64,000 nucleotides of DNA. It comes from Patescibacteria group bacterium (GTDB lineage: Bacteria; Patescibacteriota; Patescibacteriia; JACRDY01). This document shows positions 1-64,000 of the stretch, one piece after another. How positions within the stretch are numbered: the first letter of the stretch is position 1; every line of letters begins with the position of its first letter. The stretch is from contig JBAZFH010000001.1 in NCBI GenBank assembly GCA_041653535.1, forward strand, positions 150,175 through 214,174, read 5' to 3'. The notes beneath the pieces are model-generated. The model made no database searches, had not been told where the DNA came from, and was given only the letters and a program-made list of their open reading frames with translations. The position numbers were made by a program, and so were the translations under genes.

Positions 1-285
1 ATTAAGCAAATACCGGCAGGGAAAGTGGCGACTTATAGCCAGATTGGGCAAAAACTGGGAAACCGGAGACTAGCAAGGGCGGTTGGCGCAGCTTTAAAAA
101 ACAATAAAAATTCTTTTGTTATTTGTCGTGACCGAAAAATAGCCGTTCCTTGTCACCGGGTAGTTTGTGCTACTGGTAAAATCGGTGGGTTTAATGAGGG
201 ATTAAAGAAAAAAAGACTACTTTTGCAAAAAGAAGGAGTTAAAGTTTTTGGCGGTCGAATTGATCTAAAGACGTTTGGCTGGTAA
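1..285 (+). CDS. ogt: methylated-DNA--protein-cysteine methyltransferase (MGMT/Ogt), 5' partial at window edge
   Basis: Frame is open from nt 1. The protein carries the conserved acceptor motif IAVPCHRVV and an MGMT-like C-terminal DNA-binding region. Confidence 0.8.
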   Translation: MKQIPAGKVATYSQIGQKLGNRRLARAVGAALKNNKNSFVICRDRKIAVPCHRVVCATGKIGGFNEGLKKKRLLLQKEGVKVFGGRIDLKTFGW

Positions 286-296
286 ATAGATAAAAT

Positions 297-331
297 ATAA
301 AACCCCCACGAGTTGTTTCGTGGGGGTTTTT
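297..331. terminator. bidirectional rho-independent terminator hairpin between convergent genes
   Basis: AAAACCCCCACGAG-ttgtt-TCGTGGGGGTTTT is a GC-rich 13-bp stem flanked by an A-run and a T-run. It sits between the ogt stop at 285 and the minus-strand stop at 338. Confidence 0.7.
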
Positions 332-337
332 GAATTA

Positions 338-1246
338 TTATTCTTCGGTCGTTGCGGCAGCAGCTTCTTGCCCTGCCTCTTTTTTGGTCAGCTGTTCTTG
401 CCTGCGTAAACGTGTCATCAGGGCAAGAAGGTCGATCAAAAACGTTTTTTGGGCGACGGTTTCGGCGTTGGTGGCTATGGTGCTGCGCGATCCACGAGTC
501 GACATTTTTCCTTGGTTGTAAGGAGCGAGAAGTTTGCCGAGTGCTCTATACAACTCACGGTCGTAGACGCCGAGAATCTCGATGCATTTTCCGATACGTT
601 CGACGATCGGCCAGTCTACCATGGCTTGTTCTCCTGGTCTTAAAAAGCGGAGCGCATCTTCGGTGACAGCTGTGATAGTCTTGGTGAAGAAGGGGAAAAG
701 GAGCTTGGTTGCTTCTTTTACTATTTTTCTATCGATACCCTTGTTCGGGTCGGCGATGCGAGCGAGAAAGGTTTTGGTTGCCAGGCGGATACCGCGATTG
801 ATGACAAAGTCGTTACTTGTGTCAATAGTAAATTTAATGGCGCGCAGCAGCGTTACTTTTCCGTTCCGTTGTCTTTCTGCGTCGGCATAAAGAACATACC
901 ACTCGAGTAGCTCTTCCCACATTCGATTGGAGGCATTTTTTTCAAGCTTTTGTAACTGGGAAATGATGTTTTCCAACCAGTCGGCAAGCCATTCGTCGAT
1001 TTTATATTCGTGTCCCTTGGAGCAGGTTTTGATCGTTTCCAGGCACTGGAGGCGGACTTCGGTGATAGAGTAGCTGGCAAAGATTTGTAATTGTTTCAAG
1101 GGAAAGTCTAAGAAAGAATCCTCTTTGGCGTCAGCCATGAGACTAGCAAATCGTTGCGAAGCTAAAAGTACTGGTGGCTCTTTTTCATTGAACTTTATTG
1201 GCATCTTGATTCTCCTTTGCCCTGGTGGGCGGTTGTCAGTGAACAC
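338..1246 (-). CDS. hypothetical protein (no recognisable family; Ala/Thr/Glu-rich C-terminal tail)
   Basis: 302-codon ORF convergent with ogt. An alternative start MPIKFNE lies at ~1204. No motifs recognised. Confidence 0.5.
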   Translation of the reverse strand: MFTDNRPPGQRRIKMPIKFNEKEPPVLLASQRFASLMADAKEDSFLDFPLKQLQIFASYSITEVRLQCLETIKTCSKGHEYKIDEWLADWLENIISQLQKLEKNASNRMWEELLEWYVLYADAERQRNGKVTLLRAIKFTIDTSNDFVINRGIRLATKTFLARIADPNKGIDRKIVKEATKLLFPFFTKTITAVTEDALRFLRPGEQAMVDWPIVERIGKCIEILGVYDRELYRALGKLLAPYNQGKMSTRGSRSTIATNAETVAQKTFLIDLLALMTRLRRQEQLTKKEAGQEAAAATTEE

Positions 1247-1307
1247 TGCCTGTTGGCAGCTATTTAACTTAACACTATGGGAAGGAATTGGTCAAGAAGG
1301 AGAAATT

Positions 1308-1344
1308 AGGAACTGGGAATTGGGATCTGGGAATTGGGAACTAG
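1308..1344. repeat. degenerate heptad array (GGAAYTG)n containing G3N4G3N4G3N4G3 quadruplex motif
   Basis: AGGAACTGGGAATTGGGATCTGGGAATTGGGAACTAG has a 7-nt period with 4-bp palindromes (AATT/GATC/CTAG). It lies ~45 nt upstream of the prfB ATG. Confidence 0.6.
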
Positions 1345-1391
1345 AAAATTGGCGGAGTTATTACTTTTTTGCTAAAATAAAGACAGTTTTT

Positions 1392-2498
1392 ATGAAAGAA
1401 GCAGAGCTAGCAAACCAAATTAAAGAGTTAAAAGACCGAGTAGAAAAAACTCGGAGTTTGATTAATTTGGATAAATCTAAAATTGAGATTAAACAGCTGG
1501 AGAGTCAAATGTCTGCACCGGATTTTTGGGCTGATCAGGATCGAGCCAAAACCGTTTCTCAGCGACTAGCGGCACTGGGCGCTGAAATCAAAAAATGGGA
1601 CGATTTGACGGCAGCGATAGAGGAGCTAGGAGAAATTGTTGGACTGGATCAAAAAGATCAGGAGGTCAGTTTGCGGGTTGAAACCGAAGAACGGCTCGCC
1701 GCGTTAGAAAAAGAATTTGTCGATATGGAATTTCTGGTTTTGTTTGATGGAAAATATGATACTGCCAATGCAGTGGTAGCGATTCACGCCCGCGCTGGTG
1801 GAGTGGACGCTCAAGACTGGGTAGAAATACTATTACGAATGTTGATGCGTTTTTGTGAAAATAAGGGTTTTGCTGTAAAAGTACTGAGTGAATCACGTGG
1901 TGCCGAAGCGGGGATCAAGAGCATTTTTTTTGAGGTTATTGGGCGTTACGCCTATGGTTATCTTAAATCAGAAAATGGCGTTCATCGCCTGGTGCGGATT
2001 TCTCCGTTTGACGCCGAAAAAATGCGTCACACCTCTTTTGCTTTAGTCGAAATAATACCGGAGCTAGAAGAGGTGGGTGATATCGAGATAAAAGATGAAG
2101 ATTTGCGGATTGATGTTTATCGCGCCGGTGGTCATGGTGGGCAAAGTGTTAATACCACCGACTCGGCAGTGCGGATTGTTCATCTGCCCACGGGTATCAC
2201 TGTTACTTGTCAAAATGAGCGCAGTCAGCGGCAAAACAAAGAAACCGCCATGAAAGTTTTAAAATCAAAATTACATCAGTACTACCAGACTGAAATTGAA
2301 GAAGAGCGTCAGGTGCTGCGCGGCGAGTTTACCGAGGCTGCTTGGGGTAATCAAGCCCGGTCTTACGTTATCCATCCGTATAAAATGGTCAAAGATCATC
2401 GGACTGGCTATGAAACATCTGACACTGATAGTGTTTTGAACGGGGATCTGCAACCGTTTGTGGAGAGCTATCTTAAACATCTAAAGAACGGAGTATAG
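1392..2498 (+). CDS. prfB: peptide chain release factor 2
   Basis: SPF tripeptide (RISPFDA), the GGQ motif (GGQSVNTTDSAVRIVHLPTGI) and an RF2-like N-terminal coiled region. The frame is continuous with no +1 frameshift site. Confidence 0.9.
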   Translation: MKEAELANQIKELKDRVEKTRSLINLDKSKIEIKQLESQMSAPDFWADQDRAKTVSQRLAALGAEIKKWDDLTAAIEELGEIVGLDQKDQEVSLRVETEERLAALEKEFVDMEFLVLFDGKYDTANAVVAIHARAGGVDAQDWVEILLRMLMRFCENKGFAVKVLSESRGAEAGIKSIFFEVIGRYAYGYLKSENGVHRLVRISPFDAEKMRHTSFALVEIIPELEEVGDIEIKDEDLRIDVYRAGGHGGQSVNTTDSAVRIVHLPTGITVTCQNERSQRQNKETAMKVLKSKLHQYYQTEIEEERQVLRGEFTEAAWGNQARSYVIHPYKMVKDHRTGYETSDTDSVLNGDLQPFVESYLKHLKNGV

Positions 2499-2559
2499 AG
2501 TATATAGGGGTCGGTGTTAATTCCCTACATACTATATACTCGCCTCTCTATACTAATTT

Positions 2560-3438
2560 ATGTCTTTCATCGGAGTTATTTTAGCGGTCGTTGCTTTATT
2601 TTCTTGGGGTTTTGGTGATTTTTTTATTCAAAAATCAGCCCGGTCTCTGGGCACTTGGCAGGCGCTATTTTTAATTTGTCTTTTTGGTGCCATATTTACT
2701 TTTCCTTTTGTAATTAGTGAGCTAGGTTATTTAAATCTTTGGAGCGTGCTTATTTTGCTTTTACTTTCCGTGGTTTTGACTTTTGCCGCGCTATTTGATT
2801 TTGAAGCTTTGAAACAAGGAAAATTAGCGGTTATAGAGCCGTTGATGGGGTTGGAGTTGCCTTTGACTGTGGCTTTAGGCGCGGTTTTGATAGGTGAAAA
2901 ATTAACCGTAATTCAGGCTTTATTGATTTTAGTTGTTTTTCTTGGCATCGTAATGGCGGCTACTGTTCATCACACTTATCTTTTTTACCACCGTAGGTTG
3001 CTGGAAAAAGGTGTCATATTTGCCGGTTTGGGCGCAATTACTATGGCGCTGTCTAATTTTTTAACCGGTGTAGGCAGCAGAAAGACTTCGGCTTTTATGT
3101 CGATGTGGTTTGTGGATGTTTTTTTGATGCTGGTTTGTTTGGTCTATTTGATTTATCGGCGTGAGCTCAAAGATTGTTTTGTAAAACTTAGTCGTAATAC
3201 CAAAGTAGTTCTTGGTCAATGCTTTTTTGATAATATTGCTTGGGTGGCATACGCCTGGTCTATGGTGCTCATACCTATTGGCGTGGCAACGGCAATCAGC
3301 GAAAGTTATATTGTTTTGACGGTTATGCTTGGTATCTTTGTTAATCATGAAAGGTTGAAAAATCATCAGATACTCGGCGCGGTAATGGCGGCAATCGGAG
3401 TAATATCGCTTTCATTGATAACAGCGACGGGATATTAG
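2560..3438 (+). CDS. EamA/DMT-family transporter (10-TM membrane protein)
   Basis: Highly hydrophobic 292 aa with repeated TM segments and an EamA-like duplicated architecture. Confidence 0.55.
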   Translation: MSFIGVILAVVALFSWGFGDFFIQKSARSLGTWQALFLICLFGAIFTFPFVISELGYLNLWSVLILLLLSVVLTFAALFDFEALKQGKLAVIEPLMGLELPLTVALGAVLIGEKLTVIQALLILVVFLGIVMAATVHHTYLFYHRRLLEKGVIFAGLGAITMALSNFLTGVGSRKTSAFMSMWFVDVFLMLVCLVYLIYRRELKDCFVKLSRNTKVVLGQCFFDNIAWVAYAWSMVLIPIGVATAISESYIVLTVMLGIFVNHERLKNHQILGAVMAAIGVISLSLITATGY

Positions 3439-3510
3439 AAAAGATAAAAATTAAGCACCAAAAAAAGCAGATAAAAGACATTTGATTTTAAAAAATTTTC
3501 ATTTAATTTT

Positions 3511-4440
3511 ATGCGTATTATTGTTACCGGCGGTGCCGGGTTTATCGGCTCGCACATTGTCGATCGACTGATTAAAGACGGTCATCATGTTACCGTGGTT
3601 GATGATTTGTCGACCGGTAAAAAGGCGAATCTTAATCCCAAGGCCAAATTTTATAAATTAAGCGTGACTAGCGATAAATTGTCGGCTGTCTGGCAAAAGG
3701 TAAAACCGCAGGCGGTTTTTCATCTGGCGGCGCAAATGAGCGTTCGTCATTCGGTTGAAAATCCTAAATTTGACGCTAGTGTTAATATTGTCGGCGCTAT
3801 TAATGTTTTGGAAAACTGCCGTAAATATGGAACAAAAAAGGTGATTTTTAGCTCCACAGGCGGGGCAATGTACGGTGAAGCGCCGCGCAGATTTATTCCT
3901 ACACGCGAAAGTTATCCGCCGCAACCGCAGTCGCCATACGGTATTGCCAAATATTCCGTTGAACATTATCTTGAATATTATTATGAAATATTCGGATTAC
4001 GTTACGTGGCGTTGCGGTTTTCCAACGTTTATGGCCCGCGACAAAACAGCCATGGCGAAGCTGGAGTAGTGGCAATATTTATCGATCGTTTGCTCCGGGG
4101 TAAGCAGCCGGTAATCAATGGTGTCGGTGTTCAGACCCGCGACTATGTTTATGTCAGTGACGTGGTTGACGCGGCGATGCTGGCAATGAAAAGAAGCAAA
4201 ATCGGCAGCTATAATATTAGCACTGCCAAAGAAACTAACGTTAATCAAATTTTTAACAAAATTACCAAAGCGCTGAAGACTAAAATCAGAGCCAAACATG
4301 GTTCGGCAAAAATCGGCGAGCAACGCCGGAGTTGTCTGAGTTATGATTTGGCGAGCAGAGATCTTGGTTGGAAACCGAAGATGAGGTTAGATGAAGGGAT
4401 AAAAAAGACAGCGGAATGGTTTAAAAATAATAATAAGTAA
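3511..4440 (+). CDS. NAD-dependent epimerase/dehydratase (UDP-sugar 4-epimerase-like SDR)
   Basis: N-terminal Rossmann motif VTGGAGFIGSH and the catalytic YxxxK (YGIAKYSVEHY). Confidence 0.8.
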   Translation: MRIIVTGGAGFIGSHIVDRLIKDGHHVTVVDDLSTGKKANLNPKAKFYKLSVTSDKLSAVWQKVKPQAVFHLAAQMSVRHSVENPKFDASVNIVGAINVLENCRKYGTKKVIFSSTGGAMYGEAPRRFIPTRESYPPQPQSPYGIAKYSVEHYLEYYYEIFGLRYVALRFSNVYGPRQNSHGEAGVVAIFIDRLLRGKQPVINGVGVQTRDYVYVSDVVDAAMLAMKRSKIGSYNISTAKETNVNQIFNKITKALKTKIRAKHGSAKIGEQRRSCLSYDLASRDLGWKPKMRLDEGIKKTAEWFKNNNK

Positions 4441-4477
4441 TAATAGTATCTTTTTTTTACGTATCTAGCGTTTATTT

Positions 4478-5035
4478 ATGTTAATCGTTAAACCAAGCAA
4501 AAAGGGAATTGATCAAGCAGTAAGATGGTTGCGTGCTGGCGGTGTTATTGTTTATCCCACAGATACGGCCTATGGTTTGGGTGGAGTGATTGGTAATCCG
4601 GCAGTAGTTCGCCGGGTATTGCGTATTAAAAAACGTCGAGACCGCAAATTTACCGTTGTTTGCGCCGATTTGAACCAGGCGAAAAAATTTTTTCGGTTGA
4701 ATAAGTTAGCTGCGCGGTTGGCAAAAAAATATTGGCCCGGTCCTTTGAGTATTGTTGTTAGTTCCAGCTTTTCGATTCGGGTTCCGGCTAATAAGCTAAC
4801 GCAAAAATTGGTTAAACTTGCCGGGCGACCGCTTATCGCCACTTCGGCTAATTTGTCGGGTAATGCCGCGCCTTATAGCGGCAGAGTAGTAATTAAAGAG
4901 TTTAAAAATCAAAAGAATCAGCCGGATTTAGTAATAAACTCCGGAAAACTAAAGAAAACTTCACCATCGACAATTGTTAAGATCAGGGGCGAAAAGATTG
5001 AGGTTTTGCGGCAGGGAAGTGTAAAAATATTATAA
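4478..5035 (+). CDS. tsaC: L-threonylcarbamoyladenylate synthase (YrdC/TsaC domain)
   Basis: YrdC-like motifs: VIVYPTDTAYGLGG, K..R....P....A. 185 aa single-domain form. Confidence 0.8.
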   Translation: MLIVKPSKKGIDQAVRWLRAGGVIVYPTDTAYGLGGVIGNPAVVRRVLRIKKRRDRKFTVVCADLNQAKKFFRLNKLAARLAKKYWPGPLSIVVSSSFSIRVPANKLTQKLVKLAGRPLIATSANLSGNAAPYSGRVVIKEFKNQKNQPDLVINSGKLKKTSPSTIVKIRGEKIEVLRQGSVKIL

Positions 5036-5036
5036 T

Positions 5037-5867
5037 ATGCTTTTGGAAAATACCCTTGATGTTTTAGAACACTACGGTATTCGTCCGCGTAAAGGCTATG
5101 GGCAGAATTTTTTAGTTGATCAAGAAGTTCTTGACGACATTGTTAATAGTGCTGATTTGAAAAAGAACGACAAGGTTTTGGAAATCGGTCCTGGTTTGGG
5201 GGTTTTGACGGAACGGTTGGCGGCGGACGCGGCAAAAATTTTGGCGATTGAAGCCGATCCGTTGATGCGTAAAATATTGGTGCCAAAGTTTAAAAAAATA
5301 TTAAACGTGGAAATAATGGCTGCTGATGCGCTGCAACTATCGTCAGGAGATATTAGTGAAAAGTTGGGCGATGATTACAAGATTGTAGCTAATTTGCCGT
5401 ACAATATTACGGGAAAATTTTTGCGTAAGTTTTTGACCATGTCGCCTTTGCCAAAAAGTTTGGTTTTGATGTTGCAAAAAGAGGTGGCGGAAAGAATCGT
5501 GGCACGAAGCGGAAAAATGAGTCTGCTGGCTGTTGCCGTGCAGATTTATGGCGAGCCAAAAATAGTTCGGGTGGTGGCTAGCGAGAGTTTTTACCCGCAG
5601 CCGGAGGTAAAGTCGGCAATAATAAAAATAGTCAGGCGACCGGAGGATTTTTTCGTTAAACAAGGGGTGGATGCCAAGAAATTTTGGCAGATAGTGCGCA
5701 TTGGTTTTTCTTCTCGACGCAAACAATTGCAAAACAATCTAAGTGCCGGTCTAAAAATAGAAAAAGATAAGATAATAAAGGTTTTAAATAAAGCTAAAAT
5801 AGCAGAAAAAGCTCGAGCGCAGGAGTTGTTCTTAAATGATTGGATTAGGTTGGTTAAAATGTTTTGA
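5037..5867 (+). CDS. rsmA: 16S rRNA (adenine1518/1519-N6)-dimethyltransferase
   Basis: GQNFLVD motif, the SAM-binding LEIGPGLGVLT and NLPYNI. Confidence 0.9.
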   Translation: MLLENTLDVLEHYGIRPRKGYGQNFLVDQEVLDDIVNSADLKKNDKVLEIGPGLGVLTERLAADAAKILAIEADPLMRKILVPKFKKILNVEIMAADALQLSSGDISEKLGDDYKIVANLPYNITGKFLRKFLTMSPLPKSLVLMLQKEVAERIVARSGKMSLLAVAVQIYGEPKIVRVVASESFYPQPEVKSAIIKIVRRPEDFFVKQGVDAKKFWQIVRIGFSSRRKQLQNNLSAGLKIEKDKIIKVLNKAKIAEKARAQELFLNDWIRLVKMF

Positions 5868-5892
5868 CATAGTTTGAAAAAGTTTGTATAAT
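5864..5892 (+). promoter_or_regulatory. consensus sigma70-type promoter TTGACA-N17-TATAAT
   Basis: Perfect hexamers with a 17-nt spacer overlap the rsmA stop, ~50 nt upstream of the 5942 gene. Confidence 0.5.
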
Positions 5893-5941
5893 TATCACAG
5901 TTTGGTAAGTCAAAAAACAGGTTACCCCACTTGTTTATTTA

Positions 5942-6901
5942 TTGTATATGCCACAAAAATTTTTAGTGGAAAAAAAAGACGATTACTCGGCTGGTACGGG
6001 CGATGAAATCCCTGTAGCATTGCCTTCTCAAAAAATCGGGGTTAAAAGCGACAAACGTTTTGTCACTCTGATAGTGGTGGTAGTGATAGCGACCATAATT
6101 TTAGGTTTATGGCAGATCAAGCGCAATGTTAGTTCTCCTTTTGAAGCGCTTTTGAGAAAAAGTCCGAAAGTTGATCTATCGGCTTTAAATAAAGATTCGA
6201 ATGAGGAAGCTAAAAAAACCGATACTGACGGCGATGGTTTAAACGACTGGGATGAAACCAATATTTATACCACTAGTATTTATCTCGCTGATACTGACAG
6301 TGACGGTATTGATGACGGAGTAGAAGTGTTGCAGGGTAAAAATCCTCTTTGTCCCGAAGGTCAGGATTGCAGTTTCGAAGAATCAATAAAAAGCGATACG
6401 CAAACAACAAATACTAACGATAGCCGCCCCGTCGGTATATCTACCGATGTTTCGGGAAGCGATTTATTGCAAGATAGTTTTGCTTCGGAAGAGGTTAACA
6501 GTCTTGGCTATACCGCCCAGCAAACCAAGGATTTGGCTGCTAAGCTTCGCGACGTACTGGTCGCTGACGGCGGTATGGACAGAGCGGCTCTTGATCAAAT
6601 ATCCGACGAAGAACTTTTGGCGCAGTTTTTGGAAGTAGCGAGGCAGGATAGCGGTACCGGAGCGACAGCTAATACTAACAGCCAGACAACAACTAACACC
6701 AATACCGCGGCTGCCAGTAGCGAAACCAAAGAGGTGAGCAAGGAGGATATGATCGCCGCGGTGGACACGATGGCCGGGACGGAATTGCGACGGCTGCTAC
6801 TCGAAAGCGGTCTTGATCAGGCAGTAATTGATAAAAGCAATGATGATACTTTGCGAAAACTATTAAAAGCGGTTCTAGAAGAACAGGCTGCCAAGGAATA
6901 A
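5942..6901 (+). CDS. membrane-anchored protein with DxDxDG Ca-binding (thrombospondin type-3-like) repeats
   Basis: Single TM (TLIVVVVIATIILGLW) followed by DTDGDGLNDWDE and DTDSDGIDDGVE motifs and an acidic low-complexity tail. Confidence 0.6.
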   Translation: MYMPQKFLVEKKDDYSAGTGDEIPVALPSQKIGVKSDKRFVTLIVVVVIATIILGLWQIKRNVSSPFEALLRKSPKVDLSALNKDSNEEAKKTDTDGDGLNDWDETNIYTTSIYLADTDSDGIDDGVEVLQGKNPLCPEGQDCSFEESIKSDTQTTNTNDSRPVGISTDVSGSDLLQDSFASEEVNSLGYTAQQTKDLAAKLRDVLVADGGMDRAALDQISDEELLAQFLEVARQDSGTGATANTNSQTTTNTNTAAASSETKEVSKEDMIAAVDTMAGTELRRLLLESGLDQAVIDKSNDDTLRKLLKAVLEEQAAKE

Positions 6902-6955
6902 TAATCGAGGCAAAAAAAGTTTTTATTTTTTGGTAAAATATAGTATAATAAGGCT

Positions 6956-9900
6956 ATGCAAAAAAAGGCGAACAAAGTAATTATTAGCTTATTGCTAGCG
7001 ATTTTTTGTTTGTTTTTATTTTTACCTTGGCATAGTATTTTAGCGCAAGATTTGGGTGGAGGAGAGGTTGTTTATGGACCGGAAAATAATCCTAACCCCA
7101 TAACTCCGGCAACACCGGCTGGTGCCGCAGTCATGGTTACTGATATTATTAACAATACGGCAGCGAATATTAAAGAGGTAATAACTTCAATAAGGCAAAA
7201 GATAGTGCAAGAATTGGAAGCTTCTTTGAAGTTTTCGTTGGTCAGTTCACTGGATCAAATGTCGCGGATGTTTGCTCACGAAGTAGCGCTTAAAGTTGCT
7301 CAGGGTCGCGACGGACTTCGGTCTTTCAAAGATGCCAGAACTTGGGAGCAAATCTGGACCGACACTTGGCAGTCGGGAGCCGGTGAATTTATCGGCACTT
7401 TTTCCGAAGACTTTTTTGGCGATTCCTCGATATTATGTAATCCCAATCCTTACGTCAGATTTTTTATTACTATTTCTTTGTTTGAAACAGAAGTACCTAC
7501 GCCAAAATGCGACTGGCGTGAAATTCAAGAAGCCTATACCGGTCTTGCCGAACAAAGCCCGAAAGAGTGGTTGTCGCGTTTACAGTCTTCTTTCGAACCG
7601 AATCAGAGCGATGCCGGCGCTTTTTTGATCGCTCTTGATGAGCTGGAAAAGGAAAAAAATAAAAAAATTGAAGCTAATTTTACTCCGCTGTCAGTGGATT
7701 TTTCCGGTCGCTATCTGGATAACACTAACGCCGGAAAATTTTTGACAGAAAGCAGAAAAGATCTGGAGTGGTTTGTCCAGACGTCTTTTGTCGACATGCC
7801 TAGGGATATAGCGGTTGGTAAAAGCCTTACCGCTATTACGGTTGGTTCGATTCTTGCTCCCGCCATTCAGCAGTTTTCTCAAACCTATATATCCGAAGTG
7901 ATGAAAACAGCCCTCAAAGATTTATGGGGACTGAAAGATCCTTGTGATATAAAAGATAAAAAAGGTCAGGCGGTGATTTCTTGGTGCGACGACGATGGCG
8001 CTCACGAGCAGGGTCCTCCGGGCGGTACGGGTACCGGTTATGCCGGCAGTTATAATCAGACAGAGCAAGAAGCGCAAAATACGCTATCTTCTCTTTTGGT
8101 AACCAAAGTTAGACTGGGCGGTGAATACGATATTGTCAGCGAGCTCGCGGCTTGTCCGAATCAATATCCAAATTTGAATAATTGTACTATTAACCAGGGT
8201 TTTGCTGACGCAATTTTTCAAGAAATGACTCTTCAGTCAGCCGTGGATCAGGGGTTGGTGGACGGCAATTGGGCTTTTGGTTATAGCTCCCCGCAGACCG
8301 GTCTGGAGCCCGGTCCGGATGACGGTATTTCTCAGAGCAATATCAAAAAATTGCGAAAATATAGAATCGTGCCAACCGGTTGGGAACTGGCGGCAAATTT
8401 GATTAAGCAAATTTCAGAAGAGCAAAAATCAAACAATACCAAATCTTTACGTTCACTAATGGAAGATTTTTATAAAACCGGTCCTAATAAAATTTGCGAC
8501 GGTTTTGCCGATGACGGCAGTTTAGTTGATTCAGAAGAAAGTCCGTTTTGCGGTCTGGTTGACCCGGAATGGGTGCTCAAAGCACCGCAACAAAAATGTA
8601 CCGCCCTTGCTTACGGACCGATTCATATTACCGGCGGGATGCGTCAGGAAGATTGCGCCAACACGGTAGATTGTATTTTGGAAAACGACGACGGCAGTTG
8701 TCGTTCTTGGGGACAATGTACGCGGGAACGCAATATTTGGTGGTTTGACGGTGATAGTTGTCCGGCGCAATATGATAGCTGTCAAGAATTTGCTCGCACC
8801 TCTGATAGTCAGAAATTTAGTTATCTTAAAAACAGTTTGCAATATACGCAGTGTAATTCTGCCAACGCCGGTTGCAAATGGTATGCCGTGCAAAAAGACG
8901 GTGATAATTGGCAGAAATCATCAGGTATTTATTTCGATCGTGATGTCGAAGAATGTAATGAATCAAATGCCGGTTGTAACGCGGTAATCCGCAGCTATTC
9001 CGGATCCGGTACCAACCTGGTAGTCAACGGCAGTTTTAGCGATTATTATATCGCCAATGACGGAGATGAAAAAAATTATCATTTTTACGATTGGACTTAT
9101 AATGGTAGTGGAAAATTGGTTCCAGAAGAAGGAGACGTGGCATCTAAAGGTTCTGTGATTATTCCTGCTGGCGGTCGGATCGAACAAAGTGTTGATGCCG
9201 GATATTACCTTGGCGGCAGGACGTTCATTATGGCTTTTGACGGTCAAAATTGCGGCAGTAACACGGCGATTCAGTTTGCCGCGGTCAATACTACTCTTGG
9301 AGCCATTGCCGCTGATGCGGATTTAACGCAGTGGAATTCTTATTCCATTACTTATACTTTCCCGGCAAATACCAGCGCTCACGTCATGGATTTTAAATTT
9401 TTATCGGTTTCCGATTCATGCCATTTTGACAATATCCAAATAGAGGAAGGTAAAATCAGCAGTGGTTATCGCGAATATGGTAATAATAATATTGCCTATC
9501 TAAAAATAGCTCCGGAATATTTAAACTGTGACGGTAGCGCTACAGAGCCTGGCGAATGCGATAATTACGCCCCGACATGTTCTGCCGATGATGTTGGTTG
9601 CCAAAATTATACCGATTTGTCGGACAGTACTGTTATTCCCGGTGTAGTAACCGACGAAGATTATTGTCCTGCTGAGTGCGCTGATTATAAAACCTACAAA
9701 CAAACAGCTTCCAATTTCTTTAAAGAAAAATTTCCCGTGTATTTTATTGCCAGCACCGCTACCAGCTGTTCGGCAAAACAATCTGGTTGTGAAGAATTTA
9801 CCAATTTAGACAATTTGGCTGCCGGCGGAGAGCAAAGGGAAGATTATTCATTTTTGCGCCGTTGTCAAAAACCGGCACCATTTAGCGGTGACTGCGAGTC

Positions 9901-12900
9901 TTATTATACCTGGGAAGGCAGCGAGGCGACCGGTTATCAGTTAAAACTTTATACTCTCAAAGGCGATCCTACCGGCACTGCCGGATCGCGTTCGCCTTTT
10001 ACCATTACTGTTGTTGATCATCCGGTGGATTGTCAGGCTTATTACGGAAAACAGCCGGGAGATGAAAACTATGATGCTTTTATATCTGGAAACTGCAAAG
10101 AATTTTATGACCAAAAAGGACAGCTTTATTATCGGCTTTTAGCAGATACGGTTTTATGTACCAGCGACTGTCATCCTTATCGTTTGACTACGGTACAAAA
10201 CGGCGTTGATTTCTTTGATAAAGCTGACTGCGTCGCTTCCGGCGGATTGGTAACGCAATGTGAATATAACGGCGCTGACGGCGCTATCAACACCACTTCT
10301 TGTATTGCTCAGGGAGGTATTCACTACAACGGTATTTGCTACAATTTAAATAGCGCTAGTGCTTGTACTAGCGTGGGAGGTAATAGATTTGAAGATTATG
10401 CCAGCCAATGCCGATATTTGGCAACCGCCAGCGGCAGCGTTAAATGTTCCGCTCCTGGCTGTCAGGCGTATAAAGGTAATTTTGCCGGCAACAAACGTTT
10501 GGTTTTTGAGGACGGGTTTGACGGTGCGCAGGTAAATGACCAGTTGGTTGATAAATGGTCTGGCGGTATCGTTGTCAGTGAAGCTTATTCGGTTGGCTAT
10601 CATTCTTATCGTAATTTGGATTTAAGCAGCGCCGAGGTCACCCGTTCATTAGAAGTAAAAAATACTGACGGTAATGTAATTGATTATGAGGCAAGGCAGG
10701 GTCAGTTTTATACTCTGTCTTTTTGGGCAAAATCAATGCAGGAGAACAGTCAAATCAAAATATATCTTTCCGGAGTCATCGGTTCAGATCAAGAAAATGA
10801 TCCTTGGAGCTATTTTGACTACGGCAGTGATGATGCCGGTGCTGGTTATCAGGCGACTGTTTTTGGTAACGAGTGGCGTTATTACCAGCTTGGTCCGGTG
10901 TTTGTTGATTGGTCGGCGAACAACGCTAGTTTGGTTTTTGAAAAAATTAACAGTAATTTTTATATCGACAATGTTAAGCTGGAAGAGGTAAAAGATACGG
11001 CTTATTTGATTCGTAATAGCTGGAAAACCCCAACTGCCTGCGATCAAAATCACTCCGGGGCAGCCGCGCCGCAATATATGTTGGGCTGCAAAGCCTATCA
11101 GGACAGCAATAACGCTTTGCAATACTTCAAATCATTTACTCGTTTGTGTGAGCAATCGGTAATCGGCTGCGAGGCGGTGATTAAGACCTATAATTCTTCT
11201 TTGCCCTATCAACAGGTATTTAATCGTACTTGTTCTCTTGACGCCGCTTGTTCGCCGTGGGAAGGAGATACTAGCTGTCCTTGTTCGATTAGTCGCGACG
11301 GTGGTACGGTAGAGGTCTGTAAAGTAGCCTCCGGCGCAACCAATTGCCTTTATACTTATACTGAACCTTCGGCGATGATGACTTCTGGCGGCGCTGCCGA
11401 GGTGAATGTGGCGCACGATAAATTTATTTTTGTAGTCAATAAATCTCAGTATTCTTGTACTGCCGACGATCGTGGTTGCAGTGTCGTTGCTGAGCCGGAA
11501 GTCGGTCAAGACGATCAGTTGATTATGGATGGTAGTGGAATAAAGATTAAAGAAACAAAATATTTCCGTAACAATCCCGATAAATACGATACTGATCTTT
11601 GTACCGCCGATGCTTTTGGTTGCGACGAGTTTAGCGCGGCTGTCGAAGGGTTAAACCCGATTTATTTCAAAGATCCGCGAGACAAGCTGTGTGAGTACAA
11701 GCAGCATCCGACTTACGGTTCTTATGGTTGGTATAAAAAAGGCACAAATGAAGCGTGTCCGGAAAGTGCATATGAAATAGCCACAACCTGTCATTATGAC
11801 GCGATTCTCGGCGGTTGGAAGAAAAATCTGACAGATGATGAAGTTTGTGAGTACAAAAACTCGGCGTGGTATAACAAAGATACCGACACTCTTTGTGTTT
11901 ATAACACCACTACTCTGGCAACCAAGGTGGGAGATTGTGTTGCGCCGACTACCACTTTAGGTTGGGCAAAACAGTGTCCGAGCAAATACACCAGTTGTAC
12001 CAAATTTGTCGATCCGGTCGGTAGCTCCCAGCAAGACAATAATGTTTATTATTATTTGGATAATAATAATTTAAACCGTAATGAATGTTCTGCCGGTTCT
12101 TCTCAGCGAGAAGGTTGCGTGCTTTTCAATAATTACAACACAATTGACTGGAAATCAGCGGAAAAAAATCTTTCCTGGACGCCGCCGTTAAATAAAAGCG
12201 CGGCAGCTACTTATCAAAAAAGTGACGAGGAAGCTAATGGCAGAAAAGTGTCTCCGGTAAACTGCGCTAATGAAGCTACTGCTGGCAACGACTGGAAATA
12301 TTGCGGAGAAAACGAAGCCAACGATTTAATCAAGGTTCGTCGCGACCGTGTTTGCGCTGAATGGATTGATTGCGAAAGTACTTACGAAACTTTTGACAAT
12401 GAAACCGGTAAATTCGTGCCGATTTGTCTGAAAACCATGCCTTGCACTCAAAAAGACCCTGGAGAAGGCGAGTCCGGAGTTTTGAAATGTCGCAGTCAAG
12501 AAGCGATAAAACCGCAATACGGCGCCACGTTTATGCTTTGGGCTCCAGGTCAAAATTGTGGCAACGGATCTGTAAATACCGGTGAAGAATGCGATGATGG
12601 CAATAACACTGATGGTGATGGTTGTACTTCTGATTGTAAAAAAGAACCGGTAGTGTTTCGACCTTTGAGTAAATCCGAAGGTATGGCATCCGCGTACAGC
12701 GTTAACGGACCGCTTGATATTAACAAATATCTGAATCGTTCGCTTAAATGGGACGGCTATGAATATTCCGGTTATTCGATCGCTGATTTGCGTCCGGCTT
12801 GGTCGCTGCACCAAATCGCCAAAGGAACATGTAAAAACGATCCGAACAAGGTTTGCTATTTTAGCAAGGACTGCGGCGGCGCAGAATGCGTTTTCGGGTC

Positions 12901-15721
12901 TGATTATGAACTCGCGTATGTTGATATTGATATTAATGGTAATACTAATATTTATGGTGTTGACGCCGGAGGCGTTAAAATAAATAAAGAATGTCGAGGT
13001 TATCCTGATCAAGCCGCGCCTTTCCGCAAGGGTTTGGCAGACAATAGCGCTTTTAATAAAGCTAATCTATGTAGCATTACAGGAGACTGTGATTGTAGTT
13101 ATATTAAATGGGACGTGAATGATGCGGCGACCGCCTTTTTGCCGATTGATTATACTCCAAAAGAAGTTAATGGAGGCGTCTATGATCGGATTTGCACGCA
13201 AGCGGTAAAAGATGGTCCTAAAGTTGTTGGCGATCCGTGCCGGGTAGATAGTGACTGCATGTCTCCGGAGGACGAGCCGGATTATGTTAGCTCTGATTCT
13301 GGTACTTCCTATCTTCCTTATGTCGATCCGGTTAATGGTGGGCAGACAGCGCCGGCAACCCCCAGCCCGTATGATGTATGTAAAAGACCAACCAAAGAAC
13401 TAAAATATCTGGGCTGGAAGGGGTATTGTTTGGAAAAAATAAAAAATGTGGCAATTAACGGTGCGGCGAACGAACATCCTTGTTTAACCTGGATGCCGAT
13501 AGATCTGTTGCAGGGAGAGGCCGATTCGTACAGTAATATGCCGACAGCTGAGGCTGATATTGCTAATAATCAGCATTATTATTGTTTGGCAGCCGACGGT
13601 AATGCGCCATATGTCAAAAATATTATCAATAATTATGGCAGCAGTTATAGTAATCTAAAAAATTGTGCCACTGGCTATTCGAGTCCGGATTGTGCTTTTG
13701 CCTGGTACGGCACCGAAATAAGCGGAAATACTTTTTCTCCGACTAAAACTCTTCCCGAGGCAAGAATTGTTACCGATATAACGAATGGATCCAGTCTAAA
13801 AATAGAAGTGCAGCCAACCAGCGAACAAGGTTCAACCTTTATGGAGTGGCAGCCGACTGATACGCAGGCATTTAATAAAAACGACGTCAAAGCGATGTCT
13901 TTCGAGATAATAGATGCTGTTGAGAGCTGCCAGGATTCAACCACTAAATCTTGGCCGCAAGATATTTTGACCGGTGAACAAGGTACTGGCGGTTGTGTTG
14001 GAAGAAAAGTAGTATTTTTTAATGATATAAACGATCGCACTACTTTCTATCGTCAAAAGGCTGACGGAGTGAATTTATACGGACGAGGAGTCAGGGCAAG
14101 CGCGGCAATGACTTATAACTATCCTAATAAAATAATAAAGACTCAAAACGCATCTTTGGAATATTATTGGGATCAGCACGAGTCTACTCTTCCCGAGGAT
14201 CAAGAGCCGGAAATTTTGCCCAACAGGTCGTTTCATGTTTATCATTATGCCAAGTTTCAAACCGGTAATAACTATAGCGAGGTCTGGATTTACACAACTA
14301 GTATATTTAGGAACGATGCGGAGTGTCCCGGATGGAATATTTTTGATCCTCTTTTCAAGATCGGTTGTCACCACGGACCATCCGGACAAATACAAGTTTG
14401 GTGGGATAAAAACGGTTATTTAAGTCGAATCATATTGATTGCGGAAATACATGATAACAACGCTTATTATCAAGTGAAGCCATTAGTGTATTTCAAAGAA
14501 AACTGTCGTGAGCTGGTAAGAGTCACTCCTGACACTGCCCAGGCATCGTCGGTAAAAATGACATCTGTTTGGACTGATAGAATTTGGCAAGAATCAAAAG
14601 CTAATTTCAAAGTTAAAGATTTGAAATACGGTCTTAGCGGCAATCGTACCGAACCGTTTGGTCGTTCTTACTATACTTCGGGTATTATCCCCGCAGAACA
14701 GGAATACAATATCGAAGATGGTAATACAATAGATGCCGGTATGCCGTATGGCGGAGCGTTATCCACCGGCAATAAGGTGTCGTCTTATTGTTTGGGCGGC
14801 GGTTCGAAAAACGGAGATGTTTGTCTGACATCCGACGACTGCACTAATAGTAGTTGGATTGGTATTTGTATCGGTGCAAAACCGCGGGTAACCGGGGAAA
14901 ATTACGTCGAGGGCACGCTCGCTACCGCCAAGGATCGTTTATCTGATATTTTCGCGCGTTCATACGGTGTTTTCTATGAGCAGCGCGATAATGATCAGTT
15001 TGGTGAATGGATCGAGGGAAACAATAGTACAAATGGTTGGGATAAACGCAGGGAATACGGTCATGGTGACGCGCCGATAATTCGTGGCGTGTTGTTATCT
15101 GACACAGAACAGTCAAGCGGTAATTTTGCTATTATCGGCGACGGTGACGAAGGTAGCAGTGCCGATAACTGGATCAGTGTTAACTATTCTCAGAATTCCA
15201 ACCTGATATCCAGAGGTCAGTATTGGGCGTTTATCAATTTTTACGCTTATAACAAAAGCGGCGAGCATATGCCGCTACGACAGATTAAAGTTGATTGGAA
15301 GGGTAACGGCAGCGATATCTATGCTTTGAATGAAGACGATGCCATAGCTTATGCTAATTATAAACCGCATTGTGCTGGCGACTCTGATGCAGCGGATAAT
15401 TTTGGTGATGTTTTGGGCGTATCGTGTAAAGAAAACTTTTTCTCTTTTGAACATATTTATACTTATGATCCGACTGACTATACCACCTTTAAATCAAGCT
15501 GTACTGATGGTTCCGGTCAAAAATACATAGTCGACGATTCGGTTTTCGGCACTTATTCCGGTCCGTGCAATGTTTATAAGCCAAAAGCCCAGGTAACCGA
15601 CAACTGGGGAATTTGCGGTGATGGTTGCGGTAGCGGAGCGTGTTTGGATAGCGAATGTGCGCTCAATCATGGCTGGGCGGCTTATCCGAAAAATATTATA
15701 GTTTTACCGCCACAAAAATAA
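6956..15721 (+). CDS. giant secreted/surface protein (2,921 aa), Cys-rich with CxxCDDGNxxDGDGC-type repeat
   Basis: Uninterrupted 8.7-kb ORF. N-terminal signal peptide with AQD cleavage context. >100 Cys. Motif NCGNGSVNTGEECDDGNNTDGDGCTSDCK. Opposite-strand ORFs inside it are short. Confidence 0.75.
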   Translation: MQKKANKVIISLLLAIFCLFLFLPWHSILAQDLGGGEVVYGPENNPNPITPATPAGAAVMVTDIINNTAANIKEVITSIRQKIVQELEASLKFSLVSSLDQMSRMFAHEVALKVAQGRDGLRSFKDARTWEQIWTDTWQSGAGEFIGTFSEDFFGDSSILCNPNPYVRFFITISLFETEVPTPKCDWREIQEAYTGLAEQSPKEWLSRLQSSFEPNQSDAGAFLIALDELEKEKNKKIEANFTPLSVDFSGRYLDNTNAGKFLTESRKDLEWFVQTSFVDMPRDIAVGKSLTAITVGSILAPAIQQFSQTYISEVMKTALKDLWGLKDPCDIKDKKGQAVISWCDDDGAHEQGPPGGTGTGYAGSYNQTEQEAQNTLSSLLVTKVRLGGEYDIVSELAACPNQYPNLNNCTINQGFADAIFQEMTLQSAVDQGLVDGNWAFGYSSPQTGLEPGPDDGISQSNIKKLRKYRIVPTGWELAANLIKQISEEQKSNNTKSLRSLMEDFYKTGPNKICDGFADDGSLVDSEESPFCGLVDPEWVLKAPQQKCTALAYGPIHITGGMRQEDCANTVDCILENDDGSCRSWGQCTRERNIWWFDGDSCPAQYDSCQEFARTSDSQKFSYLKNSLQYTQCNSANAGCKWYAVQKDGDNWQKSSGIYFDRDVEECNESNAGCNAVIRSYSGSGTNLVVNGSFSDYYIANDGDEKNYHFYDWTYNGSGKLVPEEGDVASKGSVIIPAGGRIEQSVDAGYYLGGRTFIMAFDGQNCGSNTAIQFAAVNTTLGAIAADADLTQWNSYSITYTFPANTSAHVMDFKFLSVSDSCHFDNIQIEEGKISSGYREYGNNNIAYLKIAPEYLNCDGSATEPGECDNYAPTCSADDVGCQNYTDLSDSTVIPGVVTDEDYCPAECADYKTYKQTASNFFKEKFPVYFIASTATSCSAKQSGCEEFTNLDNLAAGGEQREDYSFLRRCQKPAPFSGDCESYYTWEGSEATGYQLKLYTLKGDPTGTAGSRSPFTITVVDHPVDCQAYYGKQPGDENYDAFISGNCKEFYDQKGQLYYRLLADTVLCTSDCHPYRLTTVQNGVDFFDKADCVASGGLVTQCEYNGADGAINTTSCIAQGGIHYNGICYNLNSASACTSVGGNRFEDYASQCRYLATASGSVKCSAPGCQAYKGNFAGNKRLVFEDGFDGAQVNDQLVDKWSGGIVVSEAYSVGYHSYRNLDLSSAEVTRSLEVKNTDGNVIDYEARQGQFYTLSFWAKSMQENSQIKIYLSGVIGSDQENDPWSYFDYGSDDAGAGYQATVFGNEWRYYQLGPVFVDWSANNASLVFEKINSNFYIDNVKLEEVKDTAYLIRNSWKTPTACDQNHSGAAAPQYMLGCKAYQDSNNALQYFKSFTRLCEQSVIGCEAVIKTYNSSLPYQQVFNRTCSLDAACSPWEGDTSCPCSISRDGGTVEVCKVASGATNCLYTYTEPSAMMTSGGAAEVNVAHDKFIFVVNKSQYSCTADDRGCSVVAEPEVGQDDQLIMDGSGIKIKETKYFRNNPDKYDTDLCTADAFGCDEFSAAVEGLNPIYFKDPRDKLCEYKQHPTYGSYGWYKKGTNEACPESAYEIATTCHYDAILGGWKKNLTDDEVCEYKNSAWYNKDTDTLCVYNTTTLATKVGDCVAPTTTLGWAKQCPSKYTSCTKFVDPVGSSQQDNNVYYYLDNNNLNRNECSAGSSQREGCVLFNNYNTIDWKSAEKNLSWTPPLNKSAAATYQKSDEEANGRKVSPVNCANEATAGNDWKYCGENEANDLIKVRRDRVCAEWIDCESTYETFDNETGKFVPICLKTMPCTQKDPGEGESGVLKCRSQEAIKPQYGATFMLWAPGQNCGNGSVNTGEECDDGNNTDGDGCTSDCKKEPVVFRPLSKSEGMASAYSVNGPLDINKYLNRSLKWDGYEYSGYSIADLRPAWSLHQIAKGTCKNDPNKVCYFSKDCGGAECVFGSDYELAYVDIDINGNTNIYGVDAGGVKINKECRGYPDQAAPFRKGLADNSAFNKANLCSITGDCDCSYIKWDVNDAATAFLPIDYTPKEVNGGVYDRICTQAVKDGPKVVGDPCRVDSDCMSPEDEPDYVSSDSGTSYLPYVDPVNGGQTAPATPSPYDVCKRPTKELKYLGWKGYCLEKIKNVAINGAANEHPCLTWMPIDLLQGEADSYSNMPTAEADIANNQHYYCLAADGNAPYVKNIINNYGSSYSNLKNCATGYSSPDCAFAWYGTEISGNTFSPTKTLPEARIVTDITNGSSLKIEVQPTSEQGSTFMEWQPTDTQAFNKNDVKAMSFEIIDAVESCQDSTTKSWPQDILTGEQGTGGCVGRKVVFFNDINDRTTFYRQKADGVNLYGRGVRASAAMTYNYPNKIIKTQNASLEYYWDQHESTLPEDQEPEILPNRSFHVYHYAKFQTGNNYSEVWIYTTSIFRNDAECPGWNIFDPLFKIGCHHGPSGQIQVWWDKNGYLSRIILIAEIHDNNAYYQVKPLVYFKENCRELVRVTPDTAQASSVKMTSVWTDRIWQESKANFKVKDLKYGLSGNRTEPFGRSYYTSGIIPAEQEYNIEDGNTIDAGMPYGGALSTGNKVSSYCLGGGSKNGDVCLTSDDCTNSSWIGICIGAKPRVTGENYVEGTLATAKDRLSDIFARSYGVFYEQRDNDQFGEWIEGNNSTNGWDKRREYGHGDAPIIRGVLLSDTEQSSGNFAIIGDGDEGSSADNWISVNYSQNSNLISRGQYWAFINFYAYNKSGEHMPLRQIKVDWKGNGSDIYALNEDDAIAYANYKPHCAGDSDAADNFGDVLGVSCKENFFSFEHIYTYDPTDYTTFKSSCTDGSGQKYIVDDSVFGTYSGPCNVYKPKAQVTDNWGICGDGCGSGACLDSECALNHGWAAYPKNIIVLPPQK

Positions 15722-15746
15722 CTAAAAACCTTTAGTCAAAAATATC

Positions 15747-18605
15747 ATGACGCAATGGTTTAAAAAGAAAATTTTGCAAAAAAGAACAACGACCGCGGTG
15801 GTTACGGTTTTGATTTTAGTTGTTATTTTTTTGGTCTTGCCGCAAGTAACTCACGCCTCTTCAATATCGGAAACAATGTCTGAACTAATGGCATCCATTG
15901 TTAACGGTTTGGGTAAACTCTGTGTGATGATAATTGATGCCGTGGTTTATATCGCTTCTTATGATTCTTTTGTTATTTCCGCGCCAGTGATATACGGCTG
16001 GGTGATTATTCGTGACATTTGTAACATGTTTTTTATTTTGATTTTGTTGATCATCGCTTTAGCGACCATATTACGTCGCGATAGTTATAATTATAAATCA
16101 TTACTGCCAAAAGTGTTGATTTTGGCGTTATTAATCAATTTTTCCAAAACCATTTGTGGCTTTGCTGTTGATATTGCCCAGATAGTGATGTTGACGTTTG
16201 TTAACGGTTTCAAAGACATGGGTCCGGGTAATCTGATGAAAATGGCGGGAGTGGACAGGATGTTGTCTTTTAGTTCTACGGCGGTTCAGGTCAAATCCGA
16301 AAGTGGATCAAGTGCAACGGCTGATATTAGCGATAGTACTTTCGCTATTTATTTTTATGCCGTATTGTACCTGCTGACTTTATTGGCGGTGCTTTTAGTG
16401 ATGGCAGTGATATTGATTTTCCGCATCGTAATACTTTGGTTTTTGATTGTTATTTCGCCGATATTTTTTCTATTACTATCCTTTCCTCATGGAGAAAGCT
16501 ATGCCAAAGAATGGTCTAACGAGTTTGTTAAAGCGTTAATAGTCGGTCCGGTGTTGGCTTTTTTTATCTGGTTATCAATGGCAAGCATGGGTTATATGGT
16601 AAGCGCTGCCGGTGATGGCGGTGACGCTTTATCGGTTGATTCAACTTCTGATAGCACAATAGAGGCGACGCTTTCGGCTGGCGATGGAGCTTCGGGAACG
16701 CCCGGGTTTTTTACCAATTTTTGCGTCGCGACAATCATGCTGATAGCGGGTGTAATACAGGCGCAACAAATCGGCGGTGCGGGCGGTGCGGCAGCGTTTC
16801 GTGCTGTCGGCAAGGCGAAAGCTTTGGGTTTGAAGACTGCTAAAGCTGGAATTGGTCTTACTAAAAGTGCGGTCGGAGTCGGTTGGCAGGCAACTAAAAT
16901 TGGTGCCGGTGCGGCCGCTTTATACGGATATTCGAAAACCGGTTATGATCTTTCTCAATTTACTCCAAGTAAATTAAAAGAAAGGGCAAGCGAGGCCTTG
17001 GAGGGCGCGCGTGAAAGGCTGGAGGGTAGAGGAGCTAAAGAACGGGATCGCAGAGCAGCACAAAACCTTTCAGAAGGAAAGTCTCGCATTGAGGCATGGA
17101 AAGATCCGGCAGGAACATTTGCTCGGCAGATTGCGACTAACGGTTTTTGGTCCGGTACAAAAGGGGCTGTAAAAGATATTTTTGTCGCTAAACGCAGTGC
17201 CGCAAAAATTCAGAAAGACATTGATGATGCTAATGATCAGAAAAAACAATACCAAGATGTTTCCAATAAAAGAAATGATATCAATAATGTTCAAAGCCAA
17301 AGGGAAGCCGTGAGGAGTCAGCTAGCTGATATTGATGAAAAAATCAAGAGCGGTGCATTGTCTGCCGATAAGGCGCTGGAAGCTAAGAAGCAAAAAATGG
17401 ACCTTATTTTACGTAACGGTGATTTAGAGAAAGAAGAAACTAAATTGAAAGCAGAAGAGGCATCATTACTCAGCGGTTTGAATATTAATAAAGAAATTGA
17501 TGTGATGGAGCAGCAGTTGGATGGTTTGGAGAAAGGTTATGGTATATCGGCAAATAATGATAGAAGAGCTAAACAAGCGCAAGATGCCGTTAAAACTAAA
17601 GCCGAAGCTGAAGCTCGGGGTGATAGTGCCGCTGCCGCTGCCGCTCAAACTTTTCTTGATAAAATTTCTGATTATGAAGAAACCAAAAAGACCGTTGATA
17701 GTAGAGCGGCGCTACTTGGTCAGCGCGGCGTTTTGGGTAACATCAGCAGTCTTAATCAAAAAACTAATTCTTTGAGTAAAGAGGCGGCAACGATTAAAAC
17801 CCCGTCAGAATATACTCGTGCTCGAAGAGAAGCGGTGCAAAAGTCAGTAGAAAATTTGCCAGATGATCTGAACGATGTTGACGTGATTAAACAAGCGGTA
17901 GCCGATGCTATTGGTGATCATGATGGCAGCGCTTTGGAAATTTTACTCAATAAAGCGATGCAAAACGGGCAAATGGACGATGTTTTGATGAATCAGGGAT
18001 TTAGTGCTGATGACCAAGGATTAAAAGCGCTTCGTGATAAATATATGACGGTTTCCAAAGATCAGGGTGGTATGGGTATGAAATCGGCCGAAGCTAATAG
18101 AATCATTGGCGAATTGGAACGCCTTGCTTGGACAAAGGATCACGATCATTATGCTGCTGGCGTGGTGAACGAAGCAGGATATTATAGAGACAGAACCAAG
18201 GAAGAACAAATGGCTATACGCACGCAGAAGTCAGAAAAAGGCATGGGTAAAAGTGTTAATTTTTGGCGCCAAAGCAACGGTTCCGAGCTGGGTCATTCGC
18301 GCGCCGACGGTAGTTTTGAGGCGGACACCGCTGGTTATGCTATTGTGGCTAAAAATTTCAAAACTTTAGCTCAAGCAGTTATAGCCGGAACAGCCAGCTC
18401 TCAGATGATGGGAAAACTAAAATCAATGGTTGACGGAATACAGTCTTTGGTAAGACAGGGTGTTATTGATCATAAAGATTCATCAAGGGTTGTTGAGATA
18501 ATCAGAGAATCCAGAGTTCCTGCTTCTGGTCAAAAGTCGGTGATAAAACTTTCCAGAGAGTTTAATGATTCGATAGAGAAAGCTTTAAATAAGGGAAGAA
18601 AATAA
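15747..18605 (+). CDS. VirB6/TrbL-like polytopic membrane protein with long C-terminal coiled-coil extension
   Basis: Signal/TM at the N-terminus, then ~6 TM helices in the first 330 aa. A Gly-rich linker follows, then ~550 aa of K/E/A/D-rich coiled-coil. It sits where PrgH/VirB6 sits in Gram-positive T4SS operons. Confidence 0.5.
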   Translation: MTQWFKKKILQKRTTTAVVTVLILVVIFLVLPQVTHASSISETMSELMASIVNGLGKLCVMIIDAVVYIASYDSFVISAPVIYGWVIIRDICNMFFILILLIIALATILRRDSYNYKSLLPKVLILALLINFSKTICGFAVDIAQIVMLTFVNGFKDMGPGNLMKMAGVDRMLSFSSTAVQVKSESGSSATADISDSTFAIYFYAVLYLLTLLAVLLVMAVILIFRIVILWFLIVISPIFFLLLSFPHGESYAKEWSNEFVKALIVGPVLAFFIWLSMASMGYMVSAAGDGGDALSVDSTSDSTIEATLSAGDGASGTPGFFTNFCVATIMLIAGVIQAQQIGGAGGAAAFRAVGKAKALGLKTAKAGIGLTKSAVGVGWQATKIGAGAAALYGYSKTGYDLSQFTPSKLKERASEALEGARERLEGRGAKERDRRAAQNLSEGKSRIEAWKDPAGTFARQIATNGFWSGTKGAVKDIFVAKRSAAKIQKDIDDANDQKKQYQDVSNKRNDINNVQSQREAVRSQLADIDEKIKSGALSADKALEAKKQKMDLILRNGDLEKEETKLKAEEASLLSGLNINKEIDVMEQQLDGLEKGYGISANNDRRAKQAQDAVKTKAEAEARGDSAAAAAAQTFLDKISDYEETKKTVDSRAALLGQRGVLGNISSLNQKTNSLSKEAATIKTPSEYTRARREAVQKSVENLPDDLNDVDVIKQAVADAIGDHDGSALEILLNKAMQNGQMDDVLMNQGFSADDQGLKALRDKYMTVSKDQGGMGMKSAEANRIIGELERLAWTKDHDHYAAGVVNEAGYYRDRTKEEQMAIRTQKSEKGMGKSVNFWRQSNGSELGHSRADGSFEADTAGYAIVAKNFKTLAQAVIAGTASSQMMGKLKSMVDGIQSLVRQGVIDHKDSSRVVEIIRESRVPASGQKSVIKLSREFNDSIEKALNKGRK

Positions 18606-18622
18606 GATTAAAATAAAAAATC

Positions 18623-19975
18623 ATGACAGATTTTAGCTTAACAGATTATCAAATATTGGAACAATTCCGTCGCGAGACAGACGAGATTTTAGTTACCAAT
18701 AATTTACGCGATGCGGTTAATTGCCTTACCACACTGCAAAAGACTATGGCTTATGACACAAAAATAAAGGATTACCCTGACATACTGGTTGAATATAATA
18801 AAATATTGAATAAACTGCGTTTAGTTGCTTTTGCTTCACTGGACTGGAACGAAGCTTTGTCTTTTTTGAAGAATAATTTTTTGGTTGCCCTGGAAAACAA
18901 GGAATTTATTGATCTAACCGATAAAATACGCAGCAAACTTGTTACTGTTCCGACGTTAGAGGAGAGAGATAACTATCGGATGCGTTTGCGTCGGGCGCTG
19001 ACACAAAACGGGGAAAGAATTACCTTTAAACCGTTAAAAGTAGGTGATCAGACTCAAGATCCGACAGTCGCCAACTGGCTCAAATTGTATTTGGGATCAT
19101 TGGGAGTTGAGTTGGTTAATCGCGTGACTTATCAGGGTTGGTTGTCACAAGAACAAAATATTCAGCAGTTAACGGAAGAAGAAAAGGAGAGAATAAAATA
19201 TCTTTTTGAAGTATATGAAGAATTAAAACTATCTTCCGTTTCAGTCGAAGGCTGCGAAGAAACTTTTGTTATCGATGAAGATACTGACACTCCTTTGGTG
19301 CTTTATCGCGGTAAAATAGAATCGGCTCTGCCACCGCAAGAAGACATTGATTTACTGAAAAAAATCGAAGCTGTTTTAAGCGGCAAACCAGTATCATTAT
19401 CCGCCCCAACAGGCGCGCCGTCACAGCCAGCCGTTATCTCGGCACCGATACCAGCAGTAGCAAAACCGGCAACGTCAGCTATTGATCGTGATGAGATAAT
19501 CCGTAAATATGAAGGTGATGTTAAAGAAAACAGAAGTATTGAAGACAGGATGACTCAATTTACCAAGACAACTGGCGGTAAGCAAAGAGAACTGGCAAAT
19601 AGTTTGAATTTGCTTTTGACCGGTGCTGCGCCAGATAAACTAGATATTATCGCTATCCTTTATATTTTAGCGAAAAAAAATGCGATGGAAGATTTGATTA
19701 AAGATGATGATCGTTTTTACAAGCTGGTTGAACAGGATCTGACCAGACGAGGCGGTAAACAACAACTTAATGATTTTAAGATGTATCCGACAGCACCCCA
19801 ATCTATTCGATATTTTCTTGAAGTTTTATTGCAGCACAAACTAAGGCTGTCAGAGGGTGAAGCGGCAAAGTGGGGGTTGCATATTGTTAATATTTTGAAA
19901 AAATCCGGCAATGAAAAATACGGAAAAATCGCTTATTTTGATTTGGAAGCAGGAGATTTTCGTTGGCAAAAATAG
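18623..19975 (+). CDS. hypothetical protein (T4SS-cluster associated)
   Basis: 450-aa soluble ORF in operon context with 4-17 nt spacing. No recognisable motifs. Confidence 0.5.
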   Translation: MTDFSLTDYQILEQFRRETDEILVTNNLRDAVNCLTTLQKTMAYDTKIKDYPDILVEYNKILNKLRLVAFASLDWNEALSFLKNNFLVALENKEFIDLTDKIRSKLVTVPTLEERDNYRMRLRRALTQNGERITFKPLKVGDQTQDPTVANWLKLYLGSLGVELVNRVTYQGWLSQEQNIQQLTEEEKERIKYLFEVYEELKLSSVSVEGCEETFVIDEDTDTPLVLYRGKIESALPPQEDIDLLKKIEAVLSGKPVSLSAPTGAPSQPAVISAPIPAVAKPATSAIDRDEIIRKYEGDVKENRSIEDRMTQFTKTTGGKQRELANSLNLLLTGAAPDKLDIIAILYILAKKNAMEDLIKDDDRFYKLVEQDLTRRGGKQQLNDFKMYPTAPQSIRYFLEVLLQHKLRLSEGEAAKWGLHIVNILKKSGNEKYGKIAYFDLEAGDFRWQK

Positions 19976-20084
19976 GTTTGCAGTGTTAGATCGTGAAAAC
20001 GACGGAGTAAATGGCGCAAAAAGGCATTATTATTACCCTTGCTTTTTTTGCTCTTGCGCTCTTGTCTTTTAAAAACAAGCTATT

Positions 20085-21248
20085 ATGGTAGTAACTAATA
20101 TACAAGATGAAATTTTGGTCAAAGACAGCGGCGGTAATTTTTCTGTTTTAGTTGATCAATCAAATGTCGGTTACGATGCTGTTGGAGGGTCGGCAATCAC
20201 TCCGGTATTAACCGAAGACAATTTTGATTTTTCAGCATTAATTGATAAAATAAAGGGGCAGTTTAATCTAGGCTGGAAAGACGAAGTGTTGGACCGACGC
20301 TTGTATAATATTATTATTGCCATGGTGCGCGAAGTACGCAATGATATCCAGACCAAAGACGTTATGGTCAAAAGTGTTGAAGTAGGCGGGTTGGGTTTGG
20401 AGCCTATCATTGCCGATCAGGTGATTGCGGAGGTAAAAAAAACAGCGCGACATCCAATTAAGGTAAAAGAAATGGGCAGAAAAGTTTTAAGCATGGTAAC
20501 GGCAAAAACACCGTCACATGTTTTTTCTCGTCAGGAGCTAGACCATGAGATTGCTCCACCACCACCAACTGTTGTAGTTCCAACAAAAGCAGAACAGATT
20601 AGACCAATATCGCCGCTTGCGCCGAAGCCGCCAGTGCAGTCTGTCACTTATGTTGAAAAAAATTTTTTGCCAAAAAAATCAGTACCAAGGATAGAGGAGA
20701 TAAAAAAAGAAGCAAGTATCAGTAATACGCCAAAACCAACTGCCGAACACCATCTGTCGTCAAAAGCGAAACCGTTTATGGACAGTAAGCCGCCTTTTAA
20801 GATTGATTTTGGGGTAAAAACTAAGGGTCGTAATTTTGACGGTTTAGCGTCCGCACCGCAGGCAAGAGTGGTAATGCCAAATCGAGGGGAAAAAATAACA
20901 GATATTAGAGTTCCTCAAAAAAAATTAGTTGGTCCGCTGGAAGAGCTGCAGGGGTTTCGTGTCGCCGATTTTCGTCGGCTTGACCTTGATCCGCAGAAAG
21001 CGATTTTAAAAATAAAAGAAAAAATTGATTTACTCGGCAGAGAGTCTTTTAGCAAGAGGATTGAGGGCAAAAATGCTTGGCAGCAAAGTGAAGTTAACCG
21101 TCTTTATTTGGCATTGGGAAAGGCAAGTATCGAGCAAGGCAGGTCGCTAGCTGATATTATAAAAGAAAGGTCTTTAAAACAAGAACCGACGTTAAAACCA
21201 GAAGAATTCATCGCCTTGGTCAAATTAAATCAAATTTTAGAAGATTAG
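20085..21248 (+). CDS. hypothetical protein with Pro/Lys-rich central linker (T4SS-cluster associated)
   Basis: 387-aa ORF. Central PPPPTVVVPTKAEQIRPISPLAPKPP low-complexity linker. Stop overlaps the start of the PrgI-like gene. Confidence 0.5.
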   Translation: MVVTNIQDEILVKDSGGNFSVLVDQSNVGYDAVGGSAITPVLTEDNFDFSALIDKIKGQFNLGWKDEVLDRRLYNIIIAMVREVRNDIQTKDVMVKSVEVGGLGLEPIIADQVIAEVKKTARHPIKVKEMGRKVLSMVTAKTPSHVFSRQELDHEIAPPPPTVVVPTKAEQIRPISPLAPKPPVQSVTYVEKNFLPKKSVPRIEEIKKEASISNTPKPTAEHHLSSKAKPFMDSKPPFKIDFGVKTKGRNFDGLASAPQARVVMPNRGEKITDIRVPQKKLVGPLEELQGFRVADFRRLDLDPQKAILKIKEKIDLLGRESFSKRIEGKNAWQQSEVNRLYLALGKASIEQGRSLADIIKERSLKQEPTLKPEEFIALVKLNQILED

Positions 21249-21249
21249 T

Positions 21250-21717
21250 ATGGCTCATCAGTTTTTGGTGCCACAATTCATCGACGTCGAGCCAAAAATT
21301 ATCGGTCCGATAACGGTACGGCAGTTTATTTTGATGGTAATCGCCATGGTGATAATTTTTATATTTTATAAATTTTCCACTTTTTGGACTTTTATTATCG
21401 CTACGGTTTTGATTTTAGGATTGTTTGGGGTTTTGGCCTTTGCCAAAATTAACGGTCGACCGTTTCATTATTTTATTTTAAATATCGTTGAAACATTAAA
21501 GCGTCCTCGACTGAAGGTTTGGGACAAAACATTGGATATGGAGGAAGTAAAAGCATTAATGGCTTATGGGACTCAAATAAAAAAGGTTGAACAAATAGCT
21601 AAAAAAGAGCCGTTAGCAGAGTCGCATTTGGAAGAACTGTCTTTGATTGTTAATACCGGCGGCGCCTATCAGTCTAGTGAATTAGATTTAAATTATGACA
21701 CCAGAAAAGAAAAATAA
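21250..21717 (+). CDS. PrgI/TcpE-family (VirB3-like) small membrane protein
   Basis: The N-terminus VPQFIDVEPKIIGPITVRQFILMVIAMVI matches the PrgI-family signature (vP.di..e.ki.G.t.RQ). It has two TM helices and lies immediately upstream of VirB4. Confidence 0.55.
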   Translation: MAHQFLVPQFIDVEPKIIGPITVRQFILMVIAMVIIFIFYKFSTFWTFIIATVLILGLFGVLAFAKINGRPFHYFILNIVETLKRPRLKVWDKTLDMEEVKALMAYGTQIKKVEQIAKKEPLAESHLEELSLIVNTGGAYQSSELDLNYDTRKEK

Positions 21718-22372
21718 AAAAGCTTCAACCAGAAAAGCGGTTCCGATCGGGGAAATCCGCAACGATACTTTAGTAATGAAGGATGGTACTTTGCGTGCCG
21801 TTTTGATGGTTTCGAGTATTAATTTTGCTCTAAAATCAGCTGATGAGCAACAGGCGATCATCTCTGCCTATATGCAATTTTTGAACTCTATTACTTATCC
21901 AATCCAGATAGTGATCCAATCGCGTCGGATTAATATCGATAAATATTTGGAAAAGTTGCAGAAGATGGAAAAAGAGCAAGTAAATGAATTACTTAAGATT
22001 CAAATTGTCGATTATCGCAAATATGTTTCCGAGTTGGTCGAATTAGGCGATATTATGACTAAAAAGTTTTATATTGTCATACCTTACAATCCACTTTCAG
22101 ATAAGCAAAAATCTTTTTTTTCTCGATCAAAAGATTTGCTTTCGCCAAAAACTATTATCAGCTTAAGTGAGAAAAAGTTTTTCGAAAGGGAAAAGGAGTT
22201 ATCCCAGCGTGTATCTCATGTCGCTTCAAGTCTGGGTAGTATCGGTTTAGCGGTCACTCGCGTTGATACGCAGGGTTTAATAGAATTGTTCTATAATTCA
22301 TACAATCCTGACGTGGCAGAGCATGAGAGAATGGTCGATGTGAACAAGATTCGTTTCGATAATATAACCTAA
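21695..22372 (+). CDS. VirB4/CagE/TrbE N-terminal domain protein (separate ORF)
   Basis: LVMKDGTLRAVLMVSSINFALKSADEQQAIISAYMQFLNSITYPIQIVIQSRR matches the VirB4 N-terminal domain pattern (KDGS..R...G.D..S..E..L..LN.aLrrL....v.rR). It ends in TAA 5 nt before the ATPase ORF, in a different frame. Confidence 0.65.
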   Translation: MTPEKKNKKASTRKAVPIGEIRNDTLVMKDGTLRAVLMVSSINFALKSADEQQAIISAYMQFLNSITYPIQIVIQSRRINIDKYLEKLQKMEKEQVNELLKIQIVDYRKYVSELVELGDIMTKKFYIVIPYNPLSDKQKSFFSRSKDLLSPKTIISLSEKKFFEREKELSQRVSHVASSLGSIGLAVTRVDTQGLIELFYNSYNPDVAEHERMVDVNKIRFDNIT

Positions 22373-22377
22373 AAAAC

Positions 22378-24213
22378 ATGGCAATTATTAAAGAGAAAAA
22401 AACACTTTCCCAAGAGGTGGAAAGCAGTAAGGAAGTCTTGCAAGAAGAGCAGCGCTATCGAGCGGGGACCATTTCCGTTATTGATTTAATAGCGCCGGCG
22501 GCAATGGATGTTCAACCTACTTATTTGCGTCTAGGAACAAGGTTCGCGAGAACTATTTTTGTTGTTAGCTATCCTCGTTATATCGGTATTGGTTGGTTTT
22601 CTCCGATTATAAACTTTAACCATCCCCTGGATGTTTCGATGTTTTTTTATCCGATAAAGGCCGCTGCTATTTTAAAAGATCTGAAAAAAAGAGTCGGTAA
22701 TCTGGAGGCGGAAATAATGGCTGATCGCGACAAAGGGGCTCCGCGCGATCCGATAAAAGAAACGGCTTTGCAGGATATAGAAAAGTTAAGAGATGATTTA
22801 ACTCAAGGCATAGAACACTTTTTCCAATTTGCTTTGTATGTTACTATTTACGCGGAAACAAAAGAGGAATTAGATGATTTAACCGGAGACATAGAAGACG
22901 TTTTTGGTTCTCGTCTGGTTTATTCGCGAAAAGTTTTATATCAAGCTGAGCAGGGTTTTAACTCGACATTGCCTTTTGGTCAAGATGAGTTGGCAATATT
23001 TTTTAACATGAATACCTCTCCCTGTGCCTCGTCATTTCCTTTTATTTCTTTTGAACTTTCTTCCAACGACGGCATCATGTATGGTATTAATCGCCATAAT
23101 AATAGTTTAATTATTTTTGATCGATTTTCTTTACAGAATGCCAACATGGTCGTTTTTGCCACTTCTGGCGCTGGTAAAAGTTATACGATAAAATTAGAGG
23201 TTTTGCGTAGCTTAATGTTTGGTATCGATGTTATTATTATTGATCCGGAAAAAGAGTACCTGCATCTTTGCGAGGCTGTGGGCGGCACTTATATCAATAT
23301 CTCCCTAGCTTCAAAAAGTAAAGTTAATCCTTTTGATTTGCCACGACCGATGGAAAAAGAGTTTAGCGGCGAAGACATTATTCGTTCGGCGGTTATCACT
23401 TTGAAAGGTTTAGTCAAATTAATGATTAGCAAGCTAAATTCTTCGGAAGATTCGGTGATGGACCGGGCGTTGCTAGAAACTTATGCTAAAAAAGATATTA
23501 CTCCTGATGCTAATTTAGCTGAAGTTGAGCCGCCGATTATGCAGGATTTAGTGGATATTTTAGAGGGGATGGAAGGCGGTGCCGATTTGGCTCAAAGATT
23601 GAAAAAATATACCGAAGGCACTTTTTCCGGGTTTTTGAACAATCCGACTAATGTTGATATGGATAACCAGTTGGTTTGTTTTTCGGTTCGCGACCTAGAG
23701 GATGAATTACGACCAATAGCCATCTATAACTTAGTAAACTATATCTGGAACGTTGTTCGTTCAGAGAGAAAAAAGAGGATTTTAGTTATCGACGAAGCTT
23801 GGTGGTTGATGCAAAACGAGGATTCGGCTAAATTTATTTTCGCTCTAGTTAAACGTTGCCGCAAATATTATTTGGGAGTAACTACTATTACTCAGGATGT
23901 GAACGATTTTTTACTCTCGCCATACGGTCAGGCAATAGTCAATAATTCGGCTTTACAACTGTTAATGAAACAATCGCCGGCAGCGATTGATCGGGTAAAA
24001 AATACGTTTTTATTAACTGACGGTGAAAAATATTTATTATTAGAATGTGGTGTAGGTGAAGGAATATTTTTTGCTGGCAATAAACACGCGGCGATTCAGG
24101 TGGTCGCTTCTTACGCTGAGGATCAACTGATTACTACTGACCCGCGGCAGTTGTTAGAAATTGAAGCGGCAAAAAAAGAGTTTGAAGCAGCGGGAGAGAC
24201 CGCATTACAGTAA
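22378..24213 (+). CDS. VirB4-family T4SS ATPase (PrgJ/TrbE-like), C-terminal ATPase portion
   Basis: Walker A FATSGAGKSY, the hallmark Walker B VIDEAWW, and RKYYLGVTTITQDVNDF (VirB4 motif). Confidence 0.85.
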   Translation: MAIIKEKKTLSQEVESSKEVLQEEQRYRAGTISVIDLIAPAAMDVQPTYLRLGTRFARTIFVVSYPRYIGIGWFSPIINFNHPLDVSMFFYPIKAAAILKDLKKRVGNLEAEIMADRDKGAPRDPIKETALQDIEKLRDDLTQGIEHFFQFALYVTIYAETKEELDDLTGDIEDVFGSRLVYSRKVLYQAEQGFNSTLPFGQDELAIFFNMNTSPCASSFPFISFELSSNDGIMYGINRHNNSLIIFDRFSLQNANMVVFATSGAGKSYTIKLEVLRSLMFGIDVIIIDPEKEYLHLCEAVGGTYINISLASKSKVNPFDLPRPMEKEFSGEDIIRSAVITLKGLVKLMISKLNSSEDSVMDRALLETYAKKDITPDANLAEVEPPIMQDLVDILEGMEGGADLAQRLKKYTEGTFSGFLNNPTNVDMDNQLVCFSVRDLEDELRPIAIYNLVNYIWNVVRSERKKRILVIDEAWWLMQNEDSAKFIFALVKRCRKYYLGVTTITQDVNDFLLSPYGQAIVNNSALQLLMKQSPAAIDRVKNTFLLTDGEKYLLLECGVGEGIFFAGNKHAAIQVVASYAEDQLITTDPRQLLEIEAAKKEFEAAGETALQ

Positions 24214-24230
24214 TTTTATAGAAAAAATAT

Positions 24231-24824
24231 ATGTCAAATAAAGTTAAACTAGCTTTAATGATTGGTGGTGCCGCAATTTTTATTCTTTTAGTAATTGCGC
24301 TTCTAATGCGAAATGGTACGACTGATGTCAATAATTTAAATCAAAGCACCAATCAGTTAAATAATCGGCTGCCTGAAACAAAAAATATTGTTGTTAATGA
24401 TAACAATGCCGTGGTAACCACAAAAGGTAATGCTACTACAATAACTGTCGAGCAAAAAGAGGAGATAAGCCTAGAGATAGTATCACGGTTTTTTGCTGAA
24501 AGGTTTGGTACTTATTCAAACCAAAGTAATTTTGAGAATATAAAAGATTTACAGTATTTAATGACCGAGGATGTGAAAAGTTGGTCGGAAAAATTTATCA
24601 GTCAGGGAAATATTAGCAGCGATCAATATTGGGGCGTAACTACTAAAGCGTTGGCTATTAAAAGTCAAGATATTAAAGCGGATACAGCGGTGATCGTTGT
24701 TTCTACTCAACGGCAAGAGTATTCCAGGGACGTTAATAAAGCCAAAATATATAAGCAGGATTTAAAGTTAGAATATGTAAAAAGTGACGGTAATTGGCTG
24801 ATCAGCGGTGTTTATTGGCAGTAA
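24231..24824 (+). CDS. membrane-anchored protein, possibly VirB8/PrgL-like (positional inference)
   Basis: N-terminal TM (LALMIGGAAIFILLVIALLM) plus a ~160-aa extracytoplasmic domain. It sits directly after VirB4, as PrgL/VirB8 does. There is no sequence-level proof. Confidence 0.45.
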   Translation: MSNKVKLALMIGGAAIFILLVIALLMRNGTTDVNNLNQSTNQLNNRLPETKNIVVNDNNAVVTTKGNATTITVEQKEEISLEIVSRFFAERFGTYSNQSNFENIKDLQYLMTEDVKSWSEKFISQGNISSDQYWGVTTKALAIKSQDIKADTAVIVVSTQRQEYSRDVNKAKIYKQDLKLEYVKSDGNWLISGVYWQ

Positions 24825-24871
24825 TTTGAAATTTTAGAAATTTTTAATCTGGTTTTTTCTATGATTAGAAT

Positions 24872-25525
24872 ATGAAGAAAATCAGATTAAAAGCAAATTT
24901 TTTACGAGACATTGTTTTTCCTAAAAACTGTCTGGGTTGTGCCAAAGAGGGGTGCTATATTTGTCCTCGGTGCCGAAACATGATCAAAATAGCCAGAAAC
25001 GATTTTATTGATTTTCCGGGAAAAAGATTTTTGGATCGAGTAGTGGTAACGGCTGATTATAATGATGAAATTTTACAACGAGCGATTCATTGTCTAAAAT
25101 ATCAATTTGCTACGGATGTAGCAGAGGAACTTGTCTCTTTGGTATCAGCAGATAAAATACCTTTATCTTGGAAGCACTGCGTTTTATTGCCGATTCCTTT
25201 GCACAAAAAAAGGGAACGATTACGAGGATTTAACCAAGCTGAACTTATTGCTATATTTTTATCCGAGCGTTTTGGTTTGTATTATAGAAATGATATTTTG
25301 AGTAGAATAAAATATCGTGTTCCGCAGATGTCTTTAGGTAGAAGCGAGAGGTTAAAAAATATCAAAGACATATTTTTTGTAGATAAAGACAATCTTTGCG
25401 GAATAAAAAACGTCGTTTTGGTTGACGACGTGGTTACGACGGGAGCTACTTTAAACGAAGCGGCAGAAGTTTTGAAAAAAAATGGTGTAGAAAATGTTGA
25501 GGCGATAGTACTTGGTCATGGATAA
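24872..25525 (+). CDS. comFC: ComF-family phosphoribosyltransferase-domain protein (ComFC)
   Basis: N-terminal Cys4 zinc finger (CLGCAKEGCYICPRC) and the PRTase motif VVLVDDVVTTGATL. Confidence 0.8.
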   Translation: MKKIRLKANFLRDIVFPKNCLGCAKEGCYICPRCRNMIKIARNDFIDFPGKRFLDRVVVTADYNDEILQRAIHCLKYQFATDVAEELVSLVSADKIPLSWKHCVLLPIPLHKKRERLRGFNQAELIAIFLSERFGLYYRNDILSRIKYRVPQMSLGRSERLKNIKDIFFVDKDNLCGIKNVVLVDDVVTTGATLNEAAEVLKKNGVENVEAIVLGHG

Positions 25526-25585
25526 AAAAACTCGCTATGGGCGAGATGAGTAAAAAAAGATATTTTTTAGTTGATTTGAAAGAAA

Positions 25586-25672
25586 CGGAAGGGGAGAGAT
25601 TCGAACTCTCGGTCCGCGTAAACGGACGACGGTTTTCAAGACCGTTCCCTTAAACCACTCAGGCACCCTTCC
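25586..25672 (-). tRNA. tRNA-Ser (anticodon UGA)
   Basis: Cloverleaf on the minus strand: GGAAGGG acceptor, anticodon loop cuUGAaa, long variable arm, T-loop GTTCGAATC. Confidence 0.8.
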
Positions 25673-25743
25673 AAGTGTATTAAAATTTAAAATAGTAGTG
25701 GCGTTCACTTTTGCCATTCGAATCTTTAATCTTCACGGAAAAC

Positions 25744-25838
<95 letters not shown>

Positions 25839-25889
25839 TAATAAATTCGGTTTTAGTATAATATTTTTATAAATAAAAGTCAATAATAT

Positions 25890-26378
25890 ATGGCAGAGAA
25901 CACAAAGTATGGCAAAGAGATGATATCTTGGGATTTTCCCGAGTTTATTCCGCATGAACGTACTCGCGGTTGGTATGTGGCAGTGATAATCATCGCAGCG
26001 TTATTGTTGCTTTATGCCATTATTACCGCTAATTTTTTGTTTGCTATCATTGTTATTATCGTGGCGGTGATTATGTTTTTTAAAACATCGAATACGGCTA
26101 TGAACGTTATTTTTTCTATTTATGAAGATGGAGTCAGAGTGGGGGATAAATTTTATGATTTTAAGGAAATAAAAGACTTTTACATTATCTATGAACCGCC
26201 GGAAGCAAAAAATATTTATTTTAATTTTAATAGTTTGCTTCAGCCACGTTTGCAGATACCATTATTAGAACAAGATCCTGTGAAAGTGAGGGAGATTTTG
26301 CGCGATTATATTGAAGAAGATTTGGATCGGAGTGATGAGCCGTTTTCTGATGGTATTGGCAGAATATTTAAAATATAA
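25890..26378 (+). CDS. hypothetical membrane protein (2 TM, C-terminal soluble domain)
   Basis: ORF between tRNA genes. Hydrophobic helices VAVIIIAALLLLYAIITANFLFAIIVIIVAVIMFF. Confidence 0.45.
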   Translation: MAENTKYGKEMISWDFPEFIPHERTRGWYVAVIIIAALLLLYAIITANFLFAIIVIIVAVIMFFKTSNTAMNVIFSIYEDGVRVGDKFYDFKEIKDFYIIYEPPEAKNIYFNFNSLLQPRLQIPLLEQDPVKVREILRDYIEEDLDRSDEPFSDGIGRIFKI

Positions 26379-26443
26379 TAACATTCGGGATCTGGACAAG
26401 ATGAAAAATATTTGTTAAACTGTTGCTACCTACTATTACCCGT

Positions 26444-26515
26444 GCCCTCATCGTTTAACGGATAGGACGCGGGATTGCGGATCCCGTAATTGAGGTTCGA
26501 TTCCTCATGAGGGCG
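26444..26515 (+). tRNA. tRNA-Arg (anticodon GCG; isotype call tentative)
   Basis: 72-nt cloverleaf: acceptor GCCCTCA/TGAGGGC, anticodon stem CGGGA/TCCCG with loop uuGCGga, T-arm TGAGG-TTCGATT-CCTCA. It is flanked by an extended inverted repeat (CTACCTACTATTACCC / GGGTAGTGGCAGGTAG). Confidence 0.6.
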
Positions 26516-26579
26516 AGGGTAGTGGCAGGTAGAATCGGAAATTGCGAGATGGGATAGAAAAATTATTTGATCCCAACTC

Positions 26580-28682
26580 ATGGTTTCCGATTTTTATTTT
26601 ATGATAGCAGATTTACGTTCGCCGGTGTCTTTGTTTAACCAGATTGCGGCAAAATTATCATCCAAACTAAAAAAGTTAGGTATCGAAACAATCGAAGACC
26701 TGCTTTTTTATTACCCTTTTCGTTATGATGATTTTAGCCAAATTTTAGATATTAAGGATTTGACTGCCGGGACCATAGCGACGATTCGTGGCAAGGTTCA
26801 GCTGATAGAAAATCAGCGTAGTTGGAGGCGTCGGGTACTTATTACTGAATGTATTGTTAATGATATTACCGGTTCGGTTAAGGTAATTTGGTTTGGTCAG
26901 CCCTATGTCGCTAAAATACTAAAATCCGGTGATGAAGTGTTTATTTCCGGACGAGTGGACTATAATAAGGGATTATTTTTTTCTTCACCTAGTTACGAAA
27001 AGGTAACACAAACAAAGGAGGAATTTGGTACTACGCATACAGCAAGGTTGGTGCCAGTTTACAACCTGACTAAAGGTATCACTTCTAAACAGTTGCGTTA
27101 TTTGATCAAAATGGTTTTGTCTAACGTCAGCGCGATACGAGAATATCTGCCAGGGCAGATTATCAGAGGATTAAAGTTTCCCGGTCTGGCGGAGGCTATC
27201 AAGCAAATTCATTTTCCTGACAGTAAAACAAAATTAGATCAAGCGCAAAAAAGACTGAAATTTGATGAATTTTTTCTTATTCAACTAAAAAATCAGTTGG
27301 CGCGGCAAAAACTAAATAACAGCAAAGCGACTAGCGTTCCTTTTGCTTCTGAGGTGATAAAAAAATGGGTAACAAAATTGCCGTTTAAATTGACCGATGC
27401 GCAGCGTCGGTCGGCTTGGGAAATACTCCAGGATTTGTCACGCGATCGACCAATGAATCGATTGCTCGAGGGAGATGTTGGTAGTGGTAAAACGGTGGTA
27501 GCGGCAATGGCGATGCTGGACGTAGTTCAAAATAATTTGCAAGTGGCGTTAATGGCACCAACAGAAATTTTGGCTAAACAGCACTATCACACTATTACCA
27601 AATTGTTCAGCGATTTTGATTTTAAAATCGGTTTAATGACTAGAACTCAAGGGGAGATTTTTGGTGATGGCAGGCAGGATAAAAAAGATTTAATTAAAAA
27701 AATAAAATCTGGAAAAATAAAGGTGGTGATTGGTACTCACGCTCTGATTCAAGAAAAAGTTTATTTTTATAATCTCGCTTTGGCAATAGTTGATGAGCAA
27801 CACAGATTTGGCGTTCAGCAACGTAAAGCATTACAGCAAAAATCTGGTCATCCGGAAGTATTACCTCATTTTCTGTCAATGACAGCGACACCGATTCCTC
27901 GATCATTAGCGCTGACAATATATGGTGATCTGGATATATCGATTATTGATCAGATGCCAGCGGGTAGAAAAAAGGTGATTACAAAAATTGTTCAGTCGGC
28001 GCAGCGGGATAAAGCCTATAGATTCATCCGCCAAGAAATAGTTCGCGGACGGCAAGTGTTTGTCATTTGTCCCTTGATTGATCCATCGGACAAACTAGGT
28101 TTTAAATCAGTCAGGGAAGAAGCGGTGCGGTTAGATAAAAAGATTTTTCCCGAGTTTAAAATAGCCGTTCTTCACGGCAGATTAAAGTCGGAAGAAAAAG
28201 AAATGATTATGCGAGATTTTTCTGCGGGCAAGATCAATATTTTAGTTTCGACTTCCGTGGTGGAGGTGGGCGTTGACGTGCCAAATGCTACGGTAATGAT
28301 GATCGAAGGTGCTGATCGTTTCGGCTTGGCGCAGCTACACCAATTTCGCGGAAGAGTGGGTAGGGGGCAAGACCAATCTTATTGTTTTTTATTTAGTCAA
28401 ACAGAAAACGATTTTAGCAAAGAGCGTCTAGCAGCTCTTGTGTCTAGTTCTGACGGTTTTAAATTAGCCGAGCAAGATTTGCGTTTTCGTGGTCCGGGAG
28501 AAACGCTTGGTACGGTACAAAGCGGAATGCCGGATTTGCATTTGGCGAATTTGTTTGATTTTGCGATTATCAAACAAGCTAGAGAATGGTCTGAAAGAAT
28601 AATAGCCTGGGATCCTGATTTGCAAAAAAACCCTAATTTAAAACAAAAAATAGGGGATTTGGAGGATATTCATTTGGAATAA
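26580..28682 (+). CDS. recG: ATP-dependent DNA helicase RecG
   Basis: N-terminal wedge/OB region, helicase motif I GDVGSGKT, DEQHRFG, and a TRG-like C-terminal region. Confidence 0.9.
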   Translation: MVSDFYFMIADLRSPVSLFNQIAAKLSSKLKKLGIETIEDLLFYYPFRYDDFSQILDIKDLTAGTIATIRGKVQLIENQRSWRRRVLITECIVNDITGSVKVIWFGQPYVAKILKSGDEVFISGRVDYNKGLFFSSPSYEKVTQTKEEFGTTHTARLVPVYNLTKGITSKQLRYLIKMVLSNVSAIREYLPGQIIRGLKFPGLAEAIKQIHFPDSKTKLDQAQKRLKFDEFFLIQLKNQLARQKLNNSKATSVPFASEVIKKWVTKLPFKLTDAQRRSAWEILQDLSRDRPMNRLLEGDVGSGKTVVAAMAMLDVVQNNLQVALMAPTEILAKQHYHTITKLFSDFDFKIGLMTRTQGEIFGDGRQDKKDLIKKIKSGKIKVVIGTHALIQEKVYFYNLALAIVDEQHRFGVQQRKALQQKSGHPEVLPHFLSMTATPIPRSLALTIYGDLDISIIDQMPAGRKKVITKIVQSAQRDKAYRFIRQEIVRGRQVFVICPLIDPSDKLGFKSVREEAVRLDKKIFPEFKIAVLHGRLKSEEKEMIMRDFSAGKINILVSTSVVEVGVDVPNATVMMIEGADRFGLAQLHQFRGRVGRGQDQSYCFLFSQTENDFSKERLAALVSSSDGFKLAEQDLRFRGPGETLGTVQSGMPDLHLANLFDFAIIKQAREWSERIIAWDPDLQKNPNLKQKIGDLEDIHLE

Positions 28683-28683
28683 A

Positions 28684-29262
28684 TCAAAGAGCTGCTTGGT
28701 AGCGCCAGGGTTTTTTGGCGTAACATCCGGCATAGTCTACTCCTATCCGAGGGAGTTTTTTTATTTTTTTTACTTTTATATTACTGTCTTTGATCCAGAG
28801 ATATGGTACCGCAAGAGATTTTTTATTAAGATTTTTGTCGATGTAAAAGTATTTGCAAAGCTTGCCGGGACCATTGGTGATTTTATAGTCGAGAGGTTTA
28901 AGATTTTTAAAGTTGATAGAACTGCTGATGACTTTTATCGGCTTAAAGGCTTGGATGGAACGAATTAGTACCGCTGCCGGGTAGTTGTTTTTTTCAGTAA
29001 CGATATTTAGACAATAATACATGCCGTAGATCAAATAAATATAGATATGTCCGGGTGGACCAAACATTATTTCGGTTCGCGGCGTTTTACCTCGAGAGGC
29101 GTGTGAGGCCAAATCGTTTGGACCACAGTAAGCTTCGGTTTCGGTAATTATGCCAATATAATATTTGTCGTTATATTCTCTGATTAAAAATTTGCCCAAG
29201 AGTTCTTGAGCAACTTTTTTTGTATCACGATTAAAAAAAGATTTTGTTATGTTTTTTTTCAT
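28684..29262 (-). CDS. mpg: DNA-3-methyladenine glycosylase (AAG/Mpg family)
   Basis: FFNRDT.KVA.ELLGK, ITETEAY, HASRGKTPRTEIMFGPPGHIYIY motifs typical of Mpg. Confidence 0.8.
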   Translation of the reverse strand: MKKNITKSFFNRDTKKVAQELLGKFLIREYNDKYYIGIITETEAYCGPNDLASHASRGKTPRTEIMFGPPGHIYIYLIYGMYYCLNIVTEKNNYPAAVLIRSIQAFKPIKVISSSINFKNLKPLDYKITNGPGKLCKYFYIDKNLNKKSLAVPYLWIKDSNIKVKKIKKLPRIGVDYAGCYAKKPWRYQAAL

Positions 29263-29268
29263 TTCGCA

Positions 29269-30534
29269 TTATTTACAGGCAGTACCAGTTGCGCCACCGG
29301 CGGAATTCCAGCGAGCGGTGCCATATTCGAAATGCCACCATTCCGCACAATATCTTACCCAACCCGCTTCATGCATTATGTCTTCCAATATCTTTTTTTC
29401 CGCGGAATTTGGCGGGCGTGTACATTTTTCTTCGCAATAACATTCGTTGCCTTTGCATAAATTAACATCTACTGCTCCGCCAGTAACATGAGGGGCGTTA
29501 CAGCTGGGTTTAGCGACTCTTTTTCTTGCCGCTTGTTCGTTGCCGTATTTTATTATGGCACGCTGAAAAAGTTTATTTTGATGTTCTACCGTTCTTACGG
29601 CTGAAACAATATTAAGTCGATAGCCTTTAGCGGCGGCGTTGTTACTCGCAGCTGTAAGATAGGGGATGACTTGTGTTAACAGTCTATTATCCCCAGATGT
29701 GGCGGAAAGATTGCTATTAGTTGGTATGGCGGTTAGTTGAGAACTTTGGGCGCAGCCGGCGGCAAAAACTCCCGCTGGTGCATTGGCTGGAGGTGGGGCA
29801 TTGGGATCAACTGGATTATCTGGATTCTGTTCGGGAAAATATTGATTAGCAACCTCGTCACCGACTTCATCCATTTCGAGATTTACCGGTTCCACGTACG
29901 GCACTTTGATCGGTCGTAAATACACCAGTTCGGGATTAACCAGGTAAAGTATGGAATAACTGCCTAAAGCCAGTATTAGTCCTACGATTGAACCAATAAT
30001 ATATCCTTTTGCCGCTGTTATTCTTCCCGAATCCCCGCCTGAAGTCATCCAGATAAACCCGCCAATTACTATCATTACTACGGCTAATACCGCTGCTGCT
30101 CCCACTCCGAATTTATATAACCCACCTACCATCTGGGCGATCCAGGGTATGTAGTAATATCTGCTGCCTTTTGTTTCGCCTTGAATTTCCACTTCTTGAT
30201 CAAGGGTAACGATATTGCCGATAGTAGGTAAGCTGGGGGTTATTAGCGATTTGGTTTCATTAGTCGATTGTGAATTTATTTTGTTGTTATATTCCTCGAT
30301 TTCTTTTTTTAGCGTCTCATCGCCGCATGGCTTACTATGAAGTTTGCAGTTTGTCGCAGGGCAAATACCCGATTCGTCTGGAGCTTTAAGTTCCAGCTCC
30401 CCGGTAGGTTTATTTGGGTCTTTAGGACAAGCACAGCAGCTATTAGTCGGATCGGCTGCCAGACTTATAGCCGGATAAAAGATGATTAAAATCAGGATTA
30501 GTAAAATAATTTTAAATAAGATATTTTTTTTCAT
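29269..30534 (-). CDS. secreted Cys-rich protein with TrbC/VirB2-like pilin hairpin fused to C-terminal VanY/M15 D-Ala-D-Ala carboxypeptidase domain
   Basis: Signal peptide. Two hydrophobic helices separated by SGGDSGRITAAKG (TrbC/VirB2 topology). C-terminal SAVRTVEHQ...Q, HVTGGAVD (HxxGxAxD) and EWWH motifs of peptidase M15B. Confidence 0.65.
   Translation of the reverse strand: MKKNILFKIILLILILIIFYPAISLAADPTNSCCACPKDPNKPTGELELKAPDESGICPATNCKLHSKPCGDETLKKEIEEYNNKINSQSTNETKSLITPSLPTIGNIVTLDQEVEIQGETKGSRYYYIPWIAQMVGGLYKFGVGAAAVLAVVMIVIGGFIWMTSGGDSGRITAAKGYIIGSIVGLILALGSYSILYLVNPELVYLRPIKVPYVEPVNLEMDEVGDEVANQYFPEQNPDNPVDPNAPPPANAPAGVFAAGCAQSSQLTAIPTNSNLSATSGDNRLLTQVIPYLTAASNNAAAKGYRLNIVSAVRTVEHQNKLFQRAIIKYGNEQAARKRVAKPSCNAPHVTGGAVDVNLCKGNECYCEEKCTRPPNSAEKKILEDIMHEAGWVRYCAEWWHFEYGTARWNSAGGATGTACK
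29884..30159. repeat. 276-bp perfect direct repeat (copy A) shared by tandem paralogs; copy B at 31174-31449
   Basis: Base-by-base identical blocks 1,290 nt apart. A second shared ~38-nt block lies at 30211-30248 / 31498-31535. Confidence 0.9.
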
Positions 30535-30549
30535 ATTTTAATAGAATGA

Positions 30550-31815
30550 TTATTCTATTCTATAACCCATTTCAATACATTTTCTTATTTGACAGGCAGC
30601 TGTTTTGTCACGCGTACGTTGGTAGTCATCAATATCTACATCTTGGCAGCCGTTATCTTGCATATCTTGCGTTGGTATCCAGTTTGGATCTAACTTATCG
30701 TATTCTTCATTACTACACCAAGCGCAGCCATCGGCAGAGCCGTTGGCATCCATAAAAACGCACATACCTTTTGCTTTTGCGCTATCAAGTTGATTTATTA
30801 TTTCACAAGCTTCTTGAGATTCTTCGTCGGTTATTGTCGGATTAGGGGGCGGTAAATTTACCCAGTTTGAAGCAGAACCGCTGTCATCGATGCGGTTGCA
30901 TGCAAGTTCCGGTGAAGCCTGGCAGGAAAAAGCAATCAGATTCATTTTTAAGGCATAGCTTTTTTCTGCGCTTGGTGCGGGTAAACACATTTGGTTTCCT
31001 CCGGTACAATAACTGCCAACGCAAGGATCACCACTGGTTAAGCTCGCGCCTATTATATATGGTGTACCGCAAATTAAATTTTCTCCGGCTGGTATTTCTT
31101 TAGAGGTTTGTTCGTAAGTAAATGTTTTTTCTCCGTTCGGTGCTTCAGTGGGACAAAGTATTCCCGATAGTTCTACCGGTTCCACGTACGGCACTTTGAT
31201 CGGTCGTAAATACACCAGTTCGGGATTAACCAGGTAAAGTATGGAATAACTGCCTAAAGCCAGTATTAGTCCTACGATTGAACCAATAATATATCCTTTT
31301 GCCGCTGTTATTCTTCCCGAATCCCCGCCTGAAGTCATCCAGATAAACCCGCCAATTACTATCATTACTACGGCTAATACCGCTGCTGCTCCCACTCCGA
31401 ATTTATATAACCCACCTACCATCTGGGCGATCCAGGGTATGTAGTAATAACGATTAGGGGCTTCACCCGCAACTTCTACACTTGAATCAAGAGAGATGAT
31501 ATTGCCGATAGTAGGTAAGCTGGGGGTTATTAGCGGTTTGGTTTCTTCCTTATCATCACTTTTGTTTGCAGCGTTTATTTTGTCTTGAACTTCTTTGCTG
31601 CTGCAAGATCCGTCCCATGGTTTAGGACAGGTTCTTCCCTGTAAGTAAGGCGTGCAAGTGCCGTTGGCATCCGGCGCTCCAACCGCTTCTAGTTTGTCAC
31701 TGCCAGCTGTCTGACAGACACAGCATTGTTCGGCGGCTGAAGAAGGGATTAAGGGAAAAATAAGAAATAATAAAAGTAAAACAAATACTGTTGTTATTTT
31801 TTTATTCCTTTTCAT
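30550..31815 (-). CDS. paralogous secreted Cys-rich TrbC/VirB2-like pilin-fold protein (different C-terminal Cys-rich domain)
   Basis: Shares a 92-aa core that is 100% identical at nucleotide level (31174-31449 vs 29884-30159) with the upstream paralog. Signal peptide. C-terminal domain with ~20 Cys. Confidence 0.6.
   Translation of the reverse strand: MKRNKKITTVFVLLLLFLIFPLIPSSAAEQCCVCQTAGSDKLEAVGAPDANGTCTPYLQGRTCPKPWDGSCSSKEVQDKINAANKSDDKEETKPLITPSLPTIGNIISLDSSVEVAGEAPNRYYYIPWIAQMVGGLYKFGVGAAAVLAVVMIVIGGFIWMTSGGDSGRITAAKGYIIGSIVGLILALGSYSILYLVNPELVYLRPIKVPYVEPVELSGILCPTEAPNGEKTFTYEQTSKEIPAGENLICGTPYIIGASLTSGDPCVGSYCTGGNQMCLPAPSAEKSYALKMNLIAFSCQASPELACNRIDDSGSASNWVNLPPPNPTITDEESQEACEIINQLDSAKAKGMCVFMDANGSADGCAWCSNEEYDKLDPNWIPTQDMQDNGCQDVDIDDYQRTRDKTAACQIRKCIEMGYRIE
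31174..31449. repeat. 276-bp perfect direct repeat (copy B)
   Basis: Identical to 29884-30159. Confidence 0.9.
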
Positions 31816-31851
31816 TTTTTTTAAAAAAATTAATAAATCGACTGTTTGACG

Positions 31852-33090
31852 TTATTTTAATTTAATTTGATTGATTGTTCCCGAGATATTATCTTTGAAA
31901 TAAAGATAGTTTCCATCGTCACTGACTTGTAGATCCGTAGCCGTATAAAGACCGCTGGGAATCGCGACTAGGCTTTTGGTGTTGGTATAGATATCGATTT
32001 TATAAAAATCATCCGGAGTACTATTGGCAATTTCCGGCATTAGACCGGCGCCGGTAGGCAAATTTTGTGGCACGGCGCAATAAACAGTTCTTTTGTCAGC
32101 GAAAGTACATTTGTCCGCCCAAGTGTTTAGCTCAAGATTGACGCGATAACTTGCCATATCAGAACCTTTGCCGGTGACTGTCCAAAGAGTTGGTTTGAGG
32201 TCGGAATCCTGAGAATAAACACTGTAAAAAAGAAATTCTCCGTCTGGTGACCATTTACCCTGATAGCCGCGTCCCTCAACGATGGTACTGGGAAAATTTT
32301 CGTTATTTTGTCCGATAAACATCAGGTACTGCCTTTCCATGTCTATCGATTCGGTATAGTTACCGACTATTTGTTGATCAGGTGACCAGTTAATATAAAT
32401 ATTTTTAGTGTTGTCGCCCACGGAAGTGATGTGTTTTACTCCGGATCCATTTTCGTTGGCAACGGCAATCCAACGGTTTTCTCGATCAACACCCATGCTT
32501 TTAAAAGCTATTTTGGTGCTATCGGAGGAAAAATCAAATTCCTCCCACTGTTTGGGTAGACTAATCTGTTCTTGGGTGCCAAAATTTAAATAAACAGTAG
32601 AGTTGTCGGCGAACTTCATAATCACCTTATTTTTATCTGGTGACCAAGATATGTTTTCAACTCCTTTGAATACTTTGTCAGACAAAGCGGTTTTACTGCC
32701 ATCAGTGTTGTAGCGATAAAATTTTCCGTCATAAGGATTGTAGGCATATAAAGCTTTGCCGTCAGCAGACATAGTGGGAGAGACAACAGTATCTTCGTTT
32801 ATTTTTTGCACTTGGGTAAAACCGCCTTTTGCCACCTCGGACGTCGCTGCCGGCGCCGCAGTGTTGATGTTTTCCGCCGGTATTAGCTTACCATTAACAT
32901 TTATATATGTTGGTTTACCGGTATTGATATTAGCCGTCGGCAATCCGTTGACCGTAATTATTTCGTTGGCATTGGGAGTAATGACAGTCGGTGCCTGTCG
33001 TAAAAATAAAAAATAGAGTAAAAAGCCAAGCAGAACGGTAATTAAAACAAACGCGACAATATAAATTATTTTTTTTGTTTGGTCAGACAT
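31852..33090 (-). CDS. TolB-like PD40 beta-propeller protein with N-terminal membrane anchor
   Basis: N-terminal TM IIYIVAFVLITVLLGFLLYFLFL. Repeated PD40 signatures WSPDKNKV, WSPDQQIV, WSPDGEFLFY. Confidence 0.65.
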   Translation of the reverse strand: MSDQTKKIIYIVAFVLITVLLGFLLYFLFLRQAPTVITPNANEIITVNGLPTANINTGKPTYINVNGKLIPAENINTAAPAATSEVAKGGFTQVQKINEDTVVSPTMSADGKALYAYNPYDGKFYRYNTDGSKTALSDKVFKGVENISWSPDKNKVIMKFADNSTVYLNFGTQEQISLPKQWEEFDFSSDSTKIAFKSMGVDRENRWIAVANENGSGVKHITSVGDNTKNIYINWSPDQQIVGNYTESIDMERQYLMFIGQNNENFPSTIVEGRGYQGKWSPDGEFLFYSVYSQDSDLKPTLWTVTGKGSDMASYRVNLELNTWADKCTFADKRTVYCAVPQNLPTGAGLMPEIANSTPDDFYKIDIYTNTKSLVAIPSGLYTATDLQVSDDGNYLYFKDNISGTINQIKLK

Positions 33091-33122
33091 ATTTTTTATT
33101 TTTTAATATTATTTTTATCAAA

Positions 33123-34277
33123 TTATTCAGATAATCCGATCGCGTTTTTGAGTGCCGACCAGGTGGTGTCAAAAGGTGAGGCGATAATAGCAATAATAAT
33201 AATAATTCCAAACAAAGCCAGTAAAAGCAGAATCCCGACGACGACGCAACCGCAGCCTTCGGCTATAGCAAAGGCATTTATCGTTCCACCGATAGCTTTT
33301 TCCCGCAGTGCCTTCGGCACCTTTTTCATCTTAGCCTTCATGGTGGGTGGTACAATAATTTCTCCTGGTGATCCAAAAATTTTACTATGTCCAAAAAAAT
33401 AAGCAATATTGTGAAATAAGATATAGGCATAAGATAATCCGATCGTCGGAATAAGCTGCAGCCAGCAGCTTTTGAGCAGCGATGACGTGACGATTTGGGT
33501 TCCAGCCAATCCTTTTCCTGGTTCATCATCCATTCCTTCTTTATCATTATCTTCTTTGTCGCCTTCTTTTTTTTGGGAATTAGTATCTTGTTTTTTTTGG
33601 TCTTTTAGGTCTCTTTTATTCTGGTTTTCTTCACCTTCTTTTTCTCCTTCTTCACCTTCTTTTTCTCCTTCTTCACCTTCTTTTTCTCCTTCTTCACCTT
33701 CTTTTTCTCCTTCTTCACCTCTTGGTTCGTCGGTCGGTTGCTTGGGATTTTGTTTTTCCTCATTTTCTTCCGGTTGTTTTTCAGTCGGTGTGGGAGGCGT
33801 ATTTAGTTGTGGTTGTTCGGTTGCCTGCTCTGCTTGGTTGATAGGAGAGGTAGCGGTTTTTGATTCCGGCTCTGCTGGCGAGCCAACGTTTTCGGAAAAA
33901 CCAGAGTTAGCACCAGTGGTTTTTTTTTCAGTTATTGGTTCAGTATTTATCGTTGTCATGGTCGGGGATGGCGACGGGGGAATATTTACTCTGCCTTGAG
34001 CGGACGGTGCGTTATTTTTAAAATCATTAGTTGCTTGTTTTATTCCGTTTTTACCACTATTTGTTGTTTTTGGTTTTACTTCGTTTGCCGCTATTATCGT
34101 TTTTTGTTTTTTTTCATCTCTTAAGTCGTTAATAAGCTGTATTGCCAGACTGCGAGAAAATTCGTTGAAAACGTTTTTGTTGGAAAAAGGTGATTTTTTC
34201 TTATTAACAAAGGCAAAAACATTTTGAAGAAATGTTGGATCTTTTAGCCTATCTATTATTTTTTTATCTATATTCAT
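33123..34277 (-). CDS. acidic low-complexity protein with (EGEKEGE)n tandem repeat and C-terminal double TM anchor
   Basis: 21-nt tandem repeat at 33630-33720 encoding EEGEKEG x4-5. P/T/E-rich disordered region. Two C-terminal hydrophobic helices. Confidence 0.5.
   Translation of the reverse strand: MNIDKKIIDRLKDPTFLQNVFAFVNKKKSPFSNKNVFNEFSRSLAIQLINDLRDEKKQKTIIAANEVKPKTTNSGKNGIKQATNDFKNNAPSAQGRVNIPPSPSPTMTTINTEPITEKKTTGANSGFSENVGSPAEPESKTATSPINQAEQATEQPQLNTPPTPTEKQPEENEEKQNPKQPTDEPRGEEGEKEGEEGEKEGEEGEKEGEEGEKEGEENQNKRDLKDQKKQDTNSQKKEGDKEDNDKEGMDDEPGKGLAGTQIVTSSLLKSCWLQLIPTIGLSYAYILFHNIAYFFGHSKIFGSPGEIIVPPTMKAKMKKVPKALREKAIGGTINAFAIAEGCGCVVVGILLLLALFGIIIIIAIIASPFDTTWSALKNAIGLSE
33630..33720. 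repeat. 21-nt tandem repeat x~4.4 (ttcaccttctttttctccttc) inside CDS
   Basis: The TTCACC anchor recurs at 33630, 33651, 33672, 33693 and 33714. Confidence 0.85.
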
Positions 34278-34285
34278 GGTATTTT

Positions 34286-34663
34286 TTAATACCTAGCTAT
34301 TGTTTTATCAATGCTATCGGCGACCAAAACTAGAACTTTTTTGTATTCTTCGGCTAGGCGTGTTTTGAGTTGTTTTTTTCTATTTTCATCCCTTTCATAA
34401 CGTTCAAGTATTGCTATTTCCAACATCAGTTTTTCACTCAGACTTTCGACTAGCGATTGGTAGGCTGTTTCCATGGTGGTGTAACTGCTTTTCCTAGCTA
34501 ATAAGCGATCGATATCGTCGGTCTTTTTGTCTATTTGTTGATTAATTATTTTTACGCGTTCGAACAATGGCGTTGGTGATCCGGTAGCGGCTCTTTTTTG
34601 AGTATATAAACTACGCCTAAAATCGTGTTCCTTTAGGTTGTCAGGTGTTTGGAAATCGGTCAT
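34286..34663 (-). CDS. hypothetical protein (125 aa, coiled-coil-like C-terminus)
   Basis: ORF directly upstream of the acidic-protein gene, on the same strand. No motifs recognised. Confidence 0.4.
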   Translation of the reverse strand: MTDFQTPDNLKEHDFRRSLYTQKRAATGSPTPLFERVKIINQQIDKKTDDIDRLLARKSSYTTMETAYQSLVESLSEKLMLEIAILERYERDENRKKQLKTRLAEEYKKVLVLVADSIDKTIARY

Positions 34664-34682
34664 AAATTAAATAATAAAGTAA

Positions 34683-37181
34683 CTATGTCAGGATCAACTG
34701 ATTGTTCTTTATCTGTAGCTTAATTATACCACCTTTGTTGATTTTATTCTCTAACATCAGGTTGGATAAAGGATTGCTGATTAATTCTTGAACGTTTTTA
34801 CGAATCAAGCGGGCTCCTTCTTGGGGATTAAAGTTTTTTTGTGCCAGAAATTCCACTACTCCTGCTCCGGTTTTAATTTTTATTTTATGTTCACTCAGAC
34901 GTTTGTTCAATTCGGCTAGTTGTAGTTGTACTATTTTTTTCAGGTGTTGATTGAGCAGGGGTCTAAAGACAATGATTTTATCAAGACGATTAACAAATTC
35001 TGGTCGAAAGAAATCAGTTAAACTTTTTTCAAGATAACCCTTCATTTCCTCATAGAGATTTTTATCTTCGCCAATGTCGTCAAAGCCGATTTTTTTGCCA
35101 GCGACAAAATCTTTCAACCCGATATTGGAGGTCATAATAATGACGGTGTTTTTGAAATTAATTTTTTTACCAGTAGCATCGGTCAGCTCGCCGTCTTCCA
35201 TAACTTGCAGCAGGATGTTAAATATTTCCGGATGAGCTTTTTCGATTTCGTCAAAAAGCACTACACTGTATGGTTTGCGGCGGACGGCTTCAGTCAGCTG
35301 GCCGCTTTCTTTATAGCCGACATATCCAGGAGGAGAACCAATAAGTTTGGAAACGTTAAAGCTTTCTTTAAACTCCGACATGTCTATTTTTATTAGTGCG
35401 TTTTGGTCTTCAAAAAGTTCCATGGCAAGCGTTTTGGCTAGCTCAGTCTTACCGACACCGGAAGGACCGAGAAAGATGAAAGAGCCAATCGGTCGGCGTT
35501 CCGGAGAAATGCCGGCGCGAGAACGGCGGATGGCTTTTGCCAGTTCTTTTATCGCATCATCTTGACCGATAATTTTTTTCTTCAATATTGATTCAAGATT
35601 AAGCATTTTGTCTTTTTCCGAGGTAACCATTTCCGCCAGGGGAATGCCGGTCATTTTGGCAACCAGTTGTGCGATATCGCGATCCGTGATTTTGCCCACC
35701 ATTTTTTGTTCTTGAAGCGACCACTGATCTTTTAATTCTTTTAGTTCGGTCAGAATGGTTTGTTCTTGGTTTTTGTACTCTATTGCTTCGCTGTATTTTT
35801 CGGACATGATTGCTTGACGCTTATTTTTGCGTAACGATTCCAAACCACGTTCTATTTTTTTGATTTTTTGTAGTAGACCGCCGCTATTGGTGTTGATTTT
35901 GATTTTAGCAGCTGCCTCGTCAATTAAATCAATGGCTTTGTCGGGTAAAAACCTGTCGGTAATATAGCGCGTACTGAGCTTAACCGCAGCTTTGATGGCT
36001 TCCGGTGTAATCATAACACGGTGAAATTTTTCGTAATTTTGTTTTATTCCTTCGAGAATTTTAATAGTTTTTTCTGGTGATGGTTCTTTGATTGCTATTG
36101 GTTGGAATCGGCGTTCCAGTGCAGCATCGGACTCAATATGTTTGCGATACTCTTCGAGTGTGGTGGCGCCAATACAGCGGATTTCACCGCGCGCTAGGGC
36201 CGGTTTTAAAATATTAGCGGCATCCATAGAGCCGGGAGCGGCTCCGGCACCGGTTAGGGTATGGATTTCATCAATAAAAATAATAATATTTTGATCTTTT
36301 TTGATTTCGCCAATAATGTTTTTCAACCTTTGCTCAAACTCCCCGCGGTACATCGTACCGGCTAAGATCAGTCCTAGATCCAACGACATTATTTTTTTTT
36401 CGAGTAATATTTCCGGTACGTCGTTATTCATGATTTTTTTCGCCAGACCCTCGACGATAGCGGTTTTGCCCACGCCCGGGTCGCCTAGTAGCACCGGATT
36501 GTTTTTTGTCCGACGACAGAGAATCTGAATCAGTCGTTCAATTTCTTCTTCTCGTCCGACCACCGGATCAATATTTTTTTGCGTTTCAGCCGCGGTCAGG
36601 TCGGTGGTAAAAAGTTCTAAAGCATTACCGTTTGGTCCGCCTAAACCGCCGAGCATCATTTTTTCCATATCATCTTGACCAAAAAATTGACTATTTTCTT
36701 CAGTGCCTTCAAACGGCTCGACAATATCATGAAATTTGGAAGTACTGCGTAACACTAGATTGAGCTGTTGTTGGACGCTGGCAGTATTAATATTGCTTAA
36801 ACTTAAAATTTCTTTGATAACATGGTTACCTGAGTCTAGGATTGCCGCTAAAAGATGTTCAGTGCTGACGTATTGATGGCGATATAGACCAGCTAAGAGA
36901 ATCGCCCGTTGAATGATTTTTTTTGATTCAATTGATAGTTTTGGCGCTGCGTTGGCGACTGTCGCTGGATTTTTTTTAGCAATAAATTGGCGCAAAAATT
37001 CCGTATCAATTTTGAATTTATTAAGTATTTCCGCTCCTAGACTGCCATGAAAAACCGTCAAGCCATAGAGCAGGTGCTCAGGGTTTAGCTGTTGATGGCG
37101 CAGTTCATAAGCTAGTTCGTGACTTTCGAGCAAAGCCTTTCTGAGATGTTCGCTAAATTTATCTTGAATATTTTTTAGCAT
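34683..37181 (-). CDS. clpC: ATP-dependent Clp protease ATP-binding subunit ClpC (two-AAA+ Hsp100)
   Basis: Clp-N repeats, two Walker A sites ([13 protein letters not shown]; [12 protein letters not shown]), a short middle coiled-coil, and the ClpC-type length of 832 aa. Confidence 0.85.
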
Positions 37182-37184
37182 GTT

Positions 37185-37880
37185 TTATTTTTTTATTTCC
37201 TGCAGGTTGCGATAAATGTTGTAGACATAAACGGAAGCAAAGGGGGATAAAAATATTCCGATCAAAATAGTCGCTAGGGAATAAAGAGCGGTTTTTTCTC
37301 CCAGCGGTGAAAGGATTATTCCGATAATGAAATAAAGCAAAACAATCACTAAAAAGCGTATAAAAACAGACCACCAATAACCCTTGATTAGTTGGCGGCT
37401 TTTATTGGCGGCGTCAAAGCCTTTAATTTTTTCGCAGATCATGACATAGCCAAAAAGGCTAAACATTATTCCCCAGATGATACCGGGGATAATAACCAGG
37501 ATCAATCCGCCCAAAACTATCAAAAACAGGAGAATTCCAACCCAAAGGTATGACCAGAAAAAAGAAGCGTTTTGGTTAAAGGCGTCAGCGATTGACATTT
37601 GGGGATCGTTTCCGTTGATAAAAGTGATCATGGCAATAGTGCCCCAAACGCTGGAAATCAGTGATAAAATACCTAAAATTAAGGCAAGTCCGCTTAGGAT
37701 TGGATTTAGTGTTCCGCTAAAAAAAGTGGCAATCAGCTGGTTTAAAATAGTCGGACCAAGCATAATAAGGGAAATGCTGATTAGTTTGTCGGAATTGTCT
37801 TTAAAAAAAATCCAACTGTTTTTAAGCAGTTCTTTGGTAGGGTGAAGAGGTTTTTTAATTGAAATATCTGGGGATGGCAT
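37185..37880 (-). CDS. hypothetical polytopic membrane protein
   Basis: 231 aa with ~6 predicted TM helices. No soluble domains. Confidence 0.5.
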   Translation of the reverse strand: MPSPDISIKKPLHPTKELLKNSWIFFKDNSDKLISISLIMLGPTILNQLIATFFSGTLNPILSGLALILGILSLISSVWGTIAMITFINGNDPQMSIADAFNQNASFFWSYLWVGILLFLIVLGGLILVIIPGIIWGIMFSLFGYVMICEKIKGFDAANKSRQLIKGYWWSVFIRFLVIVLLYFIIGIILSPLGEKTALYSLATILIGIFLSPFASVYVYNIYRNLQEIKK

Positions 37881-37924
37881 ATTTTTATTTTTGCCCTAAG
37901 GGCTTTGTTATTTAGTTAATTTTT

Positions 37925-38809
37925 TTAAGCCATAGAACGTAGTTTGGCGATACGGTCGTCAATCGGCGGGTGGGTGGAAAAAGCATTAGTGAGAGATTTT
38001 TTACCGCTGCCAAAAGGGTTGGCAATGTAAAGATGGGCGGTAGCACTGCCAGCTTTTTTTGTTGGCAGATTTTCATTTTTTATTTTTTCCAGAGCTCGAG
38101 CTAACCCTTCGGGGTAGCGGGTGAGAAGAGATCCTGAAGCGTCAGCCAAATATTCTCGTTTGCGTGAGATAGCGAGTTTTATCAGTTCGCTGATAATTGG
38201 AGACAAAATTAGGAGTATCAAGCCGATAATCATGAGTACGCCGTTGCCATTACTATCTCGATCATTTGATCTTCTGCCAAACATATTACTGCGCCAAAAA
38301 AAGTCAGCCAGGATACTGATGATTCCTATCAGAACAATAATTATCGTCATTAGCCTGATATCGTAATTTTTGATATGAGATAATTCGTGAGCGATCACGC
38401 CTTCCAGTTCTTCGTTTTCCAGTTTTTGTATCGCTCCAGTGGTGATAGCAATTGTCGCGTGTTGTGGATCGCGCCCAGTGGCAAAGGCATTAATAGCCGG
38501 ATCGTTGATAACGTAAACCTTTGGTGCGGGTAGACCGGCAGTGATGCAAAGATTTTCCACCATGCGGTAAACATATGGATTGTCGGTTTTTTTAATCGGC
38601 GTTGCGCCAGCACTCCAAAGTGCCACCGAATCGCCACTGTAATAACCAAAAAGACTCATGGCTGTAGAGATGACGGCGGCAATTACAAGTCCAAAATAGC
38701 CATAATCATAAAGCTGACCAAAGACTAAGCCCAAAATTAAAATCAAGGCGATAAAAATAATTATCAGCAAAACCGTTTTTCTTTTGTTGGAGTCGATTTG
38801 GGAGTACAT
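37925..38809 (-). CDS. htpX: zinc metalloprotease HtpX (peptidase M48)
   Basis: HELSHIKNYD HExxH motif, 4 TM segments, M48 layout. Confidence 0.85.
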   Translation of the reverse strand: MYSQIDSNKRKTVLLIIIFIALILILGLVFGQLYDYGYFGLVIAAVISTAMSLFGYYSGDSVALWSAGATPIKKTDNPYVYRMVENLCITAGLPAPKVYVINDPAINAFATGRDPQHATIAITTGAIQKLENEELEGVIAHELSHIKNYDIRLMTIIIVLIGIISILADFFWRSNMFGRRSNDRDSNGNGVLMIIGLILLILSPIISELIKLAISRKREYLADASGSLLTRYPEGLARALEKIKNENLPTKKAGSATAHLYIANPFGSGKKSLTNAFSTHPPIDDRIAKLRSMA

Positions 38810-38816
38810 AAAAAAT

Positions 38817-38843
38817 TAGGGACCAGGAACTAGGAGCTGGGAG
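38817..38843. repeat. degenerate heptad array (GGACCAG GAACTAG GAGCTGG GAG) filling the lemA-htpX spacer
   Basis: The 34-nt intergenic spacer consists almost entirely of 7-nt-period units related to the arrays at 1308 and 61918. Confidence 0.55.
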
Positions 38844-39410
38844 TTAAAATTTTACTTCCACGTTTTGGCGTTCTTTTTCATCAGTGATTTGGAAGAATTG
38901 ATAATCTTTGAATCCGAGCATTTTGCCAAAAAAGTTGGTAGGGAAAACTTGCAGTTTGGTGTTGAAGTCTCTAACGTTGCCGTTATAAAAGCGGCGGGAA
39001 GCCTGAATTTTGTTTTCGGTGTCAGAGAGTTCATCTTGCAGTTGTAAAAAGTTTTGTGAGGCTTTTAATTCTGGATAGCTTTCAGCCACGGCAAAAAGAG
39101 ATTTGAGCGCGCCGGAAAGAACATTTTCAGCTGCTGCTTTTTCTTCTATAGTGCCGGCGTTAAGGGCTTCGGCTCGTGCTTCGGTAACTTTGGTAAAAGT
39201 TTCACTTTCATGTTTGGAGTAACCTTTCACTGCTTCGACTAAATTCGGAATCAAGTCGTGACGACGTTTGAGCTGGACATCGATGTCTGACCAAGCTTCA
39301 TCAGTGCGATTTTTGAAACGGATTAGTCCGTTGTAGGTCAAAATCAAATAAAGAGCGATAATAACAACTAGTACAATAATCACGATTAAAATGATACTTA
39401 AAAGATCCAT
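38844..39410 (-). CDS. lemA: LemA family protein
   Basis: N-terminal TM plus LemA core (NGLIRFKNRTDEAWSDIDVQLKRRHDLIPNLVE...). Confidence 0.85.
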   Translation of the reverse strand: MDLLSIILIVIIVLVVIIALYLILTYNGLIRFKNRTDEAWSDIDVQLKRRHDLIPNLVEAVKGYSKHESETFTKVTEARAEALNAGTIEEKAAAENVLSGALKSLFAVAESYPELKASQNFLQLQDELSDTENKIQASRRFYNGNVRDFNTKLQVFPTNFFGKMLGFKDYQFFQITDEKERQNVEVKF

Positions 39411-39493
39411 AAAAGTTAGCTTTTATTAGTTAGAATTGTTATAATGATTTTGTTTAAATTATAGAGAATTTTTTACTTTTAGTCAAAAAAAAT

Positions 39494-40849
39494 ATGCCTA
39501 TTTCTGCCAGCGTTTTTAAGGCCTACGACATTCGAGGTTTATACCCTCAGGAGATTGACGAGCAGGGAGCTTTTTTGATCGGACTTGCCTTTGCCAAAGT
39601 CTTCCAACCCAGGCGAGTGGTGGTCGGTCGCGACGTTAGAGATTGCAATGCCAAGATGCAAGCAGAATTGATCCGCGCTTTAGTAGAATCTGGAGTCGAT
39701 GTGGTAGATATCGGGCAAATACCAACTGACATGATTTATTTTGTTGTTGGCAAATTTGGTTTTGATGGCGGTATAGTTGCCTCGGCTTCACATAATCCGG
39801 TTGGTTACGGCGGTATTAAGATGGTGGAAAAAGACTCTAAGCCGGTTTTTGCCGAGCACAAAATGCCGGAGATCCGCGATTTGGTTATGTCGGGAACACT
39901 TGCGTCACCAGGTTTATCGGGAAAGGTGGAGGAAAAAGACTATACCAGCGAATATTTTGACTTCATCTTGTCATTTATCGATCCGGAAGTTTTAAAGCAA
40001 CAAAAAGTTGTTGCTAACGGTAACTTTGGTCCAAGTGGCAAGCTATTAGAAAAATTAGCCAAGGAACGCGGTCTGCCGCTGGAGATTGTTCCTCTAAATC
40101 TTAATCCGGACGGCAATTTTCCTAAAGGCCGACCCGACCCAATGGTGCCGGAAAACAGGGGAGAGTTTACTGCCTTGGCTAAAAGCAGCGGTGCCGACTT
40201 TGGTGTTTCTTGGGATGCTGACGGTGATCGTTGCTTCTTCTGTGATGGCAATGGTAATTTTTATGAGCCATGTTATATTACGGCATTTTTGGTTGAAGAA
40301 ATGCTGAAACAGTACCCCGGTGCCAAAACACTTTATGATATTCGTTATGTTTGGGCGGTAAAGGCAGCGGCAGAGGAGCATGGCGGGACGGCGCTGCCAA
40401 CACGTGTTGGTCGATCGTTTATCATGGATATAATGCGTCGGGAAGACGTTGTTTTTTGCGGTGAGTCCAGCGGTCATTATTATTTCAAAGATAATTATTA
40501 CTCAGATAACGGCATGATACCGCTACTCTTGATCTGGCAGGCTGTCTCTGTTAGCGGTAAGAAATTAGGCGAATTGCTGGAAAATTACACTAAACGCTTT
40601 TTTGTTTCCGGAGAATTTAATACTACGGTTAGCGACGTTAATGCTAAAATTAGCCAAATAGCAGCAAGATATGCGGACGGGCAGCAAGATTTTACTGATG
40701 GAGTTTCGATTGCTTATGACGATTGGCGTTTCAATCTCAGGGGTTCTAATACTGAGCCATTATTGCGATGCAATATCGAGGCGAAAAGCGAGGAACTGGT
40801 TATCAGTAAAAAGCAAGAGTTGTTAGATTTATTAGCAAAAAATGACTAG
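39494..40849 (+). CDS. phosphoglucomutase/phosphomannomutase-family (alpha-D-phosphohexomutase) enzyme
   Basis: Active-site serine loop ASASHNP, KAYDIRG N-terminal motif, four-domain length. Confidence 0.8.
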   Translation: MPISASVFKAYDIRGLYPQEIDEQGAFLIGLAFAKVFQPRRVVVGRDVRDCNAKMQAELIRALVESGVDVVDIGQIPTDMIYFVVGKFGFDGGIVASASHNPVGYGGIKMVEKDSKPVFAEHKMPEIRDLVMSGTLASPGLSGKVEEKDYTSEYFDFILSFIDPEVLKQQKVVANGNFGPSGKLLEKLAKERGLPLEIVPLNLNPDGNFPKGRPDPMVPENRGEFTALAKSSGADFGVSWDADGDRCFFCDGNGNFYEPCYITAFLVEEMLKQYPGAKTLYDIRYVWAVKAAAEEHGGTALPTRVGRSFIMDIMRREDVVFCGESSGHYYFKDNYYSDNGMIPLLLIWQAVSVSGKKLGELLENYTKRFFVSGEFNTTVSDVNAKISQIAARYADGQQDFTDGVSIAYDDWRFNLRGSNTEPLLRCNIEAKSEELVISKKQELLDLLAKND

Positions 40850-40910
40850 ATAGACTTTAGGAATTATTGCTCTTTTTCTTTTACCAAAATTACATTACAA
40901 TATAGGGGTT

Positions 40911-41690
40911 ATGATTGGTATATTTGATTCTGGGGTAGGTGGGTTGACTGTTGTTAGAGAGGTGTTAAAACAACTGCCCAATCAGCCGATTATCTATTTT
41001 GGCGATACGGCTCGGACGCCTTATGGCAACAAAGGTCCCAAAACTATTATCCGGTATTCGCAAGAGAATACCGACTTTTTGTTATCTAAGGGCGCCAGTG
41101 TTATTGTTATTGGTTGCAACACGGCATCAGCTGTTGCTGTTGAAGCTTTGCGGGAAAAGCATCCTGACGTGCCGATTTTGGAAGTAATCACGCCAGCTGT
41201 CAGTCGAGCGGTTGCAGTTACTAAAAACAAGAAAATTGGAGTTATTGGTACTCGGGCAACGATTGCTTCGCAGATTTATACCAAGAAAATTCAGGAGATT
41301 GATTCCAGTATTAAGGTATTTTCCGCTGCTTGTCCGCTCTTTGTTCCGCTGGTGGAAGAAAACTGGCTGACACGACCCGAAACAAAAATGATAGCTCGCA
41401 GATATTTAACTGATTTTAAGAATGTTGGTATTGATACGTTAATACTTGGCTGTACGCATTATCCCTTGTTAAAAGAGGTGATTTCCGCTAAAATAGGAAA
41501 AAGAGTGGTACTGGTTGATTCAGCAGAAGAAGTGGTTAAGGAAATTACGAATTACGAATTACGAATTACGAATAAGGAGGGTGATTCGAAGTTTTATTTT
41601 AGCGATTTGACCGAGCAAGTGGGTAAAATCAGCGCCAGATGGCTCGGTGGAAAAGTTGACCTTGAAGAAACAAATTTTGAAACAAAATAA
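40911..41690 (+). CDS. murI: glutamate racemase
   Basis: IGIFDSGVGGLTV, FGDTARTPYG, VIGCNTAS, LGCTHYPLL motifs. Confidence 0.9.
   Translation: MIGIFDSGVGGLTVVREVLKQLPNQPIIYFGDTARTPYGNKGPKTIIRYSQENTDFLLSKGASVIVIGCNTASAVAVEALREKHPDVPILEVITPAVSRAVAVTKNKKIGVIGTRATIASQIYTKKIQEIDSSIKVFSAACPLFVPLVEENWLTRPETKMIARRYLTDFKNVGIDTLILGCTHYPLLKEVISAKIGKRVVLVDSAEEVVKEITNYELRITNKEGDSKFYFSDLTEQVGKISARWLGGKVDLEETNFETK
41545..41572. repeat. heptanucleotide tandem repeat (ATTACGA)x4 inside murI 3' coding region
   Basis: attacgaattacgaattacgaattacga is translated as ITNYELRITN. Confidence 0.85.
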
Positions 41691-41700
41691 TTTTTATTTT

Positions 41701-42816
41701 ATGATTTTTACGATAATAATTTTTGTCGCCGTCCTAGCGATATTGGTTTTGGTTCACGAGATCGGTCATTTTATTACTGCGCGTAAATTTGGTTGCGCCG
41801 TAGAAGAATTTGGTATTGGTTTTCCGCCGCAGGCAAAAAAATGGAAAAGCAAAAAAACCGGTATTAATTATTCTCTCAACTGGATTCCTCTTGGCGGTTT
41901 TGTTAAAATTAAAGGCGAAGACGGGGAAAATCGACAAGAAAACGACAGCTTTGGCAGTAAAAAGGTTTGGCAGCGGGCGATTATTTTGTCTTCGGGAGTG
42001 CTGATGAATATTGTTTTGGCAATAGTTTTACTTTCCATTGGTTTTGGTATTGGACTACCTTCAGCGCTACCTGATGATTTATCCGATCTGGGTCGAGCGC
42101 ATGTCAAGGATGCTAAAATTCAAATTTATGCCATATCGGACGGTTCGCCGGCAGCAACAGCTGGTCTTCAAAGCGGTGATGCTTTGGTTAGTATTGACGG
42201 TAATAGTTTAAATAAGCTTGAAGACGTTCAGTCTTATATAGCCGGTAAAGACGGTCAGGAAATAAATTTGGCTTTACAGCGAGGGCAAGAAGATGTAAAC
42301 GTAAAAGTTGTTCCGGTTTTTCGCGAGGAAATAGGCAAGGCTGGTATTGGTGTTGCATTAGCTCGAACCGGAATTGTGTCTTACCCTTGGTATTTGGCGC
42401 CGATAAAAGGAGCGGAAGCGACTTTTAGTTTATTTTGGGCGATTGTCGTTGCTTTTTATACGTTGATTAAAAATTTAGTAACTGGTATTCCGGTTGGTGC
42501 CGATGTCGCCGGTCCGGTGGGTATTGCGGTAATGACTGGTCAGGTGGCGCGCATGGGTTTTGTTTATTTATTACAATTCACTGCACTGCTTTCAGTCAAT
42601 CTAGCAATTATCAATTTTTTACCTTTGCCAGCGCTTGACGGTGGAAGAATTCTGTTTTTGATTGTCGAAAAGATTCGTCGCCGTCCTATTCGTCAAGAAG
42701 TTGAGGCAGTGGTGCATAATATTGGTTTTATGTTACTGATAGGCCTGATGATTTTTGTTACTTTTCGTGACGTGATAAAATGGGGTGGAGGATTTTTTAG
42801 CAAAATATTTGGATAA
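41701..42816 (+). CDS. rseP: RIP metalloprotease RseP (site-2 protease, M50, PDZ-containing)
   Basis: HEIGHFITAR HExxH motif, PDZ region, and C-terminal NFLPLPALDGGR (LDG motif). The start at 41701 is preferred over the overlapping 41647. Confidence 0.85.
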   Translation: MIFTIIIFVAVLAILVLVHEIGHFITARKFGCAVEEFGIGFPPQAKKWKSKKTGINYSLNWIPLGGFVKIKGEDGENRQENDSFGSKKVWQRAIILSSGVLMNIVLAIVLLSIGFGIGLPSALPDDLSDLGRAHVKDAKIQIYAISDGSPAATAGLQSGDALVSIDGNSLNKLEDVQSYIAGKDGQEINLALQRGQEDVNVKVVPVFREEIGKAGIGVALARTGIVSYPWYLAPIKGAEATFSLFWAIVVAFYTLIKNLVTGIPVGADVAGPVGIAVMTGQVARMGFVYLLQFTALLSVNLAIINFLPLPALDGGRILFLIVEKIRRRPIRQEVEAVVHNIGFMLLIGLMIFVTFRDVIKWGGGFFSKIFG

Positions 42817-42830
42817 AATAGGGTAAATTT

Positions 42831-43859
42831 ATGTTAGACCAACTGAAAAAAATAGCCGACGAAGTAAAAGAACAGCTGAATAAAATAAAAAATTCAGAGG
42901 AACTTGCCGATCTTGAAGTTCGGATTCTTGGTCGTAAAGGCGAGCTAACCAACATTTTGCGTCAGCTTAAAGATCTATCGGAAGACGAACGTAAGAGCAT
43001 TGGTCAGCTAGCTAATGATATCAAAAACGACTTAGTCGCTGGATTTACTGAAATAAAAAATCAGATCGACGGTAACAAGAAGGCAAGTGAGATCGACTTG
43101 ACGCTACCGGGTAAGAAATTTGATATTGGTCATCTACATCCGATATCGCAAGTGCAGTATCATCTGGAAGATATTTTTTCTTCGCTTGGCTTTATTGTCG
43201 AAGACGGCCCGGATCTAGAGTCAGATTTTTTTAATTTCGAAGCGCTTAATTTTGCTCCTGATCATCCAGCGCGCGACATGCAGGACGCTTTTTATATTAA
43301 AGAAGAAAAAAATTACGATCCCAAAAATAAATTACTGTTGCGCAGTCAGACTTCGCCAGTACAAATCAGAGCGATGAAAAAACACGGCGCGCCGCTTCGC
43401 GTGATAGTACCTGGTCGATGTTTCCGTAACGAAAGCACTGATGTTCGTCATGAGCACACTTTTTATCAGCTGGAAGGTCTGATGATTGATAAAAATATCA
43501 GCATCGCCAATATGAAAAGCGTGCTGGAAATTATTGCCAAAAAATTATACGGTCCGGGAACCAAGGTTCGTTTCCGTCCCAAATTTTATCCTTTTGTCGA
43601 GCCGGGAGTAAATGGCGAAGTCAGTTGCTTTTTATGCCAAGGCAAAGGTTGCCGTCTGTGCAAAGATACCGGCTGGCTAGAAATATTTGGCGCTGGCATG
43701 GTGCATCCGAATGTACTGATTGCCGGTGGCGTGGACCCCAAAGAATACTCGGGATTTGCTTTTGGTTTTGGCCTCAATAGACTAGTCATGCTTAAATACG
43801 GTATCAACGACATCCGTTTGTTTATGAGCGGAGATAAAAGATTTTTGGATCAATTTTAA
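42831..43859 (+). CDS. pheS: phenylalanine--tRNA ligase alpha subunit
   Basis: Class II motifs (FRNES..D..HEHTFYQLEG; GAGMVHPNVL). Adjacent to pheT. Confidence 0.9.
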   Translation: MLDQLKKIADEVKEQLNKIKNSEELADLEVRILGRKGELTNILRQLKDLSEDERKSIGQLANDIKNDLVAGFTEIKNQIDGNKKASEIDLTLPGKKFDIGHLHPISQVQYHLEDIFSSLGFIVEDGPDLESDFFNFEALNFAPDHPARDMQDAFYIKEEKNYDPKNKLLLRSQTSPVQIRAMKKHGAPLRVIVPGRCFRNESTDVRHEHTFYQLEGLMIDKNISIANMKSVLEIIAKKLYGPGTKVRFRPKFYPFVEPGVNGEVSCFLCQGKGCRLCKDTGWLEIFGAGMVHPNVLIAGGVDPKEYSGFAFGFGLNRLVMLKYGINDIRLFMSGDKRFLDQF

Positions 43860-43930
43860 AAAAAAGAGATAAGCCCGGCGGATCCGGGTCCGGCTTCGCC
43901 GGAAATTAAGAATATAGAATCAATAATAGT

Positions 43931-46369
43931 ATGTTGATTTCACTTAACTGGTTGAAAAAATTTATCGATATTCCCAAGGGCTTTACGCCGCAAGATCTAG
44001 CGGCCAAACTGACCATGTCGACGGTGGAAGTGGAGGGGATAAAAAAACAAGGTGAACTACTGGATAATGTTGTTGTTGCCAAGATTTTGGAAATAAAAGC
44101 GCACCCGAATGCCGATAAGCTAAAAATCGTTACAGTTGATACTGGTAGCGATAAGCTTGAAGTTGTTTGTGGCGGAATAAATCTGCGCAATGAAATGGTC
44201 GTTGCCTTTGCCCGCGTCGGAGCTTTTGTCCGCTGGCACGGAGAGGCCGAGGTAACAGAACTAAAACCAGCCAAAATTCGTGGTGTCGAATCTGCTGGTA
44301 TGATTTGCGCTAGCGAGGAGATTGGTATTGATGGTGCGGTTCCTTGTGGTGAAGCGGAAGTTGCTGACCTAACCAATCTCAATCTAGAGATTGGTCAGCC
44401 GTTAGCCGAAGCGCTTGGACTAGATGATGTGATTTTGGAAGTAGATAATAAATCAATGAGCAATCGGCCGGATCTTTGGGGTCATTACGGCATAGCGCGA
44501 GAACTTTCCGCTTTGCTCAAAATAGATTTACAGGAATACAAAACTCCGGAAATAAAAGGCGGTCGAGGTAAAAAACTCAAAGTAGAAATAAAAGATAAAG
44601 ATAAATGTCCACGCTATATCGGCGTGATAATCGAAGGAATAAAGATCGCTCCATCGCCAGCCTGGATGGCAAAATTGCTCGAAGCAGCAGGTGTGCGTCC
44701 GATCAACAACATTGTCGATATTACCAATTACGTAATGTTGGAGCTAGGCCAACCGATGCACGCTTTTGATTTACGCAAAGTCAGCGGCGCGACAATAGTT
44801 GTCGAAACCGCAGAAAGAGGCGAAAAATTTGTCACTCTGGACGGCGTCGAGCGTGATTTGGACGAAGACATGCTGCTAATCAAAGACGCCAAAAAAGGCG
44901 TAGCTCTTGCCGGTATCATGGGCGGAGAAAATAGTGAGATAAAAGATGATACAACGGCGGTATTATTTGAAGCGGCAAATTTTAAAGCTAGCAATATTCG
45001 TCAGACATCGATGAAACTAGGACTCCGCAGTGAGTCCAGCGCTCGGTTTGAAAAAGGCCTTGATCCGCTGCTAGCCGAAACCGCAATGCAAAGAGCAGTT
45101 GAACTAGTAAAAGAATTTATTCCTGAAGCAAAAATTTCCGGCAAGGTAGTTGACGAAAATAATTATGAGTTCAAAGCGCCGGAAATTGATTTGGATCTTG
45201 GTTGGTTAAACAATCGTCTAGGAACCGCGCTTACCAAAGAAGATGTGCTGGATATTTTGCAGCGTTTAAATTTTGAAATAAAAGAAAAAAAGGATCAACT
45301 AACCATCGTTGTTCCTTCTTGGCGCGCTACCGGCGACGTTTCTATTACTGAGGATTTACTAGAAGAAGTAGCGAGAATTTACGGCTACGACAATATCAAA
45401 TCTGACGATCCGGTGTTACCGATGTCGCTACCGCAAGAAAATCGTGAACGAACAGTAGAACGAAAGATAAAAGATATCCTGGTTGGTCCGCTCGCTTTTA
45501 CTGAGAGCTACAACTATTCTTTTGTTGATAAAAATAAAGTTGGTAACCTTGGCCTTTTAGCTGCCGATCATATCGAGTTAGCAAATTCTTTGTCAGAAGA
45601 ACAAGGCTTACTACGCAACAGCTTGATTCCCAATTTAGTCAAAAACGTTGCCGACAATTTACGTTTTTATGATAGTTTCAAATTGTTCGAGCTAGACAGC
45701 GTGTTTATCAAAAATCTTGAAGGGCAGTATATCAAAATTATCGGTCAAGAAGAAAAATTACCTTTTCAAGAAAAATATCTGAGCGGCGTTGCTGTTGAGG
45801 CTGGAAACGATCAGCCATTCTATATCGTCAAAGGAGTAGTTGAGTCTTTGCTCGATCAGTTGCGTCTCGATTATTTTTGGCAGGTTCCAAAGAATATTCC
45901 CGCTTGGTGCGAAAAAACCAGAGCTATGCAAGTCGTTGTTCGAGGAAAGGTCTTGGGTTTGGTTGGTGAACTAGCCCGAACCGTGGCAGACAAGGTTGAT
46001 ATAAAGCCAGCGGTGGGGATATTTGAGCTAAACGCCGAGATGATAGCAAACGTTTATGACGACAACAAGGTTTATGAAGAAATATCCAAATATCCGTCGG
46101 TTTTACGCGACTTAGCTATTGTTTTGCCAGACGGCACGACTTGGGAAGATGTAAAAAAGGCTGTAAAAAAAGTCGGTGGGGAACTAGTTTCGGATATCGA
46201 ATTGTTTGATGTGTACCAAGGTGATAAAATAGAGGCAGGGCATAAGAGTCTTGCTTTCCATCTGGTTTTTTCCTTGCCAGACAGAACTCTGACAGCCGAA
46301 GAGGTAGGGCAGGTAGAAAAAAAGGTTGTTACAGAACTAGGTAACAAATTTAAAGCCAGGGTGAGATAA
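43931..46369 (+). CDS. pheT: phenylalanine--tRNA ligase beta subunit
   Basis: N-terminal tRNA-binding OB (LNWLKKF...), B3/B4 and FDX-ACB C-terminal domains. 812 aa. Confidence 0.9.
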   Translation: MLISLNWLKKFIDIPKGFTPQDLAAKLTMSTVEVEGIKKQGELLDNVVVAKILEIKAHPNADKLKIVTVDTGSDKLEVVCGGINLRNEMVVAFARVGAFVRWHGEAEVTELKPAKIRGVESAGMICASEEIGIDGAVPCGEAEVADLTNLNLEIGQPLAEALGLDDVILEVDNKSMSNRPDLWGHYGIARELSALLKIDLQEYKTPEIKGGRGKKLKVEIKDKDKCPRYIGVIIEGIKIAPSPAWMAKLLEAAGVRPINNIVDITNYVMLELGQPMHAFDLRKVSGATIVVETAERGEKFVTLDGVERDLDEDMLLIKDAKKGVALAGIMGGENSEIKDDTTAVLFEAANFKASNIRQTSMKLGLRSESSARFEKGLDPLLAETAMQRAVELVKEFIPEAKISGKVVDENNYEFKAPEIDLDLGWLNNRLGTALTKEDVLDILQRLNFEIKEKKDQLTIVVPSWRATGDVSITEDLLEEVARIYGYDNIKSDDPVLPMSLPQENRERTVERKIKDILVGPLAFTESYNYSFVDKNKVGNLGLLAADHIELANSLSEEQGLLRNSLIPNLVKNVADNLRFYDSFKLFELDSVFIKNLEGQYIKIIGQEEKLPFQEKYLSGVAVEAGNDQPFYIVKGVVESLLDQLRLDYFWQVPKNIPAWCEKTRAMQVVVRGKVLGLVGELARTVADKVDIKPAVGIFELNAEMIANVYDDNKVYEEISKYPSVLRDLAIVLPDGTTWEDVKKAVKKVGGELVSDIELFDVYQGDKIEAGHKSLAFHLVFSLPDRTLTAEEVGQVEKKVVTELGNKFKARVR

Positions 46370-46409
46370 AGCAGTTTGTATAAAAAAATTAAAATAAAAA
46401 TAAAATAAT

Positions 46410-46706
46410 ATGCTAGAAAACTCCAAAGACCTTCTTTATATCGTTATTTCTTTTTGTGTTTTGTGGCTGACGGCATTTTTATGCTGGATGATTTATTATA
46501 TAGCGATGCTGCTTAAGCAGGGTTATGATGTGGCTAAAAGTATTAGACAAAAAGTGGAAAAGGTGGAAGGTTTGATCGATCTAGCTAAGAGCAAATTAGA
46601 AAAATCTACGTCGCATTTGGCTTTAGTTTCTGAAGGCGTAGCGCAATTGGTGAAATATCTAATCAATAAGAAACAAGAGGCGAAAACCAAAAATAAAAAA
46701 AAGTAG
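46410..46706 (+). CDS. hypothetical small membrane protein (Lys-rich C-terminus)
   Basis: One TM (LLYIVISFCVLWLTAFLCWMIYYIAML). 98 aa. Confidence 0.4.
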   Translation: MLENSKDLLYIVISFCVLWLTAFLCWMIYYIAMLLKQGYDVAKSIRQKVEKVEGLIDLAKSKLEKSTSHLALVSEGVAQLVKYLINKKQEAKTKNKKK

Positions 46707-46729
46707 TTTTGATAACACGGGCTATAAAG

Positions 46730-46787
46730 CATGTAACATATAACAAAAAGCATCAATTTTTGTTGTGCGTTACATGTTTTATGTTTT
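46730..46787 (+). terminator. long imperfect inverted repeat (20-bp arms) followed by T-rich tract
   Basis: CATGTAACATATAACAAAAA-gcatcaa-TTTTTGTTGTGCGTTACATG then TTTTATGTTTT. Could double as an operator upstream of dnaE. Confidence 0.5.
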
Positions 46788-46796
46788 ACCTAATAT

Positions 46797-49700
46797 ATGA
46801 ATTTTGTCCATCTTCATACCCATTCTCACTATAGCTTGCTTGACGGTCTGGCTAAACTTGATGATGTAATCAAAAAGGCTAAAGATAACGGCATGACGGC
46901 TTTGGCGCTTACCGATCACGGTGTGATGTATGGTGCTATTGAGTTTTATCAAAAATGTAAAAAAGCCGGTATCAAGCCGATTATCGGTGTTGAAGCCTAT
47001 TTAGCTTCAGGCGGACATCAAAATAAAAGATCGCGGATTGACGAAGTGAATTATCATCTCATTTTACTTGCCAAAAATCAGACGGGATACAAAAATTTAT
47101 TAAAATTAGTTTCCATCGCTCATCTTGAGGGTTTTTATTACAAACCACGCATTGATTGGGAATTACTAGAAAAATATCACGAAGGAATTATCGCTTGTTC
47201 GGCTTGCATTCAGGGTGAAGTACCGCGGGCGATACTTGGCGGCGATGAGAAAAAAATAGAAGAAACTATTTTACGGTATAAAAATCTCTTTGGTCCTGGT
47301 AATTTTTATTTCGAGCTGCAGAGCAATCCCGGTATTCCAGAGCAAGCGTTAGTAAATAAAGGTTTAGTTGAATGGTCAAAAAAGCTTGATGTACCAATGA
47401 TTGCTTCCAATGACATTCATTATCTCAATAAAGAAGACGACGAAGCTCATGATGTTTTGATTTGTTTGCAAACCAAAAGGAAAAAAGAAGAAAGCGATCG
47501 TATGTGTATGCTAGGTGATGACTTTTCTTTGCGTACGCCAGAAGAAATGGTTCATACTTTTGCTGATTATCCGGAGGCGTTAGAAAATACCCAAAAAATC
47601 GCTGATTCCTGTAATCTGGAGATTGAACTTGGCAAAATCAAATTGCCGCGTTACGATCTGCCGGAAGGAAAAACAGCCATGGAATATTTGGAAGAGCTGG
47701 CCAGAAATGGCATCAAAAAAAGATTTGGCGACAATAATGTTGATTCAAGGGTAGAAGAGCGGCTGCGCTATGAACTGGAAGTTATCGGTAGGACGGGATT
47801 TGCTTCTTATTTTTTGATTGTTGCTGATTTTGTAAACTGGGCAAAAGATAACGGGATTGTCGTGGGTCCTGGTCGTGGTTCGGCCGCTGGTTCATTAGTA
47901 TCTTATTTGATTAATATTACTAATATAGACCCGATCAAGTACGATTTACTTTTTGAGAGGTTTTTGAATCCAGAAAGAATCTCTATGCCCGATATTGATC
48001 TTGATTTTGCCGATACCCGTCGTGACGAAGTTATTCGTTATGTGGAAAATAAATACGGCAAGGATCATGTTGCTCAGATTATTACTTTTGGAACAATGGC
48101 AGCGCGTGTTGCCGTCCGCGATGTTGGCAGAGTACTCGGTTATCCTTACGCCTTTTGTGATAAAATGGCAAAGTTAATTCCGATGTTTTCTACCTTGGAT
48201 GAAGCGCTGGAAATAGAGCCAGAACTGAAAAAACTTTATGATAGTGATCCGGAGGCAAAAAAAGTCATCGATACCGCCAAGAAAATGGAAGGTGTCGCTC
48301 GACATTCATCCACCCATGCTTGTGGTGTTTTAATCACGCCGGATCCTTTGACCGAATATGTTCCCATCCAATATTCTAGTTCTGGCGACGATGTTATTAT
48401 CTCGCAGTATTCACTTCATCCAGTTGAAGATCTCGGTCTGCTAAAAATGGATTTTTTAGGTTTGAAAAATTTGACTATTTTGGAAAACACCATCAACATT
48501 GTTGAAAAAATACATGGCGAGAAAAAAGATTTGAACAATTTACCTTTGGAAGATGTAAAAACTTTTGAGCTTTTGCGTCGCGGTGAGACTACCGGCGTGT
48601 TTCAGTTGGAGTCCGGAGGCATGAAGCGTTATCTTAAACAGCTTAAACCAAACCAACTGGAGGATATTATCGCTATGGTGGCGCTTTATCGTCCGGGACC
48701 AATGGAGTTTATTCCTGATTTTATTGATGGTAAACACGGCAGGAAAAAGGTTCAGTATTTGCATCCTAAGCTAGAGCCGATACTTGCTGGTACTTACGGT
48801 GTGGCGGTTTATCAGGAACAAGTGTTGCGTATGGCACGGGATTTGGCCGGTTTTACTCTTGGCGAAGCAGATGTATTGCGCAAAGCTGTCGGTAAAAAAA
48901 TTGCCAGTCTTTTGCAGGAGCAGCGAGAAAAGTTTGTTGCTGGTTGCGTCAAAAACAGTATGGATAAAACTACGGCAGAAAAGATATTCGACTTTATCGA
49001 ACCGTTTGCTCGTTATGGATTTAACCGTGCTCACGCTGCCTGTTATGGCATGATTGCTTATCAAACCGCTTATTTTAAGGCTAATTATCCGGCGGAATTT
49101 ATGGCTTCATTATTGACCTCCGATAAAGATAATATGGATAGAATCGCCATAGAAATTGAAGAATGTTCACGAATGGGCATTGAAGTTTTACCGCCAGATA
49201 TTAATGAGAGTTACTCGACTTTTACCGCAGTGGCAGCCAGTTTGGAAAGCGACAAACCACGTATTCGTTTCGGGCTTAATGCTGTAAAAAATTTGGGCGA
49301 GGCAATCGCTAAAGCAATCATCCATGAACGCAAAGCCAACGGTCAGTATAAAAATTTTGAAGATTTGTTGTCCCGGGTACGGTCAAAAGATTTGAACAAG
49401 AAGTCAATTGAAAGTTTGGCGAAATCAGGAGCTTTAGATAACCTGATCGAACGTAATCAAATTATTTACAATATAGAGAAAATTTTGGTTTTTATTAAAG
49501 ATGTTCAGCAAGAACAAGATTCTTCGCAGGCTAGTTTATTTGCCGCTTCCACTATTGGACCAAAATTATCATTACAACTTGAACGAGCGCCGGAGAGTAC
49601 AAAAAAAGAACGTCTGACTTGGGAAAAGGAATATTTAGGAATTTATATCTCAGGTCATCCGTATAAAGAATATGAGCTAGAGTTGCGCGATTTGACTACT

Positions 49701-50363
49701 CCTTGCGCCAACTTGCAGATTTTAAAAAATAAAGGCGAGGAAGTGGTTCGTGTTGGCGGTATTATCACGACGATGAAGAAAGTATTTACCCGCAGCAACG
49801 ATCCAATGCTTTTTGTTAAAATTGAAGACACTTCTGGCGCTACTGAGCTTATTGTATTTCCCAAGACTCTGCAGACCACCAGTCATATATGGCAGGAAGA
49901 AAAGGCGGTTATTACTGAAGGCAGAATATCAGATAAAGACGGAGAACTTAAAATAGTGGTAAATAAAGCAGCAGAGGTAAGACTTGATATTATTGACAAA
50001 ATAGTGTCAGAGTATAACGGTCCAATAAAAATTAGAGGTAATGGTGGTGGTTATAGTGGTAACGGTAATGGCGGTTATTATAACGGTAATAATAATGGTT
50101 ATACTAATAATAATGCAATTAAGTCATCCAGCCGTATTCCTGACCGCGTAGTGATCAAATTTGATCAGCCGCCTAATCATGCAATGGCTGATAATCTGAA
50201 AGAGATTTTTAGTAAATATCCTGGTGACTATATTGTATATCTTTTGATTAACAATAACGGTAGATGGCAGAGATTAGAAACTCCTTATCGGGTTAATTAT
50301 AATGAAAACTTTCGTGATGAAATAGCACAGATGGTTGGTTGGGGTAATATCAAGTTGGACTAA
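46797..50363 (+). CDS. dnaE: DNA polymerase III alpha subunit DnaE (with C-terminal Gly/Asn-rich low-complexity insertion)
   Basis: PHP domain start FVHLHTHSHYSLLDG, palm motifs (PDIDLDF), OB-fold region, and a GNGGGYSGNGNGGYYNGNNNGY insert near 50038-50110. Confidence 0.95.
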   Translation: MNFVHLHTHSHYSLLDGLAKLDDVIKKAKDNGMTALALTDHGVMYGAIEFYQKCKKAGIKPIIGVEAYLASGGHQNKRSRIDEVNYHLILLAKNQTGYKNLLKLVSIAHLEGFYYKPRIDWELLEKYHEGIIACSACIQGEVPRAILGGDEKKIEETILRYKNLFGPGNFYFELQSNPGIPEQALVNKGLVEWSKKLDVPMIASNDIHYLNKEDDEAHDVLICLQTKRKKEESDRMCMLGDDFSLRTPEEMVHTFADYPEALENTQKIADSCNLEIELGKIKLPRYDLPEGKTAMEYLEELARNGIKKRFGDNNVDSRVEERLRYELEVIGRTGFASYFLIVADFVNWAKDNGIVVGPGRGSAAGSLVSYLINITNIDPIKYDLLFERFLNPERISMPDIDLDFADTRRDEVIRYVENKYGKDHVAQIITFGTMAARVAVRDVGRVLGYPYAFCDKMAKLIPMFSTLDEALEIEPELKKLYDSDPEAKKVIDTAKKMEGVARHSSTHACGVLITPDPLTEYVPIQYSSSGDDVIISQYSLHPVEDLGLLKMDFLGLKNLTILENTINIVEKIHGEKKDLNNLPLEDVKTFELLRRGETTGVFQLESGGMKRYLKQLKPNQLEDIIAMVALYRPGPMEFIPDFIDGKHGRKKVQYLHPKLEPILAGTYGVAVYQEQVLRMARDLAGFTLGEADVLRKAVGKKIASLLQEQREKFVAGCVKNSMDKTTAEKIFDFIEPFARYGFNRAHAACYGMIAYQTAYFKANYPAEFMASLLTSDKDNMDRIAIEIEECSRMGIEVLPPDINESYSTFTAVAASLESDKPRIRFGLNAVKNLGEAIAKAIIHERKANGQYKNFEDLLSRVRSKDLNKKSIESLAKSGALDNLIERNQIIYNIEKILVFIKDVQQEQDSSQASLFAASTIGPKLSLQLERAPESTKKERLTWEKEYLGIYISGHPYKEYELELRDLTTPCANLQILKNKGEEVVRVGGIITTMKKVFTRSNDPMLFVKIEDTSGATELIVFPKTLQTTSHIWQEEKAVITEGRISDKDGELKIVVNKAAEVRLDIIDKIVSEYNGPIKIRGNGGGYSGNGNGGYYNGNNNGYTNNNAIKSSSRIPDRVVIKFDQPPNHAMADNLKEIFSKYPGDYIVYLLINNNGRWQRLETPYRVNYNENFRDEIAQMVGWGNIKLD

Positions 50364-50425
50364 TAAAAGGTTTTGTTGTATAATTTAGGCGGAAACACAA
50401 TATAACTAACTTTTTATTTTTTTGT

Positions 50426-51601
50426 ATGTCAAGAAAGCCGGCTATACCAAAAATTAAAGGAGTAAAAAGTAAAGGACGTGAGTCGTCCGCAGGTCTTTAT
50501 CGTAAGGTGGTGATAAGCTTCGTAGTTTTGACCGCAATATTAATTTTAGTTATTTTATATTTTTCTTTTGTTTCCACGGAAATATCCTTGATTCCTAGGC
50601 CGCAAAAACATGACATTAGTTTTACTGTTGAGGTTATGGAAGGTGAGGACGGATTATTAACGGATCAAATCAACGGCGTATTTTTTGAAAAAGAGGTGAC
50701 TGGAGAAAAAGAATTCATGGCTAGCGGCAGCAAACCAGTTGCTTCCGGAGAAATAGGACGAGTGAAAATTACTAATAATTATCGTCGTTCTCAGCCATTA
50801 GTTGCTACTACCAGATTGCTTTCAGCTGACCAAACGTTGGTAAGGATTAGTAGTCGAGTGGATATTGCGCCGGGAAAATCTGTTGAAGTGGATGTTTACG
50901 CCGACAATCCAAAGATATTAGAAGGTAGGACTATTCCGGCGGGAACAAAATTTACCATTCCCGGATTGCATCCTTCATTACAAGACAAAATTTATGCAGA
51001 AGCGGTTTCCCCGATTGGTTTAGGTGAGAAAAAGGTGTTGATAGTAACCGATGATGATATCGTTCGTGCTAAAGACGAACTTTTAAAACAACTTGAAGCT
51101 CAAAGTTTCGCCGAACTAGGTTTGGATAGTAAAGTAGCAAAGGCGGTTGTATTGGAAGAAAAAGAAAGTGAAATAGATGCCAGAGCTGGTGATGAAAAAG
51201 AAAGATTTAGGGTAAAAGTTAGAGCTTTGGTTCGCGGTGTATTTTTTGATAAAGACAGCCTTTTACGTTTAGCGGAAAATAAATTAAAAAGTGGAGTACC
51301 AATCGAAGAACAATTAATAGGAGTGGATTATGATTCTTTGGTTTATTCAATCGAAAAATTAGATACCAAGGCGAAAGCTGCTTCGATAAAAGTTCAGTTT
51401 TCTGGTACCTCAGTGATTCATCTTAATAGCCCGGTCATTGCTAAAGAAAAACTAAAGGGTATGAATAAAGGACAATTAGAAAATTATCTTTCTGGTCAAA
51501 ATACCATCGAATCTTTTCAGGTAAAGTTTTTTCCTTTTTGGGTAAAAACAGTGCCGCAACTCATGGACCATATCAATATTAGAGTGCAAGAAAACGAATA
51601 A
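50426..51601 (+). CDS. hypothetical membrane-anchored protein
   Basis: Lys-rich N-terminus, one TM (VVISFVVLTAILILVILYF), ~330-aa extracytoplasmic domain. Confidence 0.5.
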   Translation: MSRKPAIPKIKGVKSKGRESSAGLYRKVVISFVVLTAILILVILYFSFVSTEISLIPRPQKHDISFTVEVMEGEDGLLTDQINGVFFEKEVTGEKEFMASGSKPVASGEIGRVKITNNYRRSQPLVATTRLLSADQTLVRISSRVDIAPGKSVEVDVYADNPKILEGRTIPAGTKFTIPGLHPSLQDKIYAEAVSPIGLGEKKVLIVTDDDIVRAKDELLKQLEAQSFAELGLDSKVAKAVVLEEKESEIDARAGDEKERFRVKVRALVRGVFFDKDSLLRLAENKLKSGVPIEEQLIGVDYDSLVYSIEKLDTKAKAASIKVQFSGTSVIHLNSPVIAKEKLKGMNKGQLENYLSGQNTIESFQVKFFPFWVKTVPQLMDHINIRVQENE

Positions 51602-51611
51602 CGTTTAAATG

Positions 51612-51845
51612 TTGACAAAAAAAATATAAGTATTAAAATAAATAAATAAAGGTGATTGGGGTGTCCACCAAACATCCTGCCTATTTTTTGGCATTATAAC
51701 GCTTTAAAGCTATAGCTAAACCTTTAAATAACCAAGTGTTTCGCATTGGAGCGAAAAAATTGGGTGGAACCGCGGGGATAGTAAAAGCCTCGTCCCAAAA
51801 GCATTCGTTGTTAATGAGTGTTTTAGGGATGGGGCTTTTTAGTAG
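51612..51845 (+). promoter_or_regulatory. T-box riboswitch leader of thrS (promoter TTGACA-N17-TAAAAT, T-box sequence, terminator hairpin)
   Basis: The conserved T-box AAUUGGGUGGAACCGCGGG lies at ~51758-51777. The terminator AAAGCCTCGTCCC...GGGATGGGGCTTTTT lies at 51784-51840. Confidence 0.6.
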
Positions 51846-51981
51846 AAAGTTATAAAGTTTAAAGTTCAAAGAAAAATTTAATTGAACTTTATAACTTTTT
51901 ACTTTTGGTTGTTTTAACAACCAATCCCGCCTAGGCGGGATGCCGGCAAAGCCGGCACTTTATAATTATTATTTAAAACCT

Positions 51982-53784
51982 ATGTCGAAACAAGAACAAT
52001 CAATCGATAAAATTCGTCACTCATTATCGCACATCATGGCGATGGCGGTACTAAAAAGTTTTCCCAAGGCCAAAATAGCTATTGGTCCGATGATAGAAAA
52101 TGGTTTCTATTATGATTTTGACGTTGAGGGGTTAAAAGAAGAAATGCTGCCAGAGATTGAATGGGAGATGAAAAAGATTATTAAATCTGGTATTAGTTTT
52201 GAAAAAAGCGAAATGTCTTTTGCTGATGCTAGGCGGTTTTTTGAAAAGCAGCCTTATAAGCTGGAGTTGATTGATGAGCTGGAGAATAATGGTGAGAAAA
52301 ACGTTTCGATTTACAAATCCGGAGATTTTACCGACCTTTGTAAAGGTCCGCACGTTGATTCGGAAAAAGATTTGGCAGGGGTGGCTTTCAAGCTAGATAA
52401 ACTGGCTGGCGCTTATTGGCGGGGGAGCGAAAAAAATAAAATGTTGACCCGTATTTACGCTTTAGCTTTTACTTCTGCTGAAGATCTTAATCATTTTTTA
52501 AATTTACGAGCTGAAGCAGAAAAAAGAGATCATCGTGTTATTGGAAAAGAATACTTCCTTTTTGATCCGGTAGTAGGTCTGGGGTTGGCTATGTGGAAAC
52601 CAAAAGGAGCACTGCTTTGGAGAATAATAGAAGATTTTTGGTATAAGAAGCATTTAGACAGCGGATATGACTTGGTTCGTAGTCCTCATATTGGCAGTCG
52701 TATTTTATGGGAAACATCAGGCCACTGGAATTTTTATAACGATAGTATGTATCCGGTTTTGGAGGTTGGTCGTTCACTGAAAGATTATCAAGATAACGAT
52801 CATGTCGCTGAAAAGAACAAAGAAGAATATTTGTTAAAACCAATGAATTGTCCTTTTCATGTAAAGATTTACAAATCAGAGCCACACTCCTATCGAGATT
52901 TACCTTGTCGTTGGGCTGAATGCGGTACGGTATATAGATATGAAAAATCTGGGGAATTATCCGGGTTGACTCGCGTTCGTGGCTTTACTCAAGACGATGC
53001 TCATATTATATGTCGTAAGGATCAAATTGAAGAAGAGTTGAAAATGGTTGCTATGTTTATTAGGGAATATTTTGAAGCGTTTGGTTTTTATGACTATAAG
53101 GTATATTTGTCGGTTCGCGATCCAAATAATAAAGAAAAATATGCCGGTAATGACGAAGGCTGGAAGTTTACCGAAGAAATCTTGGAAAAAGTTGCTAAAG
53201 ATTTAAAACTTGACTACATCAAAGAAGAGGGTGAGGCGGCTTTTTATGGTCCAAAATTGGATTATAAGATTAAAGATGTTCTTGGTCGTGAATGGCAGTG
53301 TTCAACGTTACAGTTCGATTTTAATTTACCGGAAAGATTCGACATGACCTTTGTTAATTCTGAGGGTAAAGAGGAGAGACCTTATATGTTGCATCGAGCG
53401 TTAATGGGTTCTTTTGAAAGATTTATGGGGTTATTGATTGAGAATTATGCAGGGGCTTTTCCGGTTTGGCTCTCACCGGTACAGATAAAGATCGTTTCGG
53501 TTGGTTCGGCGCACGTTGATTTTTGTGAGCAATTAGCCGGAGAATTTAAAGCACTCGGTATTCGCGTAGAAGTCGATGATCTCAACGAGACCGTCGGTAA
53601 CAAGATTCGTAAGGCTACGGGAGAAAAAGTGCCGTATATGCTAGTGATCGGTGACAAAGAAATAGCTAGTGATAAACTACAGGTTCGTGTTCGCGGACAA
53701 AAAGATGTGGTAGAATACAGTAAAGACGAGTTTAAAAAGATGATTTTGGGCAAAATCGTTACTCGCGATAAAGAATTAAAATAA
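51982..53784 (+). CDS. thrS: threonine--tRNA ligase (lacking N-terminal TGS domain)
   Basis: HSLSHIMAMAV editing-domain motif, class II catalytic core, C-terminal anticodon-binding domain. Starts at MSKQEQ. The in-frame upstream extension overlaps leader hairpins. Confidence 0.9.
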   Translation: MSKQEQSIDKIRHSLSHIMAMAVLKSFPKAKIAIGPMIENGFYYDFDVEGLKEEMLPEIEWEMKKIIKSGISFEKSEMSFADARRFFEKQPYKLELIDELENNGEKNVSIYKSGDFTDLCKGPHVDSEKDLAGVAFKLDKLAGAYWRGSEKNKMLTRIYALAFTSAEDLNHFLNLRAEAEKRDHRVIGKEYFLFDPVVGLGLAMWKPKGALLWRIIEDFWYKKHLDSGYDLVRSPHIGSRILWETSGHWNFYNDSMYPVLEVGRSLKDYQDNDHVAEKNKEEYLLKPMNCPFHVKIYKSEPHSYRDLPCRWAECGTVYRYEKSGELSGLTRVRGFTQDDAHIICRKDQIEEELKMVAMFIREYFEAFGFYDYKVYLSVRDPNNKEKYAGNDEGWKFTEEILEKVAKDLKLDYIKEEGEAAFYGPKLDYKIKDVLGREWQCSTLQFDFNLPERFDMTFVNSEGKEERPYMLHRALMGSFERFMGLLIENYAGAFPVWLSPVQIKIVSVGSAHVDFCEQLAGEFKALGIRVEVDDLNETVGNKIRKATGEKVPYMLVIGDKEIASDKLQVRVRGQKDVVEYSKDEFKKMILGKIVTRDKELK

Positions 53785-53791
53785 TAAAAAT

Positions 53792-54778
53792 ATGACCAAA
53801 GCATTAACATTTTTTCTTTGTTTGTTTTTGGTTTTGAACTTTTTTGTTCCAATCGGGTCTTTTGCCGAGAGTGATGTCAATCAGTCAGATGATTCGGCTA
53901 GTAGTGAAGTAGCGGGTAATGGTAACGTCAACACTGACGCTACTGGTGATCCGCAGGGAAATCCCGCGATAAATGAGTCGACGGGCGAGGAGATTTTAAT
54001 TAATGAATTGTTTGATAGCGGATCGGTAAATGAGCCGGTATCGGGAGAAAAAGAAAAAAAGAAAAAAGAAATTATTCCGGCAAGTTTTGGTTTAGTAAAA
54101 GGAGAGCCGATAGTTTTACCGGGAAATCCTTTATATTTTATTAAAGATGCTTGGCGTAAAGTAAAGATATTTTTTACTTTTGATCAGGTGAAAAAACAAG
54201 ATTTGCGTTTAGAGCAGATGAACGATCGTTTGAGTGAAGTGGAGGAGCTTTTTAACCAGCCGGCTGATCCCAAAAGTCAGCAAGTAATAAAAAAAGCTTT
54301 GGATAAATATCAGAAAGAATCCGAAAAAGTTAAGGCTGGACTAATTAAGGCCAAAGAAGAATTGAAAAAAAATGACCAAGTAAATGAGCTACTTAGCAAA
54401 AATACCAGTGATGAGTTGAGTCGAGAATATATACTAAAAAAATTGGAGGATAAAAGTGGATTACAAGACTCAGTAAAAAATGAGATTCGTAGCGTTATTG
54501 ATGATTCGGCTAACTGGTTAGCTACTTTAGTTTCGTTAATGCAGGATCCAAAAGCCATCGAACAAAGTTTGACCGAGGCAGCGGGGACTGGCAGTGTTGA
54601 ACAACGCGCTTACAATCTGGATACCTTGAAGCAATTAGAGCAAAAGACAGTGTCTAGCACCAAATCTATTATTGAGCAGGTACTAGAAAAAAGTCGTGAG
54701 CAACTAAAAAATGAATTAGAAAAGAGCGATTCGGTTATAAATGATAATTTGATGAACGAGTTTATCAATTCGAAGTAA
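53792..54778 (+). CDS. hypothetical secreted coiled-coil protein
   Basis: Signal peptide LTFFLCLFLVLNFFVPIGSFA. Acidic N-region and K/E-rich helical repeats. Confidence 0.5.
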   Translation: MTKALTFFLCLFLVLNFFVPIGSFAESDVNQSDDSASSEVAGNGNVNTDATGDPQGNPAINESTGEEILINELFDSGSVNEPVSGEKEKKKKEIIPASFGLVKGEPIVLPGNPLYFIKDAWRKVKIFFTFDQVKKQDLRLEQMNDRLSEVEELFNQPADPKSQQVIKKALDKYQKESEKVKAGLIKAKEELKKNDQVNELLSKNTSDELSREYILKKLEDKSGLQDSVKNEIRSVIDDSANWLATLVSLMQDPKAIEQSLTEAAGTGSVEQRAYNLDTLKQLEQKTVSSTKSIIEQVLEKSREQLKNELEKSDSVINDNLMNEFINSK

Positions 54779-54862
54779 TTGGTATGCAGGAAGCAGTATA
54801 CGGTATGCAGGGGCTAAGTATATTTCCTGTATACTGTATACTTATCCCCGTATACCTTACCT

Positions 54863-56173
54863 ATGAAACCTAAATTTTATATAGTCACACTTGGTTGTCA
54901 GATGAATAAAAGCGATTCGGAAAGAATGGCTGGTTTTTTTGAAAAAATAGGATGTGTTGCCACCGATAGTGAAGCTAAGGCCAACATTTTAGTGGTAAAC
55001 ACTTGTTCGGTGAGACGTGCGCCAGTAGATCGCTCTTTTGGCTTTGCGCGTAAATGGAAAAAGTGGCAAAAGAAAAATAGTAAAATATTAACGATTTTAA
55101 CTGGTTGTATTTTGCCGCCGGATCGCAAAGAACTGGAAAGTAAGTACGACGTTGTTGTCGGTATTGGGGAATATAGCAAGGTAAAATTGGCGGTAAAGAA
55201 AAAATACGGTTTGAAAAAAAATAGTATAAAAGGAGAGTACGATGATTATTTAGATATTATGCCGCATCATCATAGTGATTTTTCGGCCTTTGTACCAATA
55301 ATGACGGGCTGTAACAATTTTTGTGCTTATTGCGCGGTGCCATATGTCCGTGGTCGAGAACGCAGTCGGTCTTTACGCGATGTTTTGACCGAAATTAGGC
55401 AGCTGGCTAAAAAAGGATTTTTGGAAATAACTTTGCTGGGACAAAACGTGAATGCTTATCAGCCCAAGGATAAAAAGAATTTTTCCAAAAAAAATCCCTA
55501 TCGTCATAATTTTGCCGCATTACTTTGGGAGATTGATAAGATAAAAGGAGCTGAAAGAATATTTTTTACCGCACCGCACCCCAAAGATATGACTGACGAA
55601 GTGATTGATGCTTTGGCGCTACCAAAAATGGTGAATTATTTGCATTTGCCTTTACAGTCTGGAGACGATCATGTTTTACGTCAGATGAACCGTCACTATA
55701 CGGCAAAATATTATTTAGGCTTGATCAAAAAAATAAACAGGAAGTGTCCAGGCATTGCTCTTGGTACGGACATTATTGTTGGTTTTCCTGGTGAGACAAA
55801 AAAACAATTTTTGAATACTCTCAAGGTTTATCGTCAGGCTGATTTTGACATTGCTTATCCGGCACGATACTCTGCTCGTCCCGGTACGGTGGCGGCAAAG
55901 ATGAAAGATAATGTTTCTCTGACGGAGAAAAAAAGACGTTGGCTGGAGGTGCAAAAATTGATGGAAAAAAATACTTTACAAAAAAATAAAAAATATAAAG
56001 GCAATGTAGTTTCGGTCTTGGTGGACGGTTTTAGTAAAGGTAGATATTGTGGTAATAGTTCGGAGATGAAGAGAGTAGAATTCTCCAGTGACAAAAACCT
56101 GATTGGTAAAATTGTTGATGTAAAAATAGATGAAACGCTTACTTGGATTTTGCGCGGTCATTTAGTAAAATAA
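54863..56173 (+). CDS. miaB: tRNA-2-methylthio-N6-dimethylallyladenosine synthase (radical SAM methylthiotransferase)
   Basis: MTTase N-terminal Cys (TLGCQMN...NTCSV), radical-SAM CNNFCAYC, TRAM C-terminal domain. Confidence 0.9.
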   Translation: MKPKFYIVTLGCQMNKSDSERMAGFFEKIGCVATDSEAKANILVVNTCSVRRAPVDRSFGFARKWKKWQKKNSKILTILTGCILPPDRKELESKYDVVVGIGEYSKVKLAVKKKYGLKKNSIKGEYDDYLDIMPHHHSDFSAFVPIMTGCNNFCAYCAVPYVRGRERSRSLRDVLTEIRQLAKKGFLEITLLGQNVNAYQPKDKKNFSKKNPYRHNFAALLWEIDKIKGAERIFFTAPHPKDMTDEVIDALALPKMVNYLHLPLQSGDDHVLRQMNRHYTAKYYLGLIKKINRKCPGIALGTDIIVGFPGETKKQFLNTLKVYRQADFDIAYPARYSARPGTVAAKMKDNVSLTEKKRRWLEVQKLMEKNTLQKNKKYKGNVVSVLVDGFSKGRYCGNSSEMKRVEFSSDKNLIGKIVDVKIDETLTWILRGHLVK

Positions 56174-56179
56174 TTTTTT

Positions 56180-56326
56180 ATGAATGGCAAAAAGCTAAAA
56201 GCCGAAAAAAGGGAGAAAAAGAGCCTGAAGGCTAAAAAATTTAATAAAAAATCCGGTACACTAGCCGGTCAGGTAAAAAGAATGCAGATTAATAAAAGTT
56301 ATCGTGGAGACGTGAAGAAATTTTGA
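56180..56326 (+). CDS. possible small highly basic protein (48 aa)
   Basis: MNGKKLKAEKREKKSLKAKKFNKKSGTLAGQVKRMQINKSYRGDVKKF. Not in the ORF track (<60 aa). Followed by a perfect 9-bp hairpin at 56338-56361. Confidence 0.25.
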   Translation: MNGKKLKAEKREKKSLKAKKFNKKSGTLAGQVKRMQINKSYRGDVKKF

Positions 56327-56650
56327 TAAAAAGATAAAGGACCTTTGTAATCAAGGTCCTTTGTGGGGGCGCGCGCCAGACCAGATGGGTGAGGCGCGGT
56401 TTGAAGTTTTGTAAAGGGAAGCTTTTGGGACATTAGCTAGATTGATTTCTAGCAAAACACGATTATTGGGATAGAGTGACCGATTCCACACACGGTCTTG
56501 TTGGTGTGAAATGCACTGCCACTTAACCGTTACCCCGCTAAAAGCGTTCCCTCTGAACCTGGTTCGTTGGACAGAGATTCGTCGTTGTCGTTGCAGCGAA
56601 ATACTTCGCCACGTTTATTATAATACAATATTTAATCTTTTTTAGCTAGT

Positions 56651-57583
56651 ATGAATAATGTGGATAAAAAAATAATTGTGGTTTTGGGTCCAACATCATC
56701 TGGAAAAACCAGGATTGGTGTTAAATTAGCCAAAAAATTTAACGGCGAAATAATCTCGGCTGATTCAAGACAAGTGTATAAAGGTATGGATGTGGGAACG
56801 GGGAAGGATTTAAAAGAGTACAGGGTGGTAAGCAGTGGGCACAGGGTGGGAAAAATTACTTACCATCTGATTGACGTGGTTGGTCCTAATACCGAATTTA
56901 ACGTGGCTAAATTTCAAAAATTGGGTTATGCTGCGATTGAAGATATTTTGCAGCGAGGCAAGATACCAATGATTGTTGGCGGGACAGGATTATATATTAG
57001 CGCAATTACAGAAGGTTATGTATTAAGTGAAAGGTCGAAAGTAAAAAGTAAAAAAGTGAGGCGAAGTCTCGAACCATTAACCTTGAAACAACTTTTGGTG
57101 CGATTAAAGAAGATTGACCCTAAGACGTATAAAATTATTGATAAAAAAAATCGACGGCGTGTGCAAAGGGCGTTAGAAATATTTTATGAAACGGGGAAAA
57201 CTAAATCTGAAGTTGAGGGTAAAAATAAACCACCTTATGATTTTTTGAAGATTGGTCTTATTTACCCACGTGAAGTGATCTTTCGGCGAATCGATAAAAG
57301 ACTTGAAGACAGGCTAGAAAAAGAAAATATGATCGGTGAAGTAAGGCGTTTGCATAAAAATGGTGTTAGTTGGAAGCGACTGGAGGCATTCGGTTTGGAA
57401 TATAAATGGCTAGCAAGATATTTGCAAAAGAAAGTTGGCTATCAGGAAATGGTGGCGGGGCTCGCCCAAGAAATAAAAAATTTTTCCAAAAGGCAAATAA
57501 TCTGGTTTAAACGTGATAAAGATATTATTTGGACCAATGATTACGATAAAATTAAAAAAACGGTTAGTGAATTTTTAAATTAA
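56651..57583 (+). CDS. miaA: tRNA dimethylallyltransferase
   Basis: P-loop GPTSSGKT, ISADSRQVYKGMDVGTGK. Confidence 0.9.
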   Translation: MNNVDKKIIVVLGPTSSGKTRIGVKLAKKFNGEIISADSRQVYKGMDVGTGKDLKEYRVVSSGHRVGKITYHLIDVVGPNTEFNVAKFQKLGYAAIEDILQRGKIPMIVGGTGLYISAITEGYVLSERSKVKSKKVRRSLEPLTLKQLLVRLKKIDPKTYKIIDKKNRRRVQRALEIFYETGKTKSEVEGKNKPPYDFLKIGLIYPREVIFRRIDKRLEDRLEKENMIGEVRRLHKNGVSWKRLEAFGLEYKWLARYLQKKVGYQEMVAGLAQEIKNFSKRQIIWFKRDKDIIWTNDYDKIKKTVSEFLN

Positions 57584-57584
57584 A

Positions 57585-58097
57585 ATGAAAAACATAGAAT
57601 TAAAATTAAAGCTCAATGACTTTGCCAGAGTTAAGCGCTCTGCCAGAGCGGCCGGAGTAAAAGAGATTAGTGTTTTATATCAAACTGATACTTATTTTAA
57701 TGTTGCTTCCGGCAGACTAAAATTACGAGAAATAAATGGCAAAGTTTTTGAACTGATAAATTATTTCCGTTCCGATAAGAAGAGCTCAAAACTTTCCAGT
57801 TATGAAATATTTAATCTAAATAAAGACCAGGCGATGTTGTTTAAAAAGGCTTTGTCTAGGATTTTGGGGATAAGGGTGACGGTAAAAAAGAAAAGGAATT
57901 TGTGGCTTCACGAGCACACGAGAATACATTTTGATCAGGTGTCAGGGCTAGGTAAATATCTGGAGCTAGAGACTGTTTTGTGGCAAAGTAATTCTGCTGC
58001 GCAAAAGGAACATAAGAAGGTTATTAAGATGCTTGGTTTGGATAAATATAAAAAAATAGCGGTTTCGTATAACGATTTACTTTTAGGCAAAAAATAG
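57585..58097 (+). CDS. CYTH-domain protein (class IV adenylyl cyclase/triphosphate tunnel metalloenzyme-like)
   Basis: N-terminal ExExK signature (IELKLKL). ~170 aa beta-barrel size. Confidence 0.55.
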   Translation: MKNIELKLKLNDFARVKRSARAAGVKEISVLYQTDTYFNVASGRLKLREINGKVFELINYFRSDKKSSKLSSYEIFNLNKDQAMLFKKALSRILGIRVTVKKKRNLWLHEHTRIHFDQVSGLGKYLELETVLWQSNSAAQKEHKKVIKMLGLDKYKKIAVSYNDLLLGKK

Positions 58098-58098
58098 C

Positions 58099-58140
58099 AA
58101 AAAATAACGCTTCGTCGTTTGGCGAAGCGTTATTTTAGAT
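58099..58140. terminator. bidirectional rho-independent terminator between convergent CYTH gene and gatB
   Basis: AATAACGCTTCG-tcgtttgg-CGAAGCGTTATT is a perfect 12-bp stem flanked by an A-run and a T-run. Confidence 0.7.
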
Positions 58141-58148
58141 TTTAGTTT

Positions 58149-59633
58149 TTAGCTTAATTTTTCTTTTAGTAGTTTTTGTACGGTTTCAGGATTGGCTTTG
58201 CCTTTGGTTTCTTTCATTGCCAGACCAACGAAATACTGGAAAACGCTGCTTTTGCCGCTTTGATATTGTTGTACCTGTTCAGGGTTATTTTCTATAATTT
58301 TATCAATTACCGCGTTTAGTTCATCAACATTGTCGTTTTGCGACAGATCTTGTTCGTCCATGATATGGCTGGGATCGCCACCAGTATTAAACATGATTTT
58401 TAGTATTTTTTGAGCAGAGGAAGAGTTGACCTTGTTTTGGTAAATCAAAGTGATAAACTCGGCAAAATTTTCCGGAGTGATTTTTAGATTAGAAAAATCA
58501 GACTTGGATTCATTGGTTAGTTTGAAAAGTTCAGAGGTAACCCAACCGCCAACTAACTTTGTCATTTTTTTCTTGTTTGTACTCCAAATTTCTTCGTCGG
58601 TTCCTTCGACTCCTTCCAGTGAGCTAAGCCATTCGCGCAATTCGGAGACGGTGTTTTCAGTAAAAGAAGCTAAATGTTTATCGGCGGTGATTAATTTTGC
58701 ATCTTCATGACTAAAACCATATTCTAAAATAAAACGTTCGCGCTTTTTGACCGGTAGCTCTGGCAGTTGTGCCGTTATATTTTCGTAAAAGCTTTGGTCA
58801 AAGGTGATTGGCGGCAGATCTGGCTCGGGGAAGTATCGGTAATCATGGCTTTCTTCTTTACGGCGTTGAGACACGGTCCGTTGTTTAGCCTCATCCCAAC
58901 CTCGAGTTTCTTGGATTATTTTTTCACCTTTTTCTAGTAGCTCGGTTTGACGTTTGATTTCATAATCTATAGATCTTTCGACGGTACGGAAAGAATTAAG
59001 ATTTTTTATTTCTACTTTAGTGCCAAGTTTTTTAGTTTTTTCTGGTCGGACGGAAATATTTACTTCGCAGCGCATCTGACCTTTTTCCATGTCGGCGTCA
59101 GCTACGTTTAGGGTACGTAAAATCAGCTGTAACTCTTGGCAGAACATTTTGGTTTCCGGACCACTTTCCATATCCGGTTCGGTGACGAGCTCTACTAGTG
59201 GCGCGCCGGCACGGTTGAGGTCAACCAGACTGGATGTCTTGTCACTACTGTGTTTGAGCGAGCCAGTATCTTCTTCGAGATGAATATGATTGATACGGAT
59301 TTTTTTTTCATTGATGACAAGATATCCGCCTAGACACGGAGGATTGGCAGTCGAAGTGATTTGGTAGCCTTTTGGTAAATCCGGATAAAAGTAGTTTTTT
59401 CTTTCAAAATTAAACTTTGATGCCAGCTTGCAGTTTAAGGCTAAACCAACTAGGGCAGTCCGTTCAATTGCTTGTTTATTGATTACCGGCATGGCTCCGG
59501 GTTGAGCGGTGCAGACCGGGCAGATATTTTTATTCGGCTCATCCAGATCGACGTTGGCGCAAGAACAAAACATTTTTGATTTGGTTTTGAGGTGGAAGTG
59601 GATTTCCAGACCAATTGTAGGCAAATATTTCAT
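58149..59633 (-). CDS. gatB: aspartyl/glutamyl-tRNA(Asn/Gln) amidotransferase subunit B
   Basis: N-terminal IGLEIHFHL...CSC, GatB/YqeY C-terminal domain. Confidence 0.9.
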   Translation of the reverse strand: MKYLPTIGLEIHFHLKTKSKMFCSCANVDLDEPNKNICPVCTAQPGAMPVINKQAIERTALVGLALNCKLASKFNFERKNYFYPDLPKGYQITSTANPPCLGGYLVINEKKIRINHIHLEEDTGSLKHSSDKTSSLVDLNRAGAPLVELVTEPDMESGPETKMFCQELQLILRTLNVADADMEKGQMRCEVNISVRPEKTKKLGTKVEIKNLNSFRTVERSIDYEIKRQTELLEKGEKIIQETRGWDEAKQRTVSQRRKEESHDYRYFPEPDLPPITFDQSFYENITAQLPELPVKKRERFILEYGFSHEDAKLITADKHLASFTENTVSELREWLSSLEGVEGTDEEIWSTNKKKMTKLVGGWVTSELFKLTNESKSDFSNLKITPENFAEFITLIYQNKVNSSSAQKILKIMFNTGGDPSHIMDEQDLSQNDNVDELNAVIDKIIENNPEQVQQYQSGKSSVFQYFVGLAMKETKGKANPETVQKLLKEKLS

Positions 59634-59748
59634 AGTTATTTAATTTTAGCATAAATAAAACGCGCGGGGAAGAAGATTTTTAGTCCAATATTTTGAAATA
59701 AATCAAAAAAATTGTCTGTTGGCAACCGACTTTTTTCGTAAGTAATTA

Positions 59749-60423
59749 TTAAATTATTTTTTTGACCTCTTGCCAAACCAGCTCAGCAATTTTTTCTTTA
59801 GTCATTATTTGTCCATTTTCAACGCATTCGATTAGAGCAAATCCTGGGTAATTTTTTCCAATATCCAGATAAGTTTGTTCGGCAGCTTTTAGATGGTTGA
59901 TGTCATTTTCATGGATGTCGCGTTTTTTTTCTCCGATGTATTCACGTCGTCCTTTGCCGTCAACCATTTTTTGGGATATTTCCGCGGCAACATGGAGAAT
60001 AATATTGATGTCTGGTTTTGGTATTTTAAAAATTTCGTATTCTAGGTTATACAACCAGTCGAGATATTCTTTTCTTTTTTGGGCATCAATAAATTTTGCT
60101 CCTTGATGACCCATATTTGCCGCTACGTAGCGGTTGGAAACAATAATTTTTCCTTCAGCCAACCATCGACGCATATCAAAACTAGCAGCATATCTGTCGG
60201 TAGCGTAGAAAATAGAAGCTACTTTTGGATCAACATCATTTGTTCCGCCATATTTACCATTAAGATATTCTTCGACCAATCCGGCTGATTTTTGGCCGTA
60301 GCGCGGAAAGTCGGTTACTTCAACGTTATAACCGTCGGTTTTTAGTCGATTAACCAATATTTCCGTCTGAGTGGCTTTGCCTGAACCGTCAGTGCCATCG
60401 ATGACTATTAATTTTCCAACCAT
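59749..60423 (-). CDS. tmk: thymidylate kinase
   Basis: P-loop IVIDGTDGSGKATQ and Tmk DRY-like region (TDRYAAS). Confidence 0.85.
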   Translation of the reverse strand: MVGKLIVIDGTDGSGKATQTEILVNRLKTDGYNVEVTDFPRYGQKSAGLVEEYLNGKYGGTNDVDPKVASIFYATDRYAASFDMRRWLAEGKIIVSNRYVAANMGHQGAKFIDAQKRKEYLDWLYNLEYEIFKIPKPDINIILHVAAEISQKMVDGKGRREYIGEKKRDIHENDINHLKAAEQTYLDIGKNYPGFALIECVENGQIMTKEKIAELVWQEVKKII

Positions 60424-60434
60424 ATTTTTTTAAA

Positions 60435-61913
60435 TTATTCTGATTTTTTTTCGTTGTTTTGACGAGCGGCGTATGGATTGAAGACAAAATCTTTACGATC
60501 CATAGTGGCTGCCCAGGAAATACCGGTTTGATCCATGTCAACGCGGATGTATTTGGCTAGCAGTGGTTGGACGCTGTTCAATTTTTGCCAGCAGAGCTGA
60601 GCAATACGTCTGTATGAAGCGTGGCCTTTTTTGCCGCTACGTAGAGAGATAAAATGATGTAGTTCGCGTAAGTTCCAGGTAAATAGCGTCCGATGGCGAA
60701 AAGCTAGCGGTACCAAGTATCCGGCTTCAAAAGGAAACTTGGTACTGATTTTTTGGTAAGCGTCAGCAGCGGCATCCATGGCTTTTTTGTAATCATCGCC
60801 AAATCCAGCCTCGACAATTTCGTCCGGAGTTTCGTAGCCGTGAACAGCGGTGACTAATTGGTTAGTTTGCGTGCACATACGGTGACGTTGGACGTCGCGG
60901 AAAGCACCGTAGTCCATTAGGATGTCAAAAGTATAATAGATGTGTTCAAATTCACGTAAGGGCGCGTCAAAGGTAGCACGGCGATTCAGCGCCTCGTCGA
61001 TGATTTTTTCTTTTTGATTCGTTGTCATTTGCTTTACTTGTTCGATTATTTGCTGATAGGGAATGTCTGAGAAGCGGTAAAGCAGGGCGGCAATCAGTTT
61101 ATTCTCAGCGTCGGTGTCGTAGTCGACGATATTTACCGGTTCTTCGGTTGGTTGGATTTGTTTTCTATTAAATATTTCAGAAGCGATATTTTTCAGGGAT
61201 TTGCCGGTAGCTTTTTGGTATTCGTTAATATCGGCGAATTTGATCAATGTCGGCACTTCGGCAATGCCGGCATTTTTTATATCTTCGCCAATATTATTCA
61301 TTTCCTGGAGTGGATGAGAAAGTAGTTTGACTATCAAGTGTTCGAGCGTTCTGGCGTTCACTGTCATGCCAAGATTAGTTAGTGTACCGGCCGGCAGTAA
61401 GTAACGGGCGTTATCGCAGGTACGAGATTTGCAAACACTGGCATAAATTTTTTCGCCTTGTTCTGGAGTTGGCGGATATTTATTTTTAATAAACTCGCCT
61501 AACGGACCCATGATTTTTTCGTAAGTATCAAAAAGCAGATTGATAGTATTTTTGTATAAATCGGCAAATTCCGAGTTCATTATGTTTTCCGGGTAATAAC
61601 ATCGGTCGCGGGTAAAGATTTGATAGCGAGTAGATTTTTCAGTGAAAGAAGCGAGACGGCAATCCTCGATGATTTTGGTGGCAATAATAGAAACGTTTTC
61701 CATGGCAATGGAAAGGAAGGCATGTTCGGCAACAGAGGAATGGCCATAGCCGACTACCCACTTTTCATGAAATTCCGCTGATTTGGCTTCGGTTAGCTCT
61801 TTAGCAATTTCGTCAAAAGACTCTGGACTACGTGAACATTTGGCGAAAGTCACGGCGCGGACTTCGGGCATAAGTTCGTGGCTAAGAGTGTAGATACGGC
61901 GGACATTAGACAT
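60435..61913 (-). CDS. thyX: FAD-dependent thymidylate synthase ThyX, tandem-duplicated (pseudo-dimeric) form
   Basis: The N-half has GHSSVAEH but a degenerate RHR. The C-half has PLREFEHIYYTFD plus RDVQRHRMCTQ (RHR motif) and LRSGKKGHASYRRIA. Confidence 0.8.
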   Translation of the reverse strand: MSNVRRIYTLSHELMPEVRAVTFAKCSRSPESFDEIAKELTEAKSAEFHEKWVVGYGHSSVAEHAFLSIAMENVSIIATKIIEDCRLASFTEKSTRYQIFTRDRCYYPENIMNSEFADLYKNTINLLFDTYEKIMGPLGEFIKNKYPPTPEQGEKIYASVCKSRTCDNARYLLPAGTLTNLGMTVNARTLEHLIVKLLSHPLQEMNNIGEDIKNAGIAEVPTLIKFADINEYQKATGKSLKNIASEIFNRKQIQPTEEPVNIVDYDTDAENKLIAALLYRFSDIPYQQIIEQVKQMTTNQKEKIIDEALNRRATFDAPLREFEHIYYTFDILMDYGAFRDVQRHRMCTQTNQLVTAVHGYETPDEIVEAGFGDDYKKAMDAAADAYQKISTKFPFEAGYLVPLAFRHRTLFTWNLRELHHFISLRSGKKGHASYRRIAQLCWQKLNSVQPLLAKYIRVDMDQTGISWAATMDRKDFVFNPYAARQNNEKKSE

Positions 61914-61917
61914 AAAA

Positions 61918-61968
61918 TTGGGGCTAGGAATTAGGAGTTGGGAACTAGGATCTAGGAACTAGGAATGC
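61918..61968. repeat. degenerate heptad array (GANYTRG)x7 abutting thyX start codon
   Basis: TTGGGGCTAG GAATTAG GAGTTGG GAACTAG GATCTAG GAACTAG GAATGC. Confidence 0.6.
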
Positions 61969-61994
61969 TAATAAATAAGGAAATTGAGAAATTG

Positions 61995-62023
61995 TCTCCC
62001 TTCGGGAGATGTCCCGAAGGGAC
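61995..62023. other. twin adjacent perfect hairpins with UUCG and GAAG tetraloops
   Basis: TCTCCC-ttcg-GGGAGA immediately followed by GTCCC-gaag-GGGAC. The same loop types appear on either strand. Confidence 0.6.
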
Positions 62024-62048
62024 AGAAATTAAGAAATAATTTTTACTC

Positions 62049-62089
62049 TGGACTGTGGACTGTGGGCTCTGGACTTGGGATCCCGGACC
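62049..62089. repeat. second heptad array (GGACTGT GGACTGT GGGCTCT GGACTTG GGATCCC GGACC) abutting dut stop
   Basis: 7-nt period with GG(A/G)CT cores. Confidence 0.55.
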
Positions 62090-62093
62090 GATT

Positions 62094-62525
62094 TTATTTT
62101 CCGGTTGAGCCGTAGCCACCGCGACTGTTGCTTTGCATTTGATCAGTTTCTTCCCATTCGGTTTTATCGATACGGATAAAAACGGCTTGCCCGATGCGTT
62201 CGCCTCGGTCAATCGTTACTTTATTGTCCGTGAAATTATAGACTTGCAAAAGAATCTCGTCTTTTTCACCGCAATAGTCTTGATCAACTATACCCAGGCC
62301 GTGGGGAATTAGTAGACCTTTTCTTTTCGGTGTGCTGGAACGAGGAACTATTGCTAGCATATAGCCGGGAGGTGTTTCGATGATTAAGTTGGTGGGAATC
62401 ACGGAGACGGTTTTAGCAGGTATAGTCATGGCTGTCCTGCTATATAAATCAAAAGCTACCGACCCGGGAGTTTGATAGTCGGGTAGTGGCAAATCTTTTT
62501 CGATTCTCTTTATTTTAACTTTCAT
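62094..62525 (-). CDS. dut: dUTP diphosphatase
   Basis: Conserved dUTPase motifs (AFDLYS, PRSS..KKGL, GIVDQDYCGE, RIAQ). Confidence 0.9.
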   Translation of the reverse strand: MKVKIKRIEKDLPLPDYQTPGSVAFDLYSRTAMTIPAKTVSVIPTNLIIETPPGYMLAIVPRSSTPKRKGLLIPHGLGIVDQDYCGEKDEILLQVYNFTDNKVTIDRGERIGQAVFIRIDKTEWEETDQMQSNSRGGYGSTGK

Positions 62526-63075
62526 TGATTTTTTTTAATATCTTTTCGATTTGTTCTTGCAATTCTGCTAGAGTGCCGTTGTTGGTGATGGTAAGATTAG
62601 CGGTTTGACCAGTGGGGCCGATTTCGTTTTCGGCTTCGGCGTGTTGTTCAACTTGAAACTCAGCAAAGGTTTTGTTTTTATCATCGGTGTTTTCGCCACG
62701 GTCAATAATTCTTTGGTAGCGGATTTTTTCATCAGCCGTTAGGTAGATGAGGTAAAATCCGGGAATTTCTTTGAGATAGCTTATATCGGCCAGACGGCGA
62801 ACGCCGTCGACGGTAATAATTTGTGCTGGATCATTTTTTACGTCTTCAGCTATAACTTTGGCAAAAATATTTTCGTTAAAATTTTGCCGCAAGATCATCG
62901 AGAGATTTTGCATGTTTTTACGGTTGATCTCAAGATATAGGCGATCTAAAACATCTCGCAGGATGGTTGAGAAACGATAAGACGGAGCGTTGTATTTTTC
63001 TTTTAGATATTTGCAGGCGGTGCCTTTGCCGCTGACCATCTCACCGACAAAACCTAATATTATTTTTTTTGCCAT
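62515..63075 (-). CDS. P-loop nucleoside/nucleotide kinase-like protein (specificity unknown)
   Basis: Atypical P-loop LGFVGEMVSGKGT. Size and context suggest a dNMP-kinase-type role. No firm family call. Confidence 0.5.
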   Translation of the reverse strand: MAKKIILGFVGEMVSGKGTACKYLKEKYNAPSYRFSTILRDVLDRLYLEINRKNMQNLSMILRQNFNENIFAKVIAEDVKNDPAQIITVDGVRRLADISYLKEIPGFYLIYLTADEKIRYQRIIDRGENTDDKNKTFAEFQVEQHAEAENEIGPTGQTANLTITNNGTLAELQEQIEKILKKINES

Positions 63076-63078
63076 ATT

Positions 63079-63570
63079 TTACATGTTATCGTAGTGAACC
63101 ATTTCTGAACTTAATAATTCATAAATCACTCCAGCTTGGGAAAAAATATCTTTACTACGTTCGCCGGCATGATAGTCAAATTCGCACACCACGCGTTTGA
63201 TACCGGAATTAATAATCATTTTGGCGCAGGTGTAACAAGGAGTCATTTTACAATAAAGAGTGCCGTTTTCTAAAGAGATGCCTAGACGGGCTGCTTGGCA
63301 GATAGCATTTTGTTCGGCGTGAGTAGTGCGGATGCAATGTTGACTTTCATGACCGTCGGGATGACGAACGACGTGAAATTCGTGACCGACTTCGTCGCAG
63401 TGATCGCAGCCAGAGGGTGAACCCACATAGCCGGTGACCAAAAGTTGTTTGTTTCTCGCAATGCAACAACCGCTTCTACCTCGATCACAAGTAGCACGAG
63501 CTGCCGCCGCGCGGGCAATACCCATAAAGTATTCATCCCATGATGGTCGCGTATAAGTGTTTTCTGACAT
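63079..63570 (-). CDS. dCMP deaminase (CMP/dCMP-type zinc deaminase)
   Basis: HAEQNAI (HxE) and PCYTCAKMI (PCxxC) zinc-binding motifs. Confidence 0.85.
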   Translation of the reverse strand: MSENTYTRPSWDEYFMGIARAAAARATCDRGRSGCCIARNKQLLVTGYVGSPSGCDHCDEVGHEFHVVRHPDGHESQHCIRTTHAEQNAICQAARLGISLENGTLYCKMTPCYTCAKMIINSGIKRVVCEFDYHAGERSKDIFSQAGVIYELLSSEMVHYDNM

Positions 63571-63644
63571 AAAAAAAGAGATTAGTTTATAGCCTCCTAG
63601 TTAGTTTATTTTATCAGAACGAAACGGGCGGGGAAAGGGGATAA

Positions 63645-63678
63645 CTAAAAAATCCGCTTTTGCGGCGGATTTTTTAGT
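63645..63678. terminator. rho-independent terminator downstream of rplA (minus strand)
   Basis: AAAAAATCCGC-ttttgcg-GCGGATTTTTTAG. Confidence 0.6.
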
Positions 63679-63702
63679 TATAGATCGGTTATAGAAGTTG
63701 TT

Positions 63703-64000
63703 TTAAGCGGCATTGATACGAATGCCGGGACCCATAGCTGTGCAAACAGTAATACTTTTTATGTAAGTACCTTTAGACGATGATGGTTTGGCTTTTTTTA
63801 CCGACTCGATAAAGGCGTTGAAGTTTTCAGTCAGCTTTTCCTTGCCAAAAGAGACTTTGCCGATTATTTGGTGGATATTAGAAGTAGCATCGTTTTTGAA
63901 GGTAATTTTCCCTTTTTTCAATTCCTCGACTGTTTTTTTGATATTAGTGGTAATAGTTTCGTTTTTTGGCGATGGCATCAAGCCTCGAGTGCCGAGAATT
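63703..64000 (-). CDS. rplA: 50S ribosomal protein L1, C-terminal part (5' end beyond window)
   Basis: C-terminal L1 signature ...GKVSFGKEKLTENFNAF...KGTYIKSITVCTAMGPGIRI. The frame is open to the window edge. Confidence 0.75.
   Translation of the reverse strand, partial: ILGTRGLMPSPKNETITTNIKKTVEELKKGKITFKNDATSNIHQIIGKVSFGKEKLTENFNAFIESVKKAKPSSSKGTYIKSITVCTAMGPGIRINAA

Follow-up and report, generated by a model that had tools for sequence, protein, structure and literature searches.

Two co-oriented genes, each encoding a protein of 421 aa, lie on the minus strand of the window (the whole 64-kb stretch of DNA analysed), separated by an intergenic gap of 15 nt: the downstream gene (copy 1, 29269-30534; ORF, Pfam matches and AF2 model), whose NCBI product name is 'D-alanyl-D-alanine carboxypeptidase family protein'; and the upstream gene (copy 2, 30550-31815; ORF and a PF18895 match of 25.5 bits), named 'pilin'. 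No further ORF bearing their common core was found in the 64-kb window. Copy 1 comprises a signal peptide (aa 1-26), a CCxC N-domain with six cysteines (27-96) and a conserved pre-core segment (97-108), followed by a two-helix hairpin (approximately 130-199), an NPELV motif, a Pro-rich linker (218-259) and an M15 peptidase domain (260-410). The layout of copy 2 is the same except for the C-terminal domain, and an NPxLV motif precedes this variable domain in both proteins. The hydropathy segments (1-30, 135-168 and 172-201) correspond to the signal peptide followed by two hydrophobic helices; AF2 places the hairpin helices at 130-164 and 169-199 with pLDDT values above 90, and these two long helices are joined by a short basic loop (SGGDSGRITAAKG) predicted to be cytoplasmic. 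In the predicted topology, the N- and C-terminal domains both lie outside the cytoplasmic membrane. Cysteines are absent from the core, and their totals outside it are even (6 + 8 in copy 1, 6 + 14 in copy 2). By their predicted features, the two genes are a tandem pair encoding secreted, disulfide-rich membrane-hairpin proteins on the chromosome of an ABY1-type CPR bacterium, in agreement with the original prediction of two tandem 421-aa secreted Cys-rich proteins sharing a hairpin with this loop: the ORFs, the signal peptides, the Cys-rich domains and, in both proteins, the hairpin were all found.

Both proteins are assigned by their profile matches to the Patescibacteria 'T4SS_pilin' hairpin family (PF18895), with 24.5 bits (E 2.9e-5) for copy 1 and 25.5 bits (E 1.4e-5) for copy 2, scores just under the gathering score of 26.6 and covering profile positions 12-62 of 71. 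The same family was matched at E<=0.01 by 19 of 19 homologs (best 1.1e-12) and by 99 of the 104 nearest cluster representatives (core profile search: 86,278 clusters). The TrbC/VirB2-like pilin fold originally proposed for the two proteins stood as regards this Patescibacteria family, and was not supported as regards homology to canonical TrbC/VirB2: neither protein matched TrbC (PF04956) at E<=1, and weak matches appeared in only one of the 19 homologs (E 0.01) and one of the 104 cluster representatives (E 6.6e-4). The alignment of the core profile with A. tumefaciens VirB2 gave a probability of 2.1% (hhalign, a weak test with a single-sequence template), tblastn of VirB2 in plasmids retrieved close rhizobial relatives only, and the core profile found chance matches only among PDB sequences. 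Foldseek against the PDB, a method that resolves short hairpins poorly, returned generic helical hairpins (ATP synthase c, AcrA hairpin; E>0.3), and VirB2/TraA structures were absent among the 50 fold matches listed. The proteins resemble canonical TrbC/VirB2 pilins in the signal peptide, the two hydrophobic helices, the short charged loop and the predicted external location of both ends, but they share no detectable sequence homology with them, the mature copies are about five times larger, and their polymerisation is only hypothetical.

The C-terminal domain of copy 1 (29305-29757, minus strand) is predicted to be a bona fide, intact VanY/LdcB-type M15B zinc peptidase that would cleave peptidoglycan stem peptides. 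The Pfam matches of copy 1 exceed their cut-offs (VanY 34.2 bits, cut-off 25; Peptidase_M15 29.6 bits, cut-off 27), the NCBIfam matches being limited to weak VanX/VanY hits. The conserved residues R314 and Q319 (SAVRTVEHQ), H349 and D356 (APHVTGGAVD), and E398 and H401 (EWWH) form the motif set R..Q, H-x6-D and E-x-x-H, that is, the conserved Arg/Gln, the zinc ligands and the catalytic Glu; the H/D and R/Q residues align to BaLdcB (4mph) and are conserved in all fusion homologs. PDB sequence matches were BaLdcB (4mph/4jid), YodJ (4ox3) and LdcB (4ox5). The modelled domain (pLDDT approximately 85-94) was matched by Foldseek to VanY (5hnm, E 9e-6), LdcB (4ox3), VanX (1r44) and Ply500 (2vo9), with probability 1.00 for the LAS fold of 5hnm, 4ox3, 1r44 and 4mph. 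The peptidase proposed originally for copy 1 was thus borne out by HMMs, motifs and predicted fold, all of them features of VanY/LdcB enzymes (MEROPS M15B); unlike in these enzymes, the peptidase of copy 1 sits behind a pilin-like hairpin, reached via the Pro-rich linker, with eight cysteines. No fold was assigned to the C-terminal domain of copy 2 (aa 216-421, 14 Cys), for which AF2 confidence was low and Foldseek gave no match. Homologs were obtained with the full-length query and by pairwise BLAST, the latter showing homologous domains in P0016 (E 2e-7) and P0014 (E 6e-7) with the cysteines conserved, and the copy 2 payload is, on these alignments, a Cys-rich domain conserved in orthologs.

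The two genes share a tract of 276 identical nucleotides (29884-30159 in copy 1, 31174-31449 in copy 2, minus strand), encoding the pre-TM1 sequence, TM1, the cytoplasmic loop, TM2 and NPELVYLRPIKVPYVEPV; and a second identical block of 38 nt encoding LITPSLPTIGNI (30211-30248 and 31498-31535, minus strand). Nucleotide alignment confirmed the base-for-base identity claimed for the cores, at the coordinates proposed for the 276-nt run, and a repeat search gave 29879-30159 = 31169-31449 (281 nt, 99%), together with a second repeat family of 84 nt. A diverged stretch of 51 nt separates the two runs, giving a mosaic pattern, and outside them the N- and C-terminal regions differ, as had been proposed, with about 41% nucleotide identity, which is the random level. 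Within the 276-nt run, 92 of 92 codons are identical, synonymous sites included; this is the identity as assembled, in which assembler bubble-popping could have erased a few SNPs. Neither chance nor purifying selection alone accounts for 276 identities out of 276, because the orthologous cores of other genomes show nucleotide identities of only 56-68%. An exact 32-nt core pattern had no match in metagenome contigs.

The best reading of these data is that gene conversion over 276 + 38 nt made the two hairpin cores uniform in the very recent past, and the comparison of tandem pairs indicates that the same homogenisation recurs in related genomes. Core identities within genomes reached 100, 94, 89, 87, 87 and 80%, compared with a between-genome mean of 48.7 (sd 6.2), and in 18 of 29 tandem pairs the within-genome identity was above every between-genome value, indicating concerted evolution. 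The flanks follow orthology: the copy-2-type C-terminal domain is orthologous across four genomes, whereas the cores group by genome, so that paralogous segments are closer within a genome than orthologs are between genomes. The core pairs of L013 and L007, two of the related loci, differ by 0-1 amino acids despite dS values of 0.6-0.7; therefore selection, too, keeps the cores matched. The gene conversion originally proposed is supported both by the perfect runs over a 41% background and by these comparative data. We are highly confident in the protein architecture, the enzyme assignment and the gene conversion taken together.

The pair belongs to a locus conserved across Falkow-, Magasanik-, Uhr- and Kerfeldbacteria (more than 80 species), which contains ClpC, a beta-propeller gene, often DsbA, the core gene or genes, and RecG; of the neighbours, ClpC, the beta-propeller and RecG are the ones with strict conservation. 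In the window, the partner directly upstream of copy 2 encodes 412 aa with an N-terminal membrane helix (31852-33090, minus strand) and gave sub-threshold beta-propeller matches (PD40, prolyl-oligopeptidase N-terminal, Tricorn-like); its orthologs, 37-56% identical, adjoin the core genes upstream in related loci. In 50 of 92 loci, the core gene is separated from the beta-propeller by a DsbA-like gene, which fits extracytoplasmic disulfides. The housekeeping neighbours of the locus are ClpC, RecG, LemA/M48, a GlmM-like mutase, MurI and RseP; in the window, a methylpurine DNA glycosylase comes next downstream of the pair. A strong promoter-like site was located upstream of LemA (39486-39458), the promoter/terminator scan being otherwise uninformative.

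The enzymes fused to the core across species include M15, Amidase_2, SLT, M23, 3D, glucosaminidase, C39-like and GDSL domains. The type at the syntenic position differs even between species-level relatives: VanY in the window, Amidase_2 in L001, 3D in L005, SLT and C39-like in L007, M23 in L009, glucosaminidase in L091 and M15_4 in L092. Pfam counts over 71 locus genes (Amidase_2 8, VanY 7, SLT 7, C39_2 6, GDSL 4, M15_4 2, M23 2) were used in place of a phmmer sorting of the C-terminal domains, which was too insensitive (55 of 81 unclassified). The border between the core and the variable C-terminal enzyme is sharp and falls right after NPxLV...PYVEPV. On these comparisons, the enzyme payload of this locus has been exchanged many times over by recombination at the core edges; the different hydrolases of orthologous loci support the domain shuffling suggested in the original prediction. 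The description of the pilin-hydrolase fusion as unusual was refuted: cell-wall hydrolases are found on up to about half of the close family members, and predicted hairpin-hydrolase fusions are common in the clade. No paper on hydrolase fusions to the PF18895 hairpin was found in the literature. What is new here is the conserved locus, the variation of the enzyme type between species and the concerted evolution of the cores.

A type IV secretion system (T4SS) cluster was identified with Pfam about 5 kb (7-8 genes) from the pair (15747-24213, plus strand), including a VirB6/TrbL-like protein (15747-18605), a PrgI/VirB3-like protein (21250-21717), a VirB4 N-part (21695-22372) and a VirB4 ATPase (22378-24213), all on the plus strand; no VirB1-type hydrolase was recognisable with Pfam in this cluster. 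In the L052 locus (Kerfeldbacteria), PrgI, VirB4, two further genes, the beta-propeller, DsbA and the pilin gene (PF18895 46.7 bits, positions 2-71) follow one another in the same direction, only 1-18 nt apart. In L052, L054 and L045, VirB4 directly adjoins the module. T4SS genes are next to it in only three of the related loci open to inspection, most flanks being too short to judge, and around the L091 module no such gene occurs over 10 kb. The name and description of the PF18895 family are those of pilins associated with the T4SS and frequently encoded close to virB4, and Quinonero-Coronel et al. 2025 (PMC12102498) report VirB1 to be missing from most Patescibacteria that have VirB2-like genes. 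The pair shares with the published VirB2-like pilin arrays of Patescibacteria (Wang et al. 2023, PMC10633639; PMC12102498) the Pfam family, the hairpin with signal peptide, the tandem paralogs and the CPR genome, with T4SS genes about 5 kb away in the window. It differs from them in size (421 aa, with large Cys-rich N- and C-terminal domains and an M15 peptidase on one copy), in its conserved neighbours (beta-propeller, often DsbA, and ClpC, not virB4) and in a core 100% identical at the DNA level with an unrelated remainder, the published paralogs being sequence-divergent (mean 25%, maximum 54% identity; PMC12102498). For a functional tie of the pair to the T4SS, we consider the chances evenly balanced.

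We infer that the core serves both proteins for anchoring or assembly and puts exchangeable wall hydrolases on display, and this is in our judgement the probable explanation overall. Both paralogs would have to pack into one membrane oligomer or pilus-like polymer, a need that would explain why the cores are kept matched, while the exchangeable outer domains would be exposed at the cell surface; proteins with 4-17 cores in series occur in nature and are counted in favour of an oligomerising hairpin. The peptidase of copy 1 would cut peptidoglycan beside the secretion apparatus, opening either the cell's own wall for the machine, as a built-in VirB1 substitute, or the host wall at the contact site, two targets that seem about equally plausible. 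In this it would resemble VirB1, PrgK of pCF10 and TraG of pIP501, membrane-tethered peptidoglycan-cleaving enzymes near T4SS genes that could likewise make a local opening for the machine; those, however, carry SLT, LytM or CHAP domains on a single anchor, whereas here a predicted M15 domain is carried by a pilin hairpin and the enzyme is interchangeable between species. Several observations weigh against this explanation: neither copy reaches the PF18895 gathering score by itself; canonical TrbC/VirB2 homology went undetected by PF04956, hhalign and Foldseek; adjacency to the T4SS is limited to three of the related loci open to inspection, and L091 is without T4SS genes over 10 kb; and, by our own estimate of pilus geometry, about 100 + 200 extra aa per subunit would be hard to fit in a VirB2-type filament. 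LdcB-type enzymes, moreover, trim stem peptides rather than lyse walls. The locus shows that a large branch of this 'pilin' family is a carrier for interchangeable predicted peptidoglycan hydrolases, adjoining a conserved beta-propeller/DsbA module that is part of a T4SS operon in some lineages, and that gene conversion together with selection holds the carrier segments of paralogs alike. Such proteins would be testable candidates for how ultrasmall epibionts open the cell wall, their own or the host's, and might account for VirB1 being reportedly missing from most Patescibacteria genomes with VirB2-like genes.

The main competitor of the displayed-hydrolase explanation, somewhat unlikely in our estimate, is that the proteins are housekeeping autolysins which the PF18895 hairpin just anchors, remodelling the cell's own wall in growth and division without a T4SS or host role. 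The locus lies among housekeeping genes (those listed above) and is conserved in many species, the peptidoglycan-precursor genes nearby (GlmM-like, MurI) fit a housekeeping wall role equally well, and LdcB-type enzymes belong to wall maturation. The fused amidase, lytic transglycosylase, M23, M15, NlpC/P60, CHAP and glucosaminidase domains are the usual autolysin repertoire, and the absence of a T4SS gene near the module in L091 points the same way. However, autolysins would be expected to keep a fixed enzyme type at the syntenic position, where it instead varies between species-level relatives; lipase/esterase and papain-like domains are also among the payloads; the module lies inside a T4SS operon in L052; and the family is the one described as T4SS-associated pilins, often near virB4 (PMC12102498). 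If the hairpin were only a membrane anchor, the locus would represent a phylum-specific autolysin tether and a clean case of concerted evolution with domain swapping.

The displayed-hydrolase explanation has a bolder extension, which we regard as unlikely: the PF18895 hairpin would be a polymerising scaffold from which ABY1-type Patescibacteria build an enzyme-armed, T4SS-associated pilus or array. Paralogs with matched cores would co-assemble, and the wall-degrading and binding domains on display would bore through the envelope of the host; payloads would be swapped between lineages by core recombination, in a locus like a polymorphic-effector hot spot; and such an array would explain why a VirB1 homolog is missing from most Patescibacteria T4SS loci.

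Less probable again, and quite doubtful, is a polymorphic-effector logic, according to which a T4SS-recognised hairpin delivers exchangeable anti-host enzymes, on the pilus or released from it, to breach the host wall; VirB4 might, for example, pull the hairpin out of the membrane in the way it does with pilins. The conserved core with its sharp border to highly variable C-terminal enzymes would agree with it, the amidases, muramidases, peptidases and lipase-like domains parallel known antibacterial effector sets, and the variable Cys-rich domain of the partner protein might attach to host surfaces. Southlakia, besides, cannot grow as an epibiont without its T4SS and pilin arrays (Wang et al. 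2023, PMC10633639). The likeness to polymorphic toxins (CdiA-CT, Rhs, MafB) and to pilE/pilS recombination lies in the conserved delivery part, the bounded variable C-terminus and the recombination at a conserved segment. Unlike in those systems, there is no immunity gene, known trafficking domain or silent cassette, and both copies are full-length and expressed-looking. Directly downstream of the pair, as in L001, L005 and L009, the methylpurine DNA glycosylase gene occupies the place of a cognate immunity gene. A release or processing site was not identified, nothing indicates that the proteins leave the membrane, and the T4SS linkage is patchy.

It is very improbable that the identical core reflects a very recent segment duplication or an assembly or polishing artefact instead of conversion between old paralogs. 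The contig is metagenome-assembled, an independent assembly of the strain was not found, a 276-nt exact repeat exceeds typical short reads, and bubble-popping could erase sparse differences. Yet a recent duplication of the genes is excluded, since they are unalignable outside the core (only 41% identity), and a direct repeat of the form A-R-B-R-C has a single assembly path, its unique segment B being coding sequence with orthologs. Partly homogenised tandem pairs moreover recur in assemblies made independently, with different assemblers and from several samples (L001-L004, L005/6, L007/8, L013, L015), and the contrast between orthologous copy-2-type C-terminal domains and genome-specific cores also argues against an artefact. 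Finally, a prophage lysis module, with a holin-like two-TM protein fused to an endolysin, was considered and rejected with hardly any doubt: the two-TM segment and peptidoglycan hydrolase are superficially like a holin/endolysin, copy 1 matches a phage tape-measure PHROG via its M15 region and the Ply500 endolysin is a fold neighbour, but no phage family was matched by the neighbouring genes or by the remainder of the window, the protein begins with a cleavable signal peptide and reaches its hairpin only after a large N-terminal domain, and more than 80 species share the locus at a chromosomal site amid housekeeping genes.

Two tandem genes of 421 aa each are encoded on the reverse strand, copy 2 upstream (30550-31815) and copy 1 downstream (29269-30534), 15 nt apart. 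Nucleotide alignment of the copies revealed two perfect runs, of 276 nt (29884-30159 = 31174-31449; 92/92 codons the same at all three positions) and of 38 nt (30211-30248 = 31498-31535), separated by a 51-nt diverged stretch; elsewhere the copies align at 41% identity, the random level. The tandem pair with an identical core reported in the original prediction is therefore real, and its coordinates were exact. A repeat search of the window paired 29879-30159 with 31169-31449 as direct repeats of 281 nt (99%) and detected another family of 84 nt; no further core-bearing ORF was found in the 64 kb.

Both proteins begin with a signal peptide (AxA-type cleavage site), followed by a small N-domain harbouring a CCxC motif and six cysteines, a conserved LITPSLPTIGNI stretch, a hairpin of two long hydrophobic helices joined by the basic loop SGGDSGRITAAKG, an NPELV motif and the C-terminal domain. 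The signal peptide and the two-helix topology put both end domains at a predicted location outside the membrane. There are no cysteines in the core, and their counts in the outer domains are even (6 + 8 in copy 1, 6 + 14 in copy 2). The CCxC module also occurs as two tandem copies, in front of a C39-like papain-fold C-domain, in the 469-aa product of the downstream gene of the related locus L007 (9275-10684), so this small Cys-rich module is itself a repeatable unit.

The hairpins had been assigned to the TrbC/VirB2-like pilin fold. The pilin part of this assignment stands through the relatives: the two hairpins score 24.5 and 25.5 bits against PF18895 (Pfam 'T4SS_pilin'), slightly below its 26.6 cut-off; the family is matched by 19/19 homologs and by 99 of the 104 nearest cluster representatives, and the ortholog in the Kerfeldbacteria locus L052 reaches 46.7 bits. 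In the NCBI annotation copy 2 is a 'pilin'; copy 1 bears the name 'D-alanyl-D-alanine carboxypeptidase family protein'. The TrbC part does not hold, as the HMM proposed for the check (PF04956) matched neither copy and the family is PF18895. Comparison of the core profile with Agrobacterium tumefaciens VirB2 (single-sequence template) gave 2% probability, and among the Foldseek matches listed the hairpin part, a short structure of a kind that resolves poorly, returned only generic hairpins. Since VirB2 homology was undetected by these three approaches, 'VirB2-like' is used here as the literature's label for the PF18895 family. The core-profile search retrieved 86,278 cluster representatives at E<=0.001 (683 at E<=1e-30). 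Four proteins (P0021, P0022, P0024, P0027; P0024 of 1775 aa) concatenate 4 to 17 pilin-like hairpins through linkers of 16-44 aa, which have no signal peptides and often contain two cysteines; these proteins look like natural 'poly-hairpin' membrane proteins.

The C-domain of copy 1 is an M15 peptidase, as originally proposed: it scores above both the VanY and the Peptidase_M15 cut-offs (Pfam), aligns to Bacillus anthracis LdcB, YodJ and pneumococcal LdcB, and retains R314, Q319, H349, D356, E398 and H401. The AlphaFold model of copy 1 (pLDDT 74.7 overall, >90 in the hairpin, about 85-94 in the enzyme) matches the folds of VanY, LdcB, VanX and the Ply500 endolysin with probability 1.0. The copy 2 C-domain has neither a Pfam nor a fold match, and its model is of low confidence; the C-domains of three homologs (P0016, P0014, P0045) are homologous to it, with a conserved cysteine pattern.

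The enzyme of the second gene is swapped from locus to locus at the syntenic site: VanY in the window, Amidase_2 in L001, 3D in L005, SLT plus a C39-like protein in L007, M23 in L009, Glucosaminidase in L091 and M15_4 in L092. Pfam domains in 71 of the core genes that directly follow the beta-propeller gene in the related loci were Amidase_2 (8), VanY (7), SLT (7), Peptidase_C39_2 (6), GDSL (4), M15_4 (2) and M23 (2). Among the best 104 single-core matches of the core-profile search, the fused domains were Peptidase_C39_2 and SLT (9 each), Amidase_2, M15_4 and VanY (8 each), M23 (5), NlpC/P60, GDSL and 3D (3 each), CHAP (2) and GH18 (1). Consequently, the pilin-hydrolase fusion, originally considered unusual, is common in the clade; no description of it was found in papers citing PF18895 or in relevant reviews. 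VirB2-like pilin arrays of Patescibacteria are described there only as divergent paralogs (mean 25%, maximum 54% identity), with VirB1 noted as usually missing (PMC12102498). The window pair differs from them in its identical core and its hydrolase fusion, and represents a variant of these arrays.

Recent gene duplication as the source of the identical core is ruled out, because the copies are unalignable outside it. In the five genomes first examined, within-genome core pairs share 100, 88, 88, 70 and 69% nucleotide identity, and in all five each core is closer to its own partner than to any core elsewhere (56-68%); 18 of 29 within-locus pairs exceed every between-locus comparison (mean 48.7%, sd 6.2). 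C-domains of the copy-2 type are orthologs in four genomes. Cores thus group by genome and flanks by gene, the signature of concerted evolution, which sequence comparison shows for the core pairs with gene conversion as its probable means; the 276- and 38-nt perfect runs bear out the original reading on this point, and the window pair shows the freshest such event. Tandem core pairs recur in independent assemblies of relatives. The direct repeat allows a single assembly path, and the exactness of the 100% identity is the only part that assembly could inflate; no second assembly of the source strain was found among the metagenome contigs searched. Selection also keeps paired cores matched, given that over 71 codons the core proteins are identical or one residue apart in L013 (3390-5171 and 5253-7004; dS 0.74) and L007 (8001-9266 and 9275-10684; dS 0.62), so in these two pairs the cores stay matched at the protein level with no recent homogenisation of the DNA. 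Matched cores would be expected of two proteins that have to fit into one oligomer, and the natural proteins with 4-17 cores on short linkers point in the same direction.

The window, part of a 347-kb contig, belongs to the chromosome of a Patescibacteria MAG. The pair stands at the end of a co-directional run: genes for LemA, M48 peptidase, UPF0259, ClpC, two membrane proteins and a membrane-anchored beta-propeller protein precede copy 2 and then copy 1, and a DNA glycosylase gene follows. Homolog-bearing contigs conserve the order ClpC, x, beta-propeller, core gene(s), glycosylase and/or RecG. When the beta-propeller protein was used as a probe, 80 loci were recovered from species-representative genomes (Falkow-, Buchanan-, Magasanik-, Uhr- and Kerfeldbacteria), 55 of them with one to four core genes directly 3' of the beta-propeller gene. 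A DsbA-like oxidoreductase (thioredoxin) gene lies between the two in 50/92 loci (L028-L093, e.g. L052:8216-8950), which fits disulfide-bonded extracellular domains; no DsbA homolog was found in the 64-kb window, and the position is also without DsbA in its closest relatives. The conserved partners are the beta-propeller protein and DsbA; together with the family (PF18895, not TrbC) and the frequency of the fusion (common in this clade), this is where an otherwise largely right original prediction needed correction.

Five kilobases from the pair, beyond RecG and three tRNAs (two tRNA-Ser and one tRNA-Arg, 25585-26516), there is a monoderm-type T4SS cluster encoding a 2921-aa protein, a VirB6-like protein, PrgI/VirB3 and a two-part VirB4, with no recognisable VirB1-type hydrolase. 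VirB4 consists of a 225-aa N-part (21695-22372, forward; weak TraC_F_IV match) and a 611-aa ATPase (22378-24213, forward); L052 shows the same split (3075-3758, 3761-5596), so the division is a conserved feature rather than the product of a frameshift artefact. In L052, PrgI, VirB4-N, VirB4, two small genes, beta-propeller, DsbA and pilin share one orientation and are spaced 1-18 nt apart, so in this locus the module belongs to a T4SS operon; a similar arrangement is seen in L054 and L045. The tRNA site may be a rearrangement breakpoint, gene order there differing from L052. Linkage was readable in a minority of the related loci, most fetched flanks being too short, and L091 has no T4SS gene within 10 kb.

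A functional tie between the core proteins and the T4SS is, on this evidence, an evenly balanced proposition. The hairpin would serve the two proteins as a common module for anchoring or assembly, their outer domains would be displayed on the cell surface, and the copy 1 peptidase would cleave peptidoglycan near the T4SS; its target may be the cell's own wall (as a VirB1 substitute, or in general autolysis) or a host wall. Three points count against a true pilus built of core proteins: the extra domains are large, no VirB2 homology was detected and linkage to the T4SS is patchy. Two observations count against a purely housekeeping wall role for the pair: the enzyme type turns over at one syntenic site, and lipase-like and papain-like payloads occur.

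Other features of the locus were observed. The 2921-aa ORF (6956-15721, forward; no Pfam match at E<=0.001), directly upstream of the VirB6/TrbL-like gene, may encode a giant surface protein. ClpC and the beta-propeller gene are separated by two genes without assignment (33123-34277 and 34286-34663, reverse); the first encodes a 384-aa protein whose acidic repeat is (GEEGEKE)n and whose C-terminal part is hydrophobic. Related loci resemble this protein weakly, and in the hydrophobic part alone. Genes for a GlmM-like phosphohexomutase, a MurI-like glutamate racemase and an RseP-type M50 protease adjoin the operon on the opposite strand (39494-42816, forward) and border the locus in L091 and L092 as well. 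Titles of many public MAG records with this clearly CPR-type locus (L012, L016, L019, L022 and many more) read 'uncultured Gammaproteobacteria bacterium' or, in other records, Binatia, Udaeobacter, Vicinamibacterales or Acutalibacteraceae; these titles look taxonomically wrong, or the bins contaminated. ComF adjoins VirB4 in the window (24872-25525), and in Falkowbacteria-type loci (L011, L018-L022, L025-L027, L038-L040) the beta-propeller gene is followed by a ComF-like phosphoribosyltransferase gene, with no core gene.
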